A DNA stretch of 64,000 nucleotides, taken from the NCBI GenBank assembly GCA_000435515.1, contig FR884183.1:1980-65979 (forward strand). Reading direction: 5' to 3'. The stretch is from Firmicutes bacterium CAG:582 (lineage in GTDB: Bacteria; Bacillota_I; Bacilli_A; RF39; UBA660). The translations under genes were made by a program, and so were the position numbers. Position 1 is the first letter of the stretch; the number at the start of each line of letters is the position of its first letter. The notes under the pieces were generated by a model. It searched no databases. It saw nothing but the letters and a program-made list of their open reading frames with translations, and was not told where the DNA came from. Positions 1 through 64,000 of this stretch are shown in pieces.

Positions 1-1
1 A

Positions 2-304
2 AGTGGAAGCGCTGATATAAGTGTTAATTCATTTGATGAAGTTGGAACAATTGATAATACAATAGATGAAAATATAAGAATATTAAATGATGGTGGTAAA
101 GTACATGTAGAGCCAATTCTTAGAGTAGGCTCACGTAATGTAATAGCTAATCATAGTAATTCTATAACAGATGTTAATTCAGATTATTTATTTTATTTAA
201 AAACTAAAGGAATAACAGAATATGTTGCACGCAAAATTATAATAGACTCTTATAAGTATGGATTAGTAAGCAAATATGAAGAATTAAAAAATATAAAAAA
301 ATAA
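2..304 (+). CDS. sufD: Fe-S cluster assembly protein SufD-like, C-terminal fragment (5' end outside window)
   Basis: Frame is open from the window edge to TAA 302-304. Translation ...NVIANHSNSITDVNSDYLFYLKTKGITEYVARKII... carries the C-terminal A-x-H...LFYL..(R/K)GI motif of SufB/SufD. Lies directly upstream of sufS-sufU. SufD versus SufB cannot be fully resolved from 100 aa. Confidence 0.65.
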   Translation, partial: SGSADISVNSFDEVGTIDNTIDENIRILNDGGKVHVEPILRVGSRNVIANHSNSITDVNSDYLFYLKTKGITEYVARKIIIDSYKYGLVSKYEELKNIKK

Positions 305-316
305 AGGAGGTGTAAT

Positions 317-1510
317 ATGTATAGAGAAGATTTTCCGATGTTTGAAAATGATATTATATATTTAGATAATGGAGCTACTACGTTTAAACCTAAATGTGTA
401 ATAGATAAGATGACGGAATATTATACTAAATATTCAGCAAATGCTCATAGGGGAGATTATGATATCTCATATAAAGTTGACGTTGAATATGAAAATGCAC
501 GCAAACTTGTTTCTAGATTTATCAATGCTGAAATGGATGAAGTTGTTTTTACAAGTGGGGCAACAGAATCTTTAAACATGATAGCAAGTGGATTTTTTGA
601 ACATATTTTAGAACCTGGTGATGAAGTCTTAATAACTTTATCAGAACACGCAAGCAATGTTTTACCATGGTTTATGCTTGCACGTAAAAATGGCATAATA
701 GTCAAAAATATAGAATTAGACTCTAATTTACATGTTACTTTAAACAATGTAATTAAAGCTATCACTCCTAATACTAAAGTAATATCTTTAGCTCATATAA
801 CAAATGTCGTTGGAGATATTAGACCGATAAAAGAAATATGTGAATATGCTCATGAACATAATATCTTTGTTGTTGTTGATGGTGCTCAAAGTGTTCCTCA
901 TATAAAGACTGATGTAAAAGATCTCGACTGTGATTTTCTTTCATTTTCTGCTCATAAAATGTGCGGACCAACTGGAGTAGGTGTTCTTTATGGAAAACAT
1001 GAACTTCTTGAAAACTTAGTTCCTATCAATTATGGTGGAGGTATGAATGAATCTTTTGATTCAGTAGATGAAGTATATTTAAAAGATTTACCAACAAGAT
1101 TAGAAGCAGGTACTCCAAATATTGCATCAGTAATTGGATTTGGAGAAGCAATAAAATATTTAAATAATGTTGGTATGGATAATATTACAATTCATGAAAT
1201 AAAATTAAAAAAATATTTAATAGAAAAATTAAAAACAATACCTCATATAAACATTGTAAATGATGAATGTGATTCAGGAATAATTGCTTTTAATGTGGAT
1301 GGTGTATTTGCACAGGATGTAGCATACTTTTTAAATAAATATCATATTTGTGTTAGGGCTGGAAACCATTGTGCTAAAATATTAAAAAGTGCAATTGGTG
1401 TAAAAAATACAGTAAGAATAAGCATGTATTTTTACAATACTTATGAAGAATGTGACAAAGTTTATGAACTATTAAAAGATAAAAATAGAATAATAAGTGA
1501 GATGATCTAA
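317..1510 (+). CDS. sufS: cysteine desulfurase SufS (class V aminotransferase)
   Basis: 397 aa. PLP-lysine context FLSFSAHKMCGPTGVGVLYG and catalytic Cys context VRAGNHCA. GGAGG RBS at 306-310. Followed by sufU. Confidence 0.93.
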   Translation: MYREDFPMFENDIIYLDNGATTFKPKCVIDKMTEYYTKYSANAHRGDYDISYKVDVEYENARKLVSRFINAEMDEVVFTSGATESLNMIASGFFEHILEPGDEVLITLSEHASNVLPWFMLARKNGIIVKNIELDSNLHVTLNNVIKAITPNTKVISLAHITNVVGDIRPIKEICEYAHEHNIFVVVDGAQSVPHIKTDVKDLDCDFLSFSAHKMCGPTGVGVLYGKHELLENLVPINYGGGMNESFDSVDEVYLKDLPTRLEAGTPNIASVIGFGEAIKYLNNVGMDNITIHEIKLKKYLIEKLKTIPHINIVNDECDSGIIAFNVDGVFAQDVAYFLNKYHICVRAGNHCAKILKSAIGVKNTVRISMYFYNTYEECDKVYELLKDKNRIISEMI

Positions 1511-1512
1511 TA

Positions 1513-1941
1513 ATGGACGGAATTGAAAAAAGAGAAATAATACTTGATAATTACTCTCATCCATTTCATAAAACAAGTGAGAATGTAGATGGATATATAA
1601 AAGTAAATTCAAATAACGAATCGTGTATAGATAATATTGATATCTATGTATTAATAAAAAATGGTTTACTTGAAGACATTAAATTTGATGGTGAAGCGTG
1701 TGCCATATCAACATCTTCAACGTCAATTATGATAAGAAATTTGATTGGAAAAAGTGTTAAAGAGGCTCTTGAGTATATAAATAACTTTGAAGCAATGCTT
1801 AATGAAGAAGAATATGATGATTCTTCTTTAAATGAAGCGATTGTTTTTGACGAAACTTATAAACAAGGTAATAGAAAAACATGTGTGACTTTGCCTTATG
1901 TAGGATTAAAGAAAATTTTAGAACAACATAAAGAGGATTAA
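1513..1941 (+). CDS. sufU: Fe-S cluster assembly sulfur-transfer/scaffold protein SufU (NifU/IscU-like)
   Basis: 142 aa with the three conserved Cys contexts (NESCIDNIDI, DGEACAISTSS, NRKTCVTLP). Starts 3 nt after sufS. Confidence 0.88.
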   Translation: MDGIEKREIILDNYSHPFHKTSENVDGYIKVNSNNESCIDNIDIYVLIKNGLLEDIKFDGEACAISTSSTSIMIRNLIGKSVKEALEYINNFEAMLNEEEYDDSSLNEAIVFDETYKQGNRKTCVTLPYVGLKKILEQHKED

Positions 1942-1957
1942 ACTAATCCTCTTTTAA
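1931..1957. terminator. bidirectional hairpin terminator shared by convergent sufU and the methyltransferase gene
   Basis: Perfect 10-bp inverted repeat aagaggatta / taatcctctt (1931-1940 / 1944-1953) with a 3-nt loop. T residues follow on the + strand and A residues precede it. Both stop codons lie inside the hairpin. Confidence 0.5.
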
Positions 1958-2713
1958 TATGTCTAATACATGTGTTGACAAACCAAGCATTTCATATCTT
2001 TCACATATTGATAATTGAAATTTTATAAATAGTTCAAATTCGTCATCATTTAATTTATTTATATATTCCCTCATATAGTTAGATACGCTATCCTGAGAGA
2101 TAATTTTAATTCTTCTTAAATTAGCAAGTTTATTTAACTTATCAATATCATTGAGTCTTACATATGAATAAAGATCATCTTCTTTAGAAATAATATGAAA
2201 ACTATCATCAATTTTATTTATCTCTTCAAGAATATGTTTATCTTTAAATCCATGTCTTATAATAGCATAATCATTCATAATGTATGAAATAAGTATTGTA
2301 CCGTTTTTCTTTAAAACTCTTTTTGCTTCATTTAAACACTTTAATTTTTCTTCTGTGGATATTAAATGATACATTGGACCGAATATTAGAATTACATCAA
2401 AACTATTATCTTCAAGCATGTTTAAATTAGTTGCATTCCCATGGATTAGTTTTATATTTTGACTATTTTTTTCAATTACTTTTAGATTATGTTTAACAAG
2501 TTCTAAAGCAGTAACGTCATAATACTCGCTTAGAGGAATAGAGTATGCTCCACATCCTGCACCTATATCAAGTATTTTAGGCTTTTTATAATTTTTTAAA
2601 ATTTCATCTATATATTTCATAGTTACTATATATTCAACACGACCATGTCTTGTTTTCAATCTTTTTTCTTCATTGAATTTATTATAATAATCATTTAAGT
2701 TTTTTTCGTTCAT
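1943..2713 (-). CDS. class I SAM-dependent methyltransferase (small-molecule type)
   Basis: 256 aa. Motif I ILDIGAGCGAYS and an acidic residue after strand 2 (VTALE). No DNA-methyltransferase DPPY/SPPY/PC motifs seen. Confidence 0.8.
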   Translation of the reverse strand: MNEKNLNDYYNKFNEEKRLKTRHGRVEYIVTMKYIDEILKNYKKPKILDIGAGCGAYSIPLSEYYDVTALELVKHNLKVIEKNSQNIKLIHGNATNLNMLEDNSFDVILIFGPMYHLISTEEKLKCLNEAKRVLKKNGTILISYIMNDYAIIRHGFKDKHILEEINKIDDSFHIISKEDDLYSYVRLNDIDKLNKLANLRRIKIISQDSVSNYMREYINKLNDDEFELFIKFQLSICERYEMLGLSTHVLDILKED

Positions 2714-2799
2714 AAATATAACCTCTTGAATATTATAACATCTCTTTTATTTTAATAACAAGTTTGCTATAATAACGATTAAGAAACGAGGAAACATTT

Positions 2800-3381
2800 A
2801 TGACGTTAGTTGAAATTGAAGCAAAATTTAAAATAAATTTTGAAGAAAGTTATGAAGCGTGTTTGGAAGCTTTGAAGCTAATTAAAACAGATGAACTTAG
2901 AGAAGAAATGAAAAGCAAATTTTTGAAGACAATAGAGCCATATGTAAATTCATTTTATCATAAAGATCATATTGTCTATGAAATAAAAAAACTGAAATAT
3001 TTTGGATTTATTCATAACGCAGATATTGAGTTTTATCTTCAATATGTGTTGGAAAATTATGACGAAGAAACGTTTAATAGATTTTATTCTACCGTTTATG
3101 AAATTGGCCTTTCATCAACAAGTGCAGCATCAAGAATATGTCATAATTCTTCTTGGTATTCTGGAAAAAAGGATAAAGAAAGAATTATTGAAGAAACATT
3201 TAGAAATGGACATTTGTTAGCAAATACTTTTGAAGAAGAAATAAGAAAGTGTATTGAGAATGTAATAGAAATTGAAATAGATTATATCAATGAATGTCAA
3301 AAAAAATCATTAAAAGGTGAAACTTATTGTGATAATTGTTCACCGCTTTGTCTAGAGAAAAGAATAGCGAGGGAGGAATAA
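2800..3381 (+). CDS. hypothetical protein
   Basis: 193-aa ORF with RBS-like gaggaa upstream and an extended -10 (tgctataat, 2765-2773). No recognisable motif. Confidence 0.55.
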   Translation: MTLVEIEAKFKINFEESYEACLEALKLIKTDELREEMKSKFLKTIEPYVNSFYHKDHIVYEIKKLKYFGFIHNADIEFYLQYVLENYDEETFNRFYSTVYEIGLSSTSAASRICHNSSWYSGKKDKERIIEETFRNGHLLANTFEEEIRKCIENVIEIEIDYINECQKKSLKGETYCDNCSPLCLEKRIAREE

Positions 3382-3429
3382 TTATGGATGTTATTAAAGA
3401 AAAAAGTAGGGGCTCCTTAATTGTTATAA

Positions 3430-4065
3430 GTGGTCCAAGTGGGGGCTGGTAAAGGAACTATTATTAAAGAATTTTTAAATATATATGAAAATGCTTGGTT
3501 AAGTATTTCTTGTACATCAAGAGCTCCTAGACCTGGAGATAAAGATGGAGAAACATATTATTTTTTATCTAAAGAAGAATTTGAAACAATGATTAAAAAT
3601 AATGAGTTTTTAGAATATGCTGAGTATAATGGTGCTTATTATGGTACTCCTAAAAAGTATATAGATGATAGACTAAATAGTGGTATAGATGTAATACTTG
3701 AAATTGAAGTTCAAGGAGCTTTAAAGGTTCGTGAACTTTTACCTGAAGCAATATGTATTTTTATTCTTCCACCTTCAATGAGTGAACTTAGACGTAGACT
3801 TACATGTCGTGGAACAGAAACTAAAGATAAAGTTCTTTCAAGATTTAAAAGAGCATATCAAGAAATTAATGAAGTTAAAGATTATAACTATGTTGTAGTA
3901 AATGATACAGTTGAAAATGCTGTTCAAAAAATAACAAGTATACTAATTGCTTCAAAATGTTCAGTTGATAGAATTGAAAATATTTATTTAGACAATCAAG
4001 AAGAAGAAATCCACGAAATATTGATGGATAAAACGTTTGAAAATCGTGACATTCATATTGACTAG
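3430..4065 (+). CDS. gmk: guanylate kinase; 5' part is in another frame (apparent frameshift, true start ATG 3384)
   Basis: P-loop remnant G-AGKGT, then ...SCTSRAPRPGDKDGETYYFLSKEEF..., YAEYNGAYYGTP, ILEIEVQGA. ATG 3384 has a GGGAGGA RBS and encodes MDVIKEKSRGSLIVISGPSG, then hits TAA at 3450-3452. Removing one G from the GGGGG run at 3441-3445 restores ISGPSGAGKGT. Confidence 0.85.
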   Translation: MVQVGAGKGTIIKEFLNIYENAWLSISCTSRAPRPGDKDGETYYFLSKEEFETMIKNNEFLEYAEYNGAYYGTPKKYIDDRLNSGIDVILEIEVQGALKVRELLPEAICIFILPPSMSELRRRLTCRGTETKDKVLSRFKRAYQEINEVKDYNYVVVNDTVENAVQKITSILIASKCSVDRIENIYLDNQEEEIHEILMDKTFENRDIHID

Positions 4066-4089
4066 ATAAAGAAAATAAGATAAAATTTT

Positions 4090-4292
4090 ATTTGTAAAGC
4101 GAAGATATGAGATTAGTAATAAATGATTTGTTTTAAAGAGAGTTTGTGGTTGGTGTAAACAAGCAATAAATATTTATGAATCTCCTCATTAGTGTTGTTA
4201 ATAGCAACCGGTGTTAGCCGTTATCTAAATTAAGTTAAAAGTAGGATGGTACCGCACATAAGTGCTCCTTTGTGTGGTATCATTTTTTTATT
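4090..4292 (+). promoter_or_regulatory. T-box riboswitch leader, probable Ser specifier (TCT at 4181-4183)
   Basis: AGAGAG box at about 4136-4141. Conserved T-box sequence aaaagtaggatggtaccgca at 4237-4256. Terminator arms taccgcaca (4250-4258) / tgtgtggta (4271-4279) followed by a T7 run (4283-4289). GAA-TCT-C in the specifier-loop position. Downstream operon contains serS. Confidence 0.8.
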
Positions 4293-4306
4293 AGAAAGGA
4301 GTATTT

Positions 4307-5047
4307 ATGAGAAAACTTATTACTGATTCTTACTATTATAATAGTAGAAAATTTAATAATCGAGCAAGCCAACTGGGTTTTAATATTATTTATGTAACTA
4401 ACATTGATTTCTATAAAGATAAATATGTATGTGCAAGTTCGTTACCTAAAAATTTATTTGATTTAGTTGACTTATTTGACACAAGTAGAATAACTGATGA
4501 TAATAATTTACTTATCAGTTTTTCTAAAGAAGATTTAGAAAAAATAAGAGAGATGGATGATCAATATCTTAAGGCATCTGTTATAGTTCGAAGAGTGTTT
4601 GCAAATATTTTGGATAAAGCAGGGAATCCTTATATAGATCATTTGTATACAGTTTCTTTAAGCGAAGATTATATTTCTTCAGTTGCTGGATTATTACATG
4701 ATATTATAGAGGATACAAATATAACCGCTTTGGATTTATTAGAGGTTGGAATTGATAGGGATATAGTTGAAACTGTGTTTATTGTTACAAAACCTTTAAA
4801 AGAAAAGATAGAGCTAAGTGAGGAAGAAAGATTGCAATCTTATAATGTAGAAATAGATTCAATTATAAATAGTGGAAATCCACATGCTTTAAGATTAAAA
4901 ATGCGTGATATGAAAAATAATTATGATAAAAAAAGGTTAGAACTTTTATCTAGTGAACAACAGGAATGGCTTGGTAAAAAGTATGGTAATAATTTAAAAA
5001 AATTAGAAAAAGCATTAGAAAGTAGGAATAAAAATGATAGATATTAA
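4307..5047 (+). CDS. HD-domain protein, RelA/SpoT-type (p)ppGpp hydrolase-like (small alarmone hydrolase-like) with an N-terminal extension of about 90 aa
   Basis: Motif block KAGNPYIDHLYTVSL...VAGLLHDIIEDTNIT matches the SpoT hydrolase (HD_4) signature G-x-PY-x-x-H...LLHD-x-x-EDT. AGGAG RBS. Overlaps serS by 14 nt. Confidence 0.75.
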   Translation: MRKLITDSYYYNSRKFNNRASQLGFNIIYVTNIDFYKDKYVCASSLPKNLFDLVDLFDTSRITDDNNLLISFSKEDLEKIREMDDQYLKASVIVRRVFANILDKAGNPYIDHLYTVSLSEDYISSVAGLLHDIIEDTNITALDLLEVGIDRDIVETVFIVTKPLKEKIELSEEERLQSYNVEIDSIINSGNPHALRLKMRDMKNNYDKKRLELLSSEQQEWLGKKYGNNLKKLEKALESRNKNDRY

Positions 5048-6323
5048 ATTAATAAGAGAAAATAAAGAATTAGTAAAAGAAAATATAAAGAAAAAATTTC
5101 AAGATGAGAAACTACCTTTAGTAGATGAAATATATGAATTAGATAATGAATATAGAGATACTAAACTAAAAATGGATACTATGCGTGCTGAAAAAAACAA
5201 ATTAAGTTCTGAAATTGGAAACTTAATGCGCGATGGAAAACGTGAAGAAGCTGAAGAGATTAAAACTAAGGTTTCAACTATGAATAATGAAATAGATACT
5301 TTAACTTCTAGAGAAGAAGAACTAAGCAAAATAATTAAAGAAAAAATGATGGTTATTCCAAATATTGTTGCTTCAGATGTTCCAGTAGGTAAGGATGATT
5401 CTGAAAATGTTGAGTTAAAAAGATTTGGAGAAGCAACTGTACCAGCTTATGAAATACCATATCATGCTGATATTCTTGAAAGTATTGATGGACTTGATAA
5501 AGAAGCAAGCGGTAGAACAAGTGGAAATGGTTTCTATTATCTTATGGGTGATGCAGCAAGACTTTCAAGTGCGATGCTTGCATATGCAAGAGACTTCATG
5601 GTACAAAAAGGATTTACTTATTGTATACCTCCATTCATGATTAGAAGTGATGTTGTAACTGGAGTAATGAGTTTTACTGAAATGGACGCCATGATGTATA
5701 AAATTGAAGGAGAAGACTTATATTTAATTGGTACAAGTGAACACTCAATGATTGGTAAATTTAAAGATCAATTAATTAAAAAAGAAAGTTTACCTATTTG
5801 TATGACTTCTTATTCACCTTGTTTTAGAAAAGAAGTAGGTGCTCATGGTATTGAGGAAAGAGGAATATATAGAGTTCATCAATTTGAAAAACAAGAAATG
5901 ATTGTTTTATGTGAACCAGAAGATAGTGATGCTTGGTATGAACGTATGTGGAAATTTACTGTTGAACTATTTAGAAGCTTAAATATTCCAGTAAGACAAC
6001 TTGAATGTTGTACTGGGGATTTAGCTGATTTAAAATATAAATCATGTGATGTTGAAGCATGGAGCCCAAGACAACAAAAGTTTTTTGAAGTAGGTTCTTG
6101 TTCAAACTTAACTGATGCTCAAGCAAGAAGACTAGGTATTCGTGTAAAAAGTGATAAAGGAAACTATTATCTACATACGCTTAATAATACAGTACTTGCA
6201 TCTACTCGTGCTTTGATTGCTTTAATTGAAAATAACTATAATGAAGATGGAAGTATAACAATTCCTGAACCTTTAAGAATGTATATGTTAGGTCAAGAAA
6301 AAATCGAACCAAAAAGAAAATAG
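5034..6323 (+). CDS. serS: seryl-tRNA synthetase
   Basis: 429 aa. Has the N-terminal coiled-coil arm (MIDIKLIRENKELV...), and class II core motifs (FRKEVGAHG..RGIYRVHQFEKQE, GSCSN..D.QARRLGIR, TLNNTVLA). Confidence 0.95.
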   Translation: MIDIKLIRENKELVKENIKKKFQDEKLPLVDEIYELDNEYRDTKLKMDTMRAEKNKLSSEIGNLMRDGKREEAEEIKTKVSTMNNEIDTLTSREEELSKIIKEKMMVIPNIVASDVPVGKDDSENVELKRFGEATVPAYEIPYHADILESIDGLDKEASGRTSGNGFYYLMGDAARLSSAMLAYARDFMVQKGFTYCIPPFMIRSDVVTGVMSFTEMDAMMYKIEGEDLYLIGTSEHSMIGKFKDQLIKKESLPICMTSYSPCFRKEVGAHGIEERGIYRVHQFEKQEMIVLCEPEDSDAWYERMWKFTVELFRSLNIPVRQLECCTGDLADLKYKSCDVEAWSPRQQKFFEVGSCSNLTDAQARRLGIRVKSDKGNYYLHTLNNTVLASTRALIALIENNYNEDGSITIPEPLRMYMLGQEKIEPKRK

Positions 6324-6342
6324 CCAAGTTGCTATTTTTTTT
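6317..6342 (+). terminator. rho-independent terminator after serS
   Basis: Stem aaaatagc / gctatttt (6317-6324 / 6331-6338) followed by a T-run. Overlaps the serS stop codon. Confidence 0.7.
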
Positions 6343-6373
6343 GTAATTAAATATAATATATTTGAGGTGCAGC

Positions 6374-7168
6374 ATGAATTATAAAGTATTAAATGAAATG
6401 GTGAAGTATATTGAAAATCACTTAGATGAAGAAATTGATTTTGATAAGTTATGCAAAATAACGGGAATGAATATTTTTATTTTAGAAAGAATTTTTAATT
6501 TTTTAACTGGAATAACATTAAAAGAATATATCAAAAAGAGAAGATTAAGTGCTGCTTTTGAAGAAATAAAAAACACGAATAACAAAATTATTGATATAGC
6601 AATTAAATATCAATTTAATTCAGCTACATCTTTTTATCGAGCATTTAAAAATCAATTTGGAATATCACCAAATGATTGCCGTAAAAAAGATGTAATGTAT
6701 CAAAGTGTTCCTATGATAATTTTTCCTTTGGATGATAAAGATTTTAATTTTGATTATGAGATAAAAGAATTTGCTCAAAAAAAATTATATTGTTATCATG
6801 TACATGAAAAAAATCATGATGACTTACTTTATCAAATACGAAAGTTGTTTCTTAATTTAAGACAAGAGCAAGATGTAGATAAATTGACTGAAAAAGAAAT
6901 GTTGTATGGCATTTTTATAAGACACAATGGTGAGTACAACTATTATTTAGGAACTACTATAAAAAATGAAAATTTAGAGGTTTATACTTTAGAAAACACT
7001 CGATATATTGTATTTAAATTAGCTGGCAGTAAGCAAGATGATATTGTTTCACTTGAAAGAAAAATAAAATTGTCTTGGTATCCTTCAACTAAATATAACG
7101 CTGATAAAAATATTACCATAGAAAATTATTCTAGTAATTATACATTTATTATGTTACCCCTAAAATAG
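6374..7168 (+). CDS. AraC-family transcriptional regulator with C-terminal GyrI-like effector-binding domain
   Basis: N-terminal AraC HTH pair (LCKITGMNIFILERIFN..., IAIKYQFNSATSFYRAFKNQFGISP). ATG 6374 is preferred over the track's TTG 6362 (GAGGTG RBS upstream). Confidence 0.85.
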   Translation: MNYKVLNEMVKYIENHLDEEIDFDKLCKITGMNIFILERIFNFLTGITLKEYIKKRRLSAAFEEIKNTNNKIIDIAIKYQFNSATSFYRAFKNQFGISPNDCRKKDVMYQSVPMIIFPLDDKDFNFDYEIKEFAQKKLYCYHVHEKNHDDLLYQIRKLFLNLRQEQDVDKLTEKEMLYGIFIRHNGEYNYYLGTTIKNENLEVYTLENTRYIVFKLAGSKQDDIVSLERKIKLSWYPSTKYNADKNITIENYSSNYTFIMLPLK

Positions 7169-7240
7169 TTTACATAATTGATATAGAAATTGTAAAGAAT
7201 CTAGAGATTAACTTTTTTATAATTGATTTGGTGATTAGTT

Positions 7241-8950
7241 ATGAAAAGTAAATCAATTAATATTATTAAAAACTATTTTTCATTAGTTGGCTATAAAGAT
7301 TTTGGCTTGTATGTTTTTACTTTAATATGTTTGATAAACGTTCTTATAGGTTTAATTAAACCTTATTATGAAGCATCAACTATAACTTTGTTAACAACAG
7401 CTTCTTATACTTTGGTTTTTAAAAACTTAGCAATTATAACTTTAATATTAATAATAAATAGAGCTTTATCTTTTATTACAAACACTCTATATGCTAAATA
7501 TTTTAAGAAAATATATGCAAGAGTTCATCAAATGCTAGTTAAGTCAGTGTGTGAATTTGATGAAAATTACGGAAGAGAAATTAATAATGGAAAAATCTTA
7601 AATTCATCTAATCAAGATATATTAAATATGGCGGAAATTCCATCAATTGTTTTTGAAATGATGATTGAAATAATTAAATTAGTTATATTGTTTATTATTT
7701 TTTTTAGTAAGAGTAAGTTAGTTTTTGTTTATGTATTCGTTGTTTTTCTGATTTATTATATTTTCGCTAAATGGTGTATTGTTAAATCAAATAGTTACTT
7801 GAAAAAACAACGTAAATATGCTGATGAATTGACTTCTTTATTATCCCAATTATTAAGAGGCCTTAAGGATGTTAAAAGTTTAGGCCTTTATTCTAAATTA
7901 GAAAATAAAATGAAAAAATTAAGAATTAAGTGGGGAAATAGTTATTATCAAAAAAGAAGATATTTAATAATTAGAAAAAACGTTGTTTCACTTTTTATTG
8001 ATATAGCTAAGTTTGGTATGCTCTTTATCTTAATTTATTTCTTAATTAACAACAAAATGGAATTGACTATTGTTTTATTATTGATATCATATTATGGTAG
8101 AATTAGAAAAACTTTGGATAATATTATTTCATTTTATATTTCTTTAGCAGAAAAATGTGTTTCTTTTGAACGTGTTAAAGATATTATTGATCATAAAAAT
8201 AACACTTGCTATATTGACAGTGTTTATAAAAAGAATGTAACTGGTGTAATTGAATTTAAGAATGTATCTTTTAAATACGATGATAAATTGGTTTTAAAAC
8301 ATGTATCTTTTAAAATTCCAGAAAATTCTTTGATTACTTTTGTTGGTGAATATGGTTCAGGTAAAACAACAATTTTTAATTTGCTTTTACGATTTTATAA
8401 TATAGATACTGGGAATATTTTGATCGATAATCTTGATATTTATAAATATTCTAAAGAAAAGTATAGTTCTATAATAAGTGTTGTAAATCAAAATACTTTT
8501 ATGTTTGATTTTAGTATAAAAGATAATTTATCTGTTGGTAATTCGTCTTTTAAAGATCAAGTTAAGGTATGTAAAAAGGTTGGAATACATGATCATATTA
8601 TGTCACTTAAAGACGGTTACAACACAGTGCTCAAAGAAAATGCTGATAATTTAAGTGGAGGTCAAAAGCAACTTTTGTCACTTGCACGAGTAATGCTTAT
8701 AAATCCGAAAATAATTTTGCTTGATGAAGTGACGTCGTCGTTAGATCCGAAAACATCTCATAAAATTTTTGAATTAATTAATGAGTTGAAGGGTAGTCAT
8801 ACTATACTGATTATTACTCATAATAAAAAAATAATGGAACTCTCGGATAATTTGATTTTATTAGAAAAGGGTAAAATTATGGGTGTCGGCAATCATAAGT
8901 TATTAATGAATAATAAAGCATATAAAAATTTGGTCGATAATGTAAATTAG
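7241..8950 (+). CDS. ABC transporter, fused permease/ATP-binding protein (type 1 exporter)
   Basis: 569 aa. Multiple N-terminal TM segments, Walker A GEYGSGKTT, signature LSGGQKQ, Walker B ILLDEVTSSLD, H-loop ITHN. Confidence 0.9.
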   Translation: MKSKSINIIKNYFSLVGYKDFGLYVFTLICLINVLIGLIKPYYEASTITLLTTASYTLVFKNLAIITLILIINRALSFITNTLYAKYFKKIYARVHQMLVKSVCEFDENYGREINNGKILNSSNQDILNMAEIPSIVFEMMIEIIKLVILFIIFFSKSKLVFVYVFVVFLIYYIFAKWCIVKSNSYLKKQRKYADELTSLLSQLLRGLKDVKSLGLYSKLENKMKKLRIKWGNSYYQKRRYLIIRKNVVSLFIDIAKFGMLFILIYFLINNKMELTIVLLLISYYGRIRKTLDNIISFYISLAEKCVSFERVKDIIDHKNNTCYIDSVYKKNVTGVIEFKNVSFKYDDKLVLKHVSFKIPENSLITFVGEYGSGKTTIFNLLLRFYNIDTGNILIDNLDIYKYSKEKYSSIISVVNQNTFMFDFSIKDNLSVGNSSFKDQVKVCKKVGIHDHIMSLKDGYNTVLKENADNLSGGQKQLLSLARVMLINPKIILLDEVTSSLDPKTSHKIFELINELKGSHTILIITHNKKIMELSDNLILLEKGKIMGVGNHKLLMNNKAYKNLVDNVN

Positions 8951-9028
8951 TCTCTTCTTTACATAAATATTTACAAATTTTAACCATAATATCTTTAATT
9001 AGGTTATAATTATATTAGGGTGAATGGT

Positions 9029-11269
9029 ATGACAAAACGTAAAAAGAAAAAAAGTGCGAATACAACTAGTCCAAAGTTTTCTGTTGAGATAACTGGATTA
9101 ATATTAATTCTAATTGGAGTAATTGGTCTTGGTGTTTTTGGACCTGTTGGTAATATTATAAAGGATTTTGCTATATTTTTATTTGGATCATATTATAATA
9201 TTTTAATTATTCTTTTACTTGTTTTAGGCATGTATATGTTGTTTAAAAGAAAAATGCCTAAGTTTTTTACAGCAAGATTAATCGGATTTTATTTAATTTT
9301 ACTCTCAGGATTAACTTTAGCTCATATGAATTATGTTGAGGGTGGTACTAAAATAGCTGATGTATTAAATAATTCTATGGAGGTGTTTTTATCAGTAATA
9401 AATGAAAATTTTGTTGGTTTAAGTCAAACTGGGGGAGGAATAATTGGATTATTTAGTTCATGGGCTTTGGTGTCTTTACTTGATAAAGTTGGAACTTATA
9501 TTATAGTTTCTGTTGTTATTGTATTTGGTCTAATTTTAATGTTTAATATTTCATTTTCAGATTTATTAGATAATTTTGGAAAATTCCTTGAGAACCGCCG
9601 TGAAAAGAGAAAAGAAGCTAAAAAAGAGGCAAAGATTGCTAAAGCAAATAAACAAATGGAAAAAGAAGATGAAGAAGAGGAAGAGGACGATAAAGTCGTT
9701 ATTAAATCAGTTGAAGAACTTAAGAAGTATAAAAATGTAGGGGAAGAAGTGCAAACCTCAACTGTTCCAGTAGCTGATGTTCCTCTAATAAGTATTAACT
9801 CTAATTATCGTTTACCAAAACTTGATGAAGTTTTAGATCCGTTAAAGAAAAATAAACGTACCAACAGTGATGAATTTATTAAGCAAACGAGTATTGCTTT
9901 ACAAAACGTTCTTGCTGATTTTGGTATAACGGGAAAAGTGGTTGCTGTTCATGAGGGACCAACGGTAACTCAATTTGAAGTTGCTGTAAAAAATGGTACA
10001 AAAGTTAGCAAAATAACGGGGTTATCTAAAGAAATCGCTTTATCTCTTGCTGCTAAAGATGTTCGTATAGAAGCACCAATTCCAGGTAAAACAACAGTTG
10101 GAGTTGAAATACCTAATAAGATAACGGTTGGAGTACAAGTAAGAGAGGTAATTCAAGATAAGCAAAAAGAAATGATGTCAATGAAACTTCCTGTTTCCTT
10201 AGGAAAAGATATTAATGGTAATAACTGTATAGCAGATCTTTCTAAAACACCACACTTACTAGTTGCTGGTTCTACTGGATCAGGTAAATCTGTATGTATA
10301 AATTCATTTATCAATAGTTTACTTATAACTAAGAGACCAGATGAAGTGAAACTTGTATTGGTAGATCCAAAAAAAGTTGAACTTTCAAATTATAATGGTG
10401 TACCACATTTATTGTGTCCAGTTGTAACTGACCCTAAAAAAGCAAGTATTGCTTTGCAAAATATTGTAAAGGAAATGGAAAAACGTTATGACATGTTTGC
10501 TGATGAAAAAGTAAAGAATATAGTTGGTTATAATGAAAAAATGAGTGCAATGATGAAGAAAAATCCTGAGGATAAAACGATTCATTTAATGAGTTACATT
10601 GTGGTAATCATTGACGAACTTGCTGATTTGATGTTAGTTGCATCAAAAGAAGTAGAAGATTCAATTATGAGAATTACTCAAATGGCAAGAGCAGCTGGAA
10701 TTCATTTGATAGTTGCAACTCAAAGACCATCTACCGATGTTATAACTGGTGTTGTAAAGGCAAATATTCCATCACGTATTGCTTTTGCTGTAGCATCTCA
10801 AATCGATTCAAGAACCATTCTTGACATGGGAGGTGCTGAAAAACTTCTAGGTAAAGGTGATATGCTTTATAAACCAATGGGAGAAAATACACCACTTAGA
10901 ATTCAAGGTAATTTTATAAGTGATGATGAAATAGAAAGAGTAATTGCTTATACTTCTAAAGAACAAGTAGCTTCATATGATGAATCAATTACTCAAATGA
11001 ACCAAAACACTGAATCAATTTCTACTGCTGGAGTAGGTGGAAGAGATACTTCAGAAGATGATCCTCTTTACAATGAAATCGTTGACTTTGCGATTGAAAC
11101 TGGTAAAGTATCTGCCTCTTTATTACAAAGAAGATTTAGACTAGGCTACAATCGTGCTGCAAGAATTGTTGATTTACTTGAAGAAAGAGGTGTAATTGGA
11201 CCACAAAACGGATCCAAGCCAAGAGAGGTTTTAATCAAAATGGATAAACAGGAAGATACTGAAGAGTAA
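9029..11269 (+). CDS. ftsK: DNA translocase FtsK/SpoIIIE
   Basis: N-terminal TM domain, acidic linker, Walker A AGSTGSGKS, Walker B VVIIDELADL, C-terminal winged-helix gamma domain (LLQRRFRLGYNRAARIVDLLEERGVIGP). ATG 9029 is preferred over GTG 9020. Confidence 0.93.
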   Translation: MTKRKKKKSANTTSPKFSVEITGLILILIGVIGLGVFGPVGNIIKDFAIFLFGSYYNILIILLLVLGMYMLFKRKMPKFFTARLIGFYLILLSGLTLAHMNYVEGGTKIADVLNNSMEVFLSVINENFVGLSQTGGGIIGLFSSWALVSLLDKVGTYIIVSVVIVFGLILMFNISFSDLLDNFGKFLENRREKRKEAKKEAKIAKANKQMEKEDEEEEEDDKVVIKSVEELKKYKNVGEEVQTSTVPVADVPLISINSNYRLPKLDEVLDPLKKNKRTNSDEFIKQTSIALQNVLADFGITGKVVAVHEGPTVTQFEVAVKNGTKVSKITGLSKEIALSLAAKDVRIEAPIPGKTTVGVEIPNKITVGVQVREVIQDKQKEMMSMKLPVSLGKDINGNNCIADLSKTPHLLVAGSTGSGKSVCINSFINSLLITKRPDEVKLVLVDPKKVELSNYNGVPHLLCPVVTDPKKASIALQNIVKEMEKRYDMFADEKVKNIVGYNEKMSAMMKKNPEDKTIHLMSYIVVIIDELADLMLVASKEVEDSIMRITQMARAAGIHLIVATQRPSTDVITGVVKANIPSRIAFAVASQIDSRTILDMGGAEKLLGKGDMLYKPMGENTPLRIQGNFISDDEIERVIAYTSKEQVASYDESITQMNQNTESISTAGVGGRDTSEDDPLYNEIVDFAIETGKVSASLLQRRFRLGYNRAARIVDLLEERGVIGPQNGSKPREVLIKMDKQEDTEE

Positions 11270-11322
11270 TTCTTCCTTTTTATATTTTAAAGTGGTAGAA
11301 TACTTTTTCAAGGACTGATTTT

Positions 11323-12357
11323 ATGAATTTATGCGAACTTTTAGAACGTGAAAATATTTATGATGTTAGATATGTTTTTGATCGTTATATGGAATTATAT
11401 CCAAATATAAATGAATATTTAAAATATTATGCTTTATTAGAAAATATTATTATAAAAGCAAATAAAAGTGACCTGTTTGCATATATTGTCGATTATCTTT
11501 TTCATGATTCTTATCAAAACGTTTATGTTAATATAAATGAAATGTTAAGGTATATAAGTATTCATCATACAGATACTCTTTTACCAACTAGTCATATAAA
11601 ATTTTATAAGAAAGTGCTAACATTAGAGTCCTTTTCGGTTGAAGAACTGTTATATTATTTTAATATTTTCAAAAAAGAAAAAATTTATTTAATGTTTTAC
11701 CATGACATTCGTAAGTTGAAAGATAAAAGTTATGATGAAATTTTAACTGATCTTACTGATTTAACTTTATTTGAACCAAATTATGAAATTAATGATATTT
11801 CAGTATATGACCTTAGACCTATTAAATACAAACTTTTAGTGAGAAGTTCAAGAAAATTTAAAAAATATTCATGTTATTATAAGTCTTATTATTCTATTAT
11901 TACTAGTATACATAATAGAACTTTTGGAAGAGAAAATGATTCTTTATCATTTGATTATGGATATCTATGTGCAGATGTAAATAAAATTCTACATGTTTCT
12001 GAAAGGGATTTATTGAGTAAATATTCGGACGAACATGACTGTGGAACACTAGCACCAAATAGGATAGTAAATTTGTATTCACTTACTGAATTTGATTCGT
12101 CATGGTCAGAAATTCAAATATTAAATTTAAAAGATACTGATAATTATAAGTGCTTAAAACCGGACTTTATAATTTCTTATAGTGAGCAAATTAAACCTAA
12201 AATTTTAAACGAAGCTCAAAGATTAGGAATACCAGTGGTTATAGTAAATAATAGGTCACTTGAATCGTTAGATAGTGATTGGCTGGAAAATGAAAAATAT
12301 AATACTTATTATGCAAATCCAGAATTTGACAAAAGTGTTAACTTTGTGTTAAGATAG
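11323..12357 (+). CDS. hypothetical protein
   Basis: 344-aa ORF with no motif I can recognise. Tyr/Asn-rich composition. Confidence 0.55.
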   Translation: MNLCELLERENIYDVRYVFDRYMELYPNINEYLKYYALLENIIIKANKSDLFAYIVDYLFHDSYQNVYVNINEMLRYISIHHTDTLLPTSHIKFYKKVLTLESFSVEELLYYFNIFKKEKIYLMFYHDIRKLKDKSYDEILTDLTDLTLFEPNYEINDISVYDLRPIKYKLLVRSSRKFKKYSCYYKSYYSIITSIHNRTFGRENDSLSFDYGYLCADVNKILHVSERDLLSKYSDEHDCGTLAPNRIVNLYSLTEFDSSWSEIQILNLKDTDNYKCLKPDFIISYSEQIKPKILNEAQRLGIPVVIVNNRSLESLDSDWLENEKYNTYYANPEFDKSVNFVLR

Positions 12358-12430
12358 GTCTCACATATCGAAATAAAGCCTAGTATTTGGTATAATTGAT
12401 GTGTAATGTAGAATAAGGGGGATTATAATT

Positions 12431-12850
12431 ATGAAAGGATTTATTCTCGATTACATTAATGAAAATGAGTTTAGAAAATTAGAGAGAGCATTGAAAAAAT
12501 ATAATATGCTTGCTTTTAAAAAATTAAATTTTGAATACTACCCATCTTTACGTAAGGGAGAATTTTTAGGTGAATTGGTATCAACTGATACAAAAAAATG
12601 TACAGAAACTTATGAATTAAAGTTACCAAGTGATCATTTATTTACTCAAGTTCATGGTGAAGTAAAACTGAGATATATTGTTTATAAAGATCAAAATGTT
12701 GTTATGCTTGAAACTATTGAACCAAGGGATATTTTACTTGAGGGACATGTTGCTGAATTAACAACTTATAAAGGTGTTATGATTTCAAAGGCAAATGCTG
12801 ATAAAGATAAATTCATGGTAAACTTATTTTCTGCTATGGATCACAAATAA
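12431..12850 (+). CDS. hypothetical protein (weak RelE/ParE-like beta-core resemblance)
   Basis: 139-aa ORF with a GGGGGA RBS. The segment KLRYIVYKDQNVVMLETIEP resembles the YRIIY-x-n-V-x-I motif of RelE/ParE toxins. This is weak and judged by eye only. Confidence 0.5.
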   Translation: MKGFILDYINENEFRKLERALKKYNMLAFKKLNFEYYPSLRKGEFLGELVSTDTKKCTETYELKLPSDHLFTQVHGEVKLRYIVYKDQNVVMLETIEPRDILLEGHVAELTTYKGVMISKANADKDKFMVNLFSAMDHK

Positions 12851-12870
12851 AGTCTCTTTGGAGATTTTTT

Positions 12871-12899
12871 TTGACAAAAGTTAAAAATTAATATATTAT
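12871..12899 (+). promoter_or_regulatory. sigma-A-type promoter (TTGACA-17-TATTAT)
   Basis: ttgaca at 12871-12876, 17-nt spacer, tattat at 12894-12899. Lies upstream of ORF 12926-13126. Confidence 0.5.
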
Positions 12900-12925
12900 A
12901 TACAACTATAAAAAGAGGGGAACTT

Positions 12926-13126
12926 TTGGTTATGGATGTATATAGAAAAAGAGAAAAAATTAAATATAATAACCAATTATTTCAAATTATTGAAAGAAAT
13001 GATAAAAAACTGGGTTTCTTGAAAATAAAATATGAAGGAGATAATGTGATTTATGAATATCCAACAGCTTATGAATTTTTACATTTAAGCAGTTTTATGA
13101 ATAAAAAAAACAGAATAAAATTCTAG
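12926..13126 (+). CDS. small hypothetical protein (66 aa)
   Basis: ORF with its own promoter and an AGAGGGGA RBS. Its stop overlaps the stop of the convergent endonuclease gene (ctag at 13123-13126). Confidence 0.4.
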   Translation: MVMDVYRKREKIKYNNQLFQIIERNDKKLGFLKIKYEGDNVIYEYPTAYEFLHLSSFMNKKNRIKF

Positions 13127-13869
13127 TTGTTTTTGGAGTCAATAAGTTTAAAGATGGAACTAATGCCATCTTTTCTTATCGCAAAAATTAGTCCCTTATT
13201 TCTGTTTTTTCCAAGTAAATTACTTGATCGATCGAATCTTAGAGAAACTGATATTCTAAGATCACCACTTTTTATAGCATCAATAAAATTTTCAAATTCT
13301 TTTAAAGTATAACAGTCAATTTGATAATATCTATAATATAAATCGTTATTTTCTTTTTTCTTACTAGCTTTTATTAGCACCATTTTTTTTACTTTTATTT
13401 CGGCTCTAGTTCTAATGGTGTCAAAATCGATATACCCAATTTTATCTATTAAAATTTTATTTTGATTATAAACATAAGTAACAATTCCATCATCAAGCAT
13501 TCTTAATTCGAAGTAGTGGTTCCCATATTCTACTGGCTTATTATACTTTAAAGCAATATTAAATATTTTTTTATCTTTATAGACTTTATCATAAATTCCA
13601 TAGTTATTTAAAATATAATCACTTTCATATTCGTGATATCCAGTGAATGTAGATGAGAACAAAGAAACTGGAAAGTTACTGAACCTAGTACTTGTCTTTA
13701 TTTCAATTTCTTTATAATCTGGGAATATGGAACTGTTAGGATTTATATTAAGAAGATATTCGAATGTAAGTCCACATGAATTATATGGATTATTATTAAT
13801 TGCTTTAACATATCCTTTAGAACTAATATCTTTAAACAATTTAATTATATCATTAAAATCCTTTTTCAT
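13123..13869 (-). CDS. MvaI/BcnI-family type II restriction endonuclease-like protein (PD-(D/E)XK)
   Basis: Collinear resemblance to MvaI/BcnI. N-terminal block NSCGLTFEYLLNINPNSSIFPDYKEIEIKT corresponds to the G-x-TFE-x-LL...PD...IEIKT catalytic region. C-terminal block GDLRISVSLRFDRS...GKNRNKGLIFAIRKD corresponds to GDIKVDIRIG...HGTAFRI. The second ATG (13869) is preceded by a perfect AAAGGAGG RBS and is preferred over 13884. Confidence 0.75.
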   Translation of the reverse strand: MKKDFNDIIKLFKDISSKGYVKAINNNPYNSCGLTFEYLLNINPNSSIFPDYKEIEIKTSTRFSNFPVSLFSSTFTGYHEYESDYILNNYGIYDKVYKDKKIFNIALKYNKPVEYGNHYFELRMLDDGIVTYVYNQNKILIDKIGYIDFDTIRTRAEIKVKKMVLIKASKKKENNDLYYRYYQIDCYTLKEFENFIDAIKSGDLRISVSLRFDRSSNLLGKNRNKGLIFAIRKDGISSIFKLIDSKNN

Positions 13870-13971
13870 GATTCCTCCTTTCATAAGTTTGTTATTATAG
13901 ATGGTTGATCTTGCAGTTTTTGTCGAAAAAAGAAATTATTTATAAAAAATATATTTTAGAATAAAAAGTAC

Positions 13972-14000
13972 TTGCAACCGACCGCCGGTTATGATATATT
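13972..14000 (+). promoter_or_regulatory. putative promoter for the tRNA pair (TTGCAA-17-TATATT)
   Basis: ttgcaa at 13972-13977 and tatatt at 13995-14000, about 30 nt upstream of the first tRNA. Confidence 0.5.
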
Positions 14001-14030
14001 TAATTAGTAGTACGTTGGTGACTATAATTT

Positions 14031-14107
14031 GGATCTTTAGCTCAGTTGGTTAGAGCAACCGGCTCATAACCGGTCGGTCGTAGGTTCGAGTCCTACAAGA
14101 TCCACCA
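14031..14107 (+). tRNA. tRNA with CAT anticodon; probably tRNA-Ile2 (lysidine) rather than elongator Met
   Basis: Hand-folded cloverleaf. Acceptor GGATCTT/AAGATCC, D stem GCTC/GAGC, anticodon stem ACCGG/CCGGT with loop CTCATAA, T arm GTAGG-TTCGAGT-CCTAC, encoded CCA. The D and T arms closely resemble Bacillus tRNA-Ile(CAU). No initiator features are present. Confidence 0.92.
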
Positions 14108-14115
14108 TTTTTTGT

Positions 14116-14200
14116 GCAGGTATGGCGGAATTGGCAGACGCGCTAGACTTAGGATCTAGTGGAGTGATTCGTGCAGGTTCAAGTCCTGTTACCTGCACCA
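14116..14200 (+). tRNA. tRNA-Leu (anticodon TAG)
   Basis: Acceptor GCAGGTA/TACCTGC, anticodon stem CTAGA/TCTAG with loop CTTAGGA, long variable arm, T loop TTCAAGT, encoded CCA. Confidence 0.93.
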
Positions 14201-14243
14201 TTGATAAACTAATTAGACTCTTTTGAGTTTAATTAAATAGAAA

Positions 14244-14266
14244 AAAGAACTTGGTTCTTTTTTTTT
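14244..14266 (+). terminator. rho-independent terminator after the tRNA pair
   Basis: Stem aaagaac / gttcttt (14244-14250 / 14254-14260) followed by a T-run to 14266. Confidence 0.7.
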
Positions 14267-14543
14267 GTCAAAAAAAATTATGTTTTAGTATTAAAATCAT
14301 TTGCCAGGCAGTTTTACTTCTTATATGATTCAAATATAAATATTTTACATTTTTTTGATTTTTTTTGTGAAAAATTGTAAAATAAAATTTATAAAAGAAG
14401 AAAAAATTATTGAACTACAAAACAAAAAAAGATATTGAGTGAAAATTTAATAGAAGGAAATGGCGAAGAAATGTTATCTAATCTATCTGAAAAGGATATT
14501 AGAAAACTGCTCGAAGCAGGAGATGAGTAATATTTTTGATTGG

Positions 14544-14571
14544 TTGACAAAATAGAAAAAATATATATAAT
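14544..14571 (+). promoter_or_regulatory. sigma-A promoter (TTGACA-16-TATAAT)
   Basis: ttgaca at 14544-14549 and tataat at 14566-14571, upstream of ORF 14595-16073. Confidence 0.55.
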
Positions 14572-14594
14572 ATCTTAATACAAAAGGGGATGTT

Positions 14595-16073
14595 TTGATG
14601 AAAAATATTTTAACTATAGGAAAAAAAGGAATTACAAGCGGAGACTTTTTTGCTAGTGTTGCTCCTGATTATTGTAATCTCGTTATGTTTATTGATTTAA
14701 AAAATGATGATTTACTTGAAAAACTATCTCGTTATGATTTATTAATAAAAGCTGTAATGGAGGAATCATTTCTTGAACCTCAAGAAGCAAAAGACTTCTT
14801 AGCAACACTATTTTCATATGAAAACATTATAGATGCTTTCGATTACGTAGATTTGGATGCCGGTTTAGGAGACACAACTATTCCTAAAAATTTATTAGCA
14901 AAAAACTCTTGGATTAAATCAAAAAAGATAATTCTATCAAGTGATGAAATTTCTATTACTGATGCAGTTAAACTTGCTAATGAATATTCAGAATATAAAA
15001 ATCAACTAGTTTTTAAATTGAAGGGCAACAAAAAGTATGTTTCATATGAAGATGTTTTATCAATGAGTAAATTAATGGATAGCTACGTAGATTCAATTAA
15101 ATCATGTAATTTAACAAGTAAGCTTGAATTAGTCATGTTATCTTATGACATTGTTAGAAATCTTGTATATAGAAGCTTTGAGGAAACACCAAGTGAAGAA
15201 ATAACTATATTTGAAAAAATTTATAATACGAATTCTGCTCAGTTAAACTTTTCTCTATTGTTTTCTGAACTTTTAAACTATTTAGGCATTAACTCCAAAA
15301 TTGTAAATCATTATTCTGAAATAAATCGTAACAAGAAACTTTCTAGAGTTTCAGCTTATATAAAAGATGATAAATATAATGTTGATGGTATATATGTTTT
15401 TGATCCATTTCTTGACTGTATGAAGGGATTAAAAGAAAAAAAATATCCTACTTTATATAATTATTTTTTAAAAACAACTGATGAAGTAGAAAAGTGTGAT
15501 AAGGAAAAATTTCCATGGGAGAAATTTGAATCTAGAGAAGAAATTCAAGAGGGTAATATTAAAGGACTATCGATTTCGGAGATTGAATCTTTAGGAACTT
15601 CAAAATGGAAACATATTGAATACTTATATGAATTGGTTACTGGAGATACTTTTGATTTTGTTAAAAATGTTCTTATCAGTTCTGAAAAAGAAAAGAAATC
15701 CTTTATAGATAAAATATATGAATTTGAAAAAATGATGAATAAGCCTATTGATACAAAAACTAGATTAAGTCTTTTTGATAATGTTAGAAGAGCTGAATAT
15801 TATTATAATATAAACTCTTTGGATTATAATGTGGAAGATATGCTAGCTGTAATGGAATCAAGTGGTTGGAATATTGATGAATCAGAAATAACTCCAAAAG
15901 ACTTAAGCAAAAGAGAAAAAGAACTTTTAGGTTTATTTGGCGGAGTTAGTTATAAAGTAATCGGACTTCGTAAATTTATTAAAGAACAAAATATTGAAAA
16001 AAAGGTTAGTGGAGTAAGATTAACTAAAACGTTAAAAAAATATCTAGAGAATAAACAAAATGACTGTATGTAA
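14595..16073 (+). CDS. hypothetical protein (possible degenerate transglutaminase-like core)
   Basis: 492-aa ORF (ATG at 14598 is the likely start; AAAGGGGA RBS). The segment SAQLNFSLLFSELLNYLGINSKIVNHYS...RVSAYIKDD...GIYVFDP has the spacing of a transglutaminase core but lacks the Cys and His. By eye only. Confidence 0.6.
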   Translation: MMKNILTIGKKGITSGDFFASVAPDYCNLVMFIDLKNDDLLEKLSRYDLLIKAVMEESFLEPQEAKDFLATLFSYENIIDAFDYVDLDAGLGDTTIPKNLLAKNSWIKSKKIILSSDEISITDAVKLANEYSEYKNQLVFKLKGNKKYVSYEDVLSMSKLMDSYVDSIKSCNLTSKLELVMLSYDIVRNLVYRSFEETPSEEITIFEKIYNTNSAQLNFSLLFSELLNYLGINSKIVNHYSEINRNKKLSRVSAYIKDDKYNVDGIYVFDPFLDCMKGLKEKKYPTLYNYFLKTTDEVEKCDKEKFPWEKFESREEIQEGNIKGLSISEIESLGTSKWKHIEYLYELVTGDTFDFVKNVLISSEKEKKSFIDKIYEFEKMMNKPIDTKTRLSLFDNVRRAEYYYNINSLDYNVEDMLAVMESSGWNIDESEITPKDLSKREKELLGLFGGVSYKVIGLRKFIKEQNIEKKVSGVRLTKTLKKYLENKQNDCM

Positions 16074-16089
16074 AGTACAGTTTTTTTTA
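16063..16089 (+). terminator. rho-independent terminator
   Basis: Stem actgta / tacagt (16063-16068 / 16076-16081) followed by a T8 run. Confidence 0.7.
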
Positions 16090-16179
16090 TTCTTTTTTCA
16101 TATAATATATTAAGTTATATCTTGTAAATTTACTAAGATATTGATATATTTTTATTGTAAGATAGTGGAGGTGGGTAGT

Positions 16180-16923
16180 ATGGTCCATTTAACTTACGTA
16201 GAAAATCCATTTGACAAAGATTTTTTTACTTCTTTATCAAAATATGCATACGAAAAGAGTTTTTATGATTGCATTAACAAGCGTTTTGTTGATGAAGAAG
16301 CTTTTAAAAATTTGGAGTATGGATTCCGTATGTATATGCTTACTGGTGATAGTAATGAATGGATAGGTTTTGTTTTGTTTTCAAATGAAAATAGGGTTAA
16401 AAGTTTAAGGTATCATGCATATAATTACTTTTTGGAATGTTTAGATAGGCAAAAAAATTTAATTCCAGAGAAAGTATCAGAAGAAATGATTAAGATAATA
16501 ACTAACCAAAAAGAACAAAATATATTATTTAGTACAATTGATAAATGTTTTGAATATTTATCTACAATTGTTGGATCATCAATTATCAGTTTAGAAAAAC
16601 AAGCATATAATGAGAAATTGGATTCTTTATTAAATGATTTTGCTAATTATATGTATTTAGATACCTTTATATCTCTTCCAAAAGATGAGAAAGTAAGAAT
16701 TCGTTTAGAAAATGAACAAAGTAATTTAGATGAAAATGAATTAGTTGAAAAAAAATATTATGGTTTTATTCAGGAAACTTTGGGCTTGGTTGAAAACTTA
16801 ATACAAAACTCTTTTAATGGAATACATATTATTTTAAAACAAGAGGGAACAAATATATTTTTAGTAGAAACTAGTAGCTTCGTTGAGAATCATGAACTTA
16901 CGAAAGTTTTAATAAATCAATAG
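16180..16923 (+). CDS. hypothetical protein
   Basis: ATG 16180 is preceded by a GGAGGTGGG RBS (the track start TTG 16141 is less likely). 247 aa with no recognisable motif. Confidence 0.55.
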   Translation: MVHLTYVENPFDKDFFTSLSKYAYEKSFYDCINKRFVDEEAFKNLEYGFRMYMLTGDSNEWIGFVLFSNENRVKSLRYHAYNYFLECLDRQKNLIPEKVSEEMIKIITNQKEQNILFSTIDKCFEYLSTIVGSSIISLEKQAYNEKLDSLLNDFANYMYLDTFISLPKDEKVRIRLENEQSNLDENELVEKKYYGFIQETLGLVENLIQNSFNGIHIILKQEGTNIFLVETSSFVENHELTKVLINQ

Positions 16924-16924
16924 A

Positions 16925-16953
16925 AATAATAGATGAATGTCTATTATTTTTTT
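16925..16953 (+). terminator. rho-independent terminator
   Basis: Stem aataataga / tctattatt (16925-16933 / 16940-16948) followed by a T-run. Confidence 0.65.
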
Positions 16954-16964
16954 GAAAAAATACA

Positions 16965-17003
16965 CGAACAAATGTTTACAAATAAGAACAAATGTTTTAT
17001 AAT
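16965..17003 (+). promoter_or_regulatory. promoter (TTTACA-17-TATAAT) overlapped by two tandem LexA/Cheo-box-like operators
   Basis: Box 1 cGAACaaatGTTTa at 16965-16978 and box 2 aGAACaaatGTTTt at 16985-16998, with starts 20 bp apart. -35 tttaca at 16975-16980 and -10 tataat at 16998-17003. The Firmicute SOS box consensus is GAAC-N4-GTT(C/T). Confidence 0.6.
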
Positions 17004-17021
17004 TTAATTGGTGATGAATTT

Positions 17022-18233
17022 ATGGATATAAAAGAAAAATTGCATATTCTTGCCGATAGTGCTAAATATGATGCATCGTGTTCATCAAGTGGAAGTGCTA
17101 GAGATGGTGATGGAAATGGAAATACTAATAGAAGTGGAATCTGTCATTCTTTTGCTTCTGATGGAAGGTGTATTTCTCTTTTAAAGATACTTATGACTAA
17201 TGCTTGTATTTTTGATTGCAGATATTGTCCAAATAGAAAGAGCAATGATGTTAAAAGGGCGATTTTTACTCCAACTGAAATATGTGAAATTACAATGAAT
17301 TTTTATAAAAGAAATTATATAGAGGGGTTGTTTTTAAGCTCAGGAATTATTAAAAGTCCTGATTATACAACAAATTTATTAATTGAGACAATCTATATGC
17401 TTAGAAATAAGTATAAGTTTAATGGATACATTCATGTAAAAGCAATACCTGGTACAAATGAATCTTTATTAAAAAAACTTGGATCTATGGTTGATAGAAT
17501 GAGTGCTAATATAGAGCTACCTACGGAAAATGGGCTTAAGTTATTAGCTCCTAACAAAAGTGAGGATAAAGTTACTAAAATAATGAAGTATGTTAAAGAA
17601 AATCGAAGTAAGCATTATGTTCCTGCCGGTCAAAGCACTCAAATGATTATAGGAGCAACTAGTGAAACTGATTTTGATATTATGACCAAAAGCAAAAAGT
17701 TATACGATGATCATAAATTAAAAAGAGTGTTTTATTCGGCATATATTCCTGTTAATAAAGATAATACGCTGCCAGCTATAAGTATTCCACCTTTAAAAAG
17801 AGAAAATAGACTTTATCAAGCTGATTTTCTTTTAAGATTTTATAATTTTAAAGTTGATGATATATTGGACAAAGAAAATCCTAATTTTAATCTATTATTG
17901 GATCCCAAAGCTGCGTGGGCTTTAAAAAATCTTCATTTATTTCCAAAAGAAATTAATACATGTTCTTATAATGAATTACTTCAAATACCAGGAGTGGGTG
18001 TAAAGGGAGCAAAGAAAATATATAGTTCAAGGAAGTATTTTAAAATAAAGTTTGAAGATTTGAAAAATATGAATATTGTTATGAAAAGAGCAAAATATTT
18101 TATTACTTGTGATGGTAAATATTTTATGGATTCGGCTAATTTTAAAAGAAACATAATAGAACAGTCATTATTGCTTGAAGATACAATAGAAAATAGAAGA
18201 CAAGTTAGTCAGTTGAGTTTATTCAATGAATAA
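17022..18233 (+). CDS. putative DNA modification/repair radical SAM protein (TIGR03916-like)
   Basis: N-terminus LADSAKYDASCSSSGS...GICHSF..DGRCISLLKILMTNACIFDCRYCPNR (CxxxCxxC radical SAM cluster). C-terminal helix-hairpin-helix LLQIPGVGVKGAKKI. ATG 17022 is preferred because track start 16992 lies inside the promoter. Confidence 0.9.
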   Translation: MDIKEKLHILADSAKYDASCSSSGSARDGDGNGNTNRSGICHSFASDGRCISLLKILMTNACIFDCRYCPNRKSNDVKRAIFTPTEICEITMNFYKRNYIEGLFLSSGIIKSPDYTTNLLIETIYMLRNKYKFNGYIHVKAIPGTNESLLKKLGSMVDRMSANIELPTENGLKLLAPNKSEDKVTKIMKYVKENRSKHYVPAGQSTQMIIGATSETDFDIMTKSKKLYDDHKLKRVFYSAYIPVNKDNTLPAISIPPLKRENRLYQADFLLRFYNFKVDDILDKENPNFNLLLDPKAAWALKNLHLFPKEINTCSYNELLQIPGVGVKGAKKIYSSRKYFKIKFEDLKNMNIVMKRAKYFITCDGKYFMDSANFKRNIIEQSLLLEDTIENRRQVSQLSLFNE

Positions 18234-18975
18234 TAAAGTTTATGTTTATAATGATAATTTCTTAAGTCTTTTAGCTTTAATTGTAATTTTGATAAGAAAG
18301 AAAACTATACCAAAAGATATAAAACCATGTAACTTTGAATTTGGTTTATTTGATGAAGTAGAAGAACTCTTATTGCCCGAAAAAGAAGAAACTATTAATT
18401 ATATTATAAAAAATATTGGGTATGATAATTTTAATATGATATTTAGGCTTTATCTATCGGTGTTTAAAGATAAAGAATTATTTATTTTCTATTATTGTTT
18501 GTATTCCTTAAAGTACAAAGAAACAACTAGGTTTATGCGTAACAACAAATGGGTGAATGAAACTTTAAAGCAAAGTCTGTATGTATCAAGAGAAAATCAT
18601 AAGTTTAAAGGATTCACTAGATTCAAAAAAATGAATAATGAAATTTATTATGCTGAAATCAATCCGACTAATAATATTCTTCCATTACTATCCAATCATT
18701 TCAGGGCTCGTTTAAAAAGTGAATACTGGATTATTAAGGATGTTAATAGGAATTTATATAGTTTATATGATAAGAAAAGTTTTATTATTGTTTCTGGTGA
18801 TGAATTCAAGATAAATGATTTTAATTTGAGTGATGATGAGGATAAGTTCTTAAGTCTATGGAAAGAATTTTATAATACTGTTGGAATAAAGGAAAGAAAA
18901 AATGATAGGTGTAGAATGAACTTCATGCCTAAAAAATATTGGAAATATATTATGGAAGTGAGTGATGAGTTATGA
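18226..18975 (+). CDS. DUF4130 family protein (TIGR03915-like probable DNA metabolism protein), without a UDG-like domain
   Basis: Characteristic blocks HKFKGFTRFKKM..EIYYAEINPTNNILPLLSNHFRARL..EYWIIKDVNR and C-terminal ERKNDRCRMNFMPKKYWKYIMEV. Overlaps the radical SAM gene by 8 nt. Confidence 0.85.
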   Translation: MNNKVYVYNDNFLSLLALIVILIRKKTIPKDIKPCNFEFGLFDEVEELLLPEKEETINYIIKNIGYDNFNMIFRLYLSVFKDKELFIFYYCLYSLKYKETTRFMRNNKWVNETLKQSLYVSRENHKFKGFTRFKKMNNEIYYAEINPTNNILPLLSNHFRARLKSEYWIIKDVNRNLYSLYDKKSFIIVSGDEFKINDFNLSDDEDKFLSLWKEFYNTVGIKERKNDRCRMNFMPKKYWKYIMEVSDEL

Positions 18976-20495
18976 AAAAGGTAGTTATAGGAGAAGAACT
19001 TGATAAAATAATTAAAAAATCTTTGGATATATTATGCGATACTGTTGGATCAACGCTTGGGCCAAAGGGAAATAATTCGATTATCTCTAGTTCGTCTTTA
19101 CCAGCTTTTGTAACAGATGATGGTGTAACTTTAGCTAGAAATATTGAAAGTGATGATGTATGTGTTAATTCTGTTTTAGAAATATTAAAAGAAGCATCAA
19201 TTAGAACTGATGAAATAGTTGGGGATGGAACAACTACAGCTCTTGTTTTATTAAAAGCTATAATGAGTAATGCTAATGACTTAATACGTTGTGGGATGAG
19301 TAGATATGAAGTGAAAAAAAATTTAGAAAACGAGGAAAAAATGATAGAAGATTTGATAATAAAAGAATCTTTTAAACCTGATGATAATGCTTTAAAAAAT
19401 ATAGCTACTACTAGTTCAAAGTCTGAAAAAATAGGAGAAACTATTTACCAAGTTGTAAAAAAAATAAGAAACATTGCTGGAGTTACAATAACAACTAGTA
19501 ATAAAGAAGAAACATGTGTTAAATATTTTAAAGGTTATGAATTTGACACTAACTTAGCAAGTCCTTTTTTCTTTAAAGGAACTTCAAGTATAAAATTAAA
19601 AAATCCGTATGTTCTAGTTACTTCTGAAAGTATATATGATATTGAAAAATTGAGTAATTTAATAAATAAGAGTTTTGTTGATAAAAGAAATCTATTGATA
19701 TTTGCTGCTGATTATGATGAAGATGTAATAAATCAGGTATTATCGTTTAACTATGATAATGATTTAAAAATATATTTGCTAAAAAATCCTGAATTTGGAA
19801 AAAGGCAATATCTTTTAATGAGTGATTTATTGGAAATATGTAATTGTAAGGAATATAAGAATCAATTTAGTTATGATAATGTTGGAGTAGTTAAAGAGAT
19901 TGTTATCAATAAAGATAAAACTTATGTTTATTTTGATAATAATTTAGCAGCTTATATTGAAGAAAATAAAAGTAATTTAGAATATATCAATGATGAATTT
20001 GACATCAACTACTATGAAAGACGTATTTCAATGCTCTCTGATGGACTTGCAACTATTGAGGTAGGCGGAAAAACTATAAGTGAAGCAAGAGAAAACAAAA
20101 TGCATTATGATGATGCAATTCATGCGACTTATTCAGCTTTAGAAGGTGTAAACATAGGAGCGGGATATACCTATTTAAAAATATCATCAACTTTAGAAGA
20201 TAATTGTATTTTAAAAAATGCTTTATGTGTTCCTTTTAGACAAATTTTAAAAAATGCTGGATTAGATGTAAATACGATTGAGAAAAATGTAACATTTGAT
20301 TTTAAGAAGATATATAATGTCAAAGTTGATGACTATGAAGGTATTGATTCTCCTTCGGTTTTGGATTCGACGAAAGTTCTAATTCAGTCATTAAAAACGG
20401 CTGTATCCATTGCTAATATTTTACTCAGCACAGGTAGTTTAATAATTAATGAGCAAATAAAAAATATTGATATAGATCATGATATCAATATTTAG
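18972..20495 (+). CDS. divergent Cpn60/GroEL-family chaperonin-like protein (no GroES partner, no GGM tail)
   Basis: Aligns by eye with the GroEL equatorial domain: TLGPKGNN (GroEL TLGPKGRN), DDGVTLARNIESDD (KDGVTVAKEIELED), VGDGTTTALVLL (AGDGTTTATVLA), later EGVNIGAGYTYL (EEGIV-x-GGG). 507 aa. Its ATG overlaps the upstream TGA (ATGA at 18972-18975). Confidence 0.8.
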   Translation: MKKVVIGEELDKIIKKSLDILCDTVGSTLGPKGNNSIISSSSLPAFVTDDGVTLARNIESDDVCVNSVLEILKEASIRTDEIVGDGTTTALVLLKAIMSNANDLIRCGMSRYEVKKNLENEEKMIEDLIIKESFKPDDNALKNIATTSSKSEKIGETIYQVVKKIRNIAGVTITTSNKEETCVKYFKGYEFDTNLASPFFFKGTSSIKLKNPYVLVTSESIYDIEKLSNLINKSFVDKRNLLIFAADYDEDVINQVLSFNYDNDLKIYLLKNPEFGKRQYLLMSDLLEICNCKEYKNQFSYDNVGVVKEIVINKDKTYVYFDNNLAAYIEENKSNLEYINDEFDINYYERRISMLSDGLATIEVGGKTISEARENKMHYDDAIHATYSALEGVNIGAGYTYLKISSTLEDNCILKNALCVPFRQILKNAGLDVNTIEKNVTFDFKKIYNVKVDDYEGIDSPSVLDSTKVLIQSLKTAVSIANILLSTGSLIINEQIKNIDIDHDINI

Positions 20496-20496
20496 T

Positions 20497-21672
20497 TTAC
20501 TTTTTTCTAAAGAAAATAAATTTAACTATTTTAAAAATAAATAAAACAATTAATAAATTTATAATTACTAATAGATAAAAATTTATTTTTACATCTTTTA
20601 ATAATATGTCTTCTTCATAGATAGGATTATCTTTATAAGTTATAGTTACTTTTCCAATTTGTTTATTGTTGTCCAAAAATGTTATAGATGTTTTTCCGTT
20701 ATAATTAACCTTTATATCATCTTTATTATAATCATTTGGTAAATAAGTTAATGCATCTTTACTTAAATGAACATCGTATTTAGGTATATTAGAAAAATTT
20801 ACAGGAATTGTTTTTATTATATCAGTTGATTTAACTGTTGTTTGATTATTATAATTTTTATCCATAAAATTTATTATATTTAAATTATCCTTTAAATTAT
20901 AGTAATTTCCATAAATAAATTCAGCATTTGTTGAAATGAAAATAAATTCGTGATTGTTACTTTCAAATATTGAGGATATACATAATCCAGCTTTATTGGT
21001 GTAGCCAGTCTTGCTACCAATGATTCTTGAAACATCCAGTTTCATTAAATTATTGTATTTTTTTACTGTAGCATCTACTACTAAACCATTTGATAAAGTA
21101 TAACTTTTAGTTGTATAGATTGTTTTAAATGTTTCATTTTTTAAAGCATATTGTAACATTTTCAATAAATCACTTACTGTGCTATAGTGGTTATCAATGT
21201 CAAGACCGGTAACATTTACAAAATTAGAGCTTTCCATTCCAATTTTCTTTGCTAAAGTGTTCATATCATTTACGAAATTATTAATGCTTCCACTTAATGA
21301 ATAGGCAAGTGCTTGAGTGGCATCAGCTCCAGACGGAAGAATAGATGCATACAATAAATCTTTATAAGTTAATTTATCTCCGATTTTTAATCCAGCAAGT
21401 GAAGCATCATATTTTATATTTGAAAGCATTTCACTGGTAATAGTTACATAATCATCTAAATTATTTATTTTTTCAATGGCAGTTATGGTTGTCATAATCT
21501 TTGTAAGACTTGCTATATTTGTTCTTTCTTGGATATTTTTCTCGTAGATCATCTTGTCATCAGTTAAGTCATATAAACAGTAATTTTTAGAATATAGTGT
21601 TGGATCATCTAAGGCAAATACATTTATAATAAAAGTAAAGAAACATAAGATAAATAAAACTATTTTTTTCAT
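20497..21672 (-). CDS. D-alanyl-D-alanine carboxypeptidase (peptidase S11, PBP5-like) with C-terminal membrane anchor
   Basis: Signal peptide, SxxK motif ASLTKIMT, KTG motif SKTGYT, C-terminal hydrophobic helix. Confidence 0.88.
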   Translation of the reverse strand: MKKIVLFILCFFTFIINVFALDDPTLYSKNYCLYDLTDDKMIYEKNIQERTNIASLTKIMTTITAIEKINNLDDYVTITSEMLSNIKYDASLAGLKIGDKLTYKDLLYASILPSGADATQALAYSLSGSINNFVNDMNTLAKKIGMESSNFVNVTGLDIDNHYSTVSDLLKMLQYALKNETFKTIYTTKSYTLSNGLVVDATVKKYNNLMKLDVSRIIGSKTGYTNKAGLCISSIFESNNHEFIFISTNAEFIYGNYYNLKDNLNIINFMDKNYNNQTTVKSTDIIKTIPVNFSNIPKYDVHLSKDALTYLPNDYNKDDIKVNYNGKTSITFLDNNKQIGKVTITYKDNPIYEEDILLKDVKINFYLLVIINLLIVLFIFKIVKFIFFRKK

Positions 21673-21812
21673 AAAACCACTTCCAGTATGAAAATTATAT
21701 CAAATATGTCAGTGTAAGTGTATAAATTCCTTGATTTTAAACTAAAAGTAGATTGAATTATAATAAAAATATTGAATTATCTCGAAAAAATTATAAAATG
21801 CAGGTAAAAAAT

Positions 21813-21840
21813 TTGCATTTTTTTAATTTTGTGATATAAT
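21813..21840 (+). promoter_or_regulatory. sigma-A promoter with extended -10 (TTGCAT-16-TGaTATAAT)
   Basis: ttgcat at 21813-21818 and tgatataat at 21832-21840, upstream of the adhesin gene. Confidence 0.55.
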
Positions 21841-21868
21841 AGGCAGCAATTCAAGGGGGAAAAGGGTT

Positions 21869-23422
21869 ATGAAGAGAAATAAATTAATGACATTTGTGTT
21901 TATGCTTGTTGTATTATTATTTGGAGGAATTGCTTCTGTTTCGGCAGCAACAACACTTCCAGATAATGTTACTTCTGATAATTTAAGAGAGGTTGAATAT
22001 ATAAAAAACTTCCCAGTAATTATCAAAAAAACAAATCGTGGATATGTTTATTGCTTAAACATGTCTCATACTTATGCAGCTGGAATAACATTCAATAAAA
22101 CTGGTGAAGTTGCTGTAGGATATAATTACATTTTAAATAATTTACCAAATACAGGAGATGCAGATAAAGATTTCTATATTGCTCAAATGGCAGTTTGGTA
22201 TTATGAAGATTATTTAAACAACAACAATTTTAATTTAGTACCAGAGGTAAAAAAATATATTGTACGTCATAAAGATACTGAAGAAGTAAGTAAAGCAATT
22301 TATAATTTATATGAAGGTGCAAAAAACTATAAAGAACCAGTTGCTAAATTAGAAATTAGTCCAAGAGATATTACATTTACAAAAGATGGTGAATATTTTG
22401 TTTCAAATGAAATCAAAATAAACACAGCTAATTTAAATGGAAACCTAAGTTATTCATTAACAGGTTCTCCAGCAGGATCAAAAATCGTTAAAAGCGGTGA
22501 AGGAATAAGAGTAAAAATTCCTATAGATAAGATTGGAAACAATAAACAAATAACTGTTACATTAAATGTTGGTTCAACATATAAATCTCAAAGAGGTTAT
22601 TATTATTTCTATAATGATAATTATCAAAAAGTTTTATATAATGAATTACTTGATAAAAATGTAAGTATTCAAGATTCAATTAAAATGGTAGTAAGAAACA
22701 AAACTGAATTTGAAGTTGATATCAGTAAAAGTGATATTACTCAATCTAAAGAGATTCCTGGAGCAACATTAGTAGTTAAAGATAAAACAGGAAAAACATT
22801 ATATAATTGGATTTCTACAACTGAAGTTAAAAAAATTATTTTAACTGAAGGGGAATATAGTTTAAGTGAAACTATTGCACCAGTTGGTTATAAATTAAGT
22901 ACAACTACAATCGAATTTAAAGTAGATGCTAACGGAAGCGTTTATGTTAAAAATGAAAAAGGTAATTATGTTGCTGTAGATAAAGTAGTTATGATCAATG
23001 TATTAAAGGATGTAGTAACTATTGCTAAAAAAGATTCTAAAACAGATGTTTTAGTAGCAGGAGCAACATTAGTAATTAAAAATAAAGACGGAAACGTTGT
23101 AAAAGAATTTACAACAACTAATGAATATTATCAATTAACTATGGATGCTGGAACTTATACAATTGAAGAAAAAAGTGCACCAGCTGGTTATATTAAAAGT
23201 AATGAAATAATAACATTTGAATTACTTGATAATGGAACATTAAAAATTAAGGATAAAAATGGGGATTTTATCGAAAGCAATTTAGTAACATTCTATAATA
23301 CTAAAGGGGAAGAAGTACCTGTTCCAGCAACAGCAGCTTCTAGTACACTTTTAATTATTGGTGGTTTAGTCTTGATTATAGGTGGAGCTTACTGTGTTAG
23401 AAAAACTATCAAAGAATGCTAA
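21869..23422 (+). CDS. cell-surface adhesin: N-terminal thioester (TQXA-type) domain plus two SpaA/CnaB-like prealbumin-fold repeats; non-canonical sorting signal
   Basis: Signal peptide. Cys context GYVYCLNMSH and Gln context FYIAQMAVWYYED (TQxA(I/V)W-like). Two repeats: IPGATLVVKDKTGK...YSLSETIAPVGYKL and VAGATLVIKNKDGN...YTIEEKSAPAGYIK. C-terminus is PVPATAASS + hydrophobic helix + RKTIKEC. Confidence 0.8.
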   Translation: MKRNKLMTFVFMLVVLLFGGIASVSAATTLPDNVTSDNLREVEYIKNFPVIIKKTNRGYVYCLNMSHTYAAGITFNKTGEVAVGYNYILNNLPNTGDADKDFYIAQMAVWYYEDYLNNNNFNLVPEVKKYIVRHKDTEEVSKAIYNLYEGAKNYKEPVAKLEISPRDITFTKDGEYFVSNEIKINTANLNGNLSYSLTGSPAGSKIVKSGEGIRVKIPIDKIGNNKQITVTLNVGSTYKSQRGYYYFYNDNYQKVLYNELLDKNVSIQDSIKMVVRNKTEFEVDISKSDITQSKEIPGATLVVKDKTGKTLYNWISTTEVKKIILTEGEYSLSETIAPVGYKLSTTTIEFKVDANGSVYVKNEKGNYVAVDKVVMINVLKDVVTIAKKDSKTDVLVAGATLVIKNKDGNVVKEFTTTNEYYQLTMDAGTYTIEEKSAPAGYIKSNEIITFELLDNGTLKIKDKNGDFIESNLVTFYNTKGEEVPVPATAASSTLLIIGGLVLIIGGAYCVRKTIKEC

Positions 23423-24008
23423 GGTAACCCTAGGCATTCTTTTACTTTTCTTAGGTATTAGTTGCTTATTGTTTACTTATTTCAAAACAATTAAATCGAA
23501 TATATTCAATGAAAAAAATCTTAAATACTTTGAAGAAGTCGATATAGCAGAAACTATTGAAGAAGTAGTTGATGAAACTGTACCTGAAGAAACTACAACA
23601 CCAGTAATAAATTACAATTATATAGGTTACTTAGATATCCCTAAAATCAATTTAAAAAGAGGATTTGTATCCTTGAACTCAAAATACAATAGTATTAGTT
23701 ATAATGTTATGCTTATCAAGGGAAGCAGTATGCCAGATGTAAAAAATGGTAATCTTATACTTGCTGCTCATAGAGGTAACTCGTCGGTTTCATTTTTTGA
23801 TAAGTTATATAAATTAAATCTTGGGGATGAAGCAAATGTTACATATAATGATAAAATATATACTTATAAATTAGTTAATACTTATCTAGAAGCAAAAGAT
23901 GGAACAATCGCGATATATCGTGATGAAAATAAAACTACACTTACTCTTATCACTTGTACAAGAGGAGATAAAAAAACTCAAACAGTATTTATATTTGAGT
24001 TAGTATAA
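23382..24008 (+). CDS. sortase (class D-like by substrate motif; class assignment tentative)
   Basis: N-terminal TM helix, catalytic His context ILAAHRG, Cys context TLITCT, late Arg. The start is GTG 23382 or GTG 23394 (AGGTGG RBS upstream of the latter). Overlaps the end of the adhesin gene. Confidence 0.85.
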   Translation: MELTVLEKLSKNAKVTLGILLLFLGISCLLFTYFKTIKSNIFNEKNLKYFEEVDIAETIEEVVDETVPEETTTPVINYNYIGYLDIPKINLKRGFVSLNSKYNSISYNVMLIKGSSMPDVKNGNLILAAHRGNSSVSFFDKLYKLNLGDEANVTYNDKIYTYKLVNTYLEAKDGTIAIYRDENKTTLTLITCTRGDKKTQTVFIFELV

Positions 24009-24020
24009 GGAGGTTAAATT

Positions 24021-24698
24021 ATGCCAGAATTATCAATTTTAGAAATTTTAAAATATGCGTTAAAATCATTAATGGATTCTAAAGTATTTATACTTATTTT
24101 GTTAGAAATAGCTATATTTGCTGTATCAGTTATTTTTTACAAATTAATGGATAAAAAAGTAGTTAAATATACAGCAGTTGGATCAAGTTTAGTTATACTT
24201 ATGTTTTATATTGTTAACTATATAAGTACAGTTAAAGTATTTTTAAATAATGTAACTACAAAGTTAGTTGAACTAATATATTTTCCAACAACTTTAGAAT
24301 TTGTCTTAGTAATGATTCTCTCATTTACAATAATGATTGTAACTTTAAAAAGCAAAAATACTAATAAAATATTAAAATTTATTAATTCAGTTTTACCAAT
24401 TACAATATCCTTCATATTTTTATCAATTATTGAGTATATCAATACTAATAACATAGCATTTGATGAATTTAGTGTATTTTCTAATCCGATAATGATGAGT
24501 TTATATGAATTATCAATGGGATTATTTGTATTATGGATAATTGGTTTGATAATATATAAAATTGATGTATTTATTATCAATAGAATAGTTATAGTTGATG
24601 AATCTGAACTTCCTGATAGAAATGTAGAAATTTATTTACCAAAGAGAAAAGAAGTAGAAGAAGAAATTGAACTTCCAAGATTAAAAAGTCAAATTTAA
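24021..24698 (+). CDS. hypothetical multi-pass membrane protein
   Basis: 225-aa ORF with about 5 hydrophobic segments and a GGAGG RBS. Follows the sortase gene by 12 nt. Confidence 0.55.
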   Translation: MPELSILEILKYALKSLMDSKVFILILLEIAIFAVSVIFYKLMDKKVVKYTAVGSSLVILMFYIVNYISTVKVFLNNVTTKLVELIYFPTTLEFVLVMILSFTIMIVTLKSKNTNKILKFINSVLPITISFIFLSIIEYINTNNIAFDEFSVFSNPIMMSLYELSMGLFVLWIIGLIIYKIDVFIINRIVIVDESELPDRNVEIYLPKRKEVEEEIELPRLKSQI

Positions 24699-24700
24699 TT

Positions 24701-24727
24701 AAGAAGATTAGTTCTTCTTTTTTTTTA
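24701..24727 (+). terminator. rho-independent terminator
   Basis: Stem aagaag / cttctt (24701-24706 / 24714-24719) followed by a T-run. Confidence 0.65.
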
Positions 24728-24754
24728 CATTCATAGTATTAAGTAGGTGAAGAA

Positions 24755-25879
24755 ATGAAAAAGATAATTCTATTAATTATGTTATTAATTCCGTTTAAAG
24801 TTTTAGCAGTCGAAACTAGTGCCAAATCAAGTATTTTAATTGAACAATCAACTGGAACTATTCTAAGTGAAGAAGAAAGCCATACAAGATTACCTATGGC
24901 AAGTATGACAAAGATGATGACACTTTTAATTGTTATGGAAAATATTGAAAAGGGAAATATTAAACTTGATGATATGGTTCCAATAAGTGAAAGTGCAGCT
25001 TCTATGGGAGGAAGTCAAATATACTTAAGTGCAAACACTACGATGAAACTAGATACTTTAATAAAAGCCATTTGTATTGCTTCAGCTAATGATGCAACTT
25101 ATGCTGTTGCTGAATATATTGCAGGAACTCATGATGGATTTGTTAAACTAATGAATGAAAAGGTAAAAGAATTAGGACTTAAAGATACTAATTTTGAAAA
25201 TGTACATGGATTAGATTCTGATAACCATTATTCATCAGCATATGATATGGCTTTTATTGCTCGTGAGTTACTAAAACATCCTAAAATATTAGAATATTCA
25301 AGCATTTATGAAGACTATATTGCTCATCCAAATGGAACAAATACATGGATTGTTAATACTAACAAACTTCTTAATTATTATGATGGATTAGACGGATTAA
25401 AAACAGGATATACAACTAAAAGTGGATATTGTATTACAGCAACAGCTAAAAGAAATGATATGAGACTTATAAGTGTAGTAATGGGTGAAGAAAACAATAA
25501 AATTAGAAACCAAGATACTATTTCTCTTTTAAATTATGGATTTTCTAACTTTAAACTTGAAACAGTATTAAAACGTGATGAAAATTTAGGAAAAATAAAA
25601 ATTAAATCAGGTAAAGCTGAATATGCTAATTTAAAATTAAAAACGGATGCTGTTGATCTAGTTAATATTCTTGAAAAAAATAAATATAATTATAAAATAA
25701 CTAAGAATAAGGTAAGTGCGCCATTAAAAGTTGGAGATACTGTGGGAACACTTACAATTTATGCAAATGATATTAAAATTAAAGATATCGAGTTAACTGT
25801 TGATAAAGATATAAAACGTGCTAATTATTTTGATTACTTTAAAAGAAACATAAAATATTTTATTAGAGGTTGCTATTAA
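24755..25879 (+). CDS. D-alanyl-D-alanine carboxypeptidase (DacA/DacF-like, peptidase S11)
   Basis: Signal peptide, SxxK ASMTKMMT, SxN SANDA, KTG LKTGYT, C-terminal PBP5 beta domain. Confidence 0.9.
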   Translation: MKKIILLIMLLIPFKVLAVETSAKSSILIEQSTGTILSEEESHTRLPMASMTKMMTLLIVMENIEKGNIKLDDMVPISESAASMGGSQIYLSANTTMKLDTLIKAICIASANDATYAVAEYIAGTHDGFVKLMNEKVKELGLKDTNFENVHGLDSDNHYSSAYDMAFIARELLKHPKILEYSSIYEDYIAHPNGTNTWIVNTNKLLNYYDGLDGLKTGYTTKSGYCITATAKRNDMRLISVVMGEENNKIRNQDTISLLNYGFSNFKLETVLKRDENLGKIKIKSGKAEYANLKLKTDAVDLVNILEKNKYNYKITKNKVSAPLKVGDTVGTLTIYANDIKIKDIELTVDKDIKRANYFDYFKRNIKYFIRGCY

Positions 25880-25904
25880 TCTACATTTTTGTAGATTTTT
25901 TTTT
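25879..25904 (+). terminator. rho-independent terminator
   Basis: Stem atctaca / tgtagat (25879-25885 / 25890-25896) followed by a T8 run. Confidence 0.7.
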
Positions 25905-25942
25905 ATTATTTAACGTGATATAATATCCATAGAGGTGGAAAA

Positions 25943-26584
25943 ATGAATAAGTATGTTTATCGTAGAATATCAGCGTTTTTAATAGATATATTTTTAGTAA
26001 CATTTGTATCAACTATATTTTCATCAATATCATATGTTAATCCATTTATAGAAAATTATAAAGTTGCTTATGATGAATACAGAGAAATTTATAAATCAGA
26101 AAGTGAAAGTGTGTTAACAAATCCAACTATTAAAAATGTTGTTGATTATTCAAATAAAATGAGTAAACAAATATATAAAATTGATTATTCAATGCTTTTT
26201 AACAATATATATTATTTAGTTTTTAGCTTTTTATATTTTGTACTATTTGCATATTTTACTAATGGACAAACTCTTGGTAAAAAATTATTTAAATTAAGGG
26301 TTGTAAGGCAAGATGGTGAAAAGGTAAAATTATCTAACTTAATGCTAAGGACACTTTTAAGTGGATCAAGTATTTTTATGGGGGTTAATATTATTGTGGT
26401 TATTCAATTATTGCTTTTAATGATTTCTCAAAATCAAGTGTATTTCTATGCTATTTTATTTTCTTCAATGATTTCTTATGTTATTGAAATTATTGGATTG
26501 GTATTGTTGTTCTCAAAAGAGCATCGTTCACTTGATGATATAATTGGTTCTACTAAAGTTATTGATGAGGTAAAGTATGTATAG
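25943..26584 (+). CDS. RDD-family membrane protein
   Basis: N-terminal RRISAFLIDIFLV, the central motif QTLGKKLFKLRVV..DG, and C-terminal hydrophobic segments ending in ..RSLDDIIGSTKVI, typical of the RDD family. Confidence 0.7.
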   Translation: MNKYVYRRISAFLIDIFLVTFVSTIFSSISYVNPFIENYKVAYDEYREIYKSESESVLTNPTIKNVVDYSNKMSKQIYKIDYSMLFNNIYYLVFSFLYFVLFAYFTNGQTLGKKLFKLRVVRQDGEKVKLSNLMLRTLLSGSSIFMGVNIIVVIQLLLLMISQNQVYFYAILFSSMISYVIEIIGLVLLFSKEHRSLDDIIGSTKVIDEVKYV

Positions 26585-27416
26585 AATTATAAAGAATAGA
26601 GAAATCGCGAAAAATGTATTTGAATTAGTAGTTGAAAATGAACTTATTGCTAGTCATTTTAAACCAGGACAATTTGTTGTTGTTATGCCAGATGAAACAT
26701 CAGAAAAAATACCATTAACAATATATAAAACTGAAGGTAGTTGTGTATCAATGATTTATCAAGTTGTAGGTAAAACAACATATGATCTATCAAAAAAGAA
26801 TGATTATATTTTTTCTATATTAGGTCCACTTGGAAAACCATCAATCATTTTAAATATGGAGGCTAAAAAAGTTTTATTTGTAGCAGGTGGAGTTGGAATT
26901 GCTCCAGTTATTCCTCAAGCTGTTGAACTAAAAAAACGTGGTGTTATATGTGATTTAATCTATGGAATGAAAACAATTGATAATTGCATATTAAAGGATG
27001 ATATAGATAAATACTTTGACGATGTTATAATCGTAACTGAGGATAACACAGCAGACCATATTGGACTTGTTACCGATTATGTTGATGATCTTTGTTATGA
27101 TTTTATAATAACTATTGGACCAGTAATAATGATGAAGAAAGTTGTAGAGCTAGCAGAGGAGTTAAAAGTCCCTTCAATAGTAAGTATGAATCCTATAATG
27201 ATTGATGGTACAGGAATGTGTGGGGCTTGTCGTTTATTTTATGACGGAATAATTCACTACGCGTGTATAGATGGCCCAGAATTTATTGGAGCAAAAGTTG
27301 ATTTTGATTCATTAATTAAAAGAATGGATATGTATAAAACGATTGAAGGAAGAAAGTATCTTGAAGAAATTGAAGGAGATACTCATCATGGAGGCTGTGG
27401 TAACTGTGAACAATAA
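26577..27416 (+). CDS. PyrK-like FAD/[2Fe-2S] oxidoreductase subunit (NfnA / sulfide dehydrogenase subunit-like)
   Basis: 279 aa. Ferredoxin-reductase fold (FVAGGVGIAP) and C-terminal cluster motif DGTGMCGACRL...C. Confidence 0.85.
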   Translation: MYRIIKNREIAKNVFELVVENELIASHFKPGQFVVVMPDETSEKIPLTIYKTEGSCVSMIYQVVGKTTYDLSKKNDYIFSILGPLGKPSIILNMEAKKVLFVAGGVGIAPVIPQAVELKKRGVICDLIYGMKTIDNCILKDDIDKYFDDVIIVTEDNTADHIGLVTDYVDDLCYDFIITIGPVIMMKKVVELAEELKVPSIVSMNPIMIDGTGMCGACRLFYDGIIHYACIDGPEFIGAKVDFDSLIKRMDMYKTIEGRKYLEEIEGDTHHGGCGNCEQ

Positions 27417-28656
27417 ATATGATTTTTCTGAAGTAAAAAAAGATATCAGTTGTGAAGAGGCAGTTTCTTTAAGCAATTATTGTTTGAATTGCAAAAATCC
27501 TATGTGTAAAAAAGGATGTCCTTTGGAAATTGATATTCCTGATTTTATATCGGCAATAAAAAATGAAGAATATGAGCGTGCTTATGAAATCATCAGTCAG
27601 AAAAGTGTAATGCCGGAGGTATGTGGACGCGTTTGCCCTCAAGAACTTACCTGTGAAGCCAAATGTGTTCGCGGTCTAAAAGGAGAAAGTGTTAAGATTG
27701 GTAATCTCGAAAGATTTGTAAGCAATTATAAAACTCCAATTAAAGTAAAAAAAAGCAATGGTTTAAAAGTGGCGGTTGTGGGTTCTGGTCCATTTGGTTT
27801 AAGTTCAGCATATCATTTAAAAAAAGAAGGATTTGATGTAACTGTTTTTGAATCAAGCCATGTATTAGGTGGAGTTTTAATCTATGGAATTCCAGAATTT
27901 CGTCTACCTAAAAAAATAGTTGATGATGTAATTTATAAACTTGAGAATATGGGTGTTATATTTAAAACGGATGTTTTGATTGGAGCAACAATTACAATTG
28001 AAGAATTAAAAAAGAATTTTGATTATATATTTTTAGGAACAGGTGCTGGTGTACCTAAAATGTTTGATATACCTGGTGTTATGTCTAAAAATGTTTTGAG
28101 TGCGAATGAACTTTTAACAAGAATAAATGTAATGCATGCTCCAAATTCTGATACTCCATTAATAATTCCTAGAAAAGTTGTTGTTATTGGAGGAGGAAAT
28201 GTAGCATGTGATGCTGCTAGATCTTTGGTTCGCCTTGGAAGTGATGTAACAATTTGTTATCGAAAAAGTGAAGAATTCTTAAAGATGCGTAAAGAGGAAT
28301 ATGAGCATGCTAAAATGGAACACGTGAACTTTATCTTTAATGCAGAACCGGTAAGAATTGAAACTGATAAGGCTTTTACAGTTAACAAATGCGTATTTAA
28401 AATAGCTAAAAAACATGAAAAAATTGAATGTGATATGGTAATTATCGCGATTGGAACGACTCATAATGATTTGATTCCTCGTTTAAATGGTATTAAATCG
28501 GATGAGTTTTATAAAATAGAAGCAAATGATTATGTTACTAGTGATAGTCGTGTATTTGCTGGTGGAGATGCAACAAGAGGTAATGCAACAGTAATTGATG
28601 CTTTAAGTGATGGCTTAAAAGCGGTAGAAAAATTAATGCAAATAATAAAAAAATAG
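27388..28656 (+). CDS. NADPH-dependent glutamate synthase small-subunit-like oxidoreductase (NfnB/GltD family)
   Basis: Two Fe-S Cys clusters (CLNCKNPMCKKGCP, CGRVCPQELTCEAKC). Dinucleotide folds VAVVGSGPFGLSSA and VVVIGGGNVACDAA. C-terminal VFAGGDA. ATG 27388 is preferred over track start 27343; it overlaps the upstream gene by 29 nt. Confidence 0.88.
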   Translation: MEAVVTVNNKYDFSEVKKDISCEEAVSLSNYCLNCKNPMCKKGCPLEIDIPDFISAIKNEEYERAYEIISQKSVMPEVCGRVCPQELTCEAKCVRGLKGESVKIGNLERFVSNYKTPIKVKKSNGLKVAVVGSGPFGLSSAYHLKKEGFDVTVFESSHVLGGVLIYGIPEFRLPKKIVDDVIYKLENMGVIFKTDVLIGATITIEELKKNFDYIFLGTGAGVPKMFDIPGVMSKNVLSANELLTRINVMHAPNSDTPLIIPRKVVVIGGGNVACDAARSLVRLGSDVTICYRKSEEFLKMRKEEYEHAKMEHVNFIFNAEPVRIETDKAFTVNKCVFKIAKKHEKIECDMVIIAIGTTHNDLIPRLNGIKSDEFYKIEANDYVTSDSRVFAGGDATRGNATVIDALSDGLKAVEKLMQIIKK

Positions 28657-28672
28657 ATTTGGAAGTGAGAGT

Positions 28673-29254
28673 ATGAATAAGAAAAGTATTTTAGTAGTTA
28701 TAGCTATTCTTTTATTTATTATTATCTGTGGTTATTTAACTGGAAAAAATGATTCAGCAACAGATGAATATTTAAGTGGGAAATATAATATAGAAATAAA
28801 GATTAAAGATTATGGAACGATAGATGCAACACTTGATGCAGATGTGGCTCCAATAACCGTTACAAACTTTGTTGATTTAGTTAAGAGTGGATATTATACT
28901 GGCTTGAAATTTCATCGCATAATAGATGGCTTTATGATGCAAGGTGGAGCAGGAAATTCAAGAAATACGATAAAAGGTGAATTTTCAAGTAATGGCATTA
29001 CAAACAATATAAGCCATGTACGTGGAACAATATCCATGGCTCGTAGCAGTGATCCTGATTCGGCATCAACTCAATTTTTTATAGTGCAAAGTGATTCAAC
29101 TTATTTAGATGGTAATTATGCAGCATTTGGTACTGTTACAAATGGTATGGATGTAGTTGATAAGGTTTGTAAAAATGTTGATGTTGAAGATAATAATGGA
29201 ACAGTTGCTTTAGAAAATCAACCAGTAATTGAATATATAAAAGTGATTGAGTAG
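28673..29254 (+). CDS. peptidyl-prolyl cis-trans isomerase, cyclophilin type, membrane- or lipid-anchored
   Basis: N-terminal hydrophobic segment ending IIICG (lipobox-like). Cyclophilin blocks FHRIIDGFMMQGG, GTISMARS..PDSASTQFFI, AAFGTV..GMDVVDKV. Confidence 0.9.
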   Translation: MNKKSILVVIAILLFIIICGYLTGKNDSATDEYLSGKYNIEIKIKDYGTIDATLDADVAPITVTNFVDLVKSGYYTGLKFHRIIDGFMMQGGAGNSRNTIKGEFSSNGITNNISHVRGTISMARSSDPDSASTQFFIVQSDSTYLDGNYAAFGTVTNGMDVVDKVCKNVDVEDNNGTVALENQPVIEYIKVIE

Positions 29255-29261
29255 GTGAGTT

Positions 29262-31106
29262 ATGAAAAAAATCAAAAATGTTGAATTGATCAATTATTTA
29301 ATTATGTTTATATCATTTTTCTCAATTTGTATATTTACAAACATTTTTACTCGCGATTTAATAAATTTGGATAGTTATTACTTCAATGGTTTTCATTACC
29401 ACATTCTTTGGGCTTTATTTTCCTTATCTTGGGTAGTTATATTTTTACTCATCTTATATCTTGTTCCTAAAAAGTATCGTTATAACGTGTATATTATCTT
29501 AAATATTGTCGTTGATGTTATATTCTTTGCTCAAATATGTTATGTGCAATCTTTAGGAAAATTTATGATTTTTTCTGATCTTTTTGTTGCCGGAGAGGGA
29601 TTGCAATATGTACACTCAATATTTGCAAACATGAGCGTTGGTATGCTTTTAACAATTGCCTTTACATTTATATGTATGATTGTCATTAAAGTATTAAGCA
29701 AATATGATGAAGATGTCCAAACAAAGCCTAAATTTGTTGTTGTTCTGGTTTTGATTGTTGTAAGTTTATTTTTTAAAACAACTGGTTATATATTACTTGG
29801 AAGCAATAAAAACGTTAGAACTTGGGAAGAAAATTACAATGCTAAAAGTATATACTTTAATTATACTAATCCAAATGCATCAATGTATATAAGTGGATTT
29901 TATGAATATAATGCTCGTGCTATATATAAATATTTTTATAATCTACTAACTCTTGATAAAAGCGCACTTAAGAGTAAAATTGATGAATATAATAATATTT
30001 ATGGAGTAGAGACTAAGAATAACGATTATACGGGAATATTTAAAGGTAAAAATGTTATTTATATAATGATGGAAAGCGTTGATAATTGGGTAATTGATGA
30101 AGAAACTGCCCCAACTTTATATAAACTTAGTCAAACTGGTTTAAATTTTACAAATAGATATTCACCATTTTTTAACGGTGGTCAAACAATTAATTCCGAG
30201 TTTGCTTGTAATACTGGAATGTATGCTATAAGTGATAAAGAGACTATATATGATAAGGATGATGTTACTTATCCTTATAGTATGGCTAATATGTTAAAGA
30301 AAAATGGATATAGAGTAGCAAGTTTTCATGCAAATACTAAAACATTTTATAATCGCGGAAAATTTCATAAACGTTTAGGGTATGATATGCATTATTCGGC
30401 TTATGATCTTCAAACTTCAGGTTTGCTTGATAAGAACAAGAATTATTTCAGTGATTATAATTTTATAAGTGATGATAACTTATATGATCTTATGATAAGT
30501 GATAAACCATTTTTTACATTCTTTACAACATATTCTGGACACTTAGAATACAATACTAATAATAAGGTATATAAATCTATAAAGAAAACTTTATCTAAAA
30601 AGAAATATGGTGAAGAAGAATATGTCTATAGAACATTGGTACATGATACAGATGATGCAATCAAAACTCTAATTGAAAAGTTAGAAAAAAGTAAGCTTTT
30701 GGATAAAACTGTTTTAGTATTAGTAAGTGATCATTATGTTTATGGTTATTCTGATACTGATTATGTTGCTATGAAAAAAAATAAATTAAATGATCGTAAA
30801 GAACTTCAAAATACTCCTTTTATTATTTGGTCAAAAGATATTGAGGCTAAAACGATTGATACAATACTTGATACAGCTGATATTTTACCAACACTTCTTA
30901 ATATGTTGAATATAACATATGATCCTAAAAATTATCTTGGTGATGATGTGTTCTCAACAAGTCATGATGATTTTGTGTGGTTTTCAGATGGAACATTTAT
31001 AAAAAGTTCTGATTGTGATTTAAGTGATGAATCAATTTTGACTAAAGTTAATTATAATATAAATAAAAATAGAGATATTTTGTTAACAAATTATTATGGA
31101 AAGTAG
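29262..31106 (+). CDS. LTA synthase family protein (LtaS-type sulfatase/phosphoglycerol transferase)
   Basis: Five N-terminal TM segments plus an extracellular sulfatase-fold domain (IYIMMESVDNW, FHANT, LVSDH). Confidence 0.85.
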   Translation: MKKIKNVELINYLIMFISFFSICIFTNIFTRDLINLDSYYFNGFHYHILWALFSLSWVVIFLLILYLVPKKYRYNVYIILNIVVDVIFFAQICYVQSLGKFMIFSDLFVAGEGLQYVHSIFANMSVGMLLTIAFTFICMIVIKVLSKYDEDVQTKPKFVVVLVLIVVSLFFKTTGYILLGSNKNVRTWEENYNAKSIYFNYTNPNASMYISGFYEYNARAIYKYFYNLLTLDKSALKSKIDEYNNIYGVETKNNDYTGIFKGKNVIYIMMESVDNWVIDEETAPTLYKLSQTGLNFTNRYSPFFNGGQTINSEFACNTGMYAISDKETIYDKDDVTYPYSMANMLKKNGYRVASFHANTKTFYNRGKFHKRLGYDMHYSAYDLQTSGLLDKNKNYFSDYNFISDDNLYDLMISDKPFFTFFTTYSGHLEYNTNNKVYKSIKKTLSKKKYGEEEYVYRTLVHDTDDAIKTLIEKLEKSKLLDKTVLVLVSDHYVYGYSDTDYVAMKKNKLNDRKELQNTPFIIWSKDIEAKTIDTILDTADILPTLLNMLNITYDPKNYLGDDVFSTSHDDFVWFSDGTFIKSSDCDLSDESILTKVNYNINKNRDILLTNYYGK

Positions 31107-31113
31107 GAAAAAT

Positions 31114-31716
31114 ATGAAAAATACGAAAGAAATTATTTTGTTTTATGAAAAGGTACCTGATTTTAACTTAACTGATATAGCAAAAGAAATATTGGATAGA
31201 TATGAATACTTAGGAGAACCGACTATCATTCCTAGAAATGAAAATAATACTTTTTTAGTTGTGTTTAATAAAAATTCAGAATTTCAAATTGAAATCAATG
31301 ATAAAAATGTTTTAATAGTTATGAAACATAGTTATTTTAATGATCTTAATTCGATTGTTTTTGATGTAGTTGATACTTTTGAAATGTTTGATACTAAATT
31401 TTCTAGAATTGGTTATATTTCTTCAAATTTTGAATCCCCATTAAAAATAGAAAAAGCAAAAGAAAAATATTTAAATGTTGAAGAATTTAAAGATGTTTTA
31501 GAACTTAATTTAAGTTGGTATAGAAAAATAAATTTTAGATCTTCATATATTAATTGCTGGGAAAGAGTAATTACCGATACAGTTAATTTTAAAGATTTGT
31601 TATTACAATATGATATAAATACATTAGTAGGTGAAAAAGTAGATATTGATATGAAATTTATTAAAGATTTTTTCAAAACATCAGACGATTATATAGAAAA
31701 GAGAATAGACTTTTAA
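31114..31716 (+). CDS. hypothetical protein
   Basis: ATG 31114 follows an AGGAAA RBS (track start 31096 overlaps the end of ltaS). No recognisable motif. Confidence 0.5.
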   Translation: MKNTKEIILFYEKVPDFNLTDIAKEILDRYEYLGEPTIIPRNENNTFLVVFNKNSEFQIEINDKNVLIVMKHSYFNDLNSIVFDVVDTFEMFDTKFSRIGYISSNFESPLKIEKAKEKYLNVEEFKDVLELNLSWYRKINFRSSYINCWERVITDTVNFKDLLLQYDINTLVGEKVDIDMKFIKDFFKTSDDYIEKRIDF

Positions 31717-32156
31717 TGATTAAAAAGGCTTTATCAATTACTATAGTTATTGTGTGGTGTACTTTAATATTTGGTTATTCAAATCAAAATGGAGATATTT
31801 CTAAAGGTACTTCGGATAAAGTTGTTAACTATATTGGGAACATTTTTAAAATAAAAGAAGAAAGCCGTGAAAAATTAACATTTCCAGTTAGAAAATGTGC
31901 TCACTTTTTTGTCTACTTTGTACTAGGATTTTTAATTATTAATATGTTTAAAACTTTTGATGTTAAAACCTCTCATGCAATTATTATTTCTGCTATTTTT
32001 TGTATGCTTTTTGCTGGAAGTGATGAATTACATCAATTATTTATTAGGGCAAGAACTGCTAAGGTAAGTGATGTGTTGCTTGATTCAAGTGCATCTTTAT
32101 TGGGAATATATTTATATTATTTATTGATTAGAGGCAAATATGAAAAAAACATATAA
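31716..32156 (+). CDS. VanZ-family membrane protein
   Basis: 4 TM segments and the VanZ signature AGSDELHQLFI..R.....DVLLDS.ASLLG. Confidence 0.7.
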   Translation: MIKKALSITIVIVWCTLIFGYSNQNGDISKGTSDKVVNYIGNIFKIKEESREKLTFPVRKCAHFFVYFVLGFLIINMFKTFDVKTSHAIIISAIFCMLFAGSDELHQLFIRARTAKVSDVLLDSSASLLGIYLYYLLIRGKYEKNI

Positions 32157-32682
32157 TTTCTTACTTGCAGTTATATTTAGTTTCACAATTATTATTGCTT
32201 CTTTTTCTTTAACTGTAATGTCCAAAAGATTGCAATTAAAAACTATTAATAAAAGTGAAGTGATAGATAAAATATATGAGGAAACAAATGTGGATAAAGA
32301 TATTGTAAGAAAAGATTTAAAAGATTATGTAAATTCAAAATATAAAATGGTTACTTATGAAAACAAAAAGTATGAGAATAATATTAATTTCTTTTTAGTA
32401 AATGGTTATAAAAGTATAATTTATGTGGTTACAATAATTTTTATAATTATTACAGGTTATTTATTTAATAAAACGAAAAATGGTCATAACATTTATACGA
32501 TACTTTTGATAACATCATTTATTTTAATAAGCTTTTATGGAGCTATTTATATAACAGTTGATACAAATATTATCTTTAATTATCTTTTAAATATTTATTT
32601 ACATTTTATATTACTTATAGCAGATATATTTTTTATTTTAGGAGTTGTTAATAAAGTCAAAAACGCCTCAACTAACTGCTGA
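32140..32682 (+). CDS. hypothetical membrane protein
   Basis: 180 aa with one N-terminal and three C-terminal hydrophobic helices. Overlaps the vanZ-like gene by 17 nt. Confidence 0.5.
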   Translation: MKKTYNFLLAVIFSFTIIIASFSLTVMSKRLQLKTINKSEVIDKIYEETNVDKDIVRKDLKDYVNSKYKMVTYENKKYENNINFFLVNGYKSIIYVVTIIFIIITGYLFNKTKNGHNIYTILLITSFILISFYGAIYITVDTNIIFNYLLNIYLHFILLIADIFFILGVVNKVKNASTNC

Positions 32683-32701
32683 GGAATAAAATAAGTCCAT
32701 T

Positions 32702-32965
32702 ATGGGAAAATATAATTGTGGTGATTATATGACTGGAATGGACGAAAATTATGTTTACTATTTAGTTAGTAGAAATTTAAAAAGAATTAGAAAAGAAAAA
32801 GGATTAACTCAAGAAAAACTTGCTGAATTAAGCAATTATTCGGTAGGATTTATCATGAATATTGAAAGTGAAAAATATTATCAAACCTTTTCTTTAGGAA
32901 CTTTATGGCAATTTGGAAAAGCTCTAAATGTAGATATAAGAGAGTTCTTTAGACCACTAGATTAG
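32702..32965 (+). CDS. XRE-family helix-turn-helix transcriptional regulator
   Basis: HTH block LKRIRKEKGLTQEKLAELSNYSVGFIMNIE. ATG 32729 is an alternative start. Confidence 0.8.
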   Translation: MGKYNCGDYMTGMDENYVYYLVSRNLKRIRKEKGLTQEKLAELSNYSVGFIMNIESEKYYQTFSLGTLWQFGKALNVDIREFFRPLD

Positions 32966-32976
32966 TCTAGTGGTTT
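32953..32976. terminator. hairpin between the convergent XRE gene and sigK (bidirectional terminator)
   Basis: Stem ccactaga / tctagtgg (32953-32960 / 32965-32972) followed by TTTT. Confidence 0.6.
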
Positions 32977-33668
32977 TATAGTTCAATATTTTTCTTTTTA
33001 CATTCACGATATATTTTAGAAATAGCTCTTTTTTCTATCCTAGAAACGTATGATCTTGAAATATGCATTTGATCAGCAATTTCTTTTTGAGTTAATTCAT
33101 CAAAATCGAATAGACCATATCTTTTGATTATAATATCTTTTTCACGTGGAGTTAAAATACCTAAGTATAAGTCAATATTATTTATATTGTCATTGCGGTG
33201 AAGAGCTTCGGCTATATCTTCATCATCTGATTTTATGACATCCATTAAACTTATTTCATTTCCTTCAGAATCGTGCCCAATCGCATCATTTAGAGAAACA
33301 TTATTTAAGTTTTTTTTATTGCTTCTAAAATACATTAGAATTTCGTTTTCGATACAGCGTGCTACATAAGTAGTAAGCTTATTTTTTTTATCTGGTTTAA
33401 ATGAGTCAATACCTTTTATTAAACCAATTGTTCCTATACTAATTAAATCATCATTTATTTTTTCTATTCTTTCAAACTTCTTTACAATATGGGCGACAAG
33501 TCTTAAATTATGTTCAATTAGTTTAGCTCTTGCATCTTTATCACCATTGATCATTTTGTCGATTAGTTTTCTTTCTTCTTCTTTTGATAATGGGTTAGGA
33601 AAAACATTTATAGAATAAGACCCTGTTGAAAAGGATAAAAGATTTAATAAATGAATTAAAAATAACAT
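32976..33668 (-). CDS. sigK: sporulation sigma factor SigK (pro-sigma-K), uninterrupted
   Basis: FPNPLSKEEERKLIDKM..GDKDARAKLIEHNLRLVAHIVKKFE...DLISIGTIGLIKGIDSF.....KLTTYVARCIENEILMYFR closely matches B. subtilis SigK (FPQPLSSSEE..., IEHNLRLVAHIVKKFE). Has a hydrophobic N-terminal pro-sequence of about 20 aa. Confidence 0.88.
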   Translation of the reverse strand: MLFLIHLLNLLSFSTGSYSINVFPNPLSKEEERKLIDKMINGDKDARAKLIEHNLRLVAHIVKKFERIEKINDDLISIGTIGLIKGIDSFKPDKKNKLTTYVARCIENEILMYFRSNKKNLNNVSLNDAIGHDSEGNEISLMDVIKSDDEDIAEALHRNDNINNIDLYLGILTPREKDIIIKRYGLFDFDELTQKEIADQMHISRSYVSRIEKRAISKIYRECKKKNIEL

Positions 33669-33776
33669 AATATCACCTAATAAATTTAATGATAATTTGT
33701 CAAATAATATGAATATAAAATGTAAATAACTTGATAAATGAAAGACAATAAATTATAATTTAAATAGGTGATTTGT

Positions 33777-35147
33777 ATGAAAAAAAATAGCATACTACTA
33801 ATAATGTTTATATCTTTATTTTTTATTTTTGATAGAAATGTATTTGCAGAGGAAAAGTATAGTTGCTCTTATAATGTTCAATATGCTGATGGTGGTTATT
33901 TTAATATTAAAGCAATTGCAAATAAAGATGGATCTTATGATGTACAATATCAAACTGATTCTAAAACATGGCAATCAACAAGTAGTTATAAACTTGGAGG
34001 TGTAATGTATTATAAAAGGGGAGACACATACGTTTCTGAAGGAACTATGATGTTTACTCTTAGTAATTTATCTAGTAAAAATTTTGAAAAAGCAATTACA
34101 AGTTCTAAACTGACTACGGATTGTCCTGTTATAAATGTTCAATTTGATAATTCATCTATGTATTATTTTTTCTTTGCTGATTCTAGTAATGATATTTATT
34201 TATATAACATAGAGGGTAAACTTGAAGGTAAAAAGGGTAATTCTGCATCAGAAATTAAAGTGACAAAGACTTGTCCATTTACAATTTCTACAAAAAAAGT
34301 TTCGGGGATGAAAAATTTTACTGTTTATTCAAGTTTTAGAATGAAGTCAGATGGAAGCAAACTAATTTGTGCTTCAGCAACGTCAGCTAATCTGGATTCT
34401 TCATGTACTCCATATACTACAGGAGATTATGCAACAAATATAAGCTTTAATGGAGATGTATATAGTCTTAAAATTACAAGTGGCGATTTAAACACAATTT
34501 TTTCTCAAACGGATGCACAAAAAAGTAAAAATGAATTTACTTGCCCATCATCAATGTATTTTGTTTATACATCAGTTACTGATAGCACTTTGCTTTTAAC
34601 TCCTGATAAAAGTGTTGCAGAATCCTATGACAAAAATGTTGCAGGAAATGCTTCAGCTGAGGCTGAAGAAACTAAGACTGAATCAACAAAAAAAACGGAA
34701 GAGGGGGATTATTATACTGGATGTCCTTTAGGAGCAGATGTAACTAAAGACATATATGGTCTTTTAAAAATACTAAAGATAGCTGCTCCTTTACTAGTAG
34801 TTGGACTTACAATAGTTGAATTTGTAAAAGCAATTGCTAGAAGCGAAATTGATGGTGAAGCTAAAAAACTTGGAATGAGACTTGTAAAAAGATTAATAAT
34901 AGCTGTTATATTATTCTTCTTACCAGTACTTGTCAATCAAATAATGATTATGGCAAATATTTGGGATGAAAATGGAACATGTGATTTTAGCAAATCAGCT
35001 GATCAAGTTGATTCATCAAAATCGGAGGGAGTAGTTACTAATATAACAACCACTACAACAACTACTACAACACGTTCTGTGTATATTGATCCAGGTCATA
35101 CATCTCCTAGTGGAGCTGAGCATGGTGGAGGAGGCTCAAGAAGATAA
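33777..35147 (+). CDS. secreted Cys-rich protein with a C-terminal double-TM hairpin, Thr-run and Gly-rich tail (function unknown)
   Basis: Signal peptide ending NVFA-EE. Eight spaced Cys residues. Hairpin LKILKIAAPLLVVGLTIVEFV ... RLIIAVILFFLPVLVNQIM. T8 run and a GGGGSRR end. ATG 33777 has an AGGTGA RBS. Confidence 0.6.
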   Translation: MKKNSILLIMFISLFFIFDRNVFAEEKYSCSYNVQYADGGYFNIKAIANKDGSYDVQYQTDSKTWQSTSSYKLGGVMYYKRGDTYVSEGTMMFTLSNLSSKNFEKAITSSKLTTDCPVINVQFDNSSMYYFFFADSSNDIYLYNIEGKLEGKKGNSASEIKVTKTCPFTISTKKVSGMKNFTVYSSFRMKSDGSKLICASATSANLDSSCTPYTTGDYATNISFNGDVYSLKITSGDLNTIFSQTDAQKSKNEFTCPSSMYFVYTSVTDSTLLLTPDKSVAESYDKNVAGNASAEAEETKTESTKKTEEGDYYTGCPLGADVTKDIYGLLKILKIAAPLLVVGLTIVEFVKAIARSEIDGEAKKLGMRLVKRLIIAVILFFLPVLVNQIMIMANIWDENGTCDFSKSADQVDSSKSEGVVTNITTTTTTTTTRSVYIDPGHTSPSGAEHGGGGSRR

Positions 35148-35171
35148 TAGTTTAAACTATTATTTTTTTTT
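35144..35171 (+). terminator. rho-independent terminator
   Basis: Palindrome ataatag-tttaaa-ctattat (35144-35163) followed by a T8 run. Confidence 0.65.
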
Positions 35172-35203
35172 GATGTATATTATGCTAAAATATAGAGTAT
35201 GAG

Positions 35204-35737
35204 GTGGATGAAGTGATAGATAAGTTTGTTCCTGATAAATATTTTAAAAGTATATATGATATAAATTATAAGTTGTTAAAAACGTCTGGTGTTAAATGCT
35301 TAGTTTTTGATATTGCTAACACATTGATGCCTGAATCTTCTACTAAGCCAAACAAAAAAGTAAAAGATTTATTCGAAGATCTTAAAGATATGGGTTTTAA
35401 AATTATACTTATAAGTAATAATTTTAAAAAGAATGTTGAATCATTTAAAGAAGAATTGTGTGTGGATTCAGCTTATCTTTCATTTAAACCATTTAAATTT
35501 AAATACAAAAAAATTACTAAGTTATTTGATTTTAAAGATACAGAAATTGCTTGCATAGGTGATCAACTTCTTTATGACATTTTAGGAGCGAATAGGATGA
35601 ATTTTACATCAATACTTGTAAATCCTATAAGTGTTGATGAATATGCTGTTTCTAAATTAAATAGAAAATTAGAAAATGTTATTATTAAAAAAATAACAAA
35701 AAAAGATTTGTTTAAAAAAGGAAGGTATTATGAATAA
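35204..35737 (+). CDS. yqeG: YqeG-family HAD-IIIA phosphatase-like protein
   Basis: Collinear with B. subtilis YqeG (FVPDKYFKSIYDI...GVKCLVFDIANTL, ILISNN, IGDQLLYDILGANRMNFTSILVNPI). Lies upstream of yqeH as in Bacillus. The start is GTG 35204 or GTG 35213. Confidence 0.8.
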   Translation: MDEVIDKFVPDKYFKSIYDINYKLLKTSGVKCLVFDIANTLMPESSTKPNKKVKDLFEDLKDMGFKIILISNNFKKNVESFKEELCVDSAYLSFKPFKFKYKKITKLFDFKDTEIACIGDQLLYDILGANRMNFTSILVNPISVDEYAVSKLNRKLENVIIKKITKKDLFKKGRYYE

Positions 35738-36725
35738 GATATGTTTTGGATGTGGTATAAAACTACAATCAACTGATAAGGAAAAACTTGGTTATGTGCC
35801 AGAAAAAAAGTTGGAATCATCAAAATATTGTATGCGTTGTTTTAGAATGATGCACTATGGAGAGGTAAGATTAGAAGAAACTCCTAAGGATAAAAAAGAA
35901 ATTATTAACAAAATCAATAAGGATAATAAGTTTGTAATATTCTTAGTAGACTTTTTAAATATAAATGATAATACAATGGATTTATATAAAAGTATAAAAC
36001 GCGATAAAATTCTTGTAATCAATAAGTGTGAGTTATTGCCTAAACATGTTAAACGTGAAAACATAAAAAAATTCATCATAGAATATTATCACGTTAATGG
36101 AGAGATAAGAATTAAAGGTGGTAATAATTCTCATGGAGCTACGTCTATTTTAAATTACTTAGAAAAAAATAATATAAAAGAAACTTATATAGTTGGAATG
36201 ACTAATGCTGGTAAAAGCACTTTAATAAATGATTTAATAAAGGCAACTAATACTGATATTTCTAAAATAAATGTAAACAATAAAAAGAATACGACTCTTG
36301 ATTTTATTCGTGTAAAATTGAATAATGGTCTTCTTTTAATTGATTCTCCAGGGATTGTTTTTGATGATTTTGTTTCATGTGATGTTGTTGATGATAATAT
36401 TGGAGCTTATAGTTTTAATATGAAATCAGGTGAAATTCTTTCTTTACTTGATGGAAAATATTATATAAAAGTAGATTCATCAACTCCAATAACTTTTTAT
36501 ACTAATCTAAATGCTAAAAATGTTGCTAAGAAAGTTTATAAAAGTTTTGATGATTTTGAATATTCAATAGAAGTTTTAGAAACTACAGATATAGTTATAA
36601 AGGGTATTGGTTTTATATCTATAAAAAATGGAACAAAAGTAAGTCTTAATGTAGATCCTAAATATATAGAAGTTAGAAAGAGTATTTTTGGAGGTATATA
36701 TGAAAATACAAGTAATGAGCGATGA
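35730..36725 (+). CDS. yqeH: ribosome biogenesis GTPase YqeH (circularly permuted)
   Basis: N-terminal zinc knuckle CFGCG...CMRCFRMMHYGE. G4 INKCELL precedes G1 GMTNAGKST. DSPG motif is present. Confidence 0.85.
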   Translation: MNKICFGCGIKLQSTDKEKLGYVPEKKLESSKYCMRCFRMMHYGEVRLEETPKDKKEIINKINKDNKFVIFLVDFLNINDNTMDLYKSIKRDKILVINKCELLPKHVKRENIKKFIIEYYHVNGEIRIKGGNNSHGATSILNYLEKNNIKETYIVGMTNAGKSTLINDLIKATNTDISKINVNNKKNTTLDFIRVKLNNGLLLIDSPGIVFDDFVSCDVVDDNIGAYSFNMKSGEILSLLDGKYYIKVDSSTPITFYTNLNAKNVAKKVYKSFDDFEYSIEVLETTDIVIKGIGFISIKNGTKVSLNVDPKYIEVRKSIFGGIYENTSNER

Positions 36726-38475
36726 TTTAGCTAATAAAATCGCAGCTGGAGAAGTTGTTGAGAGAATTTCATCAGTTGTTAAAGAATTAGTTGAAAATAG
36801 TATAGATGCTGGTAGTAAGACTATAATTGTTGATTTAGTTGAGAGTGGAACTAAACAAATTAAAGTAACTGATGATGGAAGTGGAATGGAACATGATGAT
36901 GCTCTTTTGTCATTTAAAAGACATGCTACAAGTAAGATAAAAAGAGAAGATGATTTGTTTTTCATTTCTACTTTAGGATTTCGTGGTGAGGCATTACCAA
37001 GTATTGCATCAGTTTCAAAAGTAGATCTTCGTACTTCGACTGGAGTGGGAGGAACACACATCGTTATTAATGGAGGGGCTTTAGTAACTGATGAGGCTTC
37101 TCAAGAAAAACGTGGAACAACTATAAGTGTTAATGATTTGTTTTATAATACGCCCGCTAGATTAAAATATTTAAAAAGTGATATTACAGAACTTTCTAAT
37201 GTAACTACATATATTGAAAAATTAGCATTAAGTCATCCAAATATTTCTTTTACTTTAACTAATAATGATAAAAGAATAGTATTTACTTCAGGTAGTTCAG
37301 ATCTTCTTAAAACGATTCATGAAATTTATGGGTATCAAGTTAGTTCTAATATGCTTTATTTTAAATCTAATAATGATGATTATGATATTTATGGTTTTAT
37401 TTGTAAACCTAGTATTTTAAAAAGTAATAGAAACCATATGACAACTATCGTTAATGGTAGATGTGTTAGAAATGCAGAAGTTAATGCAGCTATAAATGAT
37501 GGATATCATACTTTTAAGCCGGATATAAAGTATCCTGTTGTAGTAATGATGATTGATACTGATCCTACTCTTATAGATGTTAATATTCATCCAACAAAGC
37601 AAGATATTAAATTTTCAAAAATTGAAGGACTTAAAACCCTTATTACCGAAACGGTTAATTCCACTTTAAAAAAGGCTCTTTTAATACCAAAGATAGATAC
37701 ATATGAATATCAAGAAATAAATGAGTATCCAACAATATCAGATGTTGAAAAGATAGAAACTGAAGAGATTCAATTTGATTTTAAAACGACTCCAAAAGAA
37801 GATGTTACTAAAGAATCTACTTTTGAGGATATTAAAGAAATAGTAGATGAAACTAAAAATCCTGCTTTAGTTGAAAACGAACAAATAAAAAAAGAAGAAC
37901 TATATGCTGTTGGAATTGTTTTAGGAACTTATATAATAGCTCAAAATGAGAAGGGAATGTATTTAATTGATCAACATGCAGCACAAGAGAGAATTAATTA
38001 TGAGCGTGTTTTAAGAGGCCTTGAAAGTGCAACTATTTATACAACGCCTTTACTTCTTCCAATTCCAATTGAACTTACGACATCAGAATTTTTAAAGATA
38101 AAAGAAAATATTAACGTATTAAATGATTTGGGCTTTAAAATAGAAGAATTTGGTATAAATACGTTTGTAGTTAAAGAACATCCTACATGGTTGATAAATG
38201 GATTAGAAACGGAAAGTATTAGACGTATTTTTGATATTATAATTGAAGGTAAGAATATGTTTGATCGTGTTAAATTCCATGATCATATAGCAGCAACAAT
38301 GGCTTGCAAGATGAGTGTTAAGGGTAATGAAGCAATAACGCTTGAGCAGGCTCAAAAGCTATTAGATGATTTAGTTTTGTGTAATAATCCATATAATTGT
38401 CCACATGGTAGACCAACGATAATTACATTTACACGTTATGAACTTGAAAGAATGTTTAAAAGGGTTATGAATTAG
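36700..38475 (+). CDS. mutL: DNA mismatch repair protein MutL
   Basis: MKIQVMSDDLANKIAAGEVVERISSVVKELVENSIDAG, GFRGEALPSIASVS, C-terminal QHAAQERINYE and CPHGRP endonuclease motifs. ATG 36700 is preferred; it overlaps yqeH by 26 nt. Confidence 0.93.
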   Translation: MKIQVMSDDLANKIAAGEVVERISSVVKELVENSIDAGSKTIIVDLVESGTKQIKVTDDGSGMEHDDALLSFKRHATSKIKREDDLFFISTLGFRGEALPSIASVSKVDLRTSTGVGGTHIVINGGALVTDEASQEKRGTTISVNDLFYNTPARLKYLKSDITELSNVTTYIEKLALSHPNISFTLTNNDKRIVFTSGSSDLLKTIHEIYGYQVSSNMLYFKSNNDDYDIYGFICKPSILKSNRNHMTTIVNGRCVRNAEVNAAINDGYHTFKPDIKYPVVVMMIDTDPTLIDVNIHPTKQDIKFSKIEGLKTLITETVNSTLKKALLIPKIDTYEYQEINEYPTISDVEKIETEEIQFDFKTTPKEDVTKESTFEDIKEIVDETKNPALVENEQIKKEELYAVGIVLGTYIIAQNEKGMYLIDQHAAQERINYERVLRGLESATIYTTPLLLPIPIELTTSEFLKIKENINVLNDLGFKIEEFGINTFVVKEHPTWLINGLETESIRRIFDIIIEGKNMFDRVKFHDHIAATMACKMSVKGNEAITLEQAQKLLDDLVLCNNPYNCPHGRPTIITFTRYELERMFKRVMN

Positions 38476-38483
38476 GTGATTTT

Positions 38484-39338
38484 ATGAAGAAAAAAATATT
38501 TATTGGTGTTATTATTGTTCTTGTTGTTTTTACTTCCATATTTGTTATTTTTACTCTTGGTAAAAAGGATGGAAAAACAATTATTCCCGTTTCTAGTAGT
38601 AGCACTTCATCAACTTCAATTGAGACAAGTGAAGTTATAACTGAGACAACTCCTCCAGCAACTGAAGAGGTATCTACAGCATTAACAACAAAAACTTTAG
38701 AAACAACTAAGAAAACTACTACTAAAAAACAAACAACGACACTTGATTATAAGATTGTAAAGGAAATAAAAACTGTGGAATACACAAAATATGGAACCGT
38801 AATAAAGGAAAACTATGAAGTTTCTTATAAAGTATATAACGATGGAAGAAAAGAAGAGAAATCTAAAAAGAAAAAAAGTACGAATATTGATTCTACTAAT
38901 TATAAAGCAACTACAGATGATCTAAAAGAAGAAGCATTAACGGTGAGAAGTTCTAATAGAAGCGCATATAATGAAATGCTTTCTTATGTTAATAAGTATC
39001 GAAGTGAGGTTAATGTATCTTTGTTATCTATGGATGATGATCTAAACTTGGCAGCCACAATTCGAGCTATCGAAATGGCTTACTCTAAAAAGTTTTCTCA
39101 TTTTCGACCAGATGGGAATATGTGCTATAGTGTCATAGGAGATCTAGATATTTCAGCTAGATCTTTAGGAGAAAATGTGGCATATGGTCAAAAAACTGCT
39201 GCTGCTGTGAGTGAAGTTTGGAAAAATTCTACTTCAGGTCATTATGAAAATATGGTAAATGCGATGTTTACGAGAGTAGGCTTTGGAAAGTTTACTTTAA
39301 ATGGGAAAACTTATTGGGTTCAAATGTTTGCTGGATAA
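38484..39338 (+). CDS. CAP/SCP (PR-1-like) domain protein with N-terminal TM anchor and Ser/Thr-rich linker
   Basis: TM helix, S/T-rich stretch, C-terminal CAP blocks (FSHFRPDG, GENVAYG, SGHYENM, YWVQMF). Confidence 0.8.
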   Translation: MKKKIFIGVIIVLVVFTSIFVIFTLGKKDGKTIIPVSSSSTSSTSIETSEVITETTPPATEEVSTALTTKTLETTKKTTTKKQTTTLDYKIVKEIKTVEYTKYGTVIKENYEVSYKVYNDGRKEEKSKKKKSTNIDSTNYKATTDDLKEEALTVRSSNRSAYNEMLSYVNKYRSEVNVSLLSMDDDLNLAATIRAIEMAYSKKFSHFRPDGNMCYSVIGDLDISARSLGENVAYGQKTAAAVSEVWKNSTSGHYENMVNAMFTRVGFGKFTLNGKTYWVQMFAG

Positions 39339-39364
39339 TATTCTCTTTTTGAGAATATTTTTTC
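39337..39364 (+). terminator. rho-independent terminator
   Basis: Stem aatattctc / gagaatatt (39337-39345 / 39351-39359) followed by a T-run. Confidence 0.7.
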
Positions 39365-39393
39365 TTGCAATAAAGTGGGTTTTTAATTATAAT
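39365..39393 (+). promoter_or_regulatory. sigma-A promoter (TTGCAA-17-TATAAT) for the three-paralog unit
   Basis: ttgcaa at 39365-39370 and tataat at 39388-39393. GGAGG RBS at 39410-39414 before ATG 39421. Confidence 0.65.
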
Positions 39394-39420
39394 ATTTTCT
39401 ACGTTGAGTGGAGGCTATGT

Positions 39421-40194
39421 ATGAAAATACTTATATTTGTTTTGGAATTTCTTTTATATTTTATGAGACGTGCAAGACTTTCAAGAATTTTAGTTAACAA
39501 GGGATATTTTTATAAACCTTTTTCAATATTTAAAAGAAAGCCTTTAGTAAGTGTATCAATTATGCTTCTTTATGGTTTATCGGCCCAATTTCCTTTATGT
39601 TTCATTGTTTTTACAGAAATTCTATTTTATTCAGCTAAAAGAAAAATTGAAAACGATATTGATTCTTTAAAGCCTTATCTTAGACCTATGAGTGATGAGG
39701 AAAAAGATTTTTATGATAATGTACAAAATACAAAGAGTCATGAAGAATTTAAGGGATTACTTGAAAGCGAATTATTTCATAATATAAGCAGTGTTGATAA
39801 TGATTTAGATAAAAAGAGTCTAAGAAAATATAAAACTCGCCTTCTTCCGCTTGCTTATACTTTAGAGGAAGTAGAATACATAAGTGAGAAACTTAATGTT
39901 TCTTACACACTTGCAACTGATGGATGTGTTAATATGGCGTTTGTTGGAATGGATGAAAAGAATAATTTTAAAAGCTATGTTAATGGCGAAAATAAAATAT
40001 TTAATATAATAAATTCTGAAGATGCTAAAAACTCTACATTTGTTATTTTTACATCTTGCGATGAAAAAGATGTTGATTGTTTGGTTGAAAATATTAGAAT
40101 CATGAGAAAAAATAAGCGTGCCTGTTCAATTGAAATGGATATAAATACTTACGAAGCTTCATCAAAAGACAAAAAATTGGAAAGAAAGTTATAA
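39421..40194 (+). CDS. hypothetical membrane protein, paralog 1 of 3
   Basis: Shares architecture and motifs with the next two ORFs: N-terminal TM helix, basic R-x-x-R-I-x-x-(N/K)KG(Y/F), a second hydrophobic segment, the conserved block LPLAYTLEEVEYISEKLNVSYTLA...AFVG, and a terminal KKLERKL. The track start 39301 lies upstream of the terminator and promoter and is therefore rejected. Confidence 0.6.
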   Translation: MKILIFVLEFLLYFMRRARLSRILVNKGYFYKPFSIFKRKPLVSVSIMLLYGLSAQFPLCFIVFTEILFYSAKRKIENDIDSLKPYLRPMSDEEKDFYDNVQNTKSHEEFKGLLESELFHNISSVDNDLDKKSLRKYKTRLLPLAYTLEEVEYISEKLNVSYTLATDGCVNMAFVGMDEKNNFKSYVNGENKIFNIINSEDAKNSTFVIFTSCDEKDVDCLVENIRIMRKNKRACSIEMDINTYEASSKDKKLERKL

Positions 40195-40195
40195 T

Positions 40196-40999
40196 ATGTA
40201 TGTTTTAGAATTTATTTTACTATATATAATTTCTACAATAGTAACTAGTCGAATATATAATGAACTTATTCGTAAAATCTCTTATAGAGTTAAGTTTAGC
40301 TTTGCTAAAAAGGGGTATCTTTTAAACTGTGATCCAATAATTGATAAAAAGAAAAGAACCTATGTTGGTTTACTTGCGCTTATATCTAAACTTTTTAAAT
40401 ATGTTCCTTTTGTTAATATATTAGGAGCCTTAATTCTTACTCAAGAAACCATTAAAACATATGAGTCAGGTAAGATTCTAGATAAAGACAAGTTTTATTT
40501 ATCAGAAGAAAGTAGAAATAAATTTATAAAAAGTAATAATTTTTTAGAAAAAAGTGTTATTATCGATGTAGCAACTGTGGATATGGGTATAATGTATTTT
40601 GCATCTCAATTTAAAACATCAGTTATAGTAAATGGGATTTTATCATTAAATGGTCAACTATGTCCACTTGCTTATACATTAGATGAAATAAGACTTATGG
40701 CAAAATATTTAAATACTTCGTTTACTTTGGGAAAAATAAATGGAGTTTCGGTTGCTTTAATTGGAGCTAGAATATTTAGAAATATTAAGACTTTTGATAA
40801 TGATATTTATGAAATTATTAATGATTTTAAAACTGATGCTTCTTTTAAAGTTTATTTAATCGATGAAGAAAGTTTAACTGATAAAGATATTGATGCTTTA
40901 ATTTTGATGATTAGAGAAAATAGATATAAGCAAAGAAATAAAAAGGCTAATAATGATTATTCCTTAAATAAAGAATTTAAATTAGAAAAGAGAATATAA
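40196..40999 (+). CDS. hypothetical membrane protein, paralog 2 of 3
   Basis: CPLAYTLDEIRLMAKYLNTSFTLGKINGVSVALIG, FKVYLIDEESLTDKDIDALILMIRENR, terminal KLEKRI. Starts 1 nt after paralog 1. Confidence 0.6.
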   Translation: MYVLEFILLYIISTIVTSRIYNELIRKISYRVKFSFAKKGYLLNCDPIIDKKKRTYVGLLALISKLFKYVPFVNILGALILTQETIKTYESGKILDKDKFYLSEESRNKFIKSNNFLEKSVIIDVATVDMGIMYFASQFKTSVIVNGILSLNGQLCPLAYTLDEIRLMAKYLNTSFTLGKINGVSVALIGARIFRNIKTFDNDIYEIINDFKTDASFKVYLIDEESLTDKDIDALILMIRENRYKQRNKKANNDYSLNKEFKLEKRI

Positions 41000-41000
41000 A

Positions 41001-41816
41001 ATGACTTTTTTTGTAATAATGTTTTTTATATATGTGTTTTTTACGTACGAAACCCTTAAAATGCAGGATGCTTTGTTAAGTTTAATGAATTATCGGATTG
41101 CAAGAATATTTGCAAAGCAAGGTTTTATACTGAAAAGAGGTAAACATTTAAATAATAAAGAACAAAGATATTTTGATATGTTTTTTATGATTGGTGATGT
41201 TATTAAATTTATACCATTTATTAATGTTGTTTATACTGTTGTTTTTTCAAATATAGTGATAAAAAAGGTTACTCAAAAAAAATATCAAGAAAGCGAAAAG
41301 AGATATTTAACTAGTGAAGAGAAAAATAGCATAATAAATGCTAAAACTAAGTATGATTTAATTGAAGCAATAGATTTGATTCGTTTAAAAGATATAAAAG
41401 AAGAGTATTTTAACTCTTTTCTTACTTCACATATTTCATGTGGAAAAATTTATTTGAATGGAAAACTTCCGAATTTGGCATATAAGTTATCCGAAATTGA
41501 AAAAATGGCATTAATGTTGGATAAGCCTTTTACAATTGGTAAAATAGGAGATGATTATGTAGCTTTTATAGGTAGCAATTTTAAAAATCCGATAAATATT
41601 CATCCTGATAATAAGTTGTTTGTTCCCATGAAAGAAATAGATGATAGTAGTAGATTTGAAGTATACTTAATAAATTTAGAAGATTTGTCTGATGAAGAAA
41701 AGAATCAAGTAGTTGAAATAATAAAAAAAGAGAGAATTGTAGAACTATCCGATTCTGAACCCAATTTAAAAGGCTTTGAATCAACAAAAGATAGAAAGTT
41801 AGAATTAATGCGTTAA
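41001..41816 (+). CDS. hypothetical membrane protein, paralog 3 of 3
   Basis: PNLAYKLSEIEKMALMLDKPFTIGKIGDDYVAFIG, FEVYLINLEDLSDEEKNQVVEIIKKER, terminal RKLELMR. Starts 1 nt after paralog 2. Confidence 0.6.
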   Translation: MTFFVIMFFIYVFFTYETLKMQDALLSLMNYRIARIFAKQGFILKRGKHLNNKEQRYFDMFFMIGDVIKFIPFINVVYTVVFSNIVIKKVTQKKYQESEKRYLTSEEKNSIINAKTKYDLIEAIDLIRLKDIKEEYFNSFLTSHISCGKIYLNGKLPNLAYKLSEIEKMALMLDKPFTIGKIGDDYVAFIGSNFKNPINIHPDNKLFVPMKEIDDSSRFEVYLINLEDLSDEEKNQVVEIIKKERIVELSDSEPNLKGFESTKDRKLELMR

Positions 41817-41863
41817 AACGTTAATTTTTTTATGTATATTTTTGTAAAATAATAAAAAACAGA

Positions 41864-41930
41864 TTGATTGAAGTGACATTTTAGTGTATATTATATGTAG
41901 ACAGTGGCAGAAAGTGGAAGAAAGTGGGGG
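41864..41930 (+). promoter_or_regulatory. dcw-cluster promoter (TTGATT-17-TATATT) followed by three MraZ-box-like direct repeats
   Basis: ttgatt at 41864-41869 and tatatt at 41887-41892. GTGG repeats at 41904, 41914 and 41924 have exact 10-bp periodicity (GTGGcagaaa GTGGaagaaa GTGGgggaaa), immediately upstream of mraZ. Confidence 0.6.
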
Positions 41931-41936
41931 AAATTT

Positions 41937-42380
41937 ATGTTGATGGGTGAATATCATCACAATATTGATGATAAAAATCGACTAGTTCTTCCGAGTAAAT
42001 TTAGAAACGAATTAGGAGATAAAATCATTATTACTCGTGGACTAGATAAATGCTTATTCGTCTATTCGACCAGCGAATGGCAAAAAATTGTCGACAAATT
42101 AAAAACTTTACCATTTACACATAAAGACGCTCGTGACTTTGTTCGATTTTTCTTATCTGGCGCTATCGAAGCTGAATTTGACCGTAGTGGAAGAATCAGC
42201 ATTACCTCCCCATTGATCGGATATGCCGGTATTACACGTGAATGTGTCATTATCGGCGCAAACGATCGACTAGAAATTTGGGATAATGATTCATGGAATA
42301 ATTTCCTAAATGAAAATGATGAAAGATTTGCAAGTATAGCAGAAAATTTATTTACTACAGGTGATTATAATGCATTATAG
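41937..42380 (+). CDS. mraZ: transcriptional regulator MraZ
   Basis: MLMGEYHHNIDDKNRLVLPSKFR... with duplicated SpoVT-AbrB halves (DxxGR motifs DDKNRLVLP and DRSGRISI). ATG 41937 is preferred over track start 41904. Confidence 0.93.
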   Translation: MLMGEYHHNIDDKNRLVLPSKFRNELGDKIIITRGLDKCLFVYSTSEWQKIVDKLKTLPFTHKDARDFVRFFLSGAIEAEFDRSGRISITSPLIGYAGITRECVIIGANDRLEIWDNDSWNNFLNENDERFASIAENLFTTGDYNAL

Positions 42381-43281
42381 TGTTTTACTTAAAGAAAGTA
42401 TTGAACTACTTAATATAAAAGAAAATGGAATTTACGTTGATTGTACATTAGGATATGCTGGTCATAGTAAAGAAATCTTAAAAAGATTAAAAACAGGATT
42501 TCTTTATGCCTTTGATCAAGATTTAGAAGCGATTGATTACTCTAAAAAAGTTTTATCGGAGATTGGAGATAATTTTGAGATAATTCATTCTAACTTTTCT
42601 AATTTAAAAAGTGAACTTATGGAAAGGGGAATTACTCAAGTTGATGGAATTTTATTTGATTTAGGGTTTTCTTCTCCTCAAATTGACAATGTTGATCGTG
42701 GTTTTTCTTTTATGAAAGATGCAACATTAGATATGCGTATGGATCAAACGGCAAAAAAAAGTGCATATGATGTAGTAAATAATTATAGTCAAGAAGAATT
42801 AACCAATATATTTTATAAGTATGCTGAAGAAAAATATTCTAAAAGTATTGCTAAAAATATTGTATCTTCAAGGCCAATAAAAAAAACATTAGAACTTGTA
42901 GATATTATAAAAAGAAGCGTTCCGGTTAGTTATTATAATACTAGACATCCAGAACGAGTTATATTTCAAGCATTAAGAATTGAAGTAAATAATGAACTTG
43001 GTGTTTTGGAAAATGTTTTGCCTGATGCTATAGATTTATTAAAGTGTGAAGGCAGAATTGCTGTTATAACGTTTCATTCTTTAGAGGATAGAATAGTTAA
43101 GCATATATTTAAAAATGCCAGTGAAGTTCCAGAAATAGTTAAAGGTATCCCTGATATACCTGATGAATATAAGCCAAAAATAAAATTAATAAACAAAAAA
43201 CCAATTGTTGCATCAAACAATGAAATAAATGAAAACTCACGAAGCAAAAGCGCTAAACTTAGAGTAATAGAAAGGGTATAA
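42370..43281 (+). CDS. rsmH: 16S rRNA (cytosine1402-N4)-methyltransferase RsmH
   Basis: HYSVLLKESIELL...YVDCTLGYAGHS, DGILFDLGFSSPQID, ITFHSLEDRIVK, NSRSKSAKLRV. Confidence 0.93.
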   Translation: MHYSVLLKESIELLNIKENGIYVDCTLGYAGHSKEILKRLKTGFLYAFDQDLEAIDYSKKVLSEIGDNFEIIHSNFSNLKSELMERGITQVDGILFDLGFSSPQIDNVDRGFSFMKDATLDMRMDQTAKKSAYDVVNNYSQEELTNIFYKYAEEKYSKSIAKNIVSSRPIKKTLELVDIIKRSVPVSYYNTRHPERVIFQALRIEVNNELGVLENVLPDAIDLLKCEGRIAVITFHSLEDRIVKHIFKNASEVPEIVKGIPDIPDEYKPKIKLINKKPIVASNNEINENSRSKSAKLRVIERV

Positions 43282-43283
43282 AT

Positions 43284-43580
43284 ATGAAAAAATCAACTTC
43301 AAAAAAAGGAATTAAATTTAAAAAAGGAGAAAAGTTAATTATTGCAGTTTTATCTTTACTTGCGCTTATGACACCTGTTATGGTTGTTTATACAAGTGCT
43401 ACTTTATCAAGTTCAAATATTGAAGTTGAAAAGATGAAAAAGAAGATTGAAAAACAAGAAAACGTTAATTCAAGTTTATCAATGCAAGTTGATGAACTTG
43501 CAAGTCTATCCACTATTCAAGATGTTGCAAAGAGTAATGGTTTAAGCTATAATAATGATAATATAATAGTTATTAAATAA
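43284..43580 (+). CDS. ftsL: cell division protein FtsL-like
   Basis: 98 aa. Basic N-terminus, single TM helix, coiled-coil region. Canonical position between rsmH and the class B PBP. Confidence 0.65.
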   Translation: MKKSTSKKGIKFKKGEKLIIAVLSLLALMTPVMVVYTSATLSSSNIEVEKMKKKIEKQENVNSSLSMQVDELASLSTIQDVAKSNGLSYNNDNIIVIK

Positions 43581-43596
43581 TAAGTGAGGTTAAAAC

Positions 43597-45777
43597 ATGA
43601 AATATACGAACAATACAATTAAAATCAATTTTGTTTTTATAATTTGTATTGTTCTTTTATTTGTGCTTTTTTTTGTAAAACTTGCTTATGTGGCAACAAA
43701 TGACGTCGTAGAAGGCTCTAATTTGAAAGAAATTGCTGAAGCTAGAAGTACAACAACTAAAACTCTTTATGCAACACGTGGTAATATTTATGATAACGCT
43801 AATAATCTTTTAGCTCAAAATGTTAATTCTTATACTTTAATTGCCTATCTTTCTTCTAGTAGAACTACTGATGAAAGATATCCAAAACATGTTGTAGATA
43901 AAGAAACTACAGCACGAAAACTATCAGAAGTATTAGAACCTATCAATAAGACAATGACCTATGAATATATTTTTAAAAGGTTAAACGTAGAAAATAAGTA
44001 TCAAGTCGAATTTGGATCTGGTGGTAAAAATTTAAGTGAACTTGATAAACAAAAAATTGAAGAACTTGATCTTCCTGGTATCGCGTTTGTTAAATCATCT
44101 AAGAGATATTATCAAAATGGTAATTTTGCTTCATATTTAATCGGTTATGCCAAAAAAAATGAAGAAACTGATGAGATGACTGGAGAACTTGGAATCGAAA
44201 AATTTTGTGATAGGTATTTAAAAGGAAAAGATGGAAGTATTACATATCAACATGATGCTTATGGTTATCAAATGGCTGATAAAGTAAGCCAAAATACACC
44301 AGCCGAGGATGGGTATGATGTTTATCTTACGTTGGATAAACAAGTTCAAATATTTCTTGATAATGCTGTATCAGAATTTGGAACTTATAATCCTTCTTGG
44401 GTAACTATAACAGTTGCTGATGCTAAAACAGGTGCAATTATTGGTTCTTCAACTTCACCTAGTTTTGACCCAAATAAACTTGATTTACAAAACTATAACG
44501 ATCCGCTTATTTCCTATACATATGAACCTGGAAGTACAATGAAAATATTTTCTTTTGCATCAGCTATAGAAGAGGGATTATATAAAGGCGATGAATTATA
44601 TAAGTCAGGTACAGTAGAAGTGGCTGATTATAAAATTAAGGATTGGAATAAAGTTGGTTGGGGAAATATTACTTATGATGTAGGATTCACGTATTCATCT
44701 AACGTTGCGGCAGTTAATTTATCAAAACTATTAAAAAAACAAGGGTTAACTAAATATTATTCTAATTTAGGATTTGGTGAAAAAACTGGTATTGAACTTG
44801 CAAACGAATATAAGGGTGATATCAATTTTGAATATGAAACTGAAGTGGCCTCTGCTTCCTATGGACAAGGTATAACAATAACTCCAATTCAAATGATTCA
44901 AGCCCTTACTACCTTAACAAATGATGGAACTGTTATGAAACCATATATTATTGATAAAATTGTTGATCCAAATAAAAATGAAGTGGTTTATCAAGGTGGT
45001 AAGAAAGAACTTAATAAAGTGTATTCGACATCAACCGTTAATAAAGTTAAAGAACTTATGGATTTAACTGTTAATGGAGCGGATACCGGTGCAACTGGAC
45101 GTGTATATCATACGGATTCAGTTAGACTTATTGGTAAAACTGGTACAGCTAACTATACAAATGGTACTGGTAGTTATGTTGTAGGAAATTACAATGTAAT
45201 AAAATCATTCGCGGGAATATTTCCGAAAGATGATCCAGAATATATTTTATATGTAGCTGTAAAAGATTTTCATGGTACTAGTAAAAATATGGGAACAATT
45301 ATCAAAAAGATGGTTGAAAGTGTTGCTAAATATAAAAACCTTGATACTAGAGTAAGCGATAAAGATGCAAGCAAAATAGTTGATATTGACTCATATGTTA
45401 ATAAAACAGTAACTGCTGCTATATCCTCTTTACAAAGCAAGGGAATAACTCCTTTGATTATCGGTGATGGAAGTCGCGTTATAAAACAATACCCTGAAGC
45501 GGGTGTGAAAACAAGTCAAAGTTCGAAAGTTTTTTTGCTTACAAATAGTAAGAATATAACGATGCCTGATATTAGTGGATGGAGTGAAAGTGAAGTTATT
45601 AATTTTTGTAATTTAGTTAATCTTAAATATAGTTTTAATAACTATGGTTATGTAGAAAACTCAAACATTCCGGCTGGGACAGTGCTTGATACTTTAAATA
45701 TGACACTTGAAGTTAATTTTCAAAATATAAATCCAAATACATATTCAAAAAAGAAAGAGGAGGAGAAAAATGAATAA
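43597..45777 (+). CDS. class B penicillin-binding protein (PBP2B/FtsI/SpoVD type) with two C-terminal PASTA domains
   Basis: TM anchor, dimerisation domain, SxxK GSTMK, SxN YSSN, KTG GKTGTA, then two PASTA-like repeats. Confidence 0.92.
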   Translation: MKYTNNTIKINFVFIICIVLLFVLFFVKLAYVATNDVVEGSNLKEIAEARSTTTKTLYATRGNIYDNANNLLAQNVNSYTLIAYLSSSRTTDERYPKHVVDKETTARKLSEVLEPINKTMTYEYIFKRLNVENKYQVEFGSGGKNLSELDKQKIEELDLPGIAFVKSSKRYYQNGNFASYLIGYAKKNEETDEMTGELGIEKFCDRYLKGKDGSITYQHDAYGYQMADKVSQNTPAEDGYDVYLTLDKQVQIFLDNAVSEFGTYNPSWVTITVADAKTGAIIGSSTSPSFDPNKLDLQNYNDPLISYTYEPGSTMKIFSFASAIEEGLYKGDELYKSGTVEVADYKIKDWNKVGWGNITYDVGFTYSSNVAAVNLSKLLKKQGLTKYYSNLGFGEKTGIELANEYKGDINFEYETEVASASYGQGITITPIQMIQALTTLTNDGTVMKPYIIDKIVDPNKNEVVYQGGKKELNKVYSTSTVNKVKELMDLTVNGADTGATGRVYHTDSVRLIGKTGTANYTNGTGSYVVGNYNVIKSFAGIFPKDDPEYILYVAVKDFHGTSKNMGTIIKKMVESVAKYKNLDTRVSDKDASKIVDIDSYVNKTVTAAISSLQSKGITPLIIGDGSRVIKQYPEAGVKTSQSSKVFLLTNSKNITMPDISGWSESEVINFCNLVNLKYSFNNYGYVENSNIPAGTVLDTLNMTLEVNFQNINPNTYSKKKEEEKNE

Positions 45778-46288
45778 AGTTAAAGAATTTTTTAATAGTC
45801 CTAAAATTATAATAGTAACCTTAATAGTTTTACTTGCTATAAGTGTTTTAGTTATATATAAGCTTAGTACTTCAAGTAAAATTTATATATCTTCTGTAAA
45901 TAATGATGATGTTAGTATTTCGACTATTCATGCTTTTATCAATAATGATATGCATATGTTTTATTCAACTCCTGCTACTTTTAATAATGATGATTATAAA
46001 ATCTATGGAATAACGGCAGGATATTATGTAAAAAATGGAAATGAGTATATGGAATTTTTAACTCAAAGTGATGACTTTTCATCTGCTGAATCATTGACTA
46101 AAACTTTGGAATTCTATAGTGCTTTTAATTATATTGAAAGCAATAATAAACATGATAAGTTTAATGAAACTGTTAAGAAAAACTTTGAAGATAATTTATA
46201 TTTTATAGTTAAAGTAAAAAAGGAAAAAACAAGTAGTTTAGAAACAATTTATGAAAGAAAAATAGAAATGAAAAAAATAACTAAATAA
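45770..46288 (+). CDS. hypothetical membrane-anchored protein
   Basis: 172 aa with an N-terminal TM helix. Overlaps the PBP stop by 8 nt and has a GGAGGAG RBS. Confidence 0.5.
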   Translation: MNKVKEFFNSPKIIIVTLIVLLAISVLVIYKLSTSSKIYISSVNNDDVSISTIHAFINNDMHMFYSTPATFNNDDYKIYGITAGYYVKNGNEYMEFLTQSDDFSSAESLTKTLEFYSAFNYIESNNKHDKFNETVKKNFEDNLYFIVKVKKEKTSSLETIYERKIEMKKITK

Positions 46289-46353
46289 AAGTTATATGAT
46301 ACTTGTTAGTAATTCTTATTTATGATAGTATAGATATTCAAGGAGATGAATGT

Positions 46354-46896
46354 ATGAAAATTATTAGAAATGGTGTAGCTTATATACAAGTTCTTGATTT
46401 TCAAAGACTTTTAGAAAAAGAAAAGTTTGAAATTTTAACTAGTGAAGTCTTTCCTATATTATTTAGGGAAGCAAGCAAGGATTCTGATATGTTCATTATA
46501 TGTAAAGATAACGAAAATGATTTTATTGAATTTAGAAATCCTAAATCAGTTGAATTTTTAACCAGTTTTGAAGAAATTGTTGATTATGATGAAATAAAAG
46601 ATTTAAGTTATGAAGAAATGGATGCATTGAGAGTATGTATTATTAATGAAAAGAACGAAATAGCATCTAAAGTAAATATGATGTCAGCGGAAGAGCAAAA
46701 ACAACATCCAGAGTTATTTGAAAGGTATAATACACTTTCTTCAAAGTTTATGTCACTTAATGATGTTTATTGGTTTAAACGTGGAAAAGTTAAACTAGTT
46801 CTTCCAGATGATGAAAAAGAGTTAAAACCAATCTCGTTTGGTGATGAAATTAAGCTACGTCTAAAAAATGCTTTTAATAGAAAAAATAACAAATAA
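46354..46896 (+). CDS. hypothetical protein
   Basis: ATG 46354 is preceded by an AAGGAG RBS (track start TTG 46303 is less likely). 180 aa with no recognisable motif. Confidence 0.5.
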   Translation: MKIIRNGVAYIQVLDFQRLLEKEKFEILTSEVFPILFREASKDSDMFIICKDNENDFIEFRNPKSVEFLTSFEEIVDYDEIKDLSYEEMDALRVCIINEKNEIASKVNMMSAEEQKQHPELFERYNTLSSKFMSLNDVYWFKRGKVKLVLPDDEKELKPISFGDEIKLRLKNAFNRKNNK

Positions 46897-46897
46897 A

Positions 46898-46920
46898 AAA
46901 ACGACCTTAAAAGTCGTTTT
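46898..46920. terminator. bidirectional hairpin terminator
   Basis: Stem aaaacgac / gtcgtttt (46898-46905 / 46913-46920), flanked by A-runs and T-runs. Lies between a + strand ORF and the - strand tRNA-Glu. Confidence 0.6.
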
Positions 46921-46930
46921 AATTATACAT

Positions 46931-47007
46931 TGGTGACCCGTACGGGATTTGAACCCATGAATGCATGCGTGAAAGGCATGTGTGTTAAACCACTTCACCA
47001 ACGGGCC
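46931..47007 (-). tRNA. tRNA-Glu (anticodon TTC)
   Basis: The reverse complement folds as a cloverleaf. Acceptor GGCCCGT/ACGGGTC, anticodon stem CATGC/GCATG with loop CTTTCAC, T arm ATGGG-TTCAAAT-CCCGT, encoded CCA. A TTGACA-18-TATTAT promoter lies on the - strand at 47018-47047. Confidence 0.9.
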
Positions 47008-47120
47008 GTGCAAATAGATAATACTATAATTTGTATATTTATGTCAAGTAAAATGTTTATTAAATTTAAAAATATATATATTTTTGTTTAAGTGATATAA
47101 TAAGAAATAGAGGTGTTAGT

Positions 47121-48587
47121 ATGCGTAGAGTTAAAAGAAAATTTATTAAAATAAATGATGTTTATGTTGAAATAACTAGAATTATTTTAGCTTTATTTTT
47201 GTTTACTATAAGTATGTTTTTATCAAAATCAATGTTTCAACCTAGAAAAACGTATTCTTTAGTGTTAAATGGAAATACAAGTGTTGATGTATCAATAAAA
47301 AATGATTATACTGATGCTGGATTTAAATTTTTAGAGAATAATAAAAAAATTGAAGCAAATGAATTAAAAATAAATGTAAAAAATGATGTTGATACAAATA
47401 ATTTAGGTCAATATGCTTATACATATGAGGTTATATATAAAAATACAACATATACTGCAAAGAGAATTGTAAATGTTGTTGATAATATTCCTCCTGTAAT
47501 AAAAACAGATATGCAACAAGTTGAATTGTTTTCTTGTCAAAAAGACGGAAAATTGAATATTGAATATTCGGCGGAGGATAATTATGATGGAGTAATAACT
47601 GATAAAGTTAAGGAAAAAATAGATGCTAATAAAGTTATTTTAAGTGTTGTTGATTCTTCTGGTAATGAAACAACAAAGGAAATTCCTATAGTTGAAACGG
47701 AAGAACCTAGTCCAAAAATCTCTTTAAACGGGAGAGAAATTGTATATGTTAAACAAAATGAAACTTATATCGAAGAGGGAGCGATCGCTTTTGATGCTTG
47801 TGAAAACAAAATAGATGATGAGGTTAAAATTGAAGGAAGTGTTGATACAACTAAAGTCGGAACCTATGAAATTAAATACAGTGTTACTAGTGGAACTAAA
47901 ACAAGTGTAAAAACGCGTACAGTTATTGTTTATGATGGAATAATCAATAATCCTATATCTCCAAACAGGGATAAAGTAGTTTATTTGACTTTTGATGACG
48001 GCCCTGGAAGATACACTGAAGAACTTTTAGATATTTTAAAAAAATATAATGTTAAAGCAACATTTTTTGTAACTAATCAATTTAAAGCTTATGTTCCTTT
48101 GATAAAAAGAGAGCATGATGAGGGACACAGTATTGCTATTCACACATTAACTCATAAATGGAGTGTTTATGATTCTGTAGAAACGTATATAAAAGATTTT
48201 AATGACATGAACAATATTGTAGAGCAATATACCGGGTCAAAGACTAATTTATTTAGATTCCCTGGAGGTAGTTCTAATACAATAAGTAGGGGACACTCGA
48301 AAGGTGTTGTATCAGCAATTGCTAATGAGATGACAAAAAGGGGATATGTTTATTTTGATTGGAATGTTGATTCAAATGATGCAGCAGGAGCAAATTCTAG
48401 TCAAATATATAGCAATGTGACCACGGGAATAAGTAAAAGACATGAATCAGTTGTATTAATGCATGATATTAAAAGAAGTACAATTGATGTAATTGAGGAT
48501 ATTATTGTTTATGGATTGAATAATGGCTATACATTTGATACCTTAAATGTGTCATCTCCAACTGTACACCATCACATAAATAATTGA
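47121..48587 (+). CDS. polysaccharide deacetylase (NodB/CE4 family) with TM anchor and Ig-like repeats
   Basis: TM helix, two Ig-like repeats of about 70 aa (...GTYEIKYSVTSG...), and a NodB domain with VYLTFDDGPG, HSIAIHTLTH, FRFPGGS. Confidence 0.88.
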   Translation: MRRVKRKFIKINDVYVEITRIILALFLFTISMFLSKSMFQPRKTYSLVLNGNTSVDVSIKNDYTDAGFKFLENNKKIEANELKINVKNDVDTNNLGQYAYTYEVIYKNTTYTAKRIVNVVDNIPPVIKTDMQQVELFSCQKDGKLNIEYSAEDNYDGVITDKVKEKIDANKVILSVVDSSGNETTKEIPIVETEEPSPKISLNGREIVYVKQNETYIEEGAIAFDACENKIDDEVKIEGSVDTTKVGTYEIKYSVTSGTKTSVKTRTVIVYDGIINNPISPNRDKVVYLTFDDGPGRYTEELLDILKKYNVKATFFVTNQFKAYVPLIKREHDEGHSIAIHTLTHKWSVYDSVETYIKDFNDMNNIVEQYTGSKTNLFRFPGGSSNTISRGHSKGVVSAIANEMTKRGYVYFDWNVDSNDAAGANSSQIYSNVTTGISKRHESVVLMHDIKRSTIDVIEDIIVYGLNNGYTFDTLNVSSPTVHHHINN

Positions 48588-48632
48588 TTTTACTGTATAT
48601 TTAATTTATAATTAAACTATGAGGTGTTGTAA

Positions 48633-49616
48633 ATGGACAGTAAAAAAGATGTAAATAATAAACAAAAGTCTTATTTAACAAAAAAGGAAAAAGAAAATAT
48701 TAGAAAAGGTGTGCTTGAGGAAATAAATGATGAAGTTCGTTCTAGTTTATGTGAAAATGTATTAAATGATGTTAATGAACGCATCAATGAAGAATATAAA
48801 GAAAATTTAAAAGAGACTATTTCTAGTGAAATAATAAATGATATTAAAGAAAATATTAAAGAAGATGAGAAGAAGATGTCTCGTCGTAAAAATTTCAAAA
48901 TAGTAAGATTATATATTTATATTTTGCTGTTAATGGCAGGATCGATTTTCTTAATCTATAAATTATATGTAACCGGTAATTTAGATGTTGTAAAGGATAT
49001 AAAAATATCTACAACGACAACAACGACAACAACTGCGTTAGTTAAAGATTTAAAATGGTACATGAATAAATATGGAAACATTTTAGATAACATAAAAATT
49101 GATAATGTTTCGTTACTAAAAGGGAATTTTGATATAAGTAAGATTGATGTTAAAGATAAACTTTCAATTGCTTATAATAATCTTTCGAGTGATTCTATTA
49201 CAAAAGATGGGATGATTTATTCTGTTAAAGAAGAAGATTTAAAAAATTCGTATGTAGCTATATTTGGTAGTGAAGATGGATATGAACCAAGTTCGTTTCA
49301 AGTTGATGGAGTAGTTTTTGCTTATTCCTTATCTAATGCAAGTTATATGGCTGTTGCTAATAAAGAAAATGCAAGTGAAAACATTTTGATGGAAATAACT
49401 AACATCAAAGAAGAAGATGGGGAACTTGTTGTTGATTGTATAACAGCCTTAGTAAAAGAAAGTAAACTTTATAATATAAACAATCTGGATGTTGCTTTGA
49501 AAGACTACAACAGTGGCGAATCTTTGAAAACATCTGAAAATAGCTTATCAAAAAATAGATTTACATTTAAACTTATTAATGATAAATATTATATAAGCTC
49601 AATTTCGATTATTTAA
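48633..49616 (+). CDS. hypothetical membrane-anchored protein
   Basis: 327 aa. Charged N-terminus, TM helix, Thr-run linker, extracellular domain. No recognisable motif. Confidence 0.55.
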   Translation: MDSKKDVNNKQKSYLTKKEKENIRKGVLEEINDEVRSSLCENVLNDVNERINEEYKENLKETISSEIINDIKENIKEDEKKMSRRKNFKIVRLYIYILLLMAGSIFLIYKLYVTGNLDVVKDIKISTTTTTTTTALVKDLKWYMNKYGNILDNIKIDNVSLLKGNFDISKIDVKDKLSIAYNNLSSDSITKDGMIYSVKEEDLKNSYVAIFGSEDGYEPSSFQVDGVVFAYSLSNASYMAVANKENASENILMEITNIKEEDGELVVDCITALVKESKLYNINNLDVALKDYNSGESLKTSENSLSKNRFTFKLINDKYYISSISII

Positions 49617-49641
49617 ATATGCTTTTTTAGCATATTTTTTT
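49616..49641 (+). terminator. rho-independent terminator
   Basis: Stem aatatgct / agcatatt (49616-49623 / 49629-49636) followed by a T-run. Confidence 0.65.
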
Positions 49642-49698
49642 ATTTTTCAAGAAAATCATAAATTTATCGTTAAAGATATTTATAGGAGGAATAAATTT

Positions 49699-50109
49699 AT
49701 GAATTATGAGAATTATATACATAACTTATTTGTTGATGATGAGATATTTAAGTACTCGATAAATGAAATAGAAAATCAACACGAAATAAGTTTTTATATT
49801 CGTTTTGGGAGTGCTCTTTATAATTTAAATCATGATTATGGATCAATTGGTTTAAGAAAAATAGTTGATTATATTAACTCGGAAATAAATCAAGATATTA
49901 CTTTAAAAGAAATAAAACAAATTATAAAGTTTTTTAAATTAATATGTCATGGTATGATAATAAGTTATAAAATTACATTTGATTATTATAAATGTTTATT
50001 AAAATATGACGATATTGTGTTTATTAATAGTTGCATTGAACTTGCTGATAGAAATCCGTTAGACTTGGAACGCTTTGAAGAAATTGTTACTAATAAAAAA
50101 AATAGTTAA
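49699..50109 (+). CDS. hypothetical protein
   Basis: 136-aa ORF with an AGGAGGA RBS. No recognisable motif. Confidence 0.5.
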   Translation: MNYENYIHNLFVDDEIFKYSINEIENQHEISFYIRFGSALYNLNHDYGSIGLRKIVDYINSEINQDITLKEIKQIIKFFKLICHGMIISYKITFDYYKCLLKYDDIVFINSCIELADRNPLDLERFEEIVTNKKNS

Positions 50110-50182
50110 GGTTTACAGTTAATGCTTGTAAATTATTATTAATTATTTTTTTATTATGCTATAATAATTGTATGGTGATTGT

Positions 50183-50884
50183 ATGGAGTTCATAGAACTA
50201 AAAAATGTTTATAAAGTATATAAAAATGGAGTAACCGCGTTAGCAGATGTAAATCTTACAATAAGCGCAGGAGAATTTGTGTTCATTATTGGTGAATCTG
50301 GTTCTGGTAAGTCAACCCTTACAAAACTTTTATATAGAGAAGAAAAACCAAATAAAGGTAGTGTTTTTGTTGGTGGAATTAATGTATCAGGTTTAAGAAA
50401 TAGTAATGTTTATAAATTAAGAAGAAAAATAGGCGTTGTATTTCAAGATTTTAAGCTATTACCAAAGTTAACTGTTTATGAAAATGTTGCTTATCCGCTT
50501 GAAAGTTATGGCGTTGATAAAAACGAAATTAAGAATAGAGTCTTAAAAGCTGTTGAAAGAGTTGGACTTAAAAATAAACTTAGAAGTTATCCTAATCAGT
50601 TATCTGGTGGAGAACAACAAAGGGTATGTATTGCTCGTGCAATAGTTAATGAACCAAAACTTATTATATGTGATGAACCAACCGGGGATTTAGACCCTAA
50701 GATGAGTAAAGAAATAATGGATGTTATCAATAATATAAATAAAGAACTTGGGTCAACGATTATAATGGCTACGCATGACAAGGAAATTGTAAATAGAATG
50801 AAAAAGAGAGTTATTGCTATTCATAATGGTGTAGTAGTGTCTGATAAAAAGAAGGGAAGTTATATAGAAGATGAGACTGTTTAG
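50183..50884 (+). CDS. ftsE: cell division ATP-binding protein FtsE
   Basis: Walker A GESGSGKST, signature LSGGEQQR, Walker B IICDEPTGDLD. Followed by ftsX. ATG 50183 is preferred. Confidence 0.92.
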   Translation: MEFIELKNVYKVYKNGVTALADVNLTISAGEFVFIIGESGSGKSTLTKLLYREEKPNKGSVFVGGINVSGLRNSNVYKLRRKIGVVFQDFKLLPKLTVYENVAYPLESYGVDKNEIKNRVLKAVERVGLKNKLRSYPNQLSGGEQQRVCIARAIVNEPKLIICDEPTGDLDPKMSKEIMDVINNINKELGSTIIMATHDKEIVNRMKKRVIAIHNGVVVSDKKKGSYIEDETV

Positions 50885-51767
50885 AATTTTAGGTAAAAGT
50901 ATTAGCAACGCTTTTAAAAGTATTGTTCGTAATTTCTCACTTAGTTTAGCTTCTATATCATGTACAGCAATTACTTTAATTTTGGTGTCAATTGCCTTGC
51001 TTGCAACATATAATGTTAACTCGATGACAAAGAATATTGAAGGATCGATGACGATAATCGCGTTTATTGATGAAAATGCGACTGATGAAGAAATAGAAAA
51101 TGTTAAAAATACGATATATAGTATAGAAAATGTTGATAAGGATAAAACGATCTTTCGCAGTAAAGATGAAATAAAAAATGATTTATTAAACGATGAAAAT
51201 ATTAAAGAAACATTATCCGTTTTTGATGAAAATCCTTTACTTTCAACAATGGTAGTAAATGTAAAAAACGTAAGAAAGATTACTTCTACTGCAAACGAAA
51301 TAAAAAGTGTTGATAAAGTTAAATATGTAAAATATGGAGAATCTATTGTTAATGAGGTTTTGAATGCATTTGATTTTGCAAGATATGCTTGTATTGTAGC
51401 CGTTATAGCTTTGGTGTTGGTAACTATATTCTTAAATGAAAATACAATTAAAATCACAATTTTTTCGAGAAAAAATGAAATTGGTATTATGAGGTTAGTT
51501 GGTACAAGTAATATTGTTATTAAACTTCCATTTATATTTGAAGGATTTATTCTTGGACTTATAGGAGCTATTTTACCAATCGTGATTACAATATTTGGAT
51601 ATTCATACTTTTATGATGTTTTAGGTGGAAAAATATATACTGATTTATTAACTCTTGTAAAACCAAGTGATATTGTTTATATATCAAGTTTCGTTTTGGC
51701 AATTATTGGTTCTTTAGTTGGTGTATTTGGTTCAATAAAAGCTGTAAGGAGATATTTGAAGATATGA
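50871..51767 (+). CDS. ftsX: cell division permease FtsX
   Basis: 298 aa. TM1, an extracellular domain of about 100 aa, and three C-terminal TM helices with the conserved EIGIMRLVG block. Overlaps ftsE by 14 nt. Confidence 0.85.
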   Translation: MRLFRILGKSISNAFKSIVRNFSLSLASISCTAITLILVSIALLATYNVNSMTKNIEGSMTIIAFIDENATDEEIENVKNTIYSIENVDKDKTIFRSKDEIKNDLLNDENIKETLSVFDENPLLSTMVVNVKNVRKITSTANEIKSVDKVKYVKYGESIVNEVLNAFDFARYACIVAVIALVLVTIFLNENTIKITIFSRKNEIGIMRLVGTSNIVIKLPFIFEGFILGLIGAILPIVITIFGYSYFYDVLGGKIYTDLLTLVKPSDIVYISSFVLAIIGSLVGVFGSIKAVRRYLKI

Positions 51768-52963
51768 TGAAAAAAGTAGTAATTATAATGTGTGCGGCTT
51801 TAATTTTGGTTACTGGAACAAGTACATATGCTGCTAGTAAAGCTCGTACCTTAAGGGAACTTCGTGCAGAACTTGCCTCTTGGAAGAAAGAACAAGCAGC
51901 AAATGAGTCTAAAAAAACTGCTACTAAAAATGAAATTAGCAGTGCGAAGGCATCCGTTTCTAGCAAGCAAACAGAAATATCCAATAATCAACAAAAAATA
52001 GCTAGTTCTCTTGCTGAATCAGAACAACTTGGAAAAGATATTGAAAATGGTAAAACTGAGCTTGAAAAAATAGTAAAAAATTATCAAGTTTCTAAAGGAG
52101 ATAATGTTTACTTAGAATACATATTTAAAGCAACAAGTTATGAAGATTTAATTTATAGATATGCAGTTATGGAGCAACTTATGGATTATCAAAAGAATAA
52201 GATAGACGAGTGGAAAGGTAAAATTGAATATAATACTCAATTGAAAATTGATCTTGAAAATAGGGAAGTTGAACTTAGTAATCAAATAGATAGTTTAGCA
52301 AATGATATAAAATCATTGAATAACAAACTATCAGATTATTTAGACGTTACAATGGATATTAAGGATGAAATTGCATCAACTCAAGAGTTAATTAATTATT
52401 ATGAAAAGATTGGTTGTAAAGAAGATGAGGACCTTGAAAAGTGTGTAAGTGTAAAAGGAGATACTGGTTTCTTACGACCTTTAAATAGAGGAACAACGAC
52501 TTCATATTTTGGATATAGAACTCATCCTGTTACAGGAGTTAAAAATAAGTTTCATTCTGGAATAGATATTGGAGGAAACAAAGAGGGAACAAATGTTTAT
52601 AGTGTAGCAAATGGAATGGTTTCTAAAATCGTTAGAAAGGCTAGTTGTGGTGGAAATCAAGTGTATATTCAACACTTAATAAATGGTAAACAATATACAT
52701 CTTGTTATATGCATCTTTTAACTATAAAGGTTAGTGTTGGTGATAAAGTTACTAATCAAACCATTGTTGGAACTGTAGGTGGAGGATCAGGAACTCCATG
52801 GGATTCTTGTTCAACTGGTGCTCATTTGCATTTTGGATTGGGTACTGGTTGGTATGGAACAACTTATACTTCGTATTCAAAATGGGTTGCTAATCTTGTT
52901 GATCCAAAAGGATATTTGAAATTTCCTGATTTGAGAAAGTATTTCTATACGAGAGTATTATAA
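51764..52963 (+). CDS. M23-family peptidoglycan hydrolase with N-terminal coiled coil (EnvC/PcsB-type FtsEX partner)
   Basis: Signal peptide, a long heptad-rich region, and an M23 domain with HSGIDIG and GAHLHFG. ATGA overlap with ftsX. Confidence 0.88.
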   Translation: MMKKVVIIMCAALILVTGTSTYAASKARTLRELRAELASWKKEQAANESKKTATKNEISSAKASVSSKQTEISNNQQKIASSLAESEQLGKDIENGKTELEKIVKNYQVSKGDNVYLEYIFKATSYEDLIYRYAVMEQLMDYQKNKIDEWKGKIEYNTQLKIDLENREVELSNQIDSLANDIKSLNNKLSDYLDVTMDIKDEIASTQELINYYEKIGCKEDEDLEKCVSVKGDTGFLRPLNRGTTTSYFGYRTHPVTGVKNKFHSGIDIGGNKEGTNVYSVANGMVSKIVRKASCGGNQVYIQHLINGKQYTSCYMHLLTIKVSVGDKVTNQTIVGTVGGGSGTPWDSCSTGAHLHFGLGTGWYGTTYTSYSKWVANLVDPKGYLKFPDLRKYFYTRVL

Positions 52964-53016
52964 GTATATTAGCTTATATTTAAAGCATATTATTATTAGA
53001 ACTAGGAGGCTTATAT

Positions 53017-54231
53017 ATGAAAAAAAATAATAATTTAAAAAATATATTGTTGTTAGTTGCTATAGTTATCGCTATATTCTTTATTCTTGCGTTTTTACCA
53101 AATACGCCAATTTGGAATATAGTTGTACTTTTACTTATTTTAAGCGTTTTGATTTTTGTTCATGAGGGAGGGCATTTCTTAGTAGCAAAAAAATGTGGAG
53201 TACATGTTTATGAATTTGCTTTAGGAATGGGTCCTAAAATTCTTACATTTAAAAGGAAAAATGATCCTACTGAATACACGTTAAGAGCTTTCCCAATTGG
53301 TGGATTTTGCGCGATGGCCGGTGAAGAGGGAGAAGATGATGAAAATCTTCCTAAGGATAAATTTATGTGTAATAAATCTAAAATAAAAAGAATATTGATC
53401 TTAGTTGCTGGTGTTACAATGAATTTTATTACGGCTATCATTTTACTTTTCATGATTGGACTTTTTTATGGAAGTACTGAGCAATCAAGCATTATTGGGT
53501 CTGTTCAAAGCGGAAGCTCAGCTGAAAAAGCTGGATTAAAGAAAAATGATATAATTATTGGATGCAATGGTTATAAAGTCAATACTTGGGATAAACTTAC
53601 GATAGTAACAAACTTAAAAAATAAAAATGATTATTATACATATAAAATAAAACATGAAGATGGAAGTATTGATGAGTATAAAATAGTTCCAGACACATAT
53701 GCTGTTTTTGACGATAAAACAATAAAATTAGATGATTCTACAACTCTTGAAAGTGTATTAAAAGAATATAATAAAAAAGAAAAGGATGTAACTATAACTA
53801 AGTTGGTTGGAATATCTGCCTCAAGCGAGATACATAAAGGTTTTGGCTATGCAATAAAATATGCATTTTCTAAATTTGGTAGTATAGTTTCTACAATGCT
53901 TTTAATATTAGGCTCATTATTTACAGGCAAACTTGGATTATCGGCATTATCTGGACCTGTTGGAATGTATTCAGTTGTTGGAACAGTTGCTCAAGCGGGA
54001 TTTGCCAATTTAATATATTTGATGTCTTATTTCTCCATTAACTTAGGTGTTTTAAATATTTTACCTTTTCCTGCATTTGATGGTGGAAGAGTATTGTTTG
54101 TATTAATAGAGGCGATTACTAGAAAAAAAGTTGATTCTAAAATAGAAGGTTATTTTCATTCGATTGGTTTTATACTTATTATGCTTCTTATGCTTTATAT
54201 TACTTTCCAAGATGTACTTAGATTATTCTAA
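53017..54231 (+). CDS. rseP: RIP metalloprotease RseP/RasP (site-2 protease, M50)
   Basis: HEGGHF zinc motif, central PDZ domain, LNILPFPAFDGG motif. Confidence 0.9.
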   Translation: MKKNNNLKNILLLVAIVIAIFFILAFLPNTPIWNIVVLLLILSVLIFVHEGGHFLVAKKCGVHVYEFALGMGPKILTFKRKNDPTEYTLRAFPIGGFCAMAGEEGEDDENLPKDKFMCNKSKIKRILILVAGVTMNFITAIILLFMIGLFYGSTEQSSIIGSVQSGSSAEKAGLKKNDIIIGCNGYKVNTWDKLTIVTNLKNKNDYYTYKIKHEDGSIDEYKIVPDTYAVFDDKTIKLDDSTTLESVLKEYNKKEKDVTITKLVGISASSEIHKGFGYAIKYAFSKFGSIVSTMLLILGSLFTGKLGLSALSGPVGMYSVVGTVAQAGFANLIYLMSYFSINLGVLNILPFPAFDGGRVLFVLIEAITRKKVDSKIEGYFHSIGFILIMLLMLYITFQDVLRLF

Positions 54232-54298
54232 TACATCTTTTTTCTTGTTTAACTTCTTTTTATGTGATAATATTGTTATTGTAGAATAGAGGGATTGA

Positions 54299-54901
54299 AT
54301 GAATGCTTTTGATGAATTTATAATGAGTGATGCTTTTTTTCCTGTGATTATTGTTTTATTGGTGTTATTAATAGCAGTATTTATTATAATAACAATTAAT
54401 AACAAAAGAAAATATGGTCCATTTAGAAATATAAAAAATGCTTCGAAACCTGAGATTGACTATTCGAGTGAAGTTCATATTATTAATGATTTAAGTCCAG
54501 TTGAAGAAGTTAAAGAAAATGAATTTGATGAAATATTGAATATAAATAATATTGTTGAAGCAGATGATAATTATTTAAAACCAAGAAATGTAGAGGAAGA
54601 AAAAAAATTGCAAGTTAATGATTCAAGTATATTAGCTTCTTCTAATGCGATTTCTTTTAATTCCTTTGATAATTCACAAAGAAGTGAAACTGAAGAAATG
54701 CCTATAGATAAATCAAGTGAAGTTACTAGTAACTTACAAGATGATGATAAGTTTATGGCAGATGTTCATACATTTCCAGATTTTTCGGATATTGAAGATA
54801 AAGATAAAAAAGAAGAAAATAAAAATAGTAGAATAGAAGAAGATGTAATGGATGCAGCTAGTAAATATATTGAATCTATTATGTCAAATAATAGTAGGTG
54901 A
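54299..54901 (+). CDS. hypothetical membrane-anchored acidic protein
   Basis: 200 aa with one N-terminal TM helix and an acidic, low-complexity tail. AGAGGGA RBS. Confidence 0.5.
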   Translation: MNAFDEFIMSDAFFPVIIVLLVLLIAVFIIITINNKRKYGPFRNIKNASKPEIDYSSEVHIINDLSPVEEVKENEFDEILNINNIVEADDNYLKPRNVEEEKKLQVNDSSILASSNAISFNSFDNSQRSETEEMPIDKSSEVTSNLQDDDKFMADVHTFPDFSDIEDKDKKEENKNSRIEEDVMDAASKYIESIMSNNSR

Positions 54902-54904
54902 CTA

Positions 54905-55033
54905 ATGAAAACTGAATTTGAAAATGTTTATTTAGAATATGTAGATGAACTTAATAAGAAAAATGTAAAAGACAAGATGAGCAAAGAAGAGTTGCTAAAA
55001 AAATTGGAAGAAACCCAAAGAATTAATTTGTAA
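54905..55033 (+). CDS. small hypothetical protein (42 aa), not in the ORF track
   Basis: ATG 54905 is preceded by an AGGTGA RBS. Translation is MKTEFENVYLEYVDELNKKNVKDKMSKEELLKKLEETQRINL. Followed by the hairpin terminator at 55067-55098. Confidence 0.4.
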   Translation: MKTEFENVYLEYVDELNKKNVKDKMSKEELLKKLEETQRINL

Positions 55034-55066
55034 TGTAAATGTAAAATTGTTCTTGTTTACGTTTAC

Positions 55067-55098
55067 AAGACATATTTGGTTGTCTTTTCTTTTTTTTT
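55067..55098 (+). terminator. hairpin plus T-run 29 nt upstream of the parE start
   Basis: Stem aagaca / tgtctt (55067-55072 / 55081-55086) followed by a T-rich run (ttctttttttt). Confidence 0.55.
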
Positions 55099-55126
55099 GT
55101 GTTAAATTTTATTAAGGTGATGCTTT

Positions 55127-57043
55127 ATGGCAGGAGCAAAAAAATATGATGCTTCATCAATTAAAATATTGGAAGGGTTAGAAGCAGTAAGAAAAAGACC
55201 AGGCATGTATATTGGTTCAACTGATAAAAGAGGTCTTCATCATTTAGTATGGGAAATCGTGGATAATTCCATTGATGAGATAATAAATGGTTATGGAGAT
55301 ATGGTTAAGATTCGTCTTAATGGTGATGGTTCAATCACTATAGCTGATAATGGCCGTGGAGTTCCGATTGGAATCCATGCAAGTGGTAAATCAACTCCAG
55401 AAGTTATTTATACTGTATTGCATGCTGGCGGTAAATTTGAAGAAGGTAATTATAAAGTGTCCGGTGGACTACACGGAGTAGGTGCAAGTGTTGTAAATGC
55501 TTTGTCTTCATGGATGGATGTTACTATTTATACTGATGGAATAATATCCAATATTCGTTTTAAAAATGGAGGCGAGGTTTCAAGTCCTTTAAAAAAAATT
55601 GGTGAGTCAAAAAAAACTGGAACTTGTGTTACTTTTATGCCTGATTATGAAATATTTAAAAATTGTCAATTTTCGTTTTCTACTATTTGTGAAAGAATGC
55701 AAGAAAGCGCTTTCTTGTTACCGAGATTAACTGTAGAACTTGAAAATGTTGCTGATAATAAAAAAGTAACGTACCATTATGAGAATGGGTTAATATCTTT
55801 TGTTGAATATATGAATGAAGACAAAAAAACAATAAACAGTATTGTACCTATACATGGCGTAAAAAATCATATTGAAGTTGATATAGCACTTCAATATACT
55901 GATTCATATAACGAACAAATTATTTCATTTGTAAATAATGTTAAGACAAGTGATGGCGGTTCGCATGAAGTCGGTTTTAAAACAGGGCTTACGAAAGTTT
56001 TTAATGATTATGCAAGAGCTAATGGTATTTTAAAAAATAAGGATTCTAACTTCGATGGAAGTGATGCAAGAGAAGGTTTAACGGCGGTAATAAATTTAAA
56101 AATACCAGAAGATTTACTTCAATTTGAAGGGCAAACTAAAGGAAAACTTGGTACTCCTGAGGCAAGACCTGCTGTTGAACAGATTGTGTATGATGCCTTA
56201 AAATTTTATCTTGAGGAAAATAAAAGCGAAGCTACTATTATATTGGACAAGATGAGCAAAAGTAAGTTTGCTCGAGAAGCGGCGAGAAAAGCTAGAGAAG
56301 AAGCAAGAGCTGGTAAAAGCAAAAGAGATGAAAAGCGTAGTTTATCTGATAAGTTAACTCCTCCTCAAAGCCGTAATCCAAAAATTAATGAATTATTTAT
56401 CGTTGAAGGTCAATCAGCTGGAGGAACCGCTAAATCTAGTCGTGACAGAAAATTCCAAGGAGTTTTACCTTTAAGAGGTAAAGTTCTAAATACTGAAAAA
56501 GCTAGTGTTGCTGATGCTTTTAAAAATGAAGAGATAAATACATTAATTCATTGTATAGGTGCAGGATGCGGAGCTGATTTTGATGTTAAAGATATCAATT
56601 ATGATAAGGTAATTATAATGACTGATGCCGATGACGATGGAGCACATATTCAATGTTTACTTTTGACTTTTTTCTATCGCTTTATGAGACCATTAATTGA
56701 AGAGGGACATCTTTATATTGCTATGCCACCTTTATTCAAGGTTGAAGAAGGCAAAAAAGTAACATATCTTTATACTAATGAAGAGTTTAAAGATTATGTT
56801 AGAGATAAAGATAATTCAACATATCGTGTACAAAGATATAAAGGTTTAGGAGAAATGAATGCTGATAACTTAAGTTTAACTACTATGAACCCCGAAACAC
56901 GTAATTTGATTAAAGTAAATATAAGTGATGCAGCAATGGCGGAAAAAAGAGTTTCAGTTTTAATGGGAGATGCTGTTGAACCAAGAAAAGAATGGATTAA
57001 TGAAAATGTTGATTTTTCACTAGAAGATGATTTTAAAATATAA
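55127..57043 (+). CDS. parE: DNA topoisomerase IV subunit B (ParE-type type IIA topoisomerase B subunit)
   Basis: GHKL ATPase blocks (LEGLEAVRKRPGMYIGST, LHHLVWEIVDNSIDE, GGLHGVGASVVNA). ParE-like blocks LLQFEGQTKGKLGT, AREAARKAREEARAGK, KLTPPQSRNP, FKNEEINTLIH, DINYDKVIIMTDAD. Toprim reads EGQSAGG and DADDDG. 638 aa. Confidence 0.9.
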   Translation: MAGAKKYDASSIKILEGLEAVRKRPGMYIGSTDKRGLHHLVWEIVDNSIDEIINGYGDMVKIRLNGDGSITIADNGRGVPIGIHASGKSTPEVIYTVLHAGGKFEEGNYKVSGGLHGVGASVVNALSSWMDVTIYTDGIISNIRFKNGGEVSSPLKKIGESKKTGTCVTFMPDYEIFKNCQFSFSTICERMQESAFLLPRLTVELENVADNKKVTYHYENGLISFVEYMNEDKKTINSIVPIHGVKNHIEVDIALQYTDSYNEQIISFVNNVKTSDGGSHEVGFKTGLTKVFNDYARANGILKNKDSNFDGSDAREGLTAVINLKIPEDLLQFEGQTKGKLGTPEARPAVEQIVYDALKFYLEENKSEATIILDKMSKSKFAREAARKAREEARAGKSKRDEKRSLSDKLTPPQSRNPKINELFIVEGQSAGGTAKSSRDRKFQGVLPLRGKVLNTEKASVADAFKNEEINTLIHCIGAGCGADFDVKDINYDKVIIMTDADDDGAHIQCLLLTFFYRFMRPLIEEGHLYIAMPPLFKVEEGKKVTYLYTNEEFKDYVRDKDNSTYRVQRYKGLGEMNADNLSLTTMNPETRNLIKVNISDAAMAEKRVSVLMGDAVEPRKEWINENVDFSLEDDFKI

Positions 57044-57066
57044 CTCAAGATAATTCTTGAGTTTTC
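57043..57066 (+). terminator. hairpin terminator after parE
   Basis: Stem actcaaga / tcttgagt (57043-57050 / 57055-57062) followed by a short T-run. Confidence 0.55.
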
Positions 57067-57123
57067 TTATGGGCAAAATAATGCTTTTTGTATATAATAA
57101 CATCTTGTTTTGAGGGGTTTGAT

Positions 57124-57522
57124 ATGATTTTATATCATACATTATCAGAATATGATAAACCTATAAATCCAGAAAATAATGGATTGATATCTAAGTTTAT
57201 AATAGATGAAGTATTAAATAAAATGCATAAAGAAGGTACATTAAAACAAATTAAATTTTTATCTAAAAGTGAAATAGATGAAACAATAAAATCATCTATT
57301 ACCGAGATAAACCAACAAGCTATGGCATATAAAAGTGAATTTGATGCTTATTTAGAACTAGCCTCTTGTGAATATAAAACCTTTAGTGATGAAGCAAAAG
57401 ATGCTTTAATTCAATTAATAAGTACATCAGTAGATTGTTTTAATGAAAGGTATGGAAATTGGGTTTCTTTATCAATTGATCCAATTGATGAAAGAATAAA
57501 AATTGAAGAAAAAGATGAGTGA
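57124..57522 (+). CDS. hypothetical protein; N-terminal half of a split paralog of ORF 57996-58832
   Basis: MILYHTLSEYDKPINPENNGLISKFIIDEVLNKM matches MILYHALSGHDEFIEPKENGLISNFIIDEVLKRL of the downstream gene. GAGGGG RBS. Ends at TGA 57520-57522, which is in frame with the next ORF. Confidence 0.6.
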   Translation: MILYHTLSEYDKPINPENNGLISKFIIDEVLNKMHKEGTLKQIKFLSKSEIDETIKSSITEINQQAMAYKSEFDAYLELASCEYKTFSDEAKDALIQLISTSVDCFNERYGNWVSLSIDPIDERIKIEEKDE

Positions 57523-57561
57523 CAAGTCGTTTGTGTTGATTCTGATAAAAACATAGATAAT

Positions 57562-57957
57562 TTGGAAATATATCCTAAAAATTTCAGCGTTTTAATCGGT
57601 AATAAGGTTAAATATTATACATGTGTACCAAGCTATAAAGTAGCTGCTATTCTTAATGCATGTGAATATGAAAGAATTATTTATGGTATATCTAAGGTGG
57701 ATGATATACTTACATCAACAAGCGTAAGAAAAGAACAAAATGAAGAATATATAAAAAGTTTTATAAGTAATTATCCAAGTGATAGTTTTGAAGCTTATCT
57801 TATAAGAGAACATTTAGAAAAAAATAGGACATTAAAATCCATTTCTAATGATGATTTAGATGAAAGTATGGTAAGTGCTTATTGGTTTATAAATGATACT
57901 TGGGATAAAATGGTAAAAACTTATAAAAAAAGTATAAAATGTAGACAACTTAGTTAA
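57562..57957 (+). CDS. hypothetical protein; C-terminal half of the split paralog (same frame as 57124-57522)
   Basis: YYTCVPSYKVAAILNACEYERIIYGIS...NDTWDKMVKTYKK matches YFNCVPGYKIVTLLNACEYERIIYGIS...NDTWDGIVKTVTKK. Has only a TTG start and no evident RBS, so it is likely not translated independently. Confidence 0.45.
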   Translation: MEIYPKNFSVLIGNKVKYYTCVPSYKVAAILNACEYERIIYGISKVDDILTSTSVRKEQNEEYIKSFISNYPSDSFEAYLIREHLEKNRTLKSISNDDLDESMVSAYWFINDTWDKMVKTYKKSIKCRQLS

Positions 57958-57995
57958 TATACTTTATAATAATATCAAGTTTTGGGGGGATTAAT

Positions 57996-58832
57996 ATGAT
58001 TTTATATCATGCATTATCTGGTCATGATGAATTTATAGAGCCAAAGGAAAATGGATTAATATCTAATTTTATAATAGATGAAGTACTTAAAAGACTTTAT
58101 CCTGATACTGATTTATCAGGTCACTCGGATTTTGGAAAAATACTTTTAACACAATGCTCAATGGAAAAAATTAGTGATGTAGTATTATATTTACAATATT
58201 TGGTTGATGAAGTTTCTGAAGCGAGATATAAAAAAACGAAATTGCATTTATCTAAAAATAAGGCTTATGAAATGCTTTATTACTTTATTCATTCAGCAAC
58301 AGATAAAAATAATTCATATTTTGAAAACTGGGTTAGTTTATCAGCTAATCCAATGGATGAAAAAAAGATATATGATGAACAAAAAATATGTAATGTAGCA
58401 GTTGTCAATACTGAATGGGAAAGATATAGAGGCAAAAACTATAAAAATCTTGTTATTAATGAAGGCAACGTTACTAAATATTTTAACTGTGTTCCAGGAT
58501 ATAAAATAGTTACTCTTCTTAATGCATGTGAATATGAAAGAATTATTTATGGTATATCTGGAATATATGATATACTTGCTCCAAAAGGAATCATTTTATC
58601 AAGAGGTGATAGAGAAAAACAAAATAGAAAATATATTGATGAGCTTTTAAGTATGTATCCAGTTGATAGTTTTGAAAGAAAGCTAATCGAGGAACATTGG
58701 GGAAAAAATAAGTCATTAAAATTTATAACTAATTGTTGCTCTGATATTTTTACTGAAAAAAATGTTGGTGATATAAATGATACTTGGGATGGAATTGTAA
58801 AAACAGTTACAAAGAAATATGAACTTCGTTAA
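57996..58832 (+). CDS. hypothetical protein (intact full-length paralog)
   Basis: 278 aa with a GGGGGGA RBS. Collinear with the two preceding ORFs joined. A stretch of more than 40 nt is identical between the copies (cttaatgcatgtgaatatgaaagaattatttatggtatatct). Confidence 0.6.
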   Translation: MILYHALSGHDEFIEPKENGLISNFIIDEVLKRLYPDTDLSGHSDFGKILLTQCSMEKISDVVLYLQYLVDEVSEARYKKTKLHLSKNKAYEMLYYFIHSATDKNNSYFENWVSLSANPMDEKKIYDEQKICNVAVVNTEWERYRGKNYKNLVINEGNVTKYFNCVPGYKIVTLLNACEYERIIYGISGIYDILAPKGIILSRGDREKQNRKYIDELLSMYPVDSFERKLIEEHWGKNKSLKFITNCCSDIFTEKNVGDINDTWDGIVKTVTKKYELR

Positions 58833-58847
58833 AAGCGAAGTTTTTTT
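58822..58847 (+). terminator. rho-independent terminator
   Basis: Stem aacttcg / cgaagtt (58822-58828 / 58836-58842) followed by a T-run. Confidence 0.7.
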
Positions 58848-58903
58848 ATTATATTGATTAGCATAAATTAATATGATAAAATTTATATGTTAGAGGTGAA
58901 GTT

Positions 58904-59146
58904 ATGGATAAGACAACTCTATTTGAAATTGAAGATATAACTAATGCATTAATTGAAACTACTTTAGATGAAATATATGATGCGTTAAAAGAAAAAGGAT
59001 ATAATCCAATTAGTCAAATTGTAGGATATTTAGTATCTGGAGATCCCGGATATATTACTAATTACAAGAATGCTCGTGATAAAATGCTGGGTCTTGATAG
59101 AAATAAAGTCTTAGAACTTATGGTTAGGAATTATTTAGAAAACTAA
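58904..59146 (+). CDS. ireB: IreB-family regulatory phosphoprotein (UPF0297, YrzL)
   Basis: 80 aa. Contains ...YDALKEKGYNPISQIVGYLVSGDPGYITNYKNAR.... Lies upstream of ruvX as in Bacillus. Confidence 0.88.
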   Translation: MDKTTLFEIEDITNALIETTLDEIYDALKEKGYNPISQIVGYLVSGDPGYITNYKNARDKMLGLDRNKVLELMVRNYLEN

Positions 59147-59574
59147 TGAAAACTCTTGGAATGGATCTGGGTACGAAGACTTTGGGCCTTGCTGTATCCG
59201 ATAAATTAGGAATAATAGCAAATCCTTACAAAACTTTAAGATATAATGATATTGATGAGTTGGTGGAAGATGTTTCAAAGTTAATTGCTGAATTGCATAT
59301 CGAGGCTTTAGTTCTTGGATATCCTAAAAACATGAATAATTCTTTAGGCGAAGCAACGTTGAGAACTGATGTGTTTAAAGAAAAATTAGAAAATGTAACT
59401 GAGTTACCAATTAATTTAATTGATGAAAGATTAAGCACAGTTGAGGCAGAAAAGTATCTTATTGGAGCTGATATGAGCAGAAAAAATAGAAAAGAAGTTA
59501 TAGATTCAGTGGCAGCAAGTATCATATTGGATACTTATTTAAAAAGAATAGGAAGTGGAACTGATGTTAGATAA
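59146..59574 (+). CDS. ruvX: Holliday junction resolvase-like pre-16S rRNA nuclease RuvX/YqgF
   Basis: MKTLGMDLGTKTLGLAVSD..., VLGYPKNMNNSLGE, IDERLSTVEAE. Confidence 0.9.
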   Translation: MKTLGMDLGTKTLGLAVSDKLGIIANPYKTLRYNDIDELVEDVSKLIAELHIEALVLGYPKNMNNSLGEATLRTDVFKEKLENVTELPINLIDERLSTVEAEKYLIGADMSRKNRKEVIDSVAASIILDTYLKRIGSGTDVR

Positions 59575-59866
59575 TGGAAAAATTGTTATAAAAAATGATA
59601 AAGGTGAAGAATTAGTATGTGATGTTTTATTTACATTTGATTCTGATGAAACAGGAAAAAGTTATATTGCCTATACTGATAATACAAAAGATGAAAAAGG
59701 TAATACTAAAGTTTATGCAAATACCTATGATAAAACAGGAGAGGATTTAAAATTATCTCAATTAACAACTGATAAAGAATGGAAAATTATAGATAATATT
59801 CTTGCTAGTGTAATTGATATGGTTAAAGAAAATTCCGAGACTGAAAATGGTGATAAGGATGAATAG
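59564..59866 (+). CDS. DUF1292 family protein (YrzB-like)
   Basis: DEETGEELVCDVLFTF-type core (KGEELVCDVLFTFDSDETGKSYIAYTDN). Canonical position between ruvX and mltG. Confidence 0.8.
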   Translation: MLDNGKIVIKNDKGEELVCDVLFTFDSDETGKSYIAYTDNTKDEKGNTKVYANTYDKTGEDLKLSQLTTDKEWKIIDNILASVIDMVKENSETENGDKDE

Positions 59867-60947
59867 TGATGTTGAAAAAGCTAGCAAGAAAATAAAAAAG
59901 GTAGCACTTATTCTCCTTATTGTTTTCTTTTCTTGTTTAGTTGTTATTGGGGGAATATCTTTCTTTATGATGATGCCTATTAATTCTTCAAATAATGATG
60001 AAGTTATGTTTAATGTTGAAAGCGGAACAAGCAAAAATCAAATTATAAGCGATTTAAAAAAGGAAGGATTAATTAGGAATACTAATTTTACAAAGATTCT
60101 TGTTAAGCTTAATTATCGAAAAGGATTTTTAGCGGGAAATTATAAGTTGAGCAAAAGCATGACACTTATGGAAATTTTGGAAAGCTTAACTAATGGAACT
60201 AATATTGAAAAGAATGAAATGGCAATTACTTTTATTGAGGGAAAACGTTTTATAGAATATGCTGATGTTCTTGCAAATAATTTAACATTCACTAAAGAAG
60301 AAGTGATAAGTACTTGTAAAGATAAAGATTACTTAACTAGTTTAATTGAAAAATATTGGTTTATAACTGATGATATTTTAAAAGATGGTGTATATTATCC
60401 TTTAGAAGGATACTTATTTCCTGATACGTATTTTATAAAAAAAGATGCAACAGTTAAAGAAGCTATTGAAGTCCTTTTAAATGAAATGAATACTAAATTA
60501 AGTACTTATAAAGAATATATTGAAACTAATAACTTAAATATTACTAGTTTACTTACTCTTGCTAGTGTGATAGAATTAGAAGCGTCTAGCGAAAGCGATA
60601 GGAAAGAAATATCAGGCGTATTTCAAAATAGAATAAAGAATAATATGTCTATTGGAAGTGATGTCACAACATATTATGGAGTGAAGAAAGAACTTGGCTC
60701 TGCTATACTCCAAAGTGATATTGATTCGTGCAATGCATATAATACTAGGGGAACTTGTACTACAGGAATCCCAATTGGACCAATTTGTAGTCCATCAATT
60801 GTTTCAATTGACGCAGCTATAAATCCGAGTACCAATGATTATTTCTATTTTGTTGCTGATGCAAAAGGCAAAGTATATTATAATAAGACAGCTTCGGAAC
60901 ATGAAAGAACTGTTGCTGATCTTAAAAGCAAAGGCCTTTGGTCTTAA
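59859..60947 (+). CDS. mltG: endolytic murein transglycosylase MltG (YceG-like)
   Basis: N-terminal TM helix, LysM-like subdomain, and YceG core (LEGYLFPDTYF, LTLASVIELEA, VFQNRI, LQSD, YNTR...PIGPICSP). ATG 59859 is preferred. Confidence 0.9.
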   Translation: MNSDVEKASKKIKKVALILLIVFFSCLVVIGGISFFMMMPINSSNNDEVMFNVESGTSKNQIISDLKKEGLIRNTNFTKILVKLNYRKGFLAGNYKLSKSMTLMEILESLTNGTNIEKNEMAITFIEGKRFIEYADVLANNLTFTKEEVISTCKDKDYLTSLIEKYWFITDDILKDGVYYPLEGYLFPDTYFIKKDATVKEAIEVLLNEMNTKLSTYKEYIETNNLNITSLLTLASVIELEASSESDRKEISGVFQNRIKNNMSIGSDVTTYYGVKKELGSAILQSDIDSCNAYNTRGTCTTGIPIGPICSPSIVSIDAAINPSTNDYFYFVADAKGKVYYNKTASEHERTVADLKSKGLWS

Positions 60948-60962
60948 AGAGGAGAAGTAAAA

Positions 60963-61574
60963 ATGAATGATGTTATAAAGGAAATGGAAAGGTATGCTGA
61001 GGCAAACAATGTGCCTATAATTGAGCGAGATTCCATAAAATTTATACAAAAATATATTAAACTTAATAATGTTAAAAAAATTCTTGAACTAGGAACTGCT
61101 ATCGGATATTCAGCAATTCTTATGGCAAGTGTTGATGATGATGTGGAAATTACTACTATCGAAAGAGATGATAAACGTTACAGAGAAGCTGTTAAAAACG
61201 TTAATCGTACAGGAATGGATAAAAGAATTGAGATTGTGTTTAATGATGCTTTAGATGTTAATCTAGTTGATCATGAATATGATTTAATATTTATTGATGC
61301 AGCTAAGGGTCAATATATAAAATTTTTTGAAAAGTTCCAAAACTATTTATCTAAGGGTGGTGTAATTATCACTGATAACTTAAAATTTCATGGTTTAGTA
61401 GCTGATAAAGATAAAATTGAATCAAGAAATGTTTTAGGTTTAGTAACTAAAATTGAAAAATATATTGAGTTTTTACGTACTAATGAAGAGTTTGTCACTA
61501 AATTTTATGATATAGGTGATGGCTTATCAGTTAGCTTTAGGAAGTCTGATGAAGATGTCAAAAATATTGATTAA
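60963..61574 (+). CDS. trmR: class I SAM-dependent O-methyltransferase, YrrM/TrmR-like (tRNA mo5U34 methyltransferase family)
   Basis: O-methyltransferase family 3 blocks ILELGTAIGYSA, FIDAAKGQY, GGVIITDN. Synteny with the U32 pair as in B. subtilis yrrMNO. Confidence 0.8.
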   Translation: MNDVIKEMERYAEANNVPIIERDSIKFIQKYIKLNNVKKILELGTAIGYSAILMASVDDDVEITTIERDDKRYREAVKNVNRTGMDKRIEIVFNDALDVNLVDHEYDLIFIDAAKGQYIKFFEKFQNYLSKGGVIITDNLKFHGLVADKDKIESRNVLGLVTKIEKYIEFLRTNEEFVTKFYDIGDGLSVSFRKSDEDVKNID

Positions 61575-62331
61575 TATAAACAATTTAAGTGAAATAGAAG
61601 AATATAAGAAAGTTGGAATCACCAATTTTCTTTTTGCTGTTAATAATTTTTCAATTGGATATAATTCTTTTAACTTATGTGATATTCCAGATGATGCATA
61701 CGTTTATTTAAATAGGGTTATGGATACAAAGACAATTGATGAACTAAAAAGTATTAAGGATAAGTTTTTAAGATTTAAAGGAATTATCTTTGAAGATTTA
61801 GGAGTTTTCAATATATTTAAAGATACAGGTATTCCTCTTATTTGGAATCAAGCTCATTTTGCAGTAAATTATAATTCAATTAATTTTCATTTGAAAAATG
61901 GATGCACAAGTGCAGTTATTTCAAATGAAATCACGAAAGAAGAAATAGATGAAATAATTAATAATTCTATTAAACCACTTATACTTCCAATATTTGGTAA
62001 AAACAATATTATGTATTCAAGAAGAACTTTACTTACAAATTTTAATAAACATGCAGGATTAAATGATTATAATGATATGGTTTTAAATGAAAAAATAACT
62101 GGTAATAAATTTTTAGTAAGAGAAAGTGAGTATGGAACATACATATTTAATAATACTTATTTTAATTATGTTTCCTTGATACCTAAATATGAAGATAAAG
62201 TAATGTTTTTCTTGGTGTTAAATCTTGATTTAAGTGTAGGCGAAATAAAAGATGTAATTGATGGTAAAAATTATGGTGATGATGGTTTCTTAAATAGAAA
62301 AACTGTATTTAAATTGGAGGATTATAAATAA
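61555..62331 (+). CDS. peptidase U32 family protein, YrrN-like (TrhP1-type)
   Basis: 258 aa from ATG 61555. TIM-barrel-like U32 N-domain without the Cys signature. Lies immediately upstream of, and ATGA-style coupled to, the YrrO-like gene. Confidence 0.75.
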   Translation: MSKILININNLSEIEEYKKVGITNFLFAVNNFSIGYNSFNLCDIPDDAYVYLNRVMDTKTIDELKSIKDKFLRFKGIIFEDLGVFNIFKDTGIPLIWNQAHFAVNYNSINFHLKNGCTSAVISNEITKEEIDEIINNSIKPLILPIFGKNNIMYSRRTLLTNFNKHAGLNDYNDMVLNEKITGNKFLVRESEYGTYIFNNTYFNYVSLIPKYEDKVMFFLVLNLDLSVGEIKDVIDGKNYGDDGFLNRKTVFKLEDYK

Positions 62332-63527
62332 TGGATAATATTGAATTACTTGCTCCAGCTGGTTCTTTAGAAAAAATAAAATATGCTTTTATGTATGGAG
62401 CTGATGCTGTATATTTTGGCTATAAAAATTATTCTTTAAGAGCTAATGCTAAGAATTTGGATTTAGATGAAATAAAAACTGCTGTTGAATATGCTCATTC
62501 TTTAGGGAAAAAGGTATATGTTACAGTTAATATCGTGTTTCATAATGAGGACTTTAAAGGTTTAAAAGATTATTTGATTTATTTAAGTGAAATTCAAGTT
62601 GACGCGATAATTACAAGTGATGTTGCCGTTATGAATATGATTCGTGAAAATAACATAGACTTATGTATACATGTATCAACTCAAGCATCAATTCTAAATT
62701 ATGAGGCTGCTTTATTCTATAAGGATTTAGGAGCAACTAGAGTAGTTTTAGCACGTGAAGCAAGCAAAGAAGATATAAAAAGAATAAAAAGAGAAACAGG
62801 ATTAGAAATCGAATGCTTTGTTCATGGAGCGATGTGTACAAGTATAAGTGGTAGATGTGTACTTTCTAATTATTGTACCAACAGGGATTCCAATCGCGGT
62901 GGATGTGCTCAAATATGTCGTTGGACTTTTGACTATGAAAAAGATGGTGAAAAGGTATGCGAAGAGCCATTTTCAATGACTCCAAAAGATTTAAATATGG
63001 TACCTTTTATTAAGAACATGATTGATGCTGGGGTTAATTCATTTAAAATTGAAGGAAGAATGCGTAGTATTTATTATGTATCCACTGTCATTCTTATTTA
63101 TAGAAGATTAATCGATAAAATTTTAAATAATACTTTAACTTCTGAATACTCGAGCTATGCTTTAAATATTTTAAATCGTGTAGCTAATCGTGAATCAACT
63201 CCACAATTCTTTGATAAATTACCTGGAGTTAACGAACAATATTATTTAGGAAGATGTGAATATTCTAATCAAGATTTCTTGGGATTAGTCATAGATTATA
63301 AAGATGGAATTGCAACAATTGAAGAGAGAAATTATTTCAAAATAGGTGACGAAGTTCAATTCTTTGGACCATCTACAGAGACTAAAAACTTTCGTATAGA
63401 AGAAATATTAGATGAAGATGGAAAAATAGTAGAAGAAGCAAATCATCCTCAAATGATTGTTAAGATTCGAGTGCCATTTGAATTAAAAAAACATGATATG
63501 ATGCGTTTAAAAGTGTTTGACTTTTAG
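62331..63527 (+). CDS. peptidase U32 family protein, YrrO-like (TrhP2-type, tRNA ho5U34 pathway)
   Basis: U32 signature ECFVHGAMCTSISGRCVLS plus CTNRDSNRGGCAQICRW. 398 aa. Confidence 0.88.
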   Translation: MDNIELLAPAGSLEKIKYAFMYGADAVYFGYKNYSLRANAKNLDLDEIKTAVEYAHSLGKKVYVTVNIVFHNEDFKGLKDYLIYLSEIQVDAIITSDVAVMNMIRENNIDLCIHVSTQASILNYEAALFYKDLGATRVVLAREASKEDIKRIKRETGLEIECFVHGAMCTSISGRCVLSNYCTNRDSNRGGCAQICRWTFDYEKDGEKVCEEPFSMTPKDLNMVPFIKNMIDAGVNSFKIEGRMRSIYYVSTVILIYRRLIDKILNNTLTSEYSSYALNILNRVANRESTPQFFDKLPGVNEQYYLGRCEYSNQDFLGLVIDYKDGIATIEERNYFKIGDEVQFFGPSTETKNFRIEEILDEDGKIVEEANHPQMIVKIRVPFELKKHDMMRLKVFDF

Positions 63528-63596
63528 ACTATTATGTAGTAATCTTATGAAAGTAGTTTTGATAAACAAATATTTATTAAAGAAGGGTGACTAATT

Positions 63597-64000
63597 ATGT
63601 CAGGAAAAAAAGAAATTAAATTAACTTCTAATGGTTATTTAGAAGTTGAAAATGAACTAAATAAATTAAGAGAAGAAGATAGACCAAGAATCATTCAAGC
63701 TATTAAAGAAGCAAGAGCTCAAGGTGACTTATCCGAAAATGCCGACTACGATGCAGCTAGAAATGAACAAGCTCAAGTAGAAGCAAGGATTAAAGAACTA
63801 GAATATATGATAGAACATGCTGTTATCATAGAAGAAGCTCCAAAAGATGTTGTTGGTTTAGGCTCTACTGTTGAAATAGAATATGTTGGTGATGATGATA
63901 CTGATGAATATAAGATTGTTGGCTCTCTAGAAGCTGATCCGTTTGAAAATAAAATCAGTGATGAATCACCAATAGGTAAAGCTTTATCTGGTAAAAAGGT
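63597..64000 (+). CDS. greA: transcription elongation factor GreA (3' end outside window)
   Basis: LT..GY..VENELNKLREEDRPRIIQAIKEARAQGDLSENADYDAARNEQAQVEARIKELE. GGGTGA RBS. Confidence 0.92.
   Translation, partial: MSGKKEIKLTSNGYLEVENELNKLREEDRPRIIQAIKEARAQGDLSENADYDAARNEQAQVEARIKELEYMIEHAVIIEEAPKDVVGLGSTVEIEYVGDDDTDEYKIVGSLEADPFENKISDESPIGKALSGKK

Follow-up and report, generated by a model that had tools for sequence, protein, structure and literature searches.

A lone member of the MvaI/BcnI restriction endonuclease family, with no DNA methyltransferase (MTase) gene beside it, lies next to a tRNA-Met/tRNA-Leu pair in the 64-kb stretch of the Firmicutes bacterium CAG:582 genome analysed here (the window). 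The gene encodes an intact, selected-for PD-(D/E)XK DNA endonuclease, predicted from sequence and modelling to be a monomer with the two-lobe MvaI fold, and it does not belong to a linked restriction-modification (R-M) cassette. Together with its own predicted promoter and an inverted tRNA-Met-like relic, the nuclease makes up a single-gene cassette lodged at the tRNA-Met/tRNA-Leu locus. Lone, tRNA-side MvaI-like nucleases of this kind form a previously undescribed clade in hundreds of uncultured gut Bacilli. The overall explanation that suits these data best, and to which we give roughly even credence, is a solitary accessory defence nuclease in a tRNA-anchored cassette, with its self-protection unlinked.

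A host carrying an active Type II restriction enzyme but not the matching methylase would be expected to die, which makes intact orphan enzymes of long standing uncommon and informative. In the present case, orphan genes are no peculiarity of a single genome: they are the norm in two clades that span hundreds of uncultured gut Bacilli species.

Fold, catalytic residues and recognition surface

The nuclease is encoded on the minus strand, at positions 13123-13869, as a genuine open reading frame of 248 residues. Its ATG start codon occupies 13867-13869, and reading of the frame shows an alternative, longer in-frame ATG that would give 253 residues. The ribosome-binding site, AAAGGAGG, read from the sequence at 13874-13881 on the minus strand, is located 4 nt 5' of the ATG. 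A consensus scan predicts a sigma-70-like promoter at 13948-13977 on the same strand (TTGCAA-18-TATATT, 9 of 12 matches), the palindromic -35 hexamer of which is common to the divergent predicted promoter of the tRNA genes.

The protein matches the PF15515 (MvaI_BcnI) profile over its full length, positions 1-227 of 227, with an E-value of 3.5e-28 and 99.6 bits (cutoff 25 bits). Direct sequence comparison with MvaI (PDB entry 2OA9) gives an E-value of 1.6e-14, a profile built from the nuclease clade matches MvaI with 1e-35 and BcnI with 4e-4, and the PADLOC REase_II model matches with 9e-14. The AF2 model (pLDDT 94, pTM 0.88) has the two expected lobes, one catalytic and one for recognition; in Foldseek it aligns to the MvaI-DNA complex (2OAA) with a TM-score of 0.89 and an rmsd of 2.0 Å, and to BcnI with an E-value of 9e-11 and a TM-score of 0.68. 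MvaI and BcnI are the only structures reaching an E-value of 0.001 or better, and neither MutH nor Sau3AI was retrieved by sequence profile against the PDB or by Foldseek. The motif FPDYKEIEIKT is present, and E37, D51, E56 and K58, which do not vary across the family alignment, align to E36, D50, E55 and K57 of MvaI, for which the roles of the catalytic and base-reading residues have been described (PMC1874612). The initial annotation had proposed, from the letters of the sequence, the reading frame, the perfect ribosome-binding site, collinear membership of the MvaI/BcnI family and an unsubstituted PD...(E)IEIK catalytic arrangement, and all of these are borne out.

R.MvaI of Kocuria varians, a monomeric Type IIP enzyme cutting CC^WGG (2OA9, 2OAA), shares with the nuclease its Pfam family, collinearity along the whole chain, the catalytic E/D/E/K residues, the predicted two-lobe fold and a size of about 248-249 residues. 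The two are, however, only about 22% identical, the major-groove readers of MvaI are replaced, and the nuclease is a chromosomal, tRNA-linked single-gene cassette with no adjacent N4C MTase of the M.MvaI type. R.BcnI (2ODI; Type IIP, CC^SGG, monomer) has the same family and fold, and by analogy with it the nuclease would be expected to nick the two strands sequentially; it is further from the nuclease than MvaI is, as the profile comparison indicates, and is accompanied by MTases.

Mapping of the MvaI major-groove readers onto the nuclease, which belongs to a clade (clade B) with an 'NRNKG' recognition motif, gives the replacements D207S, R209S, Y213D, H223R, D224N, H225K and R230A. The residues with which MvaI reads the bases of CC(W/S)GG are not found in the nuclease, apart from a conservative change at the T68 position (S69), which is Ser or Thr in 55 of 81 family sequences. 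In the alignment, S207, R211, S215, N224 and K225 are conserved clade-wide. As the reading surface has been rewired (S207, S209, R211, R223, N224 and K225), the target is probably not plain CCWGG; R223 and K225 could yet read guanines, and with Ser or Thr common at the T68 position, partial CC/GG recognition may persist. The sister clade A retains the H-D-H motif of MvaI and is nevertheless solitary; a nuclease can thus lack a linked MTase without such rewiring.

CCWGG occurs 18 times (18 expected) and CCSGG 3 times (4.25 expected), counts close enough to expectation to rule out avoidance of these sites as self-protection. With most MvaI base readers replaced and CCWGG and CCSGG not depleted, the CCNGG-type site assumed in the initial annotation is not supported. 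A scan of all palindromes showed mild depletion of CCNGG (21 observed against 32 expected) and singled out no one site: GATC was the most depleted, and AGCT, CATG and TGCA were depleted too.

Genomic neighbourhood and the tRNA locus

No DNA MTase is encoded within 10 kb on either side of the nuclease, just outside the gene borders or anywhere else in the window, and none was found among the 137 immediate neighbours of 80 homologs. Direct probing for homologs of the cognate SPPY MTases found none in 1.88 Mb drawn from related loci. A strict screen for MTase motifs gave no matches, and the candidates from a relaxed motif screen combined with Pfam proved not to be DNA MTases. These searches drew on the 64-kb window with about 10 kb beyond it, and on about 16 kb for each relative, so that every genome was sampled thinly. 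The absence of a DNA MTase near the nuclease, as first described, is thus upheld; the accompanying statement that the gene at 1943-2713 is the sole methyltransferase in the window needs correction, since genes for RsmH (42361-43281) and an O-methyltransferase-type protein (60963-61574) are also present. None of these methyltransferase-fold genes encodes a DNA MTase.

As a positive control, plasmid-borne family members were seen to sit in cassettes of MTase, C protein and restriction endonuclease, and all canonical family members inspected have an adjacent MTase and C protein. The cassettes of C. perfringens pCPCPI18-6_1, L. curvatus pL127-2 and M. caseolyticum p19Msa198-1, with nucleases of the same family at 24-25% identity, are carried on mobile plasmids, where a divergent SPPY-type MTase lies directly upstream together with a small HTH controller, whereas the window gene lacks both. 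Two entire clades share the solitary state (80 of 80 loci), and as a stand-alone gene without an MTase the nuclease has the arrangement expected of Type IIM and Type IV enzymes. It resembles the solitary Type II enzymes surveyed by Ershova et al. 2012 (PMC3488263), likewise intact and Type II-like with no MTase within several kb, and the same candidate explanations apply. Most of the enzymes in that survey are scattered orthologs of ones linked to R-M systems, in contrast to the two whole clades with conserved tRNA linkage considered here; MvaI and BcnI are absent from that paper.

The other neighbours do not point to a partner. A 66-residue reading frame on the plus strand (12926-13126), convergent with the nuclease and overlapping its stop codon as noted in the initial annotation, has a near-consensus promoter predicted by consensus scan at 12871-12899. 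It is conserved within the window's subclade only and is retained where the nuclease has been deleted, which does not support a role as nuclease partner. The 139-residue protein encoded at 12431-12850 was rejected as a dedicated partner or antitoxin, being the product of a widespread, highly conserved core gene that has a full-length nuclease nearby in just 3 of its 80 loci. A radical-SAM 'DNA modification/repair' pair (TIGR03916/TIGR03915), 3 kb away, was seen in the window subclade only, and co-occurrence lends it no support as protector. No recognisable defence island surrounds the nuclease, the genes around it being of housekeeping or unknown function. A search for phage relatives gave no matches, and a phage origin was discarded on that ground.

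The tRNA-Met(CAT) gene (14031-14107, plus strand; ARAGORN, and Rfam RF00005 with 75 bits) lies 162 bp upstream of the nuclease start and is divergent from it. It is followed by tRNA-Leu(TAG) at 14116-14200 on the plus strand (ARAGORN; Rfam 58.7 bits). A consensus scan predicts a TG-extended promoter for the pair, TTGCAA-17-TATATT, at 13972-14000 on the plus strand, divergent from that of the nuclease. Both tRNAs had been recorded in the initial annotation as mere neighbours; their presence stands, but they turn out to be the most conserved feature of the nuclease context. Within clade B, the tRNA-Met(CAT)/tRNA-Leu(TAG) pair is no more than 650 bp from the nuclease in 49 of 52 judgeable loci, co-directional in 44 and divergent in 5, and in most relatives the nuclease is found 120-650 bp downstream of tRNA-Leu(TAG) in the same direction. 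For clade A, the nuclease sits where a tRNA array ends in 13 of 17 loci. Co-transcription with the tRNA operon is unlikely to be the cause of this linkage, because in most spacers tRNA-Leu is followed by a terminator-like hairpin and separate promoter-like elements are present as well.

Between the nuclease and the tRNA genes, at 13975-13994 (no strand assigned), is the tRNA-Met-like relic CAACCGACCGCCGGTTATGA, inverted with respect to the genuine tRNA-Met next to it. The relic corresponds to approximately positions 34-50 of the tRNA, from the anticodon loop to the variable region, with a local alignment score of 26 (maximum among shuffled sequences 19), and its core, ACCG.{1,2}CGGT, is found in the 64 kb here and inside tRNA-Met only. 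The relic is present in 40 of 46 clade B nuclease loci and in none of 25 nuclease-less loci, ruling it out as a general trait of the tRNA locus. Elsewhere in these AT-rich genomes, ACCG-N-CGGT hardly occurs.

The 3' flank of tRNA-Leu is an integration hotspot. Its occupants include an integrase in locus L166, a NERD protein in L122 and unrelated genes elsewhere; L166 and L164 differ exactly at tRNA-Leu, where L166 carries its integrase element. The tRNA-integrated islands and R-M units described by Furuta et al. 2010 (PMC2853133) likewise occupy tRNA 3' flanks, and the likeness extends to a partial tRNA copy that takes in the anticodon loop and runs on in the 3' direction, and to the occupation of this site by an integrase element in a conspecific strain. 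The nuclease cassette differs from them in containing a single cargo gene and no integrase or transposase, and in its tRNA fragment, which is single and inverted, not one of a flanking direct repeat, and derives from tRNA-Met and not from the nearest tRNA-Leu.

Selection, inheritance and loss

The nuclease is under purifying selection, with dN/dS values of 0.06-0.12 at dS 0.27-0.8, and neither the reading frame nor the catalytic tetrad is disrupted in 79-80 of 81 relatives; these observations refute the suggestion, made in the initial annotation as one option, of a decaying remnant. One sub-lineage has ATT in place of the ATG start, and the gene could there be translated weakly or not at all; dN/dS within that lineage is 0.079. 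A dead tandem paralog is present in L078.

Inheritance of the cassette has been mainly vertical. The cassette evolves fast, and nothing need take its place when it is lost. Across relatives, nuclease identity follows core-gene identity with a Pearson coefficient of 0.69; the nucleases are 61-86% identical where FtsK, SerRS and the 139-residue protein are 90-100% identical, and in some pairs core genes at 80% identity accompany nucleases at 33%. In L095, a natural in-frame deletion of about 715 bp has removed the nuclease, which is intact in L094. Distribution among relatives is patchy, with about 313 species carrying the nuclease, and the clade B carriers are metagenome-assembled genomes (MAGs) of low-GC gut Bacilli.

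Mode of action and self-protection

The nuclease is probably an accessory defence enzyme. As with MvaI and BcnI, a single molecule would engage a short site asymmetrically and cleave the strands one by one, by means of E37, D51, E56, K58 and Mg2+. Host DNA would be spared by something not encoded beside the nuclease gene. In the leading version of this model, the modification function is placed elsewhere in the chromosome, which would leave the nuclease gene free to be gained, moved and lost; nearly equal to it is the alternative that the enzyme attacks modified or foreign-specific DNA only, or that it only nicks.

The former would make the nuclease a classical Type IIP enzyme that cuts an unmodified short site, its cognate m4C, m5C or m6A MTase lying at a distant locus, perhaps as an orphan shared by the whole lineage. 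We hold this reading tentatively. Separated R-M pairs account for 19 of 74 solitary Type II enzymes (PMC3488263), a shared unlinked protector most easily explains why clade A is solitary in spite of its H-D-H motif, and the harmless loss in L095 is as expected of an independent MTase; protection would also be needed if CCWGG or CCSGG, present at the expected frequency, were sites. Yet the window and 1.88 Mb of related loci, thinly sampled per genome, contain no DNA MTase, the canonical members inspected all keep theirs adjacent together with a C protein, and an unlinked pair would be hard to maintain over hundreds of species and many rearrangements. A lineage-wide unlinked MTase would make this a clean natural split R-M system with a nuclease freely gained and lost. 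An enzyme independent of any MTase, either modification-dependent (Type IIM/IV-like) or a strand-specific nickase tolerated by the host, is possible, if somewhat doubtful. It agrees with the solitary state of the whole clade, with the rewired base-reading residues and with the fast evolution and dispensability seen in many defence genes; the fold supports methyl-directed nicking, documented for MvaI (PMC3001055) and for MutH, and one substitution turns BcnI into a nickase (PMC3089477). Against it, clade A is equally solitary with an MvaI-like H-D-H, and characterised modification-dependent enzymes of this fold are limited to the MvaI side activity and MutH. With such an enzyme, the MvaI/BcnI/MutH fold would come to include stand-alone defence nucleases as a new class, and new nicking or methyl-directed reagents might be derived from it. 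Either way, annotation as 'restriction endonuclease, CCWGG-type' from homology alone calls for caution.

The tRNA linkage allows bolder readings. We regard it as speculative that the two sister clades are a new stand-alone defence or selfish kind of MTase-free, tRNA-anchored single-gene cassette, each with an inverted fragment of the neighbouring tRNA; self/non-self discrimination or mobility could then depend on this tRNA-derived GC-rich element, which might be an operator, a target or a recombination handle. Slightly less probable still is a selfish element, homing-endonuclease-like or an island remnant, anchored to or targeting near conserved tRNA genes and perhaps the last gene of an integrated element. 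The recurring tRNA address in both clades, the relic, which travels with the nuclease only and spans the tRNA part typically duplicated by tRNA-targeting integration (PMC2853133), the integrase element at the same site in L166 and the pairs with strongly diverged nucleases all favour it. It is opposed by the lack of an integrase, transposase or direct repeat, by nuclease divergence that mostly follows host divergence and by strong purifying selection, which favours host benefit. Linkage to the tRNA genes is strong. Further against a selfish element, the only allele that cleanly lacks the nuclease, L095, arose by deletion and is no empty site. That the gene is silent or catalytically inert, and tolerated as unexpressed, is improbable: the ATT start, the dead paralog in L078 and convergent transcription from the strong predicted promoter of the 66-residue frame, which with no terminator between could damp expression, are set against low dN/dS even in the ATT lineage, the intact tetrad and the perfect ribosome-binding site. 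A housekeeping repair nickase serving mismatch repair like MutH is the least credible reading, and was rejected. MutH and Sau3AI, both GATC-specific, are monomeric PD-(D/E)XK relatives of MvaI and BcnI (PMC1874612), MutH being a solitary methyl-directed nickase; the chromosomal housekeeping context, the mutL gene in the window and the depletion of GATC would fit. The nuclease, however, shows no similarity to either by sequence profile or in Foldseek, and its gene is patchy, deletable and far faster-evolving than core genes. MutL of the window (36688-38475) carries the endonuclease motifs DQHAAQERINYE and CPHGRP, so it would be self-sufficient and would not need a MutH.

An intact, selected nuclease of the MvaI fold

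The nuclease gene (13123-13869, minus strand) encodes a protein of 248 residues and is preceded by the ribosome-binding site AAAGGAGG at 13874-13881, four bases 5' of the ATG, where the initial annotation had also read one. Its placing of the product in the MvaI/BcnI family is borne out: PF15515 (MvaI_BcnI) matches over the whole profile (E=3.5e-28; 99.6 bits, cutoff 25 bits), and the solved MvaI chain 2OA9 matches with E=1.6e-14. The active site of MvaI is formed by E36, D50, E55 and K57 (PMC1874612). The alignment counterparts of these residues are E37, D51, E56 and K58, and the PD...(E)IEIK arrangement recognised earlier is thus retained, with none of the four substituted. They do not vary in a family alignment (n=40), and 79-80 of 81 genomic relatives have retained them. 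An AlphaFold2 model, calculated from a 40-sequence alignment (pLDDT 94, pTM 0.88), superimposes on the MvaI-DNA complex 2OAA with a TM score of 0.89 and an rmsd of 2.0 Å. A fold search with this model ranks BcnI second to MvaI, with no other match under E=0.001. Sequence, catalytic residues and predicted fold all place the protein in the MvaI/BcnI family.

The gene is also under selection. Among orthologs, Nei-Gojobori dN/dS is 0.06-0.12 where dS is unsaturated (0.27-0.8), and the public assembly index lists the identical protein in 242 blocks, with constant synteny throughout. Orthologs of 62-64% identity sit at the same position. The suggestion that the gene might be a decaying remnant is therefore excluded, and the protein is an intact, selected PD-(D/E)XK nuclease of the MvaI fold. 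It has diverged far more quickly (61-86% identity) than the core neighbours SerRS, FtsK and a 139-residue protein (90-100%), at a rate close to that of several other variable neighbours. This divergence correlates with that of the core genes (Pearson 0.69, Spearman 0.45), which argues for mostly vertical inheritance, with outliers in the same comparison suggesting occasional replacement. In one lineage (loci L094, L009 and L017), the ATG start is changed to ATT ATT after an intact GGAGG, with a lineage-internal dN/dS of 0.079.

A solitary gene anchored to tRNA loci

A scan of GTDB, with one genome per species, yielded 313 loci with nuclease relatives. The best 80 of these, which we analysed, all belong to MAGs of uncultured gut Bacilli with low GC content; the labels of a few read Mycoplasma, Tenericutes, Erysipelotrichaceae or Clostridium sp. 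CAG:914. In a simple neighbour-joining tree, 22 sequences form clade A ('HDHGT') and about 58, the window protein among them, form clade B ('RNKN').

According to the precomputed Pfam annotation of identical metagenomic contigs, covering nearly the whole window, there is no DNA methyltransferase in it, as had been claimed for the vicinity of the gene. The methyltransferase-fold gene at 1943-2713 is indeed of a small-molecule type; it is not the only one, as had been thought, since RsmH (42361-43281, TIGR00006) and an O-methyltransferase type (60963-61574) are also present. As a positive control, plasmid family members from Clostridium perfringens and Latilactobacillus curvatus lie in textbook restriction-modification cassettes, in the order divergent DNA methyltransferase, helix-turn-helix (controller-type) protein of about 100 residues, endonuclease; the layout is the same in Macrococcoides caseolyticum, with unannotated neighbours. 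The methyltransferases of these cassettes carry FxGSG and SPPY motifs, and no homologs of them were found in 1.88 Mb from the window and its relatives. Open reading frames were clustered across all 80 loci, and a Pfam scan of 137 immediate neighbours of the nucleases returned recurrent families of a housekeeping kind (D-Ala-D-Ala carboxypeptidase, CysS, ribosomal protein L27, XRE-type HTH), with no DNA methyltransferase among the 25 families listed. Four open reading frames with NPPY, SPPF or PCQ motifs within 8 kb of a nuclease are PrmC, a Mbeg1-like protein, an Fe-S protein and an unknown. Being solitary is therefore a trait shared across the clade rather than a peculiarity of this genome.

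The two neighbouring tRNA genes reported initially were confirmed by ARAGORN as tRNA-Met(CAT) at 14031-14107 and tRNA-Leu(TAG) at 14116-14200. The former resembles Firmicutes tRNA-Ile2 (lysidine-modified CAU) and could, we presume, be a tRNA-Ile2. In 63 of the 80 loci, the nuclease gene has a tRNA no more than 600 bp away. Clade B has 52 loci with enough flank for judgement, and in 49 the nuclease adjoins the Met/Leu pair. The order is tRNA-Met, tRNA-Leu, nuclease in 44, all in one direction and with tRNA-Leu 121-532 bp upstream; in five (the window, L014-L016 and L072) the pair is inverted and the nuclease diverges from tRNA-Met, 161-242 bp away. At one locus the pair is 1.2 kb distant, and at two the upstream pair is missing, one of these (L059) having it downstream. 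Of the 17 clade A loci that could be judged, 13 have the nuclease convergent with tRNA-Pro(TGG), with which a tRNA array ends. Protein-coding genes beyond this unit vary highly between loci; the conserved partner of the nuclease is a tRNA locus rather than a protein. One clade A locus (L078, 7273-8738) contains the nuclease genes in tandem duplicate; in one copy the catalytic E/D/E/K has become Y/R/S/K, and this paralog is therefore catalytically dead, kept beside an active one.

A tRNA-derived relic is part of the clade B cassette. The spacer between tRNA-Leu and nuclease typically contains a predicted terminator-like hairpin, followed by the reverse complement of tRNA-Met positions ~30-60, reaching the CCA end or taking in the D-arm at some loci. 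In 40 of 46 loci its score exceeds those of all 200 shuffled sequences. In the window, the relic CAACCGACCGCCGGTTATGA (13975-13994) falls within the predicted tRNA promoter, in its spacer, and sits immediately 5' of the -35 element predicted for the nuclease by consensus. These genomes have very few copies of the GC-rich core of the relic: the window has ACCG.{1,2}CGGT at two places, the relic and tRNA-Met, and the 74 occurrences of CCG.{1,3}CGG in 977 kb of loci fall in tRNA-Met (48), just 5' of a nuclease gene (18) or elsewhere (8). Each of 25 nuclease-less metagenomic loci with the same tRNA pair lacks the relic. Clade A has a counterpart: between the stop codon of the nuclease and the genuine tRNA lies an inverted fragment resembling tRNA-Pro (or tRNA-Ala). 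It outscores every shuffle in about 9 of 13 loci with comparable tRNAs, evidence that is weaker than for clade B. The portion retained is the one typically duplicated in tRNA-targeting integration (PMC2853133), but the copy here stands in inverted orientation, without an integrase.

Alternative cargo is found at the 3' flank of tRNA-Leu(TAG), which is a hotspot for integration. Over 6.7 kb, ending at tRNA-Leu, L166 shares 97.9% identity with L164, which bears the nuclease; beyond that point L166 has a tyrosine integrase (6676-7372; PF00589, E=1e-27) in place of the nuclease. In nuclease-less loci fetched with the 139-residue protein, unrelated genes occupy this position, by the look of their sequences HAD hydrolase, HD-domain, GNAT, thioredoxin-like and LRR proteins; L122 has a NERD nuclease-domain/Zn-ribbon protein there (7091-8122; NERD by Pfam), and Pfam gave no match for several others. 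The nuclease is dispensable: L095 (6689-6915), when compared with its close, nuclease-bearing relative L094 (6690-7448), has cleanly lost about 715 bp in frame, and with them the body of the gene. What remains between a 66-residue open reading frame and the tRNA pair is 7-9 codons from the start of the gene and 3-4 from its end, behind a degraded ribosome-binding site; the 139-residue protein and FtsK are 96% and 90% identical to those of the window. The nuclease, with no methyltransferase linked to it, thus belongs to a single-gene cassette that is anchored to tRNA genes across the clade and sits at a hotspot of integration.

Target site and role

MvaI reads bases in the major groove with D207, R209, H223, D224 (main chain), H225 and R230, plus T68 (PMC1874612). 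Pairwise and profile alignments agree in mapping these to S207, S209, R223, N224, K225, A230 and S69. The family falls into two groups, MvaI-like with 'HDHGT' and one with 'NRNKG/YRNKN', to which the window protein belongs and which conserves S207, R211, S215, N224 and K225. Both the base-reading residues and the adjacent methyltransferase of canonical MvaI/BcnI enzymes are thus missing. Partial CC/GG recognition may persist, since Arg and Lys are able to read guanines, but with most readers replaced the CCNGG-type site supposed earlier (CCWGG or CCSGG) cannot be assumed from the sequence. Neither is avoided in the window (CCWGG, 18 observed and 18.0 expected; CCSGG, 3 and 4.25). Scanning every 4- and 6-bp palindrome and 5-bp quasi-palindrome singled out no one site. 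The strongest deficit is that of GATC (104 observed, 145 expected from shuffles or 183 from a Markov model; z about -3.7 to -6.9), and AGCT, CATG, TGCA, GAATTC and CANTG are also depleted, which suggests a long past of restriction pressure unrelated to CCNGG.

The protein is most likely an accessory defence nuclease. Its monomer would bind asymmetrically and cut one strand per binding event, as MvaI and BcnI do, with no self-protection encoded close to the gene. The methyltransferase of a split restriction-modification system may be unlinked, perhaps lineage-wide, an arrangement we entertain tentatively given that 19 of 74 solitary Type II enzymes were of this kind (PMC3488263) and that clade A retains H-D-H. 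Nearly as likely is independence from any methyltransferase, through modification-dependent or nicking activity only; it would fit the rewired recognition surface and the documented plasticity of the fold, as MvaI nicks BcnI sites modified with m5C (PMC3001055) and single substitutions convert BcnI into a nickase (PMC3089477).

That the gene is a selfish, homing-like or island-remnant element is improbable: the tRNA relic and the hotspot fit such an origin, but descent is mostly vertical and purifying selection strong. A MutH-like role in repair is very improbable, as MutH and Sau3AI are absent from the sequence-profile and fold-search matches and the window MutL (36688-38475), of the Bacillus, MutH-independent type, carries the endonuclease motifs DQHA(X)2E(X)4E (DQHAAQERINYE) and CPHGRP; no mutS adjoins its gene in the window. 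Solitary Type II endonucleases are a known but uncommon category, and the survey describing them mentions neither MvaI nor BcnI (PMC3488263). Our literature search returned no description of two entire clades in which such enzymes are solitary as a rule, of near-invariant nuclease linkage to tRNA-Met/tRNA-Leu(TAG) or, in clade A, tRNA-Pro, or of an inverted tRNA relic travelling with a nuclease gene.

Neighbouring genes

The 139-residue protein (12431-12850) was suspected as a partner because it adjoins the nuclease in two orientations; it was rejected, a full-length nuclease being nearby in just 3 of 80 metagenomic loci fetched with it. With at least 375 metagenomic relatives, 95-100% identity where FtsK has 90-97%, a usual place just upstream of the tRNA-Met/Leu pair and no match in Pfam or NCBIfam, it is apparently a core gene of these Bacilli, as yet uncharacterised.

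The 66-residue open reading frame (12926-13126) is convergent with the nuclease gene and their stops overlap, as described initially. A near-consensus promoter, TTGACA-17-TATTAT, is predicted for it within 12871-13126. No terminator is predicted between it and the nuclease 3' end, so overlapping convergent transcripts are expected, and its transcription may possibly damp the nuclease by antisense.

The locus is flanked by proteins of 344, 492 and 260 residues (11323-12357, 14595-16073 and 16141-16923) without a family match, which are among the fastest evolvers of the region (25-79% identity between close relatives). An operon at 16992-20495 encodes TIGR03916 (putative DNA modification/repair radical SAM, 594 bits), TIGR03915 (DUF4130) and a translationally coupled, divergent GroEL-like paralog (275 bits, under the GroEL cutoffs), conserved to just 58-89% in close relatives. 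The coupling of a chaperonin paralog to a putative DNA-modification pair is unusual.

Follow-up and report, generated by a model that had tools for sequence, protein, structure and literature searches.

A diverged chaperonin-fold gene strictly linked to a radical-SAM/DUF4130 pair in uncultured gut Bacilli

The window, that is, the whole 64,000-nucleotide stretch of DNA that was analysed, contains three chained open reading frames on the plus strand at 17022-20495. In order, they encode a radical-SAM (rSAM) protein of family TIGR03916, a TIGR03915/DUF4130 protein and a 507-residue protein with a Cpn60 fold, referred to here as the Cpn60-like protein. The features of the locus are as follows.

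16922..16951, plus strand: intrinsic-terminator-like hairpin, a 13-bp AT-rich stem followed by a U run
16965..16978, plus strand: operator box 1, CGAACAAATGTTTA, of the Gram-positive LexA (Cheo-box) type, CGAAC-N4-GTTYG, overlapping the -35 hexamer
16975..17003, plus strand: sigma-70-type promoter, TTTACA (16975-16980), a 17-nt spacer and TATAAT (16998-17003)
16985..16998, plus strand: operator box 2, AGAACAAATGTTTT, within the spacer of the promoter and directly next to the -10 hexamer
17010..17015, plus strand: ribosome-binding site GGTGAT of the rSAM gene, conserved in nearly all loci
17022..18233, plus strand: radical-SAM gene (TIGR03916); CxxxCxxC (CIFDCRYC), C-terminal helix-hairpin-helix, pI 9.3
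18226..18975, plus strand: DUF4130/TIGR03915-family gene; 249 aa, pI 9.0, no fused UDG domain
18972..20495, plus strand: gene for a diverged ATPase of the group I chaperonin fold (Cpn60-like); 507 aa, pI 4.9

The gene identities and the anatomy of the unit are well established. The rSAM and DUF4130 genes overlap by 8 nt (ATGAATAA, 18226-18233), and the DUF4130 stop codon overlaps the start codon of the Cpn60-like gene within an ATGA (18972-18975). The first reading frame, which ends at 18233, has two candidate starts, at 16992 and at 17022. The latter is very likely the true start, as judged from sequence alone, because the ATG at 16992 sits within operator box 2 and the -10 hexamer, and because the GGTGAT precedes 17022, with both the start and this ribosome-binding site conserved in about 70 loci. 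In profile searches, the first protein scores 593.7 bits against TIGR03916 (cut-off 343.5) and covers model positions 1-415; together with the CxxxCxxC motif and the C-terminal helix-hairpin-helix, this full-length match satisfies all expectations for the family, the helix-hairpin-helix being supported by weak HHH_3 and HHH matches at residues 320-358. The protein is about 70% identical across related loci, and its gene shows a dN/dS of 0.04-0.14. The second protein scores 188.6 bits against TIGR03915 (cut-off 112.25) and 144.2 bits against PF13566, the sole domain in its 249 residues; a full-length match and an adjoining TIGR03916 gene likewise support its membership in TIGR03915/DUF4130. No UDG-like domain was found in the three-gene unit by profile searches and tblastn, and a tblastn search for family-4 UDG with an approximate query gave a single weak match, about 5 kb away, in one of about 95 loci. 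None of the three proteins matched the PADLOC defence-system models. The two upstream products are basic, in contrast to the acidic Cpn60-like protein.

The Cpn60-like protein matches PF00118 well above the cut-off (128.6 bits against 34.3, E = 4e-37), and its translation contains the group I motifs TLGPKGNN, DDGVTLARNIESDD, VGDGTTTALVLL and EGVNIGAGYTYL. GroEL models align with it from end to end at about 250-275 bits, but it remains below every curated GroEL cut-off: 275.5 versus 352 for NF009487, 271.1 versus 397 for NF000592 and 248.8 versus 582.1 for TIGR02348. A second family member (locus L003) is likewise below the NF009487 cut-off, at 332.7 versus 352. The AF2 model (pLDDT 90.1, pTM 0.84) superimposes on GroEL/Hsp60 chains in Foldseek with TM-scores of 0.86-0.88 (about 0.87) over some 517 columns. 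The protein shows the three-domain fold of Cpn60, with equatorial, intermediate and apical domains as predicted by the model, and shares the acidic pI of GroEL. The whole GroEL set of ATP-binding and hydrolysis residues is retained: across 75 members, there is no or almost no variation at D52, D87, D398, GDGTTT, TLGP-G, N479, D495 and the hinge glycines G414 and G416, while ATPase activity itself is inferred. Reading frames are intact in at least 75 genomes, and a dN/dS of 0.11-0.26 demonstrates purifying selection.

The differences from GroEL are considerable. Sequence identity to the E. coli protein is about 29%, and the median pairwise identity within the family is 46%, compared to 74% for the rSAM protein. 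K51 of GroEL is replaced by N (N or D in the family), and the allosteric R197-E386 switch is gone, with T (T or S in the family) in place of R197 and a variable residue in place of E386. The ring-contact residues K105, A109, E434, R452, S463 and V464 are unconserved, and there are deletions at 304-310 and in the 427-440 segment (427-433 and 437-440). The apical domain is the least conserved part of the protein; Y203, F204 and L237 are kept and L259 and V263 are still hydrophobic, but Y199 is changed to L or I, L234 to S or A and V264 to S. The partial apical surface, or the low apical conservation, could conceivably reflect a different mode of binding. The intermediate domain has a pI of 8.0 versus 4.6 in E. 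coli. The GGM-repeat tail is absent from the C-termini of the family; in its place is a disordered tail (residues 496-507) with an end motif specific to the family, the family tails ending in ...INE-x(8-14)-[DE][YF]NE[IL] and that of the window in ...INEQIKNIDIDHDINI. Searches with tblastn of the window and of 85 loci, about 0.9 Mb in all, returned no groES (Cpn10) gene. GroEL also differs in its setting, the Cpn60-like gene being linked in an operon to DNA-repair genes behind an SOS-type box.

These results bear out the gene-level claims of an earlier note on this sequence, which had described three overlapping frames with 8-nt and ATGA overlaps, a start at 17022, an rSAM and DUF4130 pair with CxxxCxxC and a C-terminal helix-hairpin-helix but without a UDG-like domain, and a very diverged 507-residue Cpn60 with group I motifs, no GGM tail and no neighbouring groES. 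All of these held, the helix-hairpin-helix with the weak matches given above. Its further claim of LexA-like operators in front of the unit held as far as the presence of the sequence boxes is concerned; control by LexA is inferred.

Upstream of the unit, the terminator-like hairpin has a folding energy of -10 kcal/mol (z = -4.5), and none of 200 shuffled sequences folds as well. We infer, from sequence alone, that it ends an unrelated upstream gene (16141-16923) and insulates the operon. The promoter matches the consensus at 11 of 12 positions and is the top site across 16000-21800, and a TATAAT-like hexamer is conserved across related loci. Conservation of the box is likewise shown: 54 of 69 loci carry an equivalent of box 1 (AAC-N4-GTT) at -57 to -53 relative to the start codon, against a chance expectation of 0.017, and 40 of the 75 degenerate box matches in about 850 kb directly precede the rSAM gene. 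Box 2 is confined to the nearest relatives of the window (L006-L009). In the window, a Cheo-box-type palindrome overlapping the promoter fulfils the criterion for a LexA regulon. The sampled DNA yielded no lexA gene and no other SOS gene with the box, so that the regulator is identified only by how closely the box resembles the consensus. It is likely that the operon is LexA-regulated and inducible by DNA damage (SOS), an inference from sequence geometry without binding or induction data; translational coupling of the three genes is inferred on the same grounds. A third box, at 52587, is intragenic and was rejected as an operator, being a chance match.

To assess how widely the arrangement is conserved, we surveyed relatives of the Cpn60-like protein, which occur in at least 288 species-level genomes of uncultured gut Bacilli, and fetched 80 species-level loci from these 288. 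The order rSAM, DUF4130, Cpn60-like, on one strand, is found in every one of the 80 loci with a contig reaching far enough upstream, and this recurrence wherever the contig permits places the arrangement far beyond chance. All three genes are complete in 69 loci. Of these, 37 retain the -4 overlap between DUF4130 and the Cpn60-like gene, and 61 have an rSAM/DUF4130 junction of -8, -4 or -1 nt. The surroundings of the loci differ otherwise, and a census of neighbours returned these three genes as the only universal ones. The gene upstream of the Cpn60-like gene is always DUF4130 and never groES where the contig shows it. In one lineage (L003, L004 and L072), the radical-SAM core of the first gene has been lost, with DUF4130 and the Cpn60-like gene intact.

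The core Cpn60-like family is monophyletic in 200 of 200 bootstraps. Outside it, four outlying Cpn60 lineages (P0208, P0215, P0219 and P0248) are also preceded by DUF4130, and by the rSAM gene as well wherever the contig shows it. The closest groES-linked GroELs (P0212, P0300, P0303 and P0213) are not linked to DUF4130 and have Cpn10 upstream in all cases; a phage GroEL (P0247) is not DUF4130-linked either. No family member was found on viral contigs (IMG/VR), where relatives reach at most 31% identity and none adjoins an rSAM or DUF4130 gene. The hosts are uncultured AT-rich Bacilli known from metagenome-assembled genomes (MAGs), several of them labelled 'Tenericutes' or 'Mycoplasma'. Spore-coat (CotJ) genes lie near one of the deep DUF4130-linked Cpn60 lineages.

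The earlier note had interpreted the locus as a chaperonin-like gene joined to an rSAM repair module, and three outcomes that would have refuted this were examined: a failure of profile searches to support Cpn60 homology, an adjacency not conserved in relatives, and a separate promoter for the third gene. None was met. Homology is supported by PF00118, by the end-to-end GroEL matches and by the structural model, a GroEL-like monomer that keeps the ATPase residues without conserving the ring contacts; the adjacency is conserved in all 80 loci reaching upstream and in four distant lineages; and there is no sign of a third-gene promoter, the sole strong promoter and the conserved box preceding the rSAM gene. 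The interpretation is supported overall, and it agrees with the note's remark that it knew of no described chaperonin-rSAM link that, in the literature searched, we found no prior description of a partnership between a Cpn60-like protein and rSAM-DUF4130.

We compared the unit with known systems. It resembles the rSAM-DUF4130-UDG-like cassette in its first two genes, which are full-length, above cut-offs, adjacent, overlapping and behind a LexA-type box. Published links of the pair to SOS and DNA damage agree with this: homologous rSAM/TIGR03915 pairs have been reported among the DNA-damage genes of Acinetobacter (PMC12392091), a prediction places them under LexA in C. acetobutylicum (PMC3828012), and comparative genomics associates them with the SOS response (PMC3765255). 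Also in agreement is an AF3 model, which predicts a tight DUF4130-rSAM complex shaping a narrow nucleic-acid channel (bioRxiv 10.64898/2026.08.19.745780). The unit differs in having no UDG-like domain, fused or adjoining, and in having a Cpn60-fold ATPase as its constant third gene; a chaperonin is not mentioned for the pair in the literature searched. Specialised GroEL paralogues, such as M. tuberculosis GroEL1/Cpn60.1, which is nucleoid-associated (PMC2731897), and chlamydial GroEL2/3, as well as GroES-independent phage GroELs (phage EL gp146), are similar in being diverged Cpn60 proteins with non-housekeeping or client-restricted roles, and some of them work without a co-chaperonin. The Cpn60-like protein matches the PHROG 'chaperonin groEL' family, but its matches to the chlamydial GroEL2/3 models (53-69 bits versus a cut-off of 600) and to EL gp146 (84 bits) are very weak. 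None of these paralogues is reported to be fused in an operon to an rSAM/DUF4130 pair in the literature searched.

Given these features, our best reading is that the Cpn60-like protein is a dedicated, GroES-independent chaperonin-type ATPase serving an rSAM-DUF4130 complex. We consider this as likely to be right as wrong, with both the role and the physical interaction inferred. The operon (16965-20495) would be a self-contained unit of three genes, probably inducible by DNA damage, whose products would work together. In the undamaged cell, a LexA-type repressor on the box or boxes overlapping the -35 hexamer and the spacer would block the promoter; upon DNA damage, the three genes would be expressed as a single transcript, co-transcription being inferred, and the overlapping stop and start codons would deliver the three proteins together. 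The DUF4130 partner would join the rSAM enzyme with its helix-hairpin-helix DNA-binding tail. The Cpn60-like protein, derived from GroEL, would hydrolyse ATP without GroES, as inferred because the whole GroEL catalytic set is invariant; its oligomeric state is also inferred. Itself acidic (pI 4.9), it would be dedicated to the two basic proteins (pI 9.0-9.3) as their partner, most likely folding, assembling or holding active the aggregation-prone Fe-S TIM-barrel enzyme and DUF4130, or recycling their complex. Its gene would fill the third slot of the cassette, held elsewhere by a family-4 UDG-like domain according to family descriptions. A chaperone role limited to rSAM folding is too narrow, since DUF4130 and the Cpn60-like gene persist in the L003, L004 and L072 lineage, where the rSAM core is lost.

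The most serious rival to the dedicated-chaperonin reading, which we regard as possible, would make the Cpn60-like protein an integral working part of the repair machine itself instead of an aid to folding. It would be a DNA-associated ring or a remodeller driven by ATP, and would functionally replace the UDG-like module. It might load or unload rSAM-DUF4130 at lesions, or it might strip stalled or cross-linked proteins from DNA. In support of this, its gene occupies the slot held elsewhere by a UDG-like domain (going by family names and descriptions), no UDG is present in the unit, and DUF4130 and the Cpn60-like gene are still there in the L003 lineage, which has lost the rSAM core. Furthermore, the C-terminal end motif [DE]-[YF]-N-E-[IL] could dock on a partner, the intermediate domain is basic, and M. 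tuberculosis GroEL1 is a precedent for a DNA-binding GroEL paralogue. On the other hand, the overall pI of 4.9 is typical of chaperonins and not of DNA-binding proteins, the model is that of a plain GroEL subunit without a nucleic-acid-binding domain or insertion, and Y203, F204 and L237, the hydrophobic apical residues that are retained, are consistent with binding of polypeptides. In its boldest form, which is also possible, the protein would be a chaperonin-fold ring ATPase and an obligatory GroES-independent subunit of a DNA-damage machine, taking the place of the UDG-like lesion module and remodelling, loading or extracting DNA-bound complexes rather than folding proteins.

It is unlikely that the protein is a general-purpose chaperonin, perhaps the sole Cpn60 of reduced genomes, that rides on an SOS operon and provides broad protein quality control during DNA-damage stress without a specific tie to its neighbours. 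The intact ATPase site, complete fold and purifying selection are compatible with this, as is the nature of the hosts, in which a co-existing canonical groESL has not been established; loss of groESL is known in Mollicutes. Against it, no locus contains groES, and the loss of the GGM tail, allosteric switch and ring contacts argues against a canonical folding cage. The family also evolves much faster than the rSAM protein, whereas a housekeeping GroEL is normally far more conserved than a median identity of 46%. Nothing about such a chaperonin would explain why its start codon goes on overlapping the DUF4130 stop codon in hundreds of species and in several deep lineages, and it would be strange for a cell to keep its one housekeeping chaperonin under an SOS-type repressor. 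Were its genome to contain no other Cpn60 homologue, it would still likely not look like a housekeeping protein, because of the missing groES, the failed GroEL cut-offs, the low identity to E. coli GroEL and the SOS-type operator. A further possibility, that the adjacency is functionally meaningless and the gene a decaying groEL duplicate downstream of the pair, could appeal to the strong divergence and the failure of all curated GroEL thresholds. It is all but excluded, effectively refuted by the conservation data: the low dN/dS, the intact reading frames, the invariant catalytic residues, and a linkage and overlap conserved in the surveyed loci.

Whether or not a UDG-like domain accompanies it, the rSAM/DUF4130 pair occurs widely and is tied to DNA damage in several phyla, but its mechanism is still a blank. 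One large clade, of at least 288 species-level genomes, and several deeper lineages have swapped in or added a strictly linked chaperonin-type ATPase, which offers a new handle on the function of this repair module. To the short list of GroEL paralogues outside general proteostasis, the family contributes a clear example, for which one partner module can be named. In carriers without groESL, the protein would be a chaperonin kept for a single client system; in carriers that have groESL, it would be a dedicated paralogue. Should the bolder reading prove true, it would give the first instance of a chaperonin acting directly in DNA repair, and the uncharacterised rSAM/DUF4130 system would need an energy-driven third component. 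The three-protein set is open to co-expression, pull-down, ATPase assays and cryo-EM.

Annotation pipelines label the Cpn60-like proteins 'chaperonin GroEL' or 'hypothetical protein', and neither label captures what they are.

The three genes lie on the + strand, which carries nearly all coding in this AT-rich window (G+C ~27%). The positions of all three ORFs were as the earlier note had given them from the sequence alone, and so were both overlaps, which span 8 nt at 18226-18233 between genes 1 and 2 (...TTCAATGAATAATAAA...) and ATGA at 18972-18975 between genes 2 and 3 (...GAGTTATGAAAAAG...).

Features of the operon and its flanks
16922-16951: AT-rich hairpin followed by a U run, 3' of the unrelated upstream gene (dG -10 kcal/mol, z = -4.5)
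16965-16978: operator box 1, CGAACAAATGTTTA, overlapping the -35 element
16975 (TTTACA), 17 nt spacer, 16998-17003 (TATAAT): sigma-70-type promoter, 11/12 matches, the best in 16000-21800
16985-16998: operator box 2, AGAACAAATGTTTT, occupying the promoter spacer up to the -10 element
16992/17022-18233, +: gene 1 (rSAM), ORF call
18226-18975, +: gene 2 (DUF4130), ORF call
18972-20495, +: gene 3 (Cpn60-like), ORF call
20497-21672, -: D-Ala-D-Ala carboxypeptidase gene, convergent with gene 3

The true start of gene 1 is 17022, which is preceded by a GGTGAT ribosome-binding site; site and start are both conserved in relatives. The alternative ATG at 16992 falls inside the promoter and operator and was rejected. 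Gene 3 ends at 20495, one base short of the stop of the convergent carboxypeptidase gene, so the operon comprises exactly three genes. Directly 5' of it are two + strand ORFs without any Pfam or NCBIfam match, at 14595-16073 (492 aa) and 16141-16923 (260 aa). The terminator hairpin stands between them and the operon, and the 492-aa ORF was found again in just 6 of 81 loci.

Profile searches support the identities of the genes. The gene 1 product matches TIGR03916 with 593.7 bits (cut-off 343.5) and contains CIFDCRYC; its HhH matches, at residues 320-358, are weak. Gene 2 matches TIGR03915 with 188.6 bits (cut-off 112.25) as well as PF13566/DUF4130, and no other family. The absence of a UDG-like domain, also claimed in the earlier note, was borne out: at 249 aa the gene 2 product is too short for a fused UDG domain, and a family-4 UDG query gave a single weak match, at a distance of 5 kb and in one locus only. 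The gene 3 product hits PF00118 (E = 4e-37) and aligns end to end with GroEL models, yet it stays under every curated threshold (275.5 against 352, 271.1 against 397, and 248.8 against 582.1). Its best matches among solved structures are ordinary GroELs, at ~187-199 bits. A confident AlphaFold2 (AF2) model built from a 65-sequence alignment (pLDDT 90.1, pTM 0.84) has a GroEL-like fold, with TM scores of 0.86-0.88 to GroEL/Hsp60 subunits, and the proposed Cpn60 homology thus held. The best superposition is on GroES-bound conformers; this fit to an open, GroES-bound-like conformation may be no more than a modeling preference, and we draw no reading from it.

A word-indexed search revealed a family of Cpn60-like proteins, 500-520 aa long and ~35-62% identical, of which hardly any has a name. 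Two distant members from different NCBI MAGs (39 and 41% identity) are encoded behind rSAM and DUF4130 genes with 4-nt overlaps, in surroundings that are otherwise unrelated. We then surveyed synteny by scanning one genome per GTDB species, which yielded a relative in 288 genomes, and by running tblastn on the loci fetched from the best 80 of these. The fetched loci come from uncultured Bacilli, “Tenericutes” or Erysipelotrichaceae-labelled MAGs of human, rabbit, goat and mouse gut. DUF4130 lies immediately 5' of the Cpn60-like gene in 79 of the 79 loci having any upstream sequence, and the rSAM gene lies 5' of DUF4130 in every locus where the contig reaches far enough; complete copies of all three genes are present in 69. 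In an all-against-all census of neighboring ORFs, these were the only universal genes. Conservation of the adjacency in relatives, a check named in the earlier note, is therefore met wherever contigs allow a view, and the linkage of the Cpn60-like gene with the rSAM/DUF4130 pair is real.

The geometry of the junctions is conserved in relatives. The gap between the rSAM and DUF4130 genes is -8 in 35 loci, -4 in 17 and -1 in 9, while that between the DUF4130 and Cpn60-like genes is -4 in 37 loci and elsewhere mostly an overlap of -8 to -35 (reflecting automatic start choice), with gaps of 22-40 nt in seven loci. The operon is a conserved, insulated three-gene unit with overlapping cistrons. The three proteins have correlated pairwise distances (r = 0.75-0.80), in line with co-inheritance, and median pairwise identities are 74% for rSAM, 52% for DUF4130 and 46% for the Cpn60-like protein. 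In two loci the rSAM gene is irregular: it is called as two ORFs of 289 and 94 aa in L086 (3214-4422), where the tblastn alignment is nonetheless in one piece, and the best match in L077 spans only residues 189-401. Frameshifts or assembly errors could account for both.

Beyond the operon genes, the next real neighbor is a LigD-like NHEJ protein (17/81 loci). In roughly a fifth of genomes, NHEJ genes (LigD-like phosphoesterase/primase-polymerase, Ku, ATP-dependent ligase) occur ~6 kb or less from the operon, for example at L005:13714-15108 and L003:12759-15822, and also in L023. The pattern suggests a loose DNA-repair neighborhood; the operator box is absent from these genes.

The earlier note had placed the unit behind LexA-like operators. 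Two near-identical boxes, CGAACAAATGTTTA and AGAACAAATGTTTT, do cover the best promoter. The Gram-positive LexA (Cheo) box is CGAAC-N4-GTTCG, a consensus that both fit. Alignment of 69 upstream regions at the gene 1 start codon showed a palindrome, (C/A)(G/A)AAC-N4-GTT(T/C)(G/A), whose center is near -55 and which overlaps a -35-like element, TTGAC/TTTAC, with TATAAT and then GGTGAT downstream. Of the 69 loci, 54 have the strict core AAC-N4-GTT between -57 and -53, where the expectation is 0.017 per window, and 40 of 75 degenerate box matches in ~850 kb of loci lie directly before the rSAM gene. Similar boxes are present in two outlying lineages (L086 and L093). The promoter is thus covered by a conserved LexA-type palindrome. 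LexA control itself is inferred, from the consensus, the promoter position and the literature on homologous pairs: the rSAM/TIGR03915 pair has been associated with SOS by comparative genomics (PMC3765255), LexA control was predicted for the homologous C. acetobutylicum pair CAC3343-3344 (PMC3828012), and the Acinetobacter pair belongs to the DdaA DNA-damage regulon (PMC12392091). It remains an inference only, because neither a lexA gene nor a second box-bearing SOS gene was found in the sampled DNA (window and loci).

An SOS regulon could not be defined from the ~80 loci, in which the box occurs almost only at the rSAM promoter; the sole additional match precedes a RarA-like gene, and no box was found at the LigD-like genes. 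A third copy of the 12-mer GAACAAATGTTT, at 52587-52598 (+), was rejected as an operator: it falls within the gene of a PcsB-like M23 peptidase (51764-52963), each window is expected to contain 2.65 such matches, and it is most likely due to chance.

To define what kind of Cpn60 this is, we aligned 75 family members, at 25-33% identity, to E. coli GroEL (numbering verified by D87 in GDGTTT). As in GroEL, the nucleotide site is intact, with T30, L31, G32, P33, G35, D52, G53, D87-T91, D398, G414, G416, N479 and D495 invariant or nearly so, and the hinge glycines G192, G375 and G410 are retained. In contrast, N stands in place of K51 and T or S in place of R197, and E386 varies; the latter two changes abolish the T-state salt bridge. 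Conservation is also lacking at the inter-ring contacts, and the family has deletions of residues 304-310, 427-433 and 437-440. Half of the apical hydrophobic set survives: Y203, F204 and L237 are unchanged, and the positions of L259 and V263 are still hydrophobic, while Y199 is changed to L, L234 to S or A, and V264 to S. Instead of GGM repeats, the C-terminus carries a tail of 15-25 residues, disordered in the model, which usually ends in [DE]-[YF]-N-E-[IL]. Neither groES nor a canonical groEL was found in the window or loci, and the earlier statements that the protein has no GGM tail and no adjacent groES both held. C22 in equatorial helix A (LDILCDTV) does not vary across the 65-sequence alignment; the corresponding residue of E. 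coli GroEL is alanine.

Like GroEL, the protein is acidic (pI 4.9), with its intermediate domain shifted to pI 8.0; the partner proteins are basic (pI 9.3 for rSAM, 9.0 for DUF4130). For the Cpn60-like gene, dN/dS is 0.11-0.26 in 14 close pairs, showing clear purifying selection that is looser than on the rSAM gene (0.04-0.14).

The boundary of the family was drawn by searching 1.84 billion representatives exhaustively with a profile. About 57 full-length clusters score at least 470 bits, the general GroEL plateau lies at ~355-385 bits, and a few intermediates fall below the family, which gene context separates cleanly into DUF4130-linked, Cpn10-linked and phage proteins.

Intermediates from the profile search
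P0208, 430 bits: rSAM and DUF4130 upstream
P0212 (with relatives P0300 and P0303), 410 bits: Cpn10 upstream, ordinary groES-groEL
P0213, 404 bits: Cpn10 upstream, ordinary groES-groEL
P0215, 393 bits: rSAM and DUF4130 upstream, CotJ spore-coat genes in the contig
P0219, 385 bits: rSAM and DUF4130 upstream
P0247, 367 bits: phage gene context
P0248, 365 bits: last 17 codons of the DUF4130 gene upstream (...FMPKKYWKNITEMENRL, then stop), ATGA overlap

Bootstrapping of an NJ tree supports a monophyletic core family (200/200) on a long stem. Four outlying DUF4130-linked lineages are unresolved in this crude tree (2-49/200), leaving a single origin of all operon-linked Cpn60s unsupported; one ancient recruitment and several both stand. 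Two further G+C-rich proteins of ~1080 aa, P0209 and P0210, contain two whole Cpn60 units in head-to-tail fusion, and GDGTTT is present in both units. P0247 (L153:2631-4217) is a diverged 528-aa Cpn60 without adjacent Cpn10, encoded among phage genes for an ATP-dependent DNA ligase, a dNMP kinase, ThyX and Gp157, and represents another GroES-less phage chaperonin.

None of the three operon proteins matched the PADLOC defense models. Among PHROG families, “chaperonin groEL” gave a match to the Cpn60-like protein, and IMG/VR contained only generic relatives (at most 31% identity), none adjoining rSAM or DUF4130. With no PADLOC matches and no family members in viral contigs, an anti-phage defense system or a phage origin was rejected.

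Used as baits for a housekeeping groESL in carrier genomes, the nearest groES-linked GroELs, P0212 and P0213, had no assembly or contig in common with operon-bearing contigs. Endospore formers carry groESL, and the CotJ genes near P0215 make it likely that, in that lineage at least, the Cpn60-like protein is a dedicated paralogue. If carrier genomes also hold a canonical groESL, the same would apply to them; if they do not, the protein would be a chaperonin kept for the sake of a single client module. The answer bears on the interpretation and not on the existence of the system.

We propose that DNA damage would derepress the operon, so that the three proteins would be made together, and that the rSAM-DUF4130 complex would act on nucleic acid; an AF3 prediction of this complex has a narrow nucleic-acid channel (bioRxiv 10.64898/2026.08.19.745780). 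The acidic Cpn60-like ATPase, whose activity is inferred, would act on its two basic partners without GroES, either as a factor dedicated to their folding, assembly or holding or as a remodeler recycling the complex. The interaction is likewise inferred, and we regard a dedicated partner of the rSAM-DUF4130 complex as a reading that could as well prove wrong as right. Caution against the narrower view that it only folds the rSAM enzyme comes from a lineage (L003, L004 and L072; GCA_965647905.1, GCA_964018015.1 and MGBC100111) in which gene 1 has lost its radical-SAM core and the overlapping DUF4130 and Cpn60-like genes are intact. There gene 1 (440 aa at L003:5936-7258) has instead a membrane/zinc-ribbon-like N-terminus, with a CxxC...CxxC stretch resembling a zinc ribbon in addition to hydrophobic segments; its middle part is unrelated, and only its last ~80 residues (349-429), the C-terminal HhH region, match TIGR03916.

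A direct, non-folding role of the Cpn60-like protein in the DNA transaction is possible, and we rank it below the dedicated partner. A general stress chaperonin, sharing no more than the operon, is unlikely. What the sequences show of the protein is an intact ATPase site and a chaperonin fold, both under purifying selection, and the loss of GroES-related and double-ring-related features. That the adjacency means nothing is all but excluded by its conservation across the loci. Full-text literature searches found no chaperonin linked to an rSAM/DUF4130 module; the papers returned dealt with the pair or, more generally, with GroEL paralogues, and databases label family members “hypothetical protein” or “chaperonin GroEL”. 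What was known is an uncharacterized SOS-linked rSAM/DUF4130 cassette; what is new is its strictly linked third component from the chaperonin family.

Elsewhere in the window, a gene at 13123-13884 (-) encodes an MvaI/BcnI-family type II restriction endonuclease (PF15515, E = 4e-28); no methyltransferase was identified, and the small adjoining + strand ORFs at 11323-12357 and 12431-12850 have no Pfam match. At 21869-24008 (+) lies a sortase-dependent surface-protein cluster (Pfam names from the identical contig L001), in which the gene of a SpaA-type pilin or adhesin, 517 aa long and membrane-anchored at its C-terminus, is followed by an overlapping sortase gene.

Follow-up and report, generated by a model that had tools for sequence, protein, structure and literature searches.

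What are the three abutting genes directly upstream of mraZ in Firmicutes bacterium CAG:582, and what does their position beside the dcw cluster of cell-wall and division genes signify? They lie within a 64-kb stretch of contig FR884183.1 (64,000 nucleotides, hereafter the window), and the original prediction had described them as a self-contained transcription unit encoding three diverged paralogous membrane proteins without recognisable domain. The host group, uncultured gut Bacilli of very low GC content, is experimentally almost uncharacterised. As set out below, few points in this chromosome region, which is conserved otherwise, vary as much as the unit, and such points usually mark contact with phages, competitors or the host.

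Delimitation of the genes and of their transcription unit

All features described in this section are located on the forward strand. ORF1 (39421-40194), ORF2 (40196-40999) and ORF3 (41001-41816) encode proteins of 257, 267 and 271 amino acids, respectively, and these coordinates and lengths, as originally given, are correct. An open reading frame called mechanically from 39301 onwards is an over-extended version of ORF1, since the approximately 30 near-identical homologs of this protein all measure 257 amino acids. A putative Shine-Dalgarno sequence, GGAGG (39410-39414), can be read 6 nt 5' of the ORF1 ATG, and a G-rich block is kept in relatives. At both junctions a single nucleotide separates the stop codon from the next ATG, a spacing which every multi-copy relative retains (L001, L005 and L017). 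The dN/dS values of the three ORFs, which range from 0.3 to 0.6 and thus stay below 1, reveal constraint, and the ORFs are real genes.

The unit is preceded by a separate gene (38484-39338) for a membrane-anchored, Thr/Ser-rich CAP/YkwD-domain protein (Pfam CAP, E = 1.1e-18), which is fast-evolving as well: it shares 76% identity with its ortholog in L001 (MutL: 97%) at a dN/dS of 0.21. This gene is absent from L012 and L015, two relatives which harbour one copy of the family studied here. Its identification with the divisome lipoprotein DalA was rejected, as the match reaches 38.6 bits where 200 are required and DalA belongs to the outer membrane of Alphaproteobacteria.

Starting within the stop codon of the CAP gene, an intrinsic-terminator-like hairpin (AATATTCTC/GAGAATATT, loop TTTTT) followed by a T-run occupies positions 39337-39366. 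Its 9-bp stem (39337-39345/39351-39359) bears out the terminator proposed originally, and the fold of the 46 nt from 39330 to 39375, which adds five flanking pairs, has a dG of -13.4 kcal/mol (z = -4.9 compared to shuffled sequences). In L005 the stem contains one compensatory change from A-T to G-C. A simple terminator scan overlooked this hairpin because it demands three G-C pairs. The sigma-A-type promoter TTGCAA-17-TATAAT (39365-39393) was located by a consensus scan, by which bare matches in the AT-rich window occur at chance level (27 found, 27.9 expected). Yet neither the hexamers nor their spacing differ between the window and L001, L002 and L005, relatives whose genes downstream are just 48-64% identical; the promoter of the original prediction holds.

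At the other end, a weak hairpin with the core TTAATG/CGTTAA, the ORF3 stop codon in its loop and a following T7 (41801-41831; dG -5.4) is likely the 3' end of the unit. Neither the simple terminator scan nor a longer fold picked it up in the window. A hairpin followed by T7-8 is found 3' of the last paralog in six relatives, among them L001, L005, L017, L012 and L015, with stem sequences which differ and dG values of -5.3 to -11.5. We would like to note that the original prediction did not mention this hairpin. Beyond it and outside the unit lies the mraZ boundary region (41864-41936), comprising the mraZ promoter TTGATT-17-TATATT (41864-41892) and, as mraZ operator, three GTGG boxes with 6-nt spacers (41904-41927); the probable ATG of mraZ follows directly at 41937. 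Promoter and boxes are nearly invariant across six relatives, and the three-box arrangement, which matches the published MraZ operator consensus (PMC12957436), occurs nowhere else in the window (chance expectation 0). Judged from the sequence, the unit thus appears to be self-contained as proposed, with hairpin terminators on both sides and a conserved promoter of its own. Its place upstream of the mraZ promoter and GTGG boxes, with a hairpin and a T-run in between, speaks against membership in the dcw operon and transcription from its MraZ-controlled promoter.

A protein family without known domain

Full-length matches of 260-310 amino acids define a family of about 100 representative clusters, whose hosts are all uncultured Bacilli with a GC content of 23-29%. 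The family is previously undescribed and confined to very low-GC uncultured Bacilli. That the three proteins contain no known domain was confirmed by every library searched. Against Pfam-A they match TerC only, at E = 0.048 and 13.8 bits compared to a cut-off of 27.8, and 54 diverse family members yield nothing but stray matches, each in a single member. NCBIfam gives zero matches for the three proteins and one stray match among the 54 members; none of the PADLOC-DB 2.0 defence models matches any of the three at E <= 1; and PHROGs v4 offers nothing better than E >= 0.06, to families of unknown function. Sequence-profile searches of the PDB with two alignments reach a best E of 0.21-0.75. Scanning of a genome collection returned no match for a single-protein query and two MAGs for an alignment query, and in the literature nothing relevant was found on a gene upstream of mraZ. 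No family homologs were detected by tblastn among 50,697 phage records, in two scans of IMG/VR viral contigs or on plasmids, and a prophage or mobile origin of the unit was rejected on these grounds.

AlphaFold2 predicts the structure of the ORF2 protein with a pLDDT of 85.5 over its full length and 92.0 for the C-terminal domain. Foldseek searches of the PDB with the full-length model and a separate model of this domain gave no match at E <= 0.001 (best probability 0.25), and the full-length model has no significant match in BFVD. The top matches, the RbpA core domain and Hfq/Sm-like small barrels, share with the modelled domain a short helix, bent beta strands and a long helix; at E values of 0.4-6, probabilities of at most 0.25, TM-scores of at most 0.35 and an rmsd of up to 18 Å, this likeness of the model is no credible fold match. 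With a confident predicted structure, no relative detected among solved structures and no entry in the libraries searched, the family lends itself well to the definition of a new domain.

Paralogy and shared architecture

The similarity among the three proteins is well above chance, so that they are, as originally claimed, real paralogs. BLASTP aligns ORF2 and ORF3 with E = 3e-32 (31% identity over 238 amino acids), ORF1 and ORF2 with E = 2e-12 (37% over 101 amino acids, in the C-terminal domain only) and ORF1 and ORF3 with E = 1e-5. At the DNA level, similarity is limited to a single stretch of 28 nt (86%) at the PLAYTL motif. Each paralog has orthologs of its own in at least three species-level backgrounds, in agreement with the proposal of an old triplication which has been maintained in spite of high divergence.

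All three share one architecture. A hydrophobic N-terminal helix (mean hydropathy 1.74), often containing a Glu, is followed by a K/R-rich loop (7 K/R per 36 amino acids) in which a KGY motif hardly ever varies. The chain continues through a short helix-Pro-x-x-Asn-helix hairpin and a pair of linker helices into a compact alpha/beta domain composed of two hairpins, one helix, five strands and a long helix; a disordered stretch and a short conserved basic tail form the C-terminus. In ORF1 these parts correspond to the N-terminal transmembrane helix, the KGY loop, the Pro-kinked hairpin, a long linker, the C-terminal alpha/beta domain and the tail KLERKL. The motifs formulated originally are essentially right, yet their register is slightly off, the true conserved block being (L/C/P)(P/N)LAY(T/K)L.E(V/I), and the additional K/Q assigned to the basic motif in front of G(Y/F) is missing from ORF1. 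Conserved residues of the family belong largely to the hydrophobic core, to which Y160, T161, E164, N185 and R243 are added; a catalytic-type motif is not conserved among them.

What had been taken for a second hydrophobic segment corresponds better to a short helix-Pro-helix hairpin, since the uncharged stretch surrounding the invariant proline has a median length of just 17 amino acids. Pro71 and Asn74 are present in 99% and 94% of the members, respectively. DSSP assigns strands at 41-43/48 and 93/99-101 of the AlphaFold model which can pair solely with each other, so that the base of the hairpin would be closed. From this DSSP string and from charge counts we conclude that the Pro-kinked hairpin is probably re-entrant and not a second full membrane span. 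A topology with two spans, in which the C-terminal domain would be extracellular, deserves consideration because the KKKR stretch preceding the segment resembles a signal anchor. The C-terminal domain is net acidic (-4.7), and K/R are not depleted after the hairpin (2.8 per 16 amino acids).

Copy number and neighbourhood

The slot upstream of mraZ contains one, two or three copies in close relatives: two in L017 and one in L012 as well as in L015, whose 274-aa neighbour proved unrelated and was rejected as a second copy. In the family tree the ORF1, ORF2 and ORF3 clades stand together against the remaining family, ORF1 branching first and ORF2 and ORF3 being sisters. The triplication is accordingly a lineage-specific tandem expansion from one to two to three copies. 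A search of the window for further copies or remote paralogs of the family found none, not even among the membrane proteins of unknown function in the dcw region. The original prediction had raised the question of whether the family always occurs in multi-copy arrays, and had named single-copy homologs with unrelated neighbours as an observation against it. This is in part what we find: the wider family is mostly single-copy, with unrelated and varied neighbours.

A conserved dcw neighbourhood, likewise suggested for inspection, exists in the closest clade only. There, at least one member is located directly upstream of mraZ in all close relatives and the slot is occupied in every relative examined, whereas distant members adjoin pheST, mgtE, gmk/cdaA or other genes. 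The synteny with mraZ carries little functional weight because only closely related genomes display it (MutL 83-97% identical). Genes of cell-wall synthesis are found within 8 kb of family members in several independent contexts, namely murC (L020, L024), a PBP gene (L020) and bacA, encoding undecaprenyl-diphosphatase (L021). This proximity is not statistically convincing, as the share of loci expected to display it by chance is, roughly estimated, about 28%. An Abi_2 abortive-infection gene adjoins one distant clade (L007, L009), among whose neighbours no phage structural matches were found; a weak HNH match adjoins another clade, and a YoeB/Phd pair is located about 4 kb from the family gene of L020.

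Evolutionary rate and divergent alleles

Between species, the amino-acid identity of the three ORFs drops to 48-64% compared to about 95-99% in the flanks, and their dN/dS amounts to 0.4-0.5 (0.41-0.50 for ORF1) compared to 0.02-0.14. At the protein level they thus change at about ten times the rate of all housekeeping genes around them and an order of magnitude faster than FtsL, PBP2B and MraZ. A cassette swap as the source of this divergence was rejected, since dS in the three ORFs equals dS in the flanks. Hairpin and domain core have omega values as low as 0.1-0.3, and values of about 1 or above are confined to the linker, first helix and tail, a distribution which fits relaxed constraint. 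The p197 protein (46303-46896), a probable envelope protein, is fast as well; jointly with the CAP protein it covers a dN/dS range of 0.21-0.29.

Within one species, a tract from 40200 to 41500, which takes in the whole of ORF2 and ORF3 up to about 60% of its length, has been exchanged for a divergent allele in conspecific loci. Nucleotide identity to L035 is 62-80% inside this tract and 91-100% on both sides of it, and L038-L043 show the same pattern. For ORF2 as a whole the identity to L035 and L038-L043 is 70%, compared to 97-100% in the flanks. Its protein is 97% identical to the representative P0001 and 57% to P0003, the allele of the conspecific loci, and both classes are common, with 94 and 400 member sequences, respectively; jointly with P0009 and P0011 these clusters comprise hundreds of sequences. 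ORF2 hence exists in at least two classes inside one species, and dS between the alleles is 0.79 compared to 0.11 in the adjacent ORF1. ORF3 is a mosaic of identity blocks in comparison with L035 and L038. The divergent ORF2/ORF3 allele is a true replacement tract; the locus shows the divergent within-species allele classes and sharp boundaries of a polymorphic locus, and old divergent alleles are reshuffled between strains via homologous recombination. Pairwise and sliding-window calculations on the alleles yield omega values of 0.3-0.6 which come near or exceed 1 only in linkers and tails. The extreme rate together with the allelic replacement within the species, neither of which had been noted before, is the most distinctive property of the unit.

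Possible functions of the unit

The best explanation we can offer, and one which we hold tentatively, is that the lineage-specific tandem expansion has produced a translationally coupled hetero-oligomer with an accessory, non-essential role as an envelope or membrane scaffold. The N-terminal helix would span the membrane with the N-terminus outside, and the Pro-kinked hairpin would dip into the inner leaflet, which would place the KGY loop and the C-terminal domain on one and the same, cytoplasmic, side. The one-nucleotide spacing may lead to translational coupling and roughly equimolar synthesis, and the three paralogs could assemble via their membrane segments; the hetero-oligomer is suggested by paralogy and gene spacing. 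The alpha/beta domains and C-terminal tails may serve as docking modules for a partner, and given the lack of a conserved catalytic-type motif we consider the domains not to be enzymes. As for the high rate, it would reflect weak purifying selection on all parts other than hairpin and domain core, where diversifying selection may act in addition on these remaining parts, and the position beside the division cluster would be inherited synteny without co-regulation. Alleles of 57% identity within one species and a change in copy number among close relatives are less characteristic of scaffolds than of conflict or recognition loci.

Such a locus, active in phage defence, toxin immunity or strain-specific recognition, where diversifying or balancing selection keeps the alleles, is in our judgement rather unlikely. 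In its defence version the proteins would be abortive-infection-like membrane effectors with a cytoplasmic sensor domain, and ORF2 and the N-terminal part of ORF3 would be exchanged jointly because they form a matched pair. The low identity between species at a dS equal to that of the flanks, the ORF2 allele classes with their elevated dS, the mosaicism of ORF3 and the one to three copies among close relatives all conform to it, as do the neighbouring Abi_2, HNH and YoeB/Phd genes, and the polar residues conserved within the membrane segments (Glu, Asn, Pro) would go well with an effector that acts on membranes. Known Abi and other defence membrane effectors are likewise small and membrane-anchored, with a cytoplasmic domain, rapid evolution and changing copy number, and the gene next to the family clade of L007 and L009 is of the Abi_2/AbiD type. 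Neither PADLOC nor PHROGs, however, yields a match, and homologs are absent from the phages, viral contigs and plasmids searched; the family occupies a constant core-genome slot, while defence genes are usually patchy; overall omega is below 1 and close to 1 just in linkers and tails, as predicted by relaxed constraint; and an unsampled sister species could simply have supplied the divergent allele to this fast-evolving locus. A more specific proposal, which we regard as improbable, sees in the unit a new strain-specific membrane module with a fold unseen in solved structures, in which ORF2 and the membrane-proximal part of ORF3 are a co-evolving pair under balancing or diversifying selection that confers specificity in phage interaction, immunity or self/non-self distinction.

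That the proteins are surface-exposed envelope components seems unlikely to us as well. The second segment would then be a signal-anchor span and the C-terminal domains, displayed outside beside the secreted CAP-domain protein, would be under pressure from phages or host immunity. The K/R cluster directly in front of this segment, the acidic C-terminal domain and the fast-evolving probable envelope proteins in the vicinity, CAP and p197, agree with such an arrangement, and comparable allelic diversity is typical for exposed antigens and phage receptors. Yet the uncharged stretch is short and split by a proline, K/R are not depleted past the hairpin, and the model pairs the pre-hairpin loop with the post-hairpin segment, which would put both on one side. 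Moreover, domain core and hairpin are the most conserved and the linkers the most variable parts, and no surface patch stands out. Dedicated components of the divisome or of cell-wall synthesis, coupled to MraZ, RsmH, FtsL and PBP2B, appear very unlikely in spite of the member found upstream of mraZ in all close relatives and of murC, PBP or bacA genes close to some distant ones. A terminator-like hairpin lies in between, and a conserved promoter and a MraZ operator belong to dcw itself; distant members reside away from dcw; the rate exceeds that of FtsL, PBP2B and MraZ by an order of magnitude; Foldseek finds no likeness to any solved division protein; and the synteny is restricted to closely related genomes. 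The link to the division cluster, whose meaning the original prediction had left open, is positional only, the unit being insulated from dcw and evolving completely unlike FtsL or PBP2B.

If the variation is adaptive, the locus could be of use as a natural marker of strains and give access to the biology of these organisms; if it results from relaxed constraint, we are dealing with an ordinary lineage-specific family of unknown function. Pherotype-type polymorphic loci such as comQXP of Bacillus and agrBDC of staphylococci display a sharply bounded divergent tract which takes in one gene completely and extends over the N-terminal, membrane-proximal portion of the gene that follows, with nearly identical flanks, as observed here. 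They differ from the present unit, which encodes neither a histidine kinase nor a peptide precursor or isoprenyl transferase and shares no homology with them, and whose pattern may simply reflect introgression into a locus that evolves fast.

With respect to the scaffold role which we prefer, an analogy of architecture only can be drawn to ZipA and EzrA. These combine an N-terminal membrane helix in N-out orientation, linkers in the cytoplasm which are helical or disordered, and a globular docking domain at the C-terminus, and the present genes, too, are located near division genes. There is no similarity in sequence or structure, no ZipA or EzrA chain occurring among the top-50 Foldseek PDB matches listed, and the present family differs by its additional Pro-kinked hairpin and KGY loop, its faster evolution and its tandem paralogs.

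Gene content and paralogy

The locus between mutL and mraZ is distinguished by its contrast in evolutionary rate to the flanking genes and by allele replacement within the species. In the window (27% GC), mutL (36688-38475) borders this slot upstream, and four plus-strand genes separate it from mraZ. A gene for a CAP/YkwD-domain protein (38484-39338; Pfam CAP, E = 1.1e-18) is followed by ORF1 (39421-40194, 257 aa), ORF2 (40196-40999, 267 aa) and ORF3 (41001-41816, 271 aa), with a single nucleotide between stop codon and next ATG at both junctions of the triplet. For ORF1 we rejected the start at 39301 given by mechanical ORF listing in favour of 39421, since the latter carries GGAGG 6 nt upstream and the resulting length of exactly 257 aa is shared by about 30 homologs. 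BLASTP links ORF1 to ORF2 (E = 2e-12, 37% identity in the C-terminal 101 aa), ORF1 to ORF3 (E = 1e-5) and ORF2 to ORF3 (E = 3e-32, 31% identity over 238 aa); likeness of the DNA is limited to a 28-nt stretch encoding PLAYTL. The three proteins are paralogs. The original prediction of three abutting ORFs, strongly diverged also at the nucleotide level, is confirmed by this paralogy, the spacing and the DNA divergence, and the motifs it described are present, albeit noted with small errors.

Transcription unit and mraZ boundary

A terminator followed by a promoter had been proposed ahead of ORF1, and both are borne out. A 9-bp hairpin with T-run begins at the stop codon of the CAP gene (46-nt fold 39330-39375, dG -13.4, z = -4.9); among relatives its stem has undergone a compensatory change from A-T to G-C. 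Directly after it lies TTGCAA-17-TATAAT (39365-39393). Matches to the promoter consensus occur at chance level in this AT-rich window (27 found versus 27.9 expected), yet both hexamers are invariant even in relatives with an ORF1 identity of just 48-64%. In the leader of ORF1, between the -10 hexamer and the start codon (within 39339-39420), nucleotide identity within the species is 85-88%, compared to 97-99% in the coding flanks. Downstream of the last paralog, a hairpin followed by T7-8 is found in six relatives with differing stem sequences (dG -5.3 to -11.5), that of the window (dG -5.4) lying at the weak end of this range.

The mraZ promoter (TTGATT-17-TATATT) and operator (41864-41940) are almost unchanged in six relatives. 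Just downstream of this promoter, three GTGG boxes separated by 6-nt spacers (41904-41927) agree with the published MraZ operator consensus (PMC12957436); the region is a canonical MraZ operator. The longest-ORF start of mraZ, GTG 41904, was discarded, as its reading frame would run through these boxes; the true start is almost certainly ATG 41937 (MLMGEYHH...). From the flanking hairpins, the conserved promoter and the separate promoter/operator of mraZ, the three ORFs are predicted to form a unit of their own, located upstream of the dcw (division/cell-wall) operon and insulated from it.

Evolutionary rate and allelic replacement

Amino-acid identity to the orthologs of the related locus L001 amounts to 97% for MutL, 99% for MraZ, 95% for RsmH, 97% for FtsL and 95% for PBP2B, whereas it drops to 64%, 48% and 62% for ORF1, ORF2 and ORF3, respectively. 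Since dS is similar across the three ORFs and their flanks (0.5-0.8) while dN/dS is raised (0.41-0.49 versus 0.02-0.14 in the flanks), the three genes have diverged in place, and fast. Against the nearer outgroup L017 their dN/dS reaches 0.6-0.87. Sliding-window omega stays at 0.1-0.3 across the hairpin and the domain core, attaining about 1 or above only in linker, first helix and tail; across 27 near-identical variants of ORF1, the positions of amino-acid polymorphisms are scattered. The CAP gene is also raised (76% identity to L001 versus 97% for its neighbours; dN/dS 0.21-0.29). Its product, absent from the one-copy relatives, is N-terminally anchored and contains a linker rich in Thr/Ser; an assignment to the divisome lipoprotein DalA was dismissed (NCBIfam 38.6 bits, cut-off 200), as only the CAP domain is shared.

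Eight loci (L034, L035, L038-L043) match the window at 97-100% nucleotide identity across mutL, CAP, ORF1, mraZ, rsmH, ftsL and pbp2B. L034 carries the alleles of the window. In the other seven, identity falls to about 70% from ~40200 to ~41500, a replaced tract that takes in the whole of ORF2 and roughly the first 60% of ORF3. These seven loci have an ORF2 allele of 281 aa, identical to the database cluster P0003 and with 57% protein identity to ORF2 of the window. Both allele types are common (94 member sequences in cluster P0001, 400 in P0003), and dS between them is 0.79, a between-species level, compared to 0.11 in the adjacent ORF1. ORF3 is further mosaic, as L038 contains a window-like block within an otherwise foreign segment. 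Two readings fit this pattern equally: allele classes maintained over a long time, or a fast-evolving locus that has received imports from sister species not yet sampled.

Origin and extent of the family

By neighbour joining, the clades of the three ORFs cluster with one another to the exclusion of all other family members, and ORF1 is the first to branch. The slot holds the CAP gene plus three copies in the window, L001-L006 and L034-L043, CAP plus two copies in L017, an unrelated 274-aa protein plus one copy in L015, and one copy alone in L012-L014. In L017, about 550-600 nt (4460-5005) with only ORFs below 50 aa separate CAP from the first copy; this stretch may represent a degenerate gene or an extended leader. 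The distant members occur as single copies among unrelated neighbours: Abi_2 and pheST; mgtE with murC, a PBP and YoeB/Phd nearby; a SpaA-domain protein and bacA; or gmk, a lipoprotein and likely cdaA. The array is therefore a local, lineage-specific expansion and not a property of the family, a possibility that the original prediction had raised. In the distant clade of L007 (4962-5891) and L009 (687-1616), the family gene directly follows an Abi_2/AbiD-type abortive-infection gene (PHROG 2158, E = 6e-74); a 986-aa CW_7-repeat protein is also encoded upstream, and pheS and pheT downstream.

Word-indexed searches yielded only about 50 close homologs in three ortholog groups. When 1.84 billion representatives were searched exhaustively with HMMER, 109 clusters reached E <= 1e-3 (41 of them E <= 1e-10), nearly all 260-310 aa long and matched at full length; 107 of 114 sequences form a single BLAST-connected component. 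All loci carrying the family have 23-29% GC, genome records that bear a name are limited to MAGs of Hadza gut samples titled "uncultured Bacilli bacterium", and no protein name is attached to members in the sources searched. Conserved family-wide are a hydrophobic first helix, often with an internal Glu, G40/Y41 (KGY motif), Pro71 (99%), Asn74 (94%), an L.PMT..EK..Y helix, L.PLAYTL.EVK.LN, Y..G...G.N.AIIG, F.VYP followed by I...R, and a P.L.K-type basic tail at the terminus.

No known domain had been recognised before, and Pfam, NCBIfam, PHROGs and PADLOC searches with the three proteins, Pfam and NCBIfam searches with 54 diverse members, as well as PDB sequence profiles, indeed return nothing significant. 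AlphaFold2 models of ORF2 are confident (full length: pLDDT 85.5, pTM 0.61; residues 138-252: pLDDT 92.0, pTM 0.82), yet a Foldseek search of PDB and BFVD gives nothing at E <= 0.001; its best hits, small barrels resembling RbpA and Hfq, have TM-scores no higher than 0.35. Lying outside every curated library and solved structure searched, the family is, by this measure, undescribed.

Proposed topology and possible function

The first helix (mean hydropathy 1.74) is sufficiently hydrophobic to span the membrane, and the loop following it contains 7 K/R in 36 aa. An invariant Pro divides the second hydrophobic element, about 17 uncharged residues, into 7 + 9, and the model shows it as helix-turn-helix. 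The DSSP string contains short strands at 41-43/48 and 93/99-101, for which mutual pairing is the sole option; this pairing would close the hairpin base and place the C-terminal domain on the same side of the membrane as the KGY loop, by the positive-inside rule presumably the cytoplasm. A serious alternative is a two-span topology that leaves the C-terminal domain outside. Conserved residues in the domain look structural, not catalytic.

We consider it secure that the three ORFs are genuine genes that form an operon of their own and belong to an undescribed family that underwent lineage-specific expansion at a hypervariable, recombining locus; ORFs, paralogy and operon were correctly recognised from the outset. 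As to function, we tentatively lean towards an accessory hetero-oligomer whose membrane-tethered binding domains are under weak constraint, because the gene constantly occupies a core position, is absent from mobile elements, lacks a defence signature and retains omega below 1 with a conserved core. A conflict or recognition system is the next reading, though rather less likely; in its favour are the divergent allele classes, the changes in copy number, the Abi_2 neighbour in one clade and the polar residues conserved in the membrane-embedded parts. That the proteins are exposed to the outside and under pressure from phages or the host would require the external C-terminal domain of the alternative topology, and we regard it as improbable. 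Least of all do we expect a true divisome component: the original interpretation, mostly sound, had considered that the dcw position might be meaningful, but a division role does not follow from it; only a single clade of close relatives shows this linkage, and the unit is insulated from dcw.

Further features of the window

The dcw cluster is truncated, ending after pbp2B and two small genes without mur or fts genes. A gene overlapping the end of pbp2B (45770-46288) encodes a 172-aa membrane-anchored protein without Pfam match, kept in all relatives (65-100% identity), which may be a lineage-specific member of the cluster. An unknown 197-aa protein encoded downstream of pbp2B (46303-46896; no Pfam match) is likewise fast-evolving (61-69% identity, dN/dS 0.28); a homolog (E = 1.6e-19) lies in the unrelated locus L024 (5668-6483), near murC and 1.8 kb from the single family member there. 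A lone tRNA-Glu (46931-47007, minus strand) follows the cluster. Elsewhere, a T-box leader (4093-4272) precedes the ORF at 4307, and a tRNA-Met/tRNA-Leu pair is located at 14031-14200.
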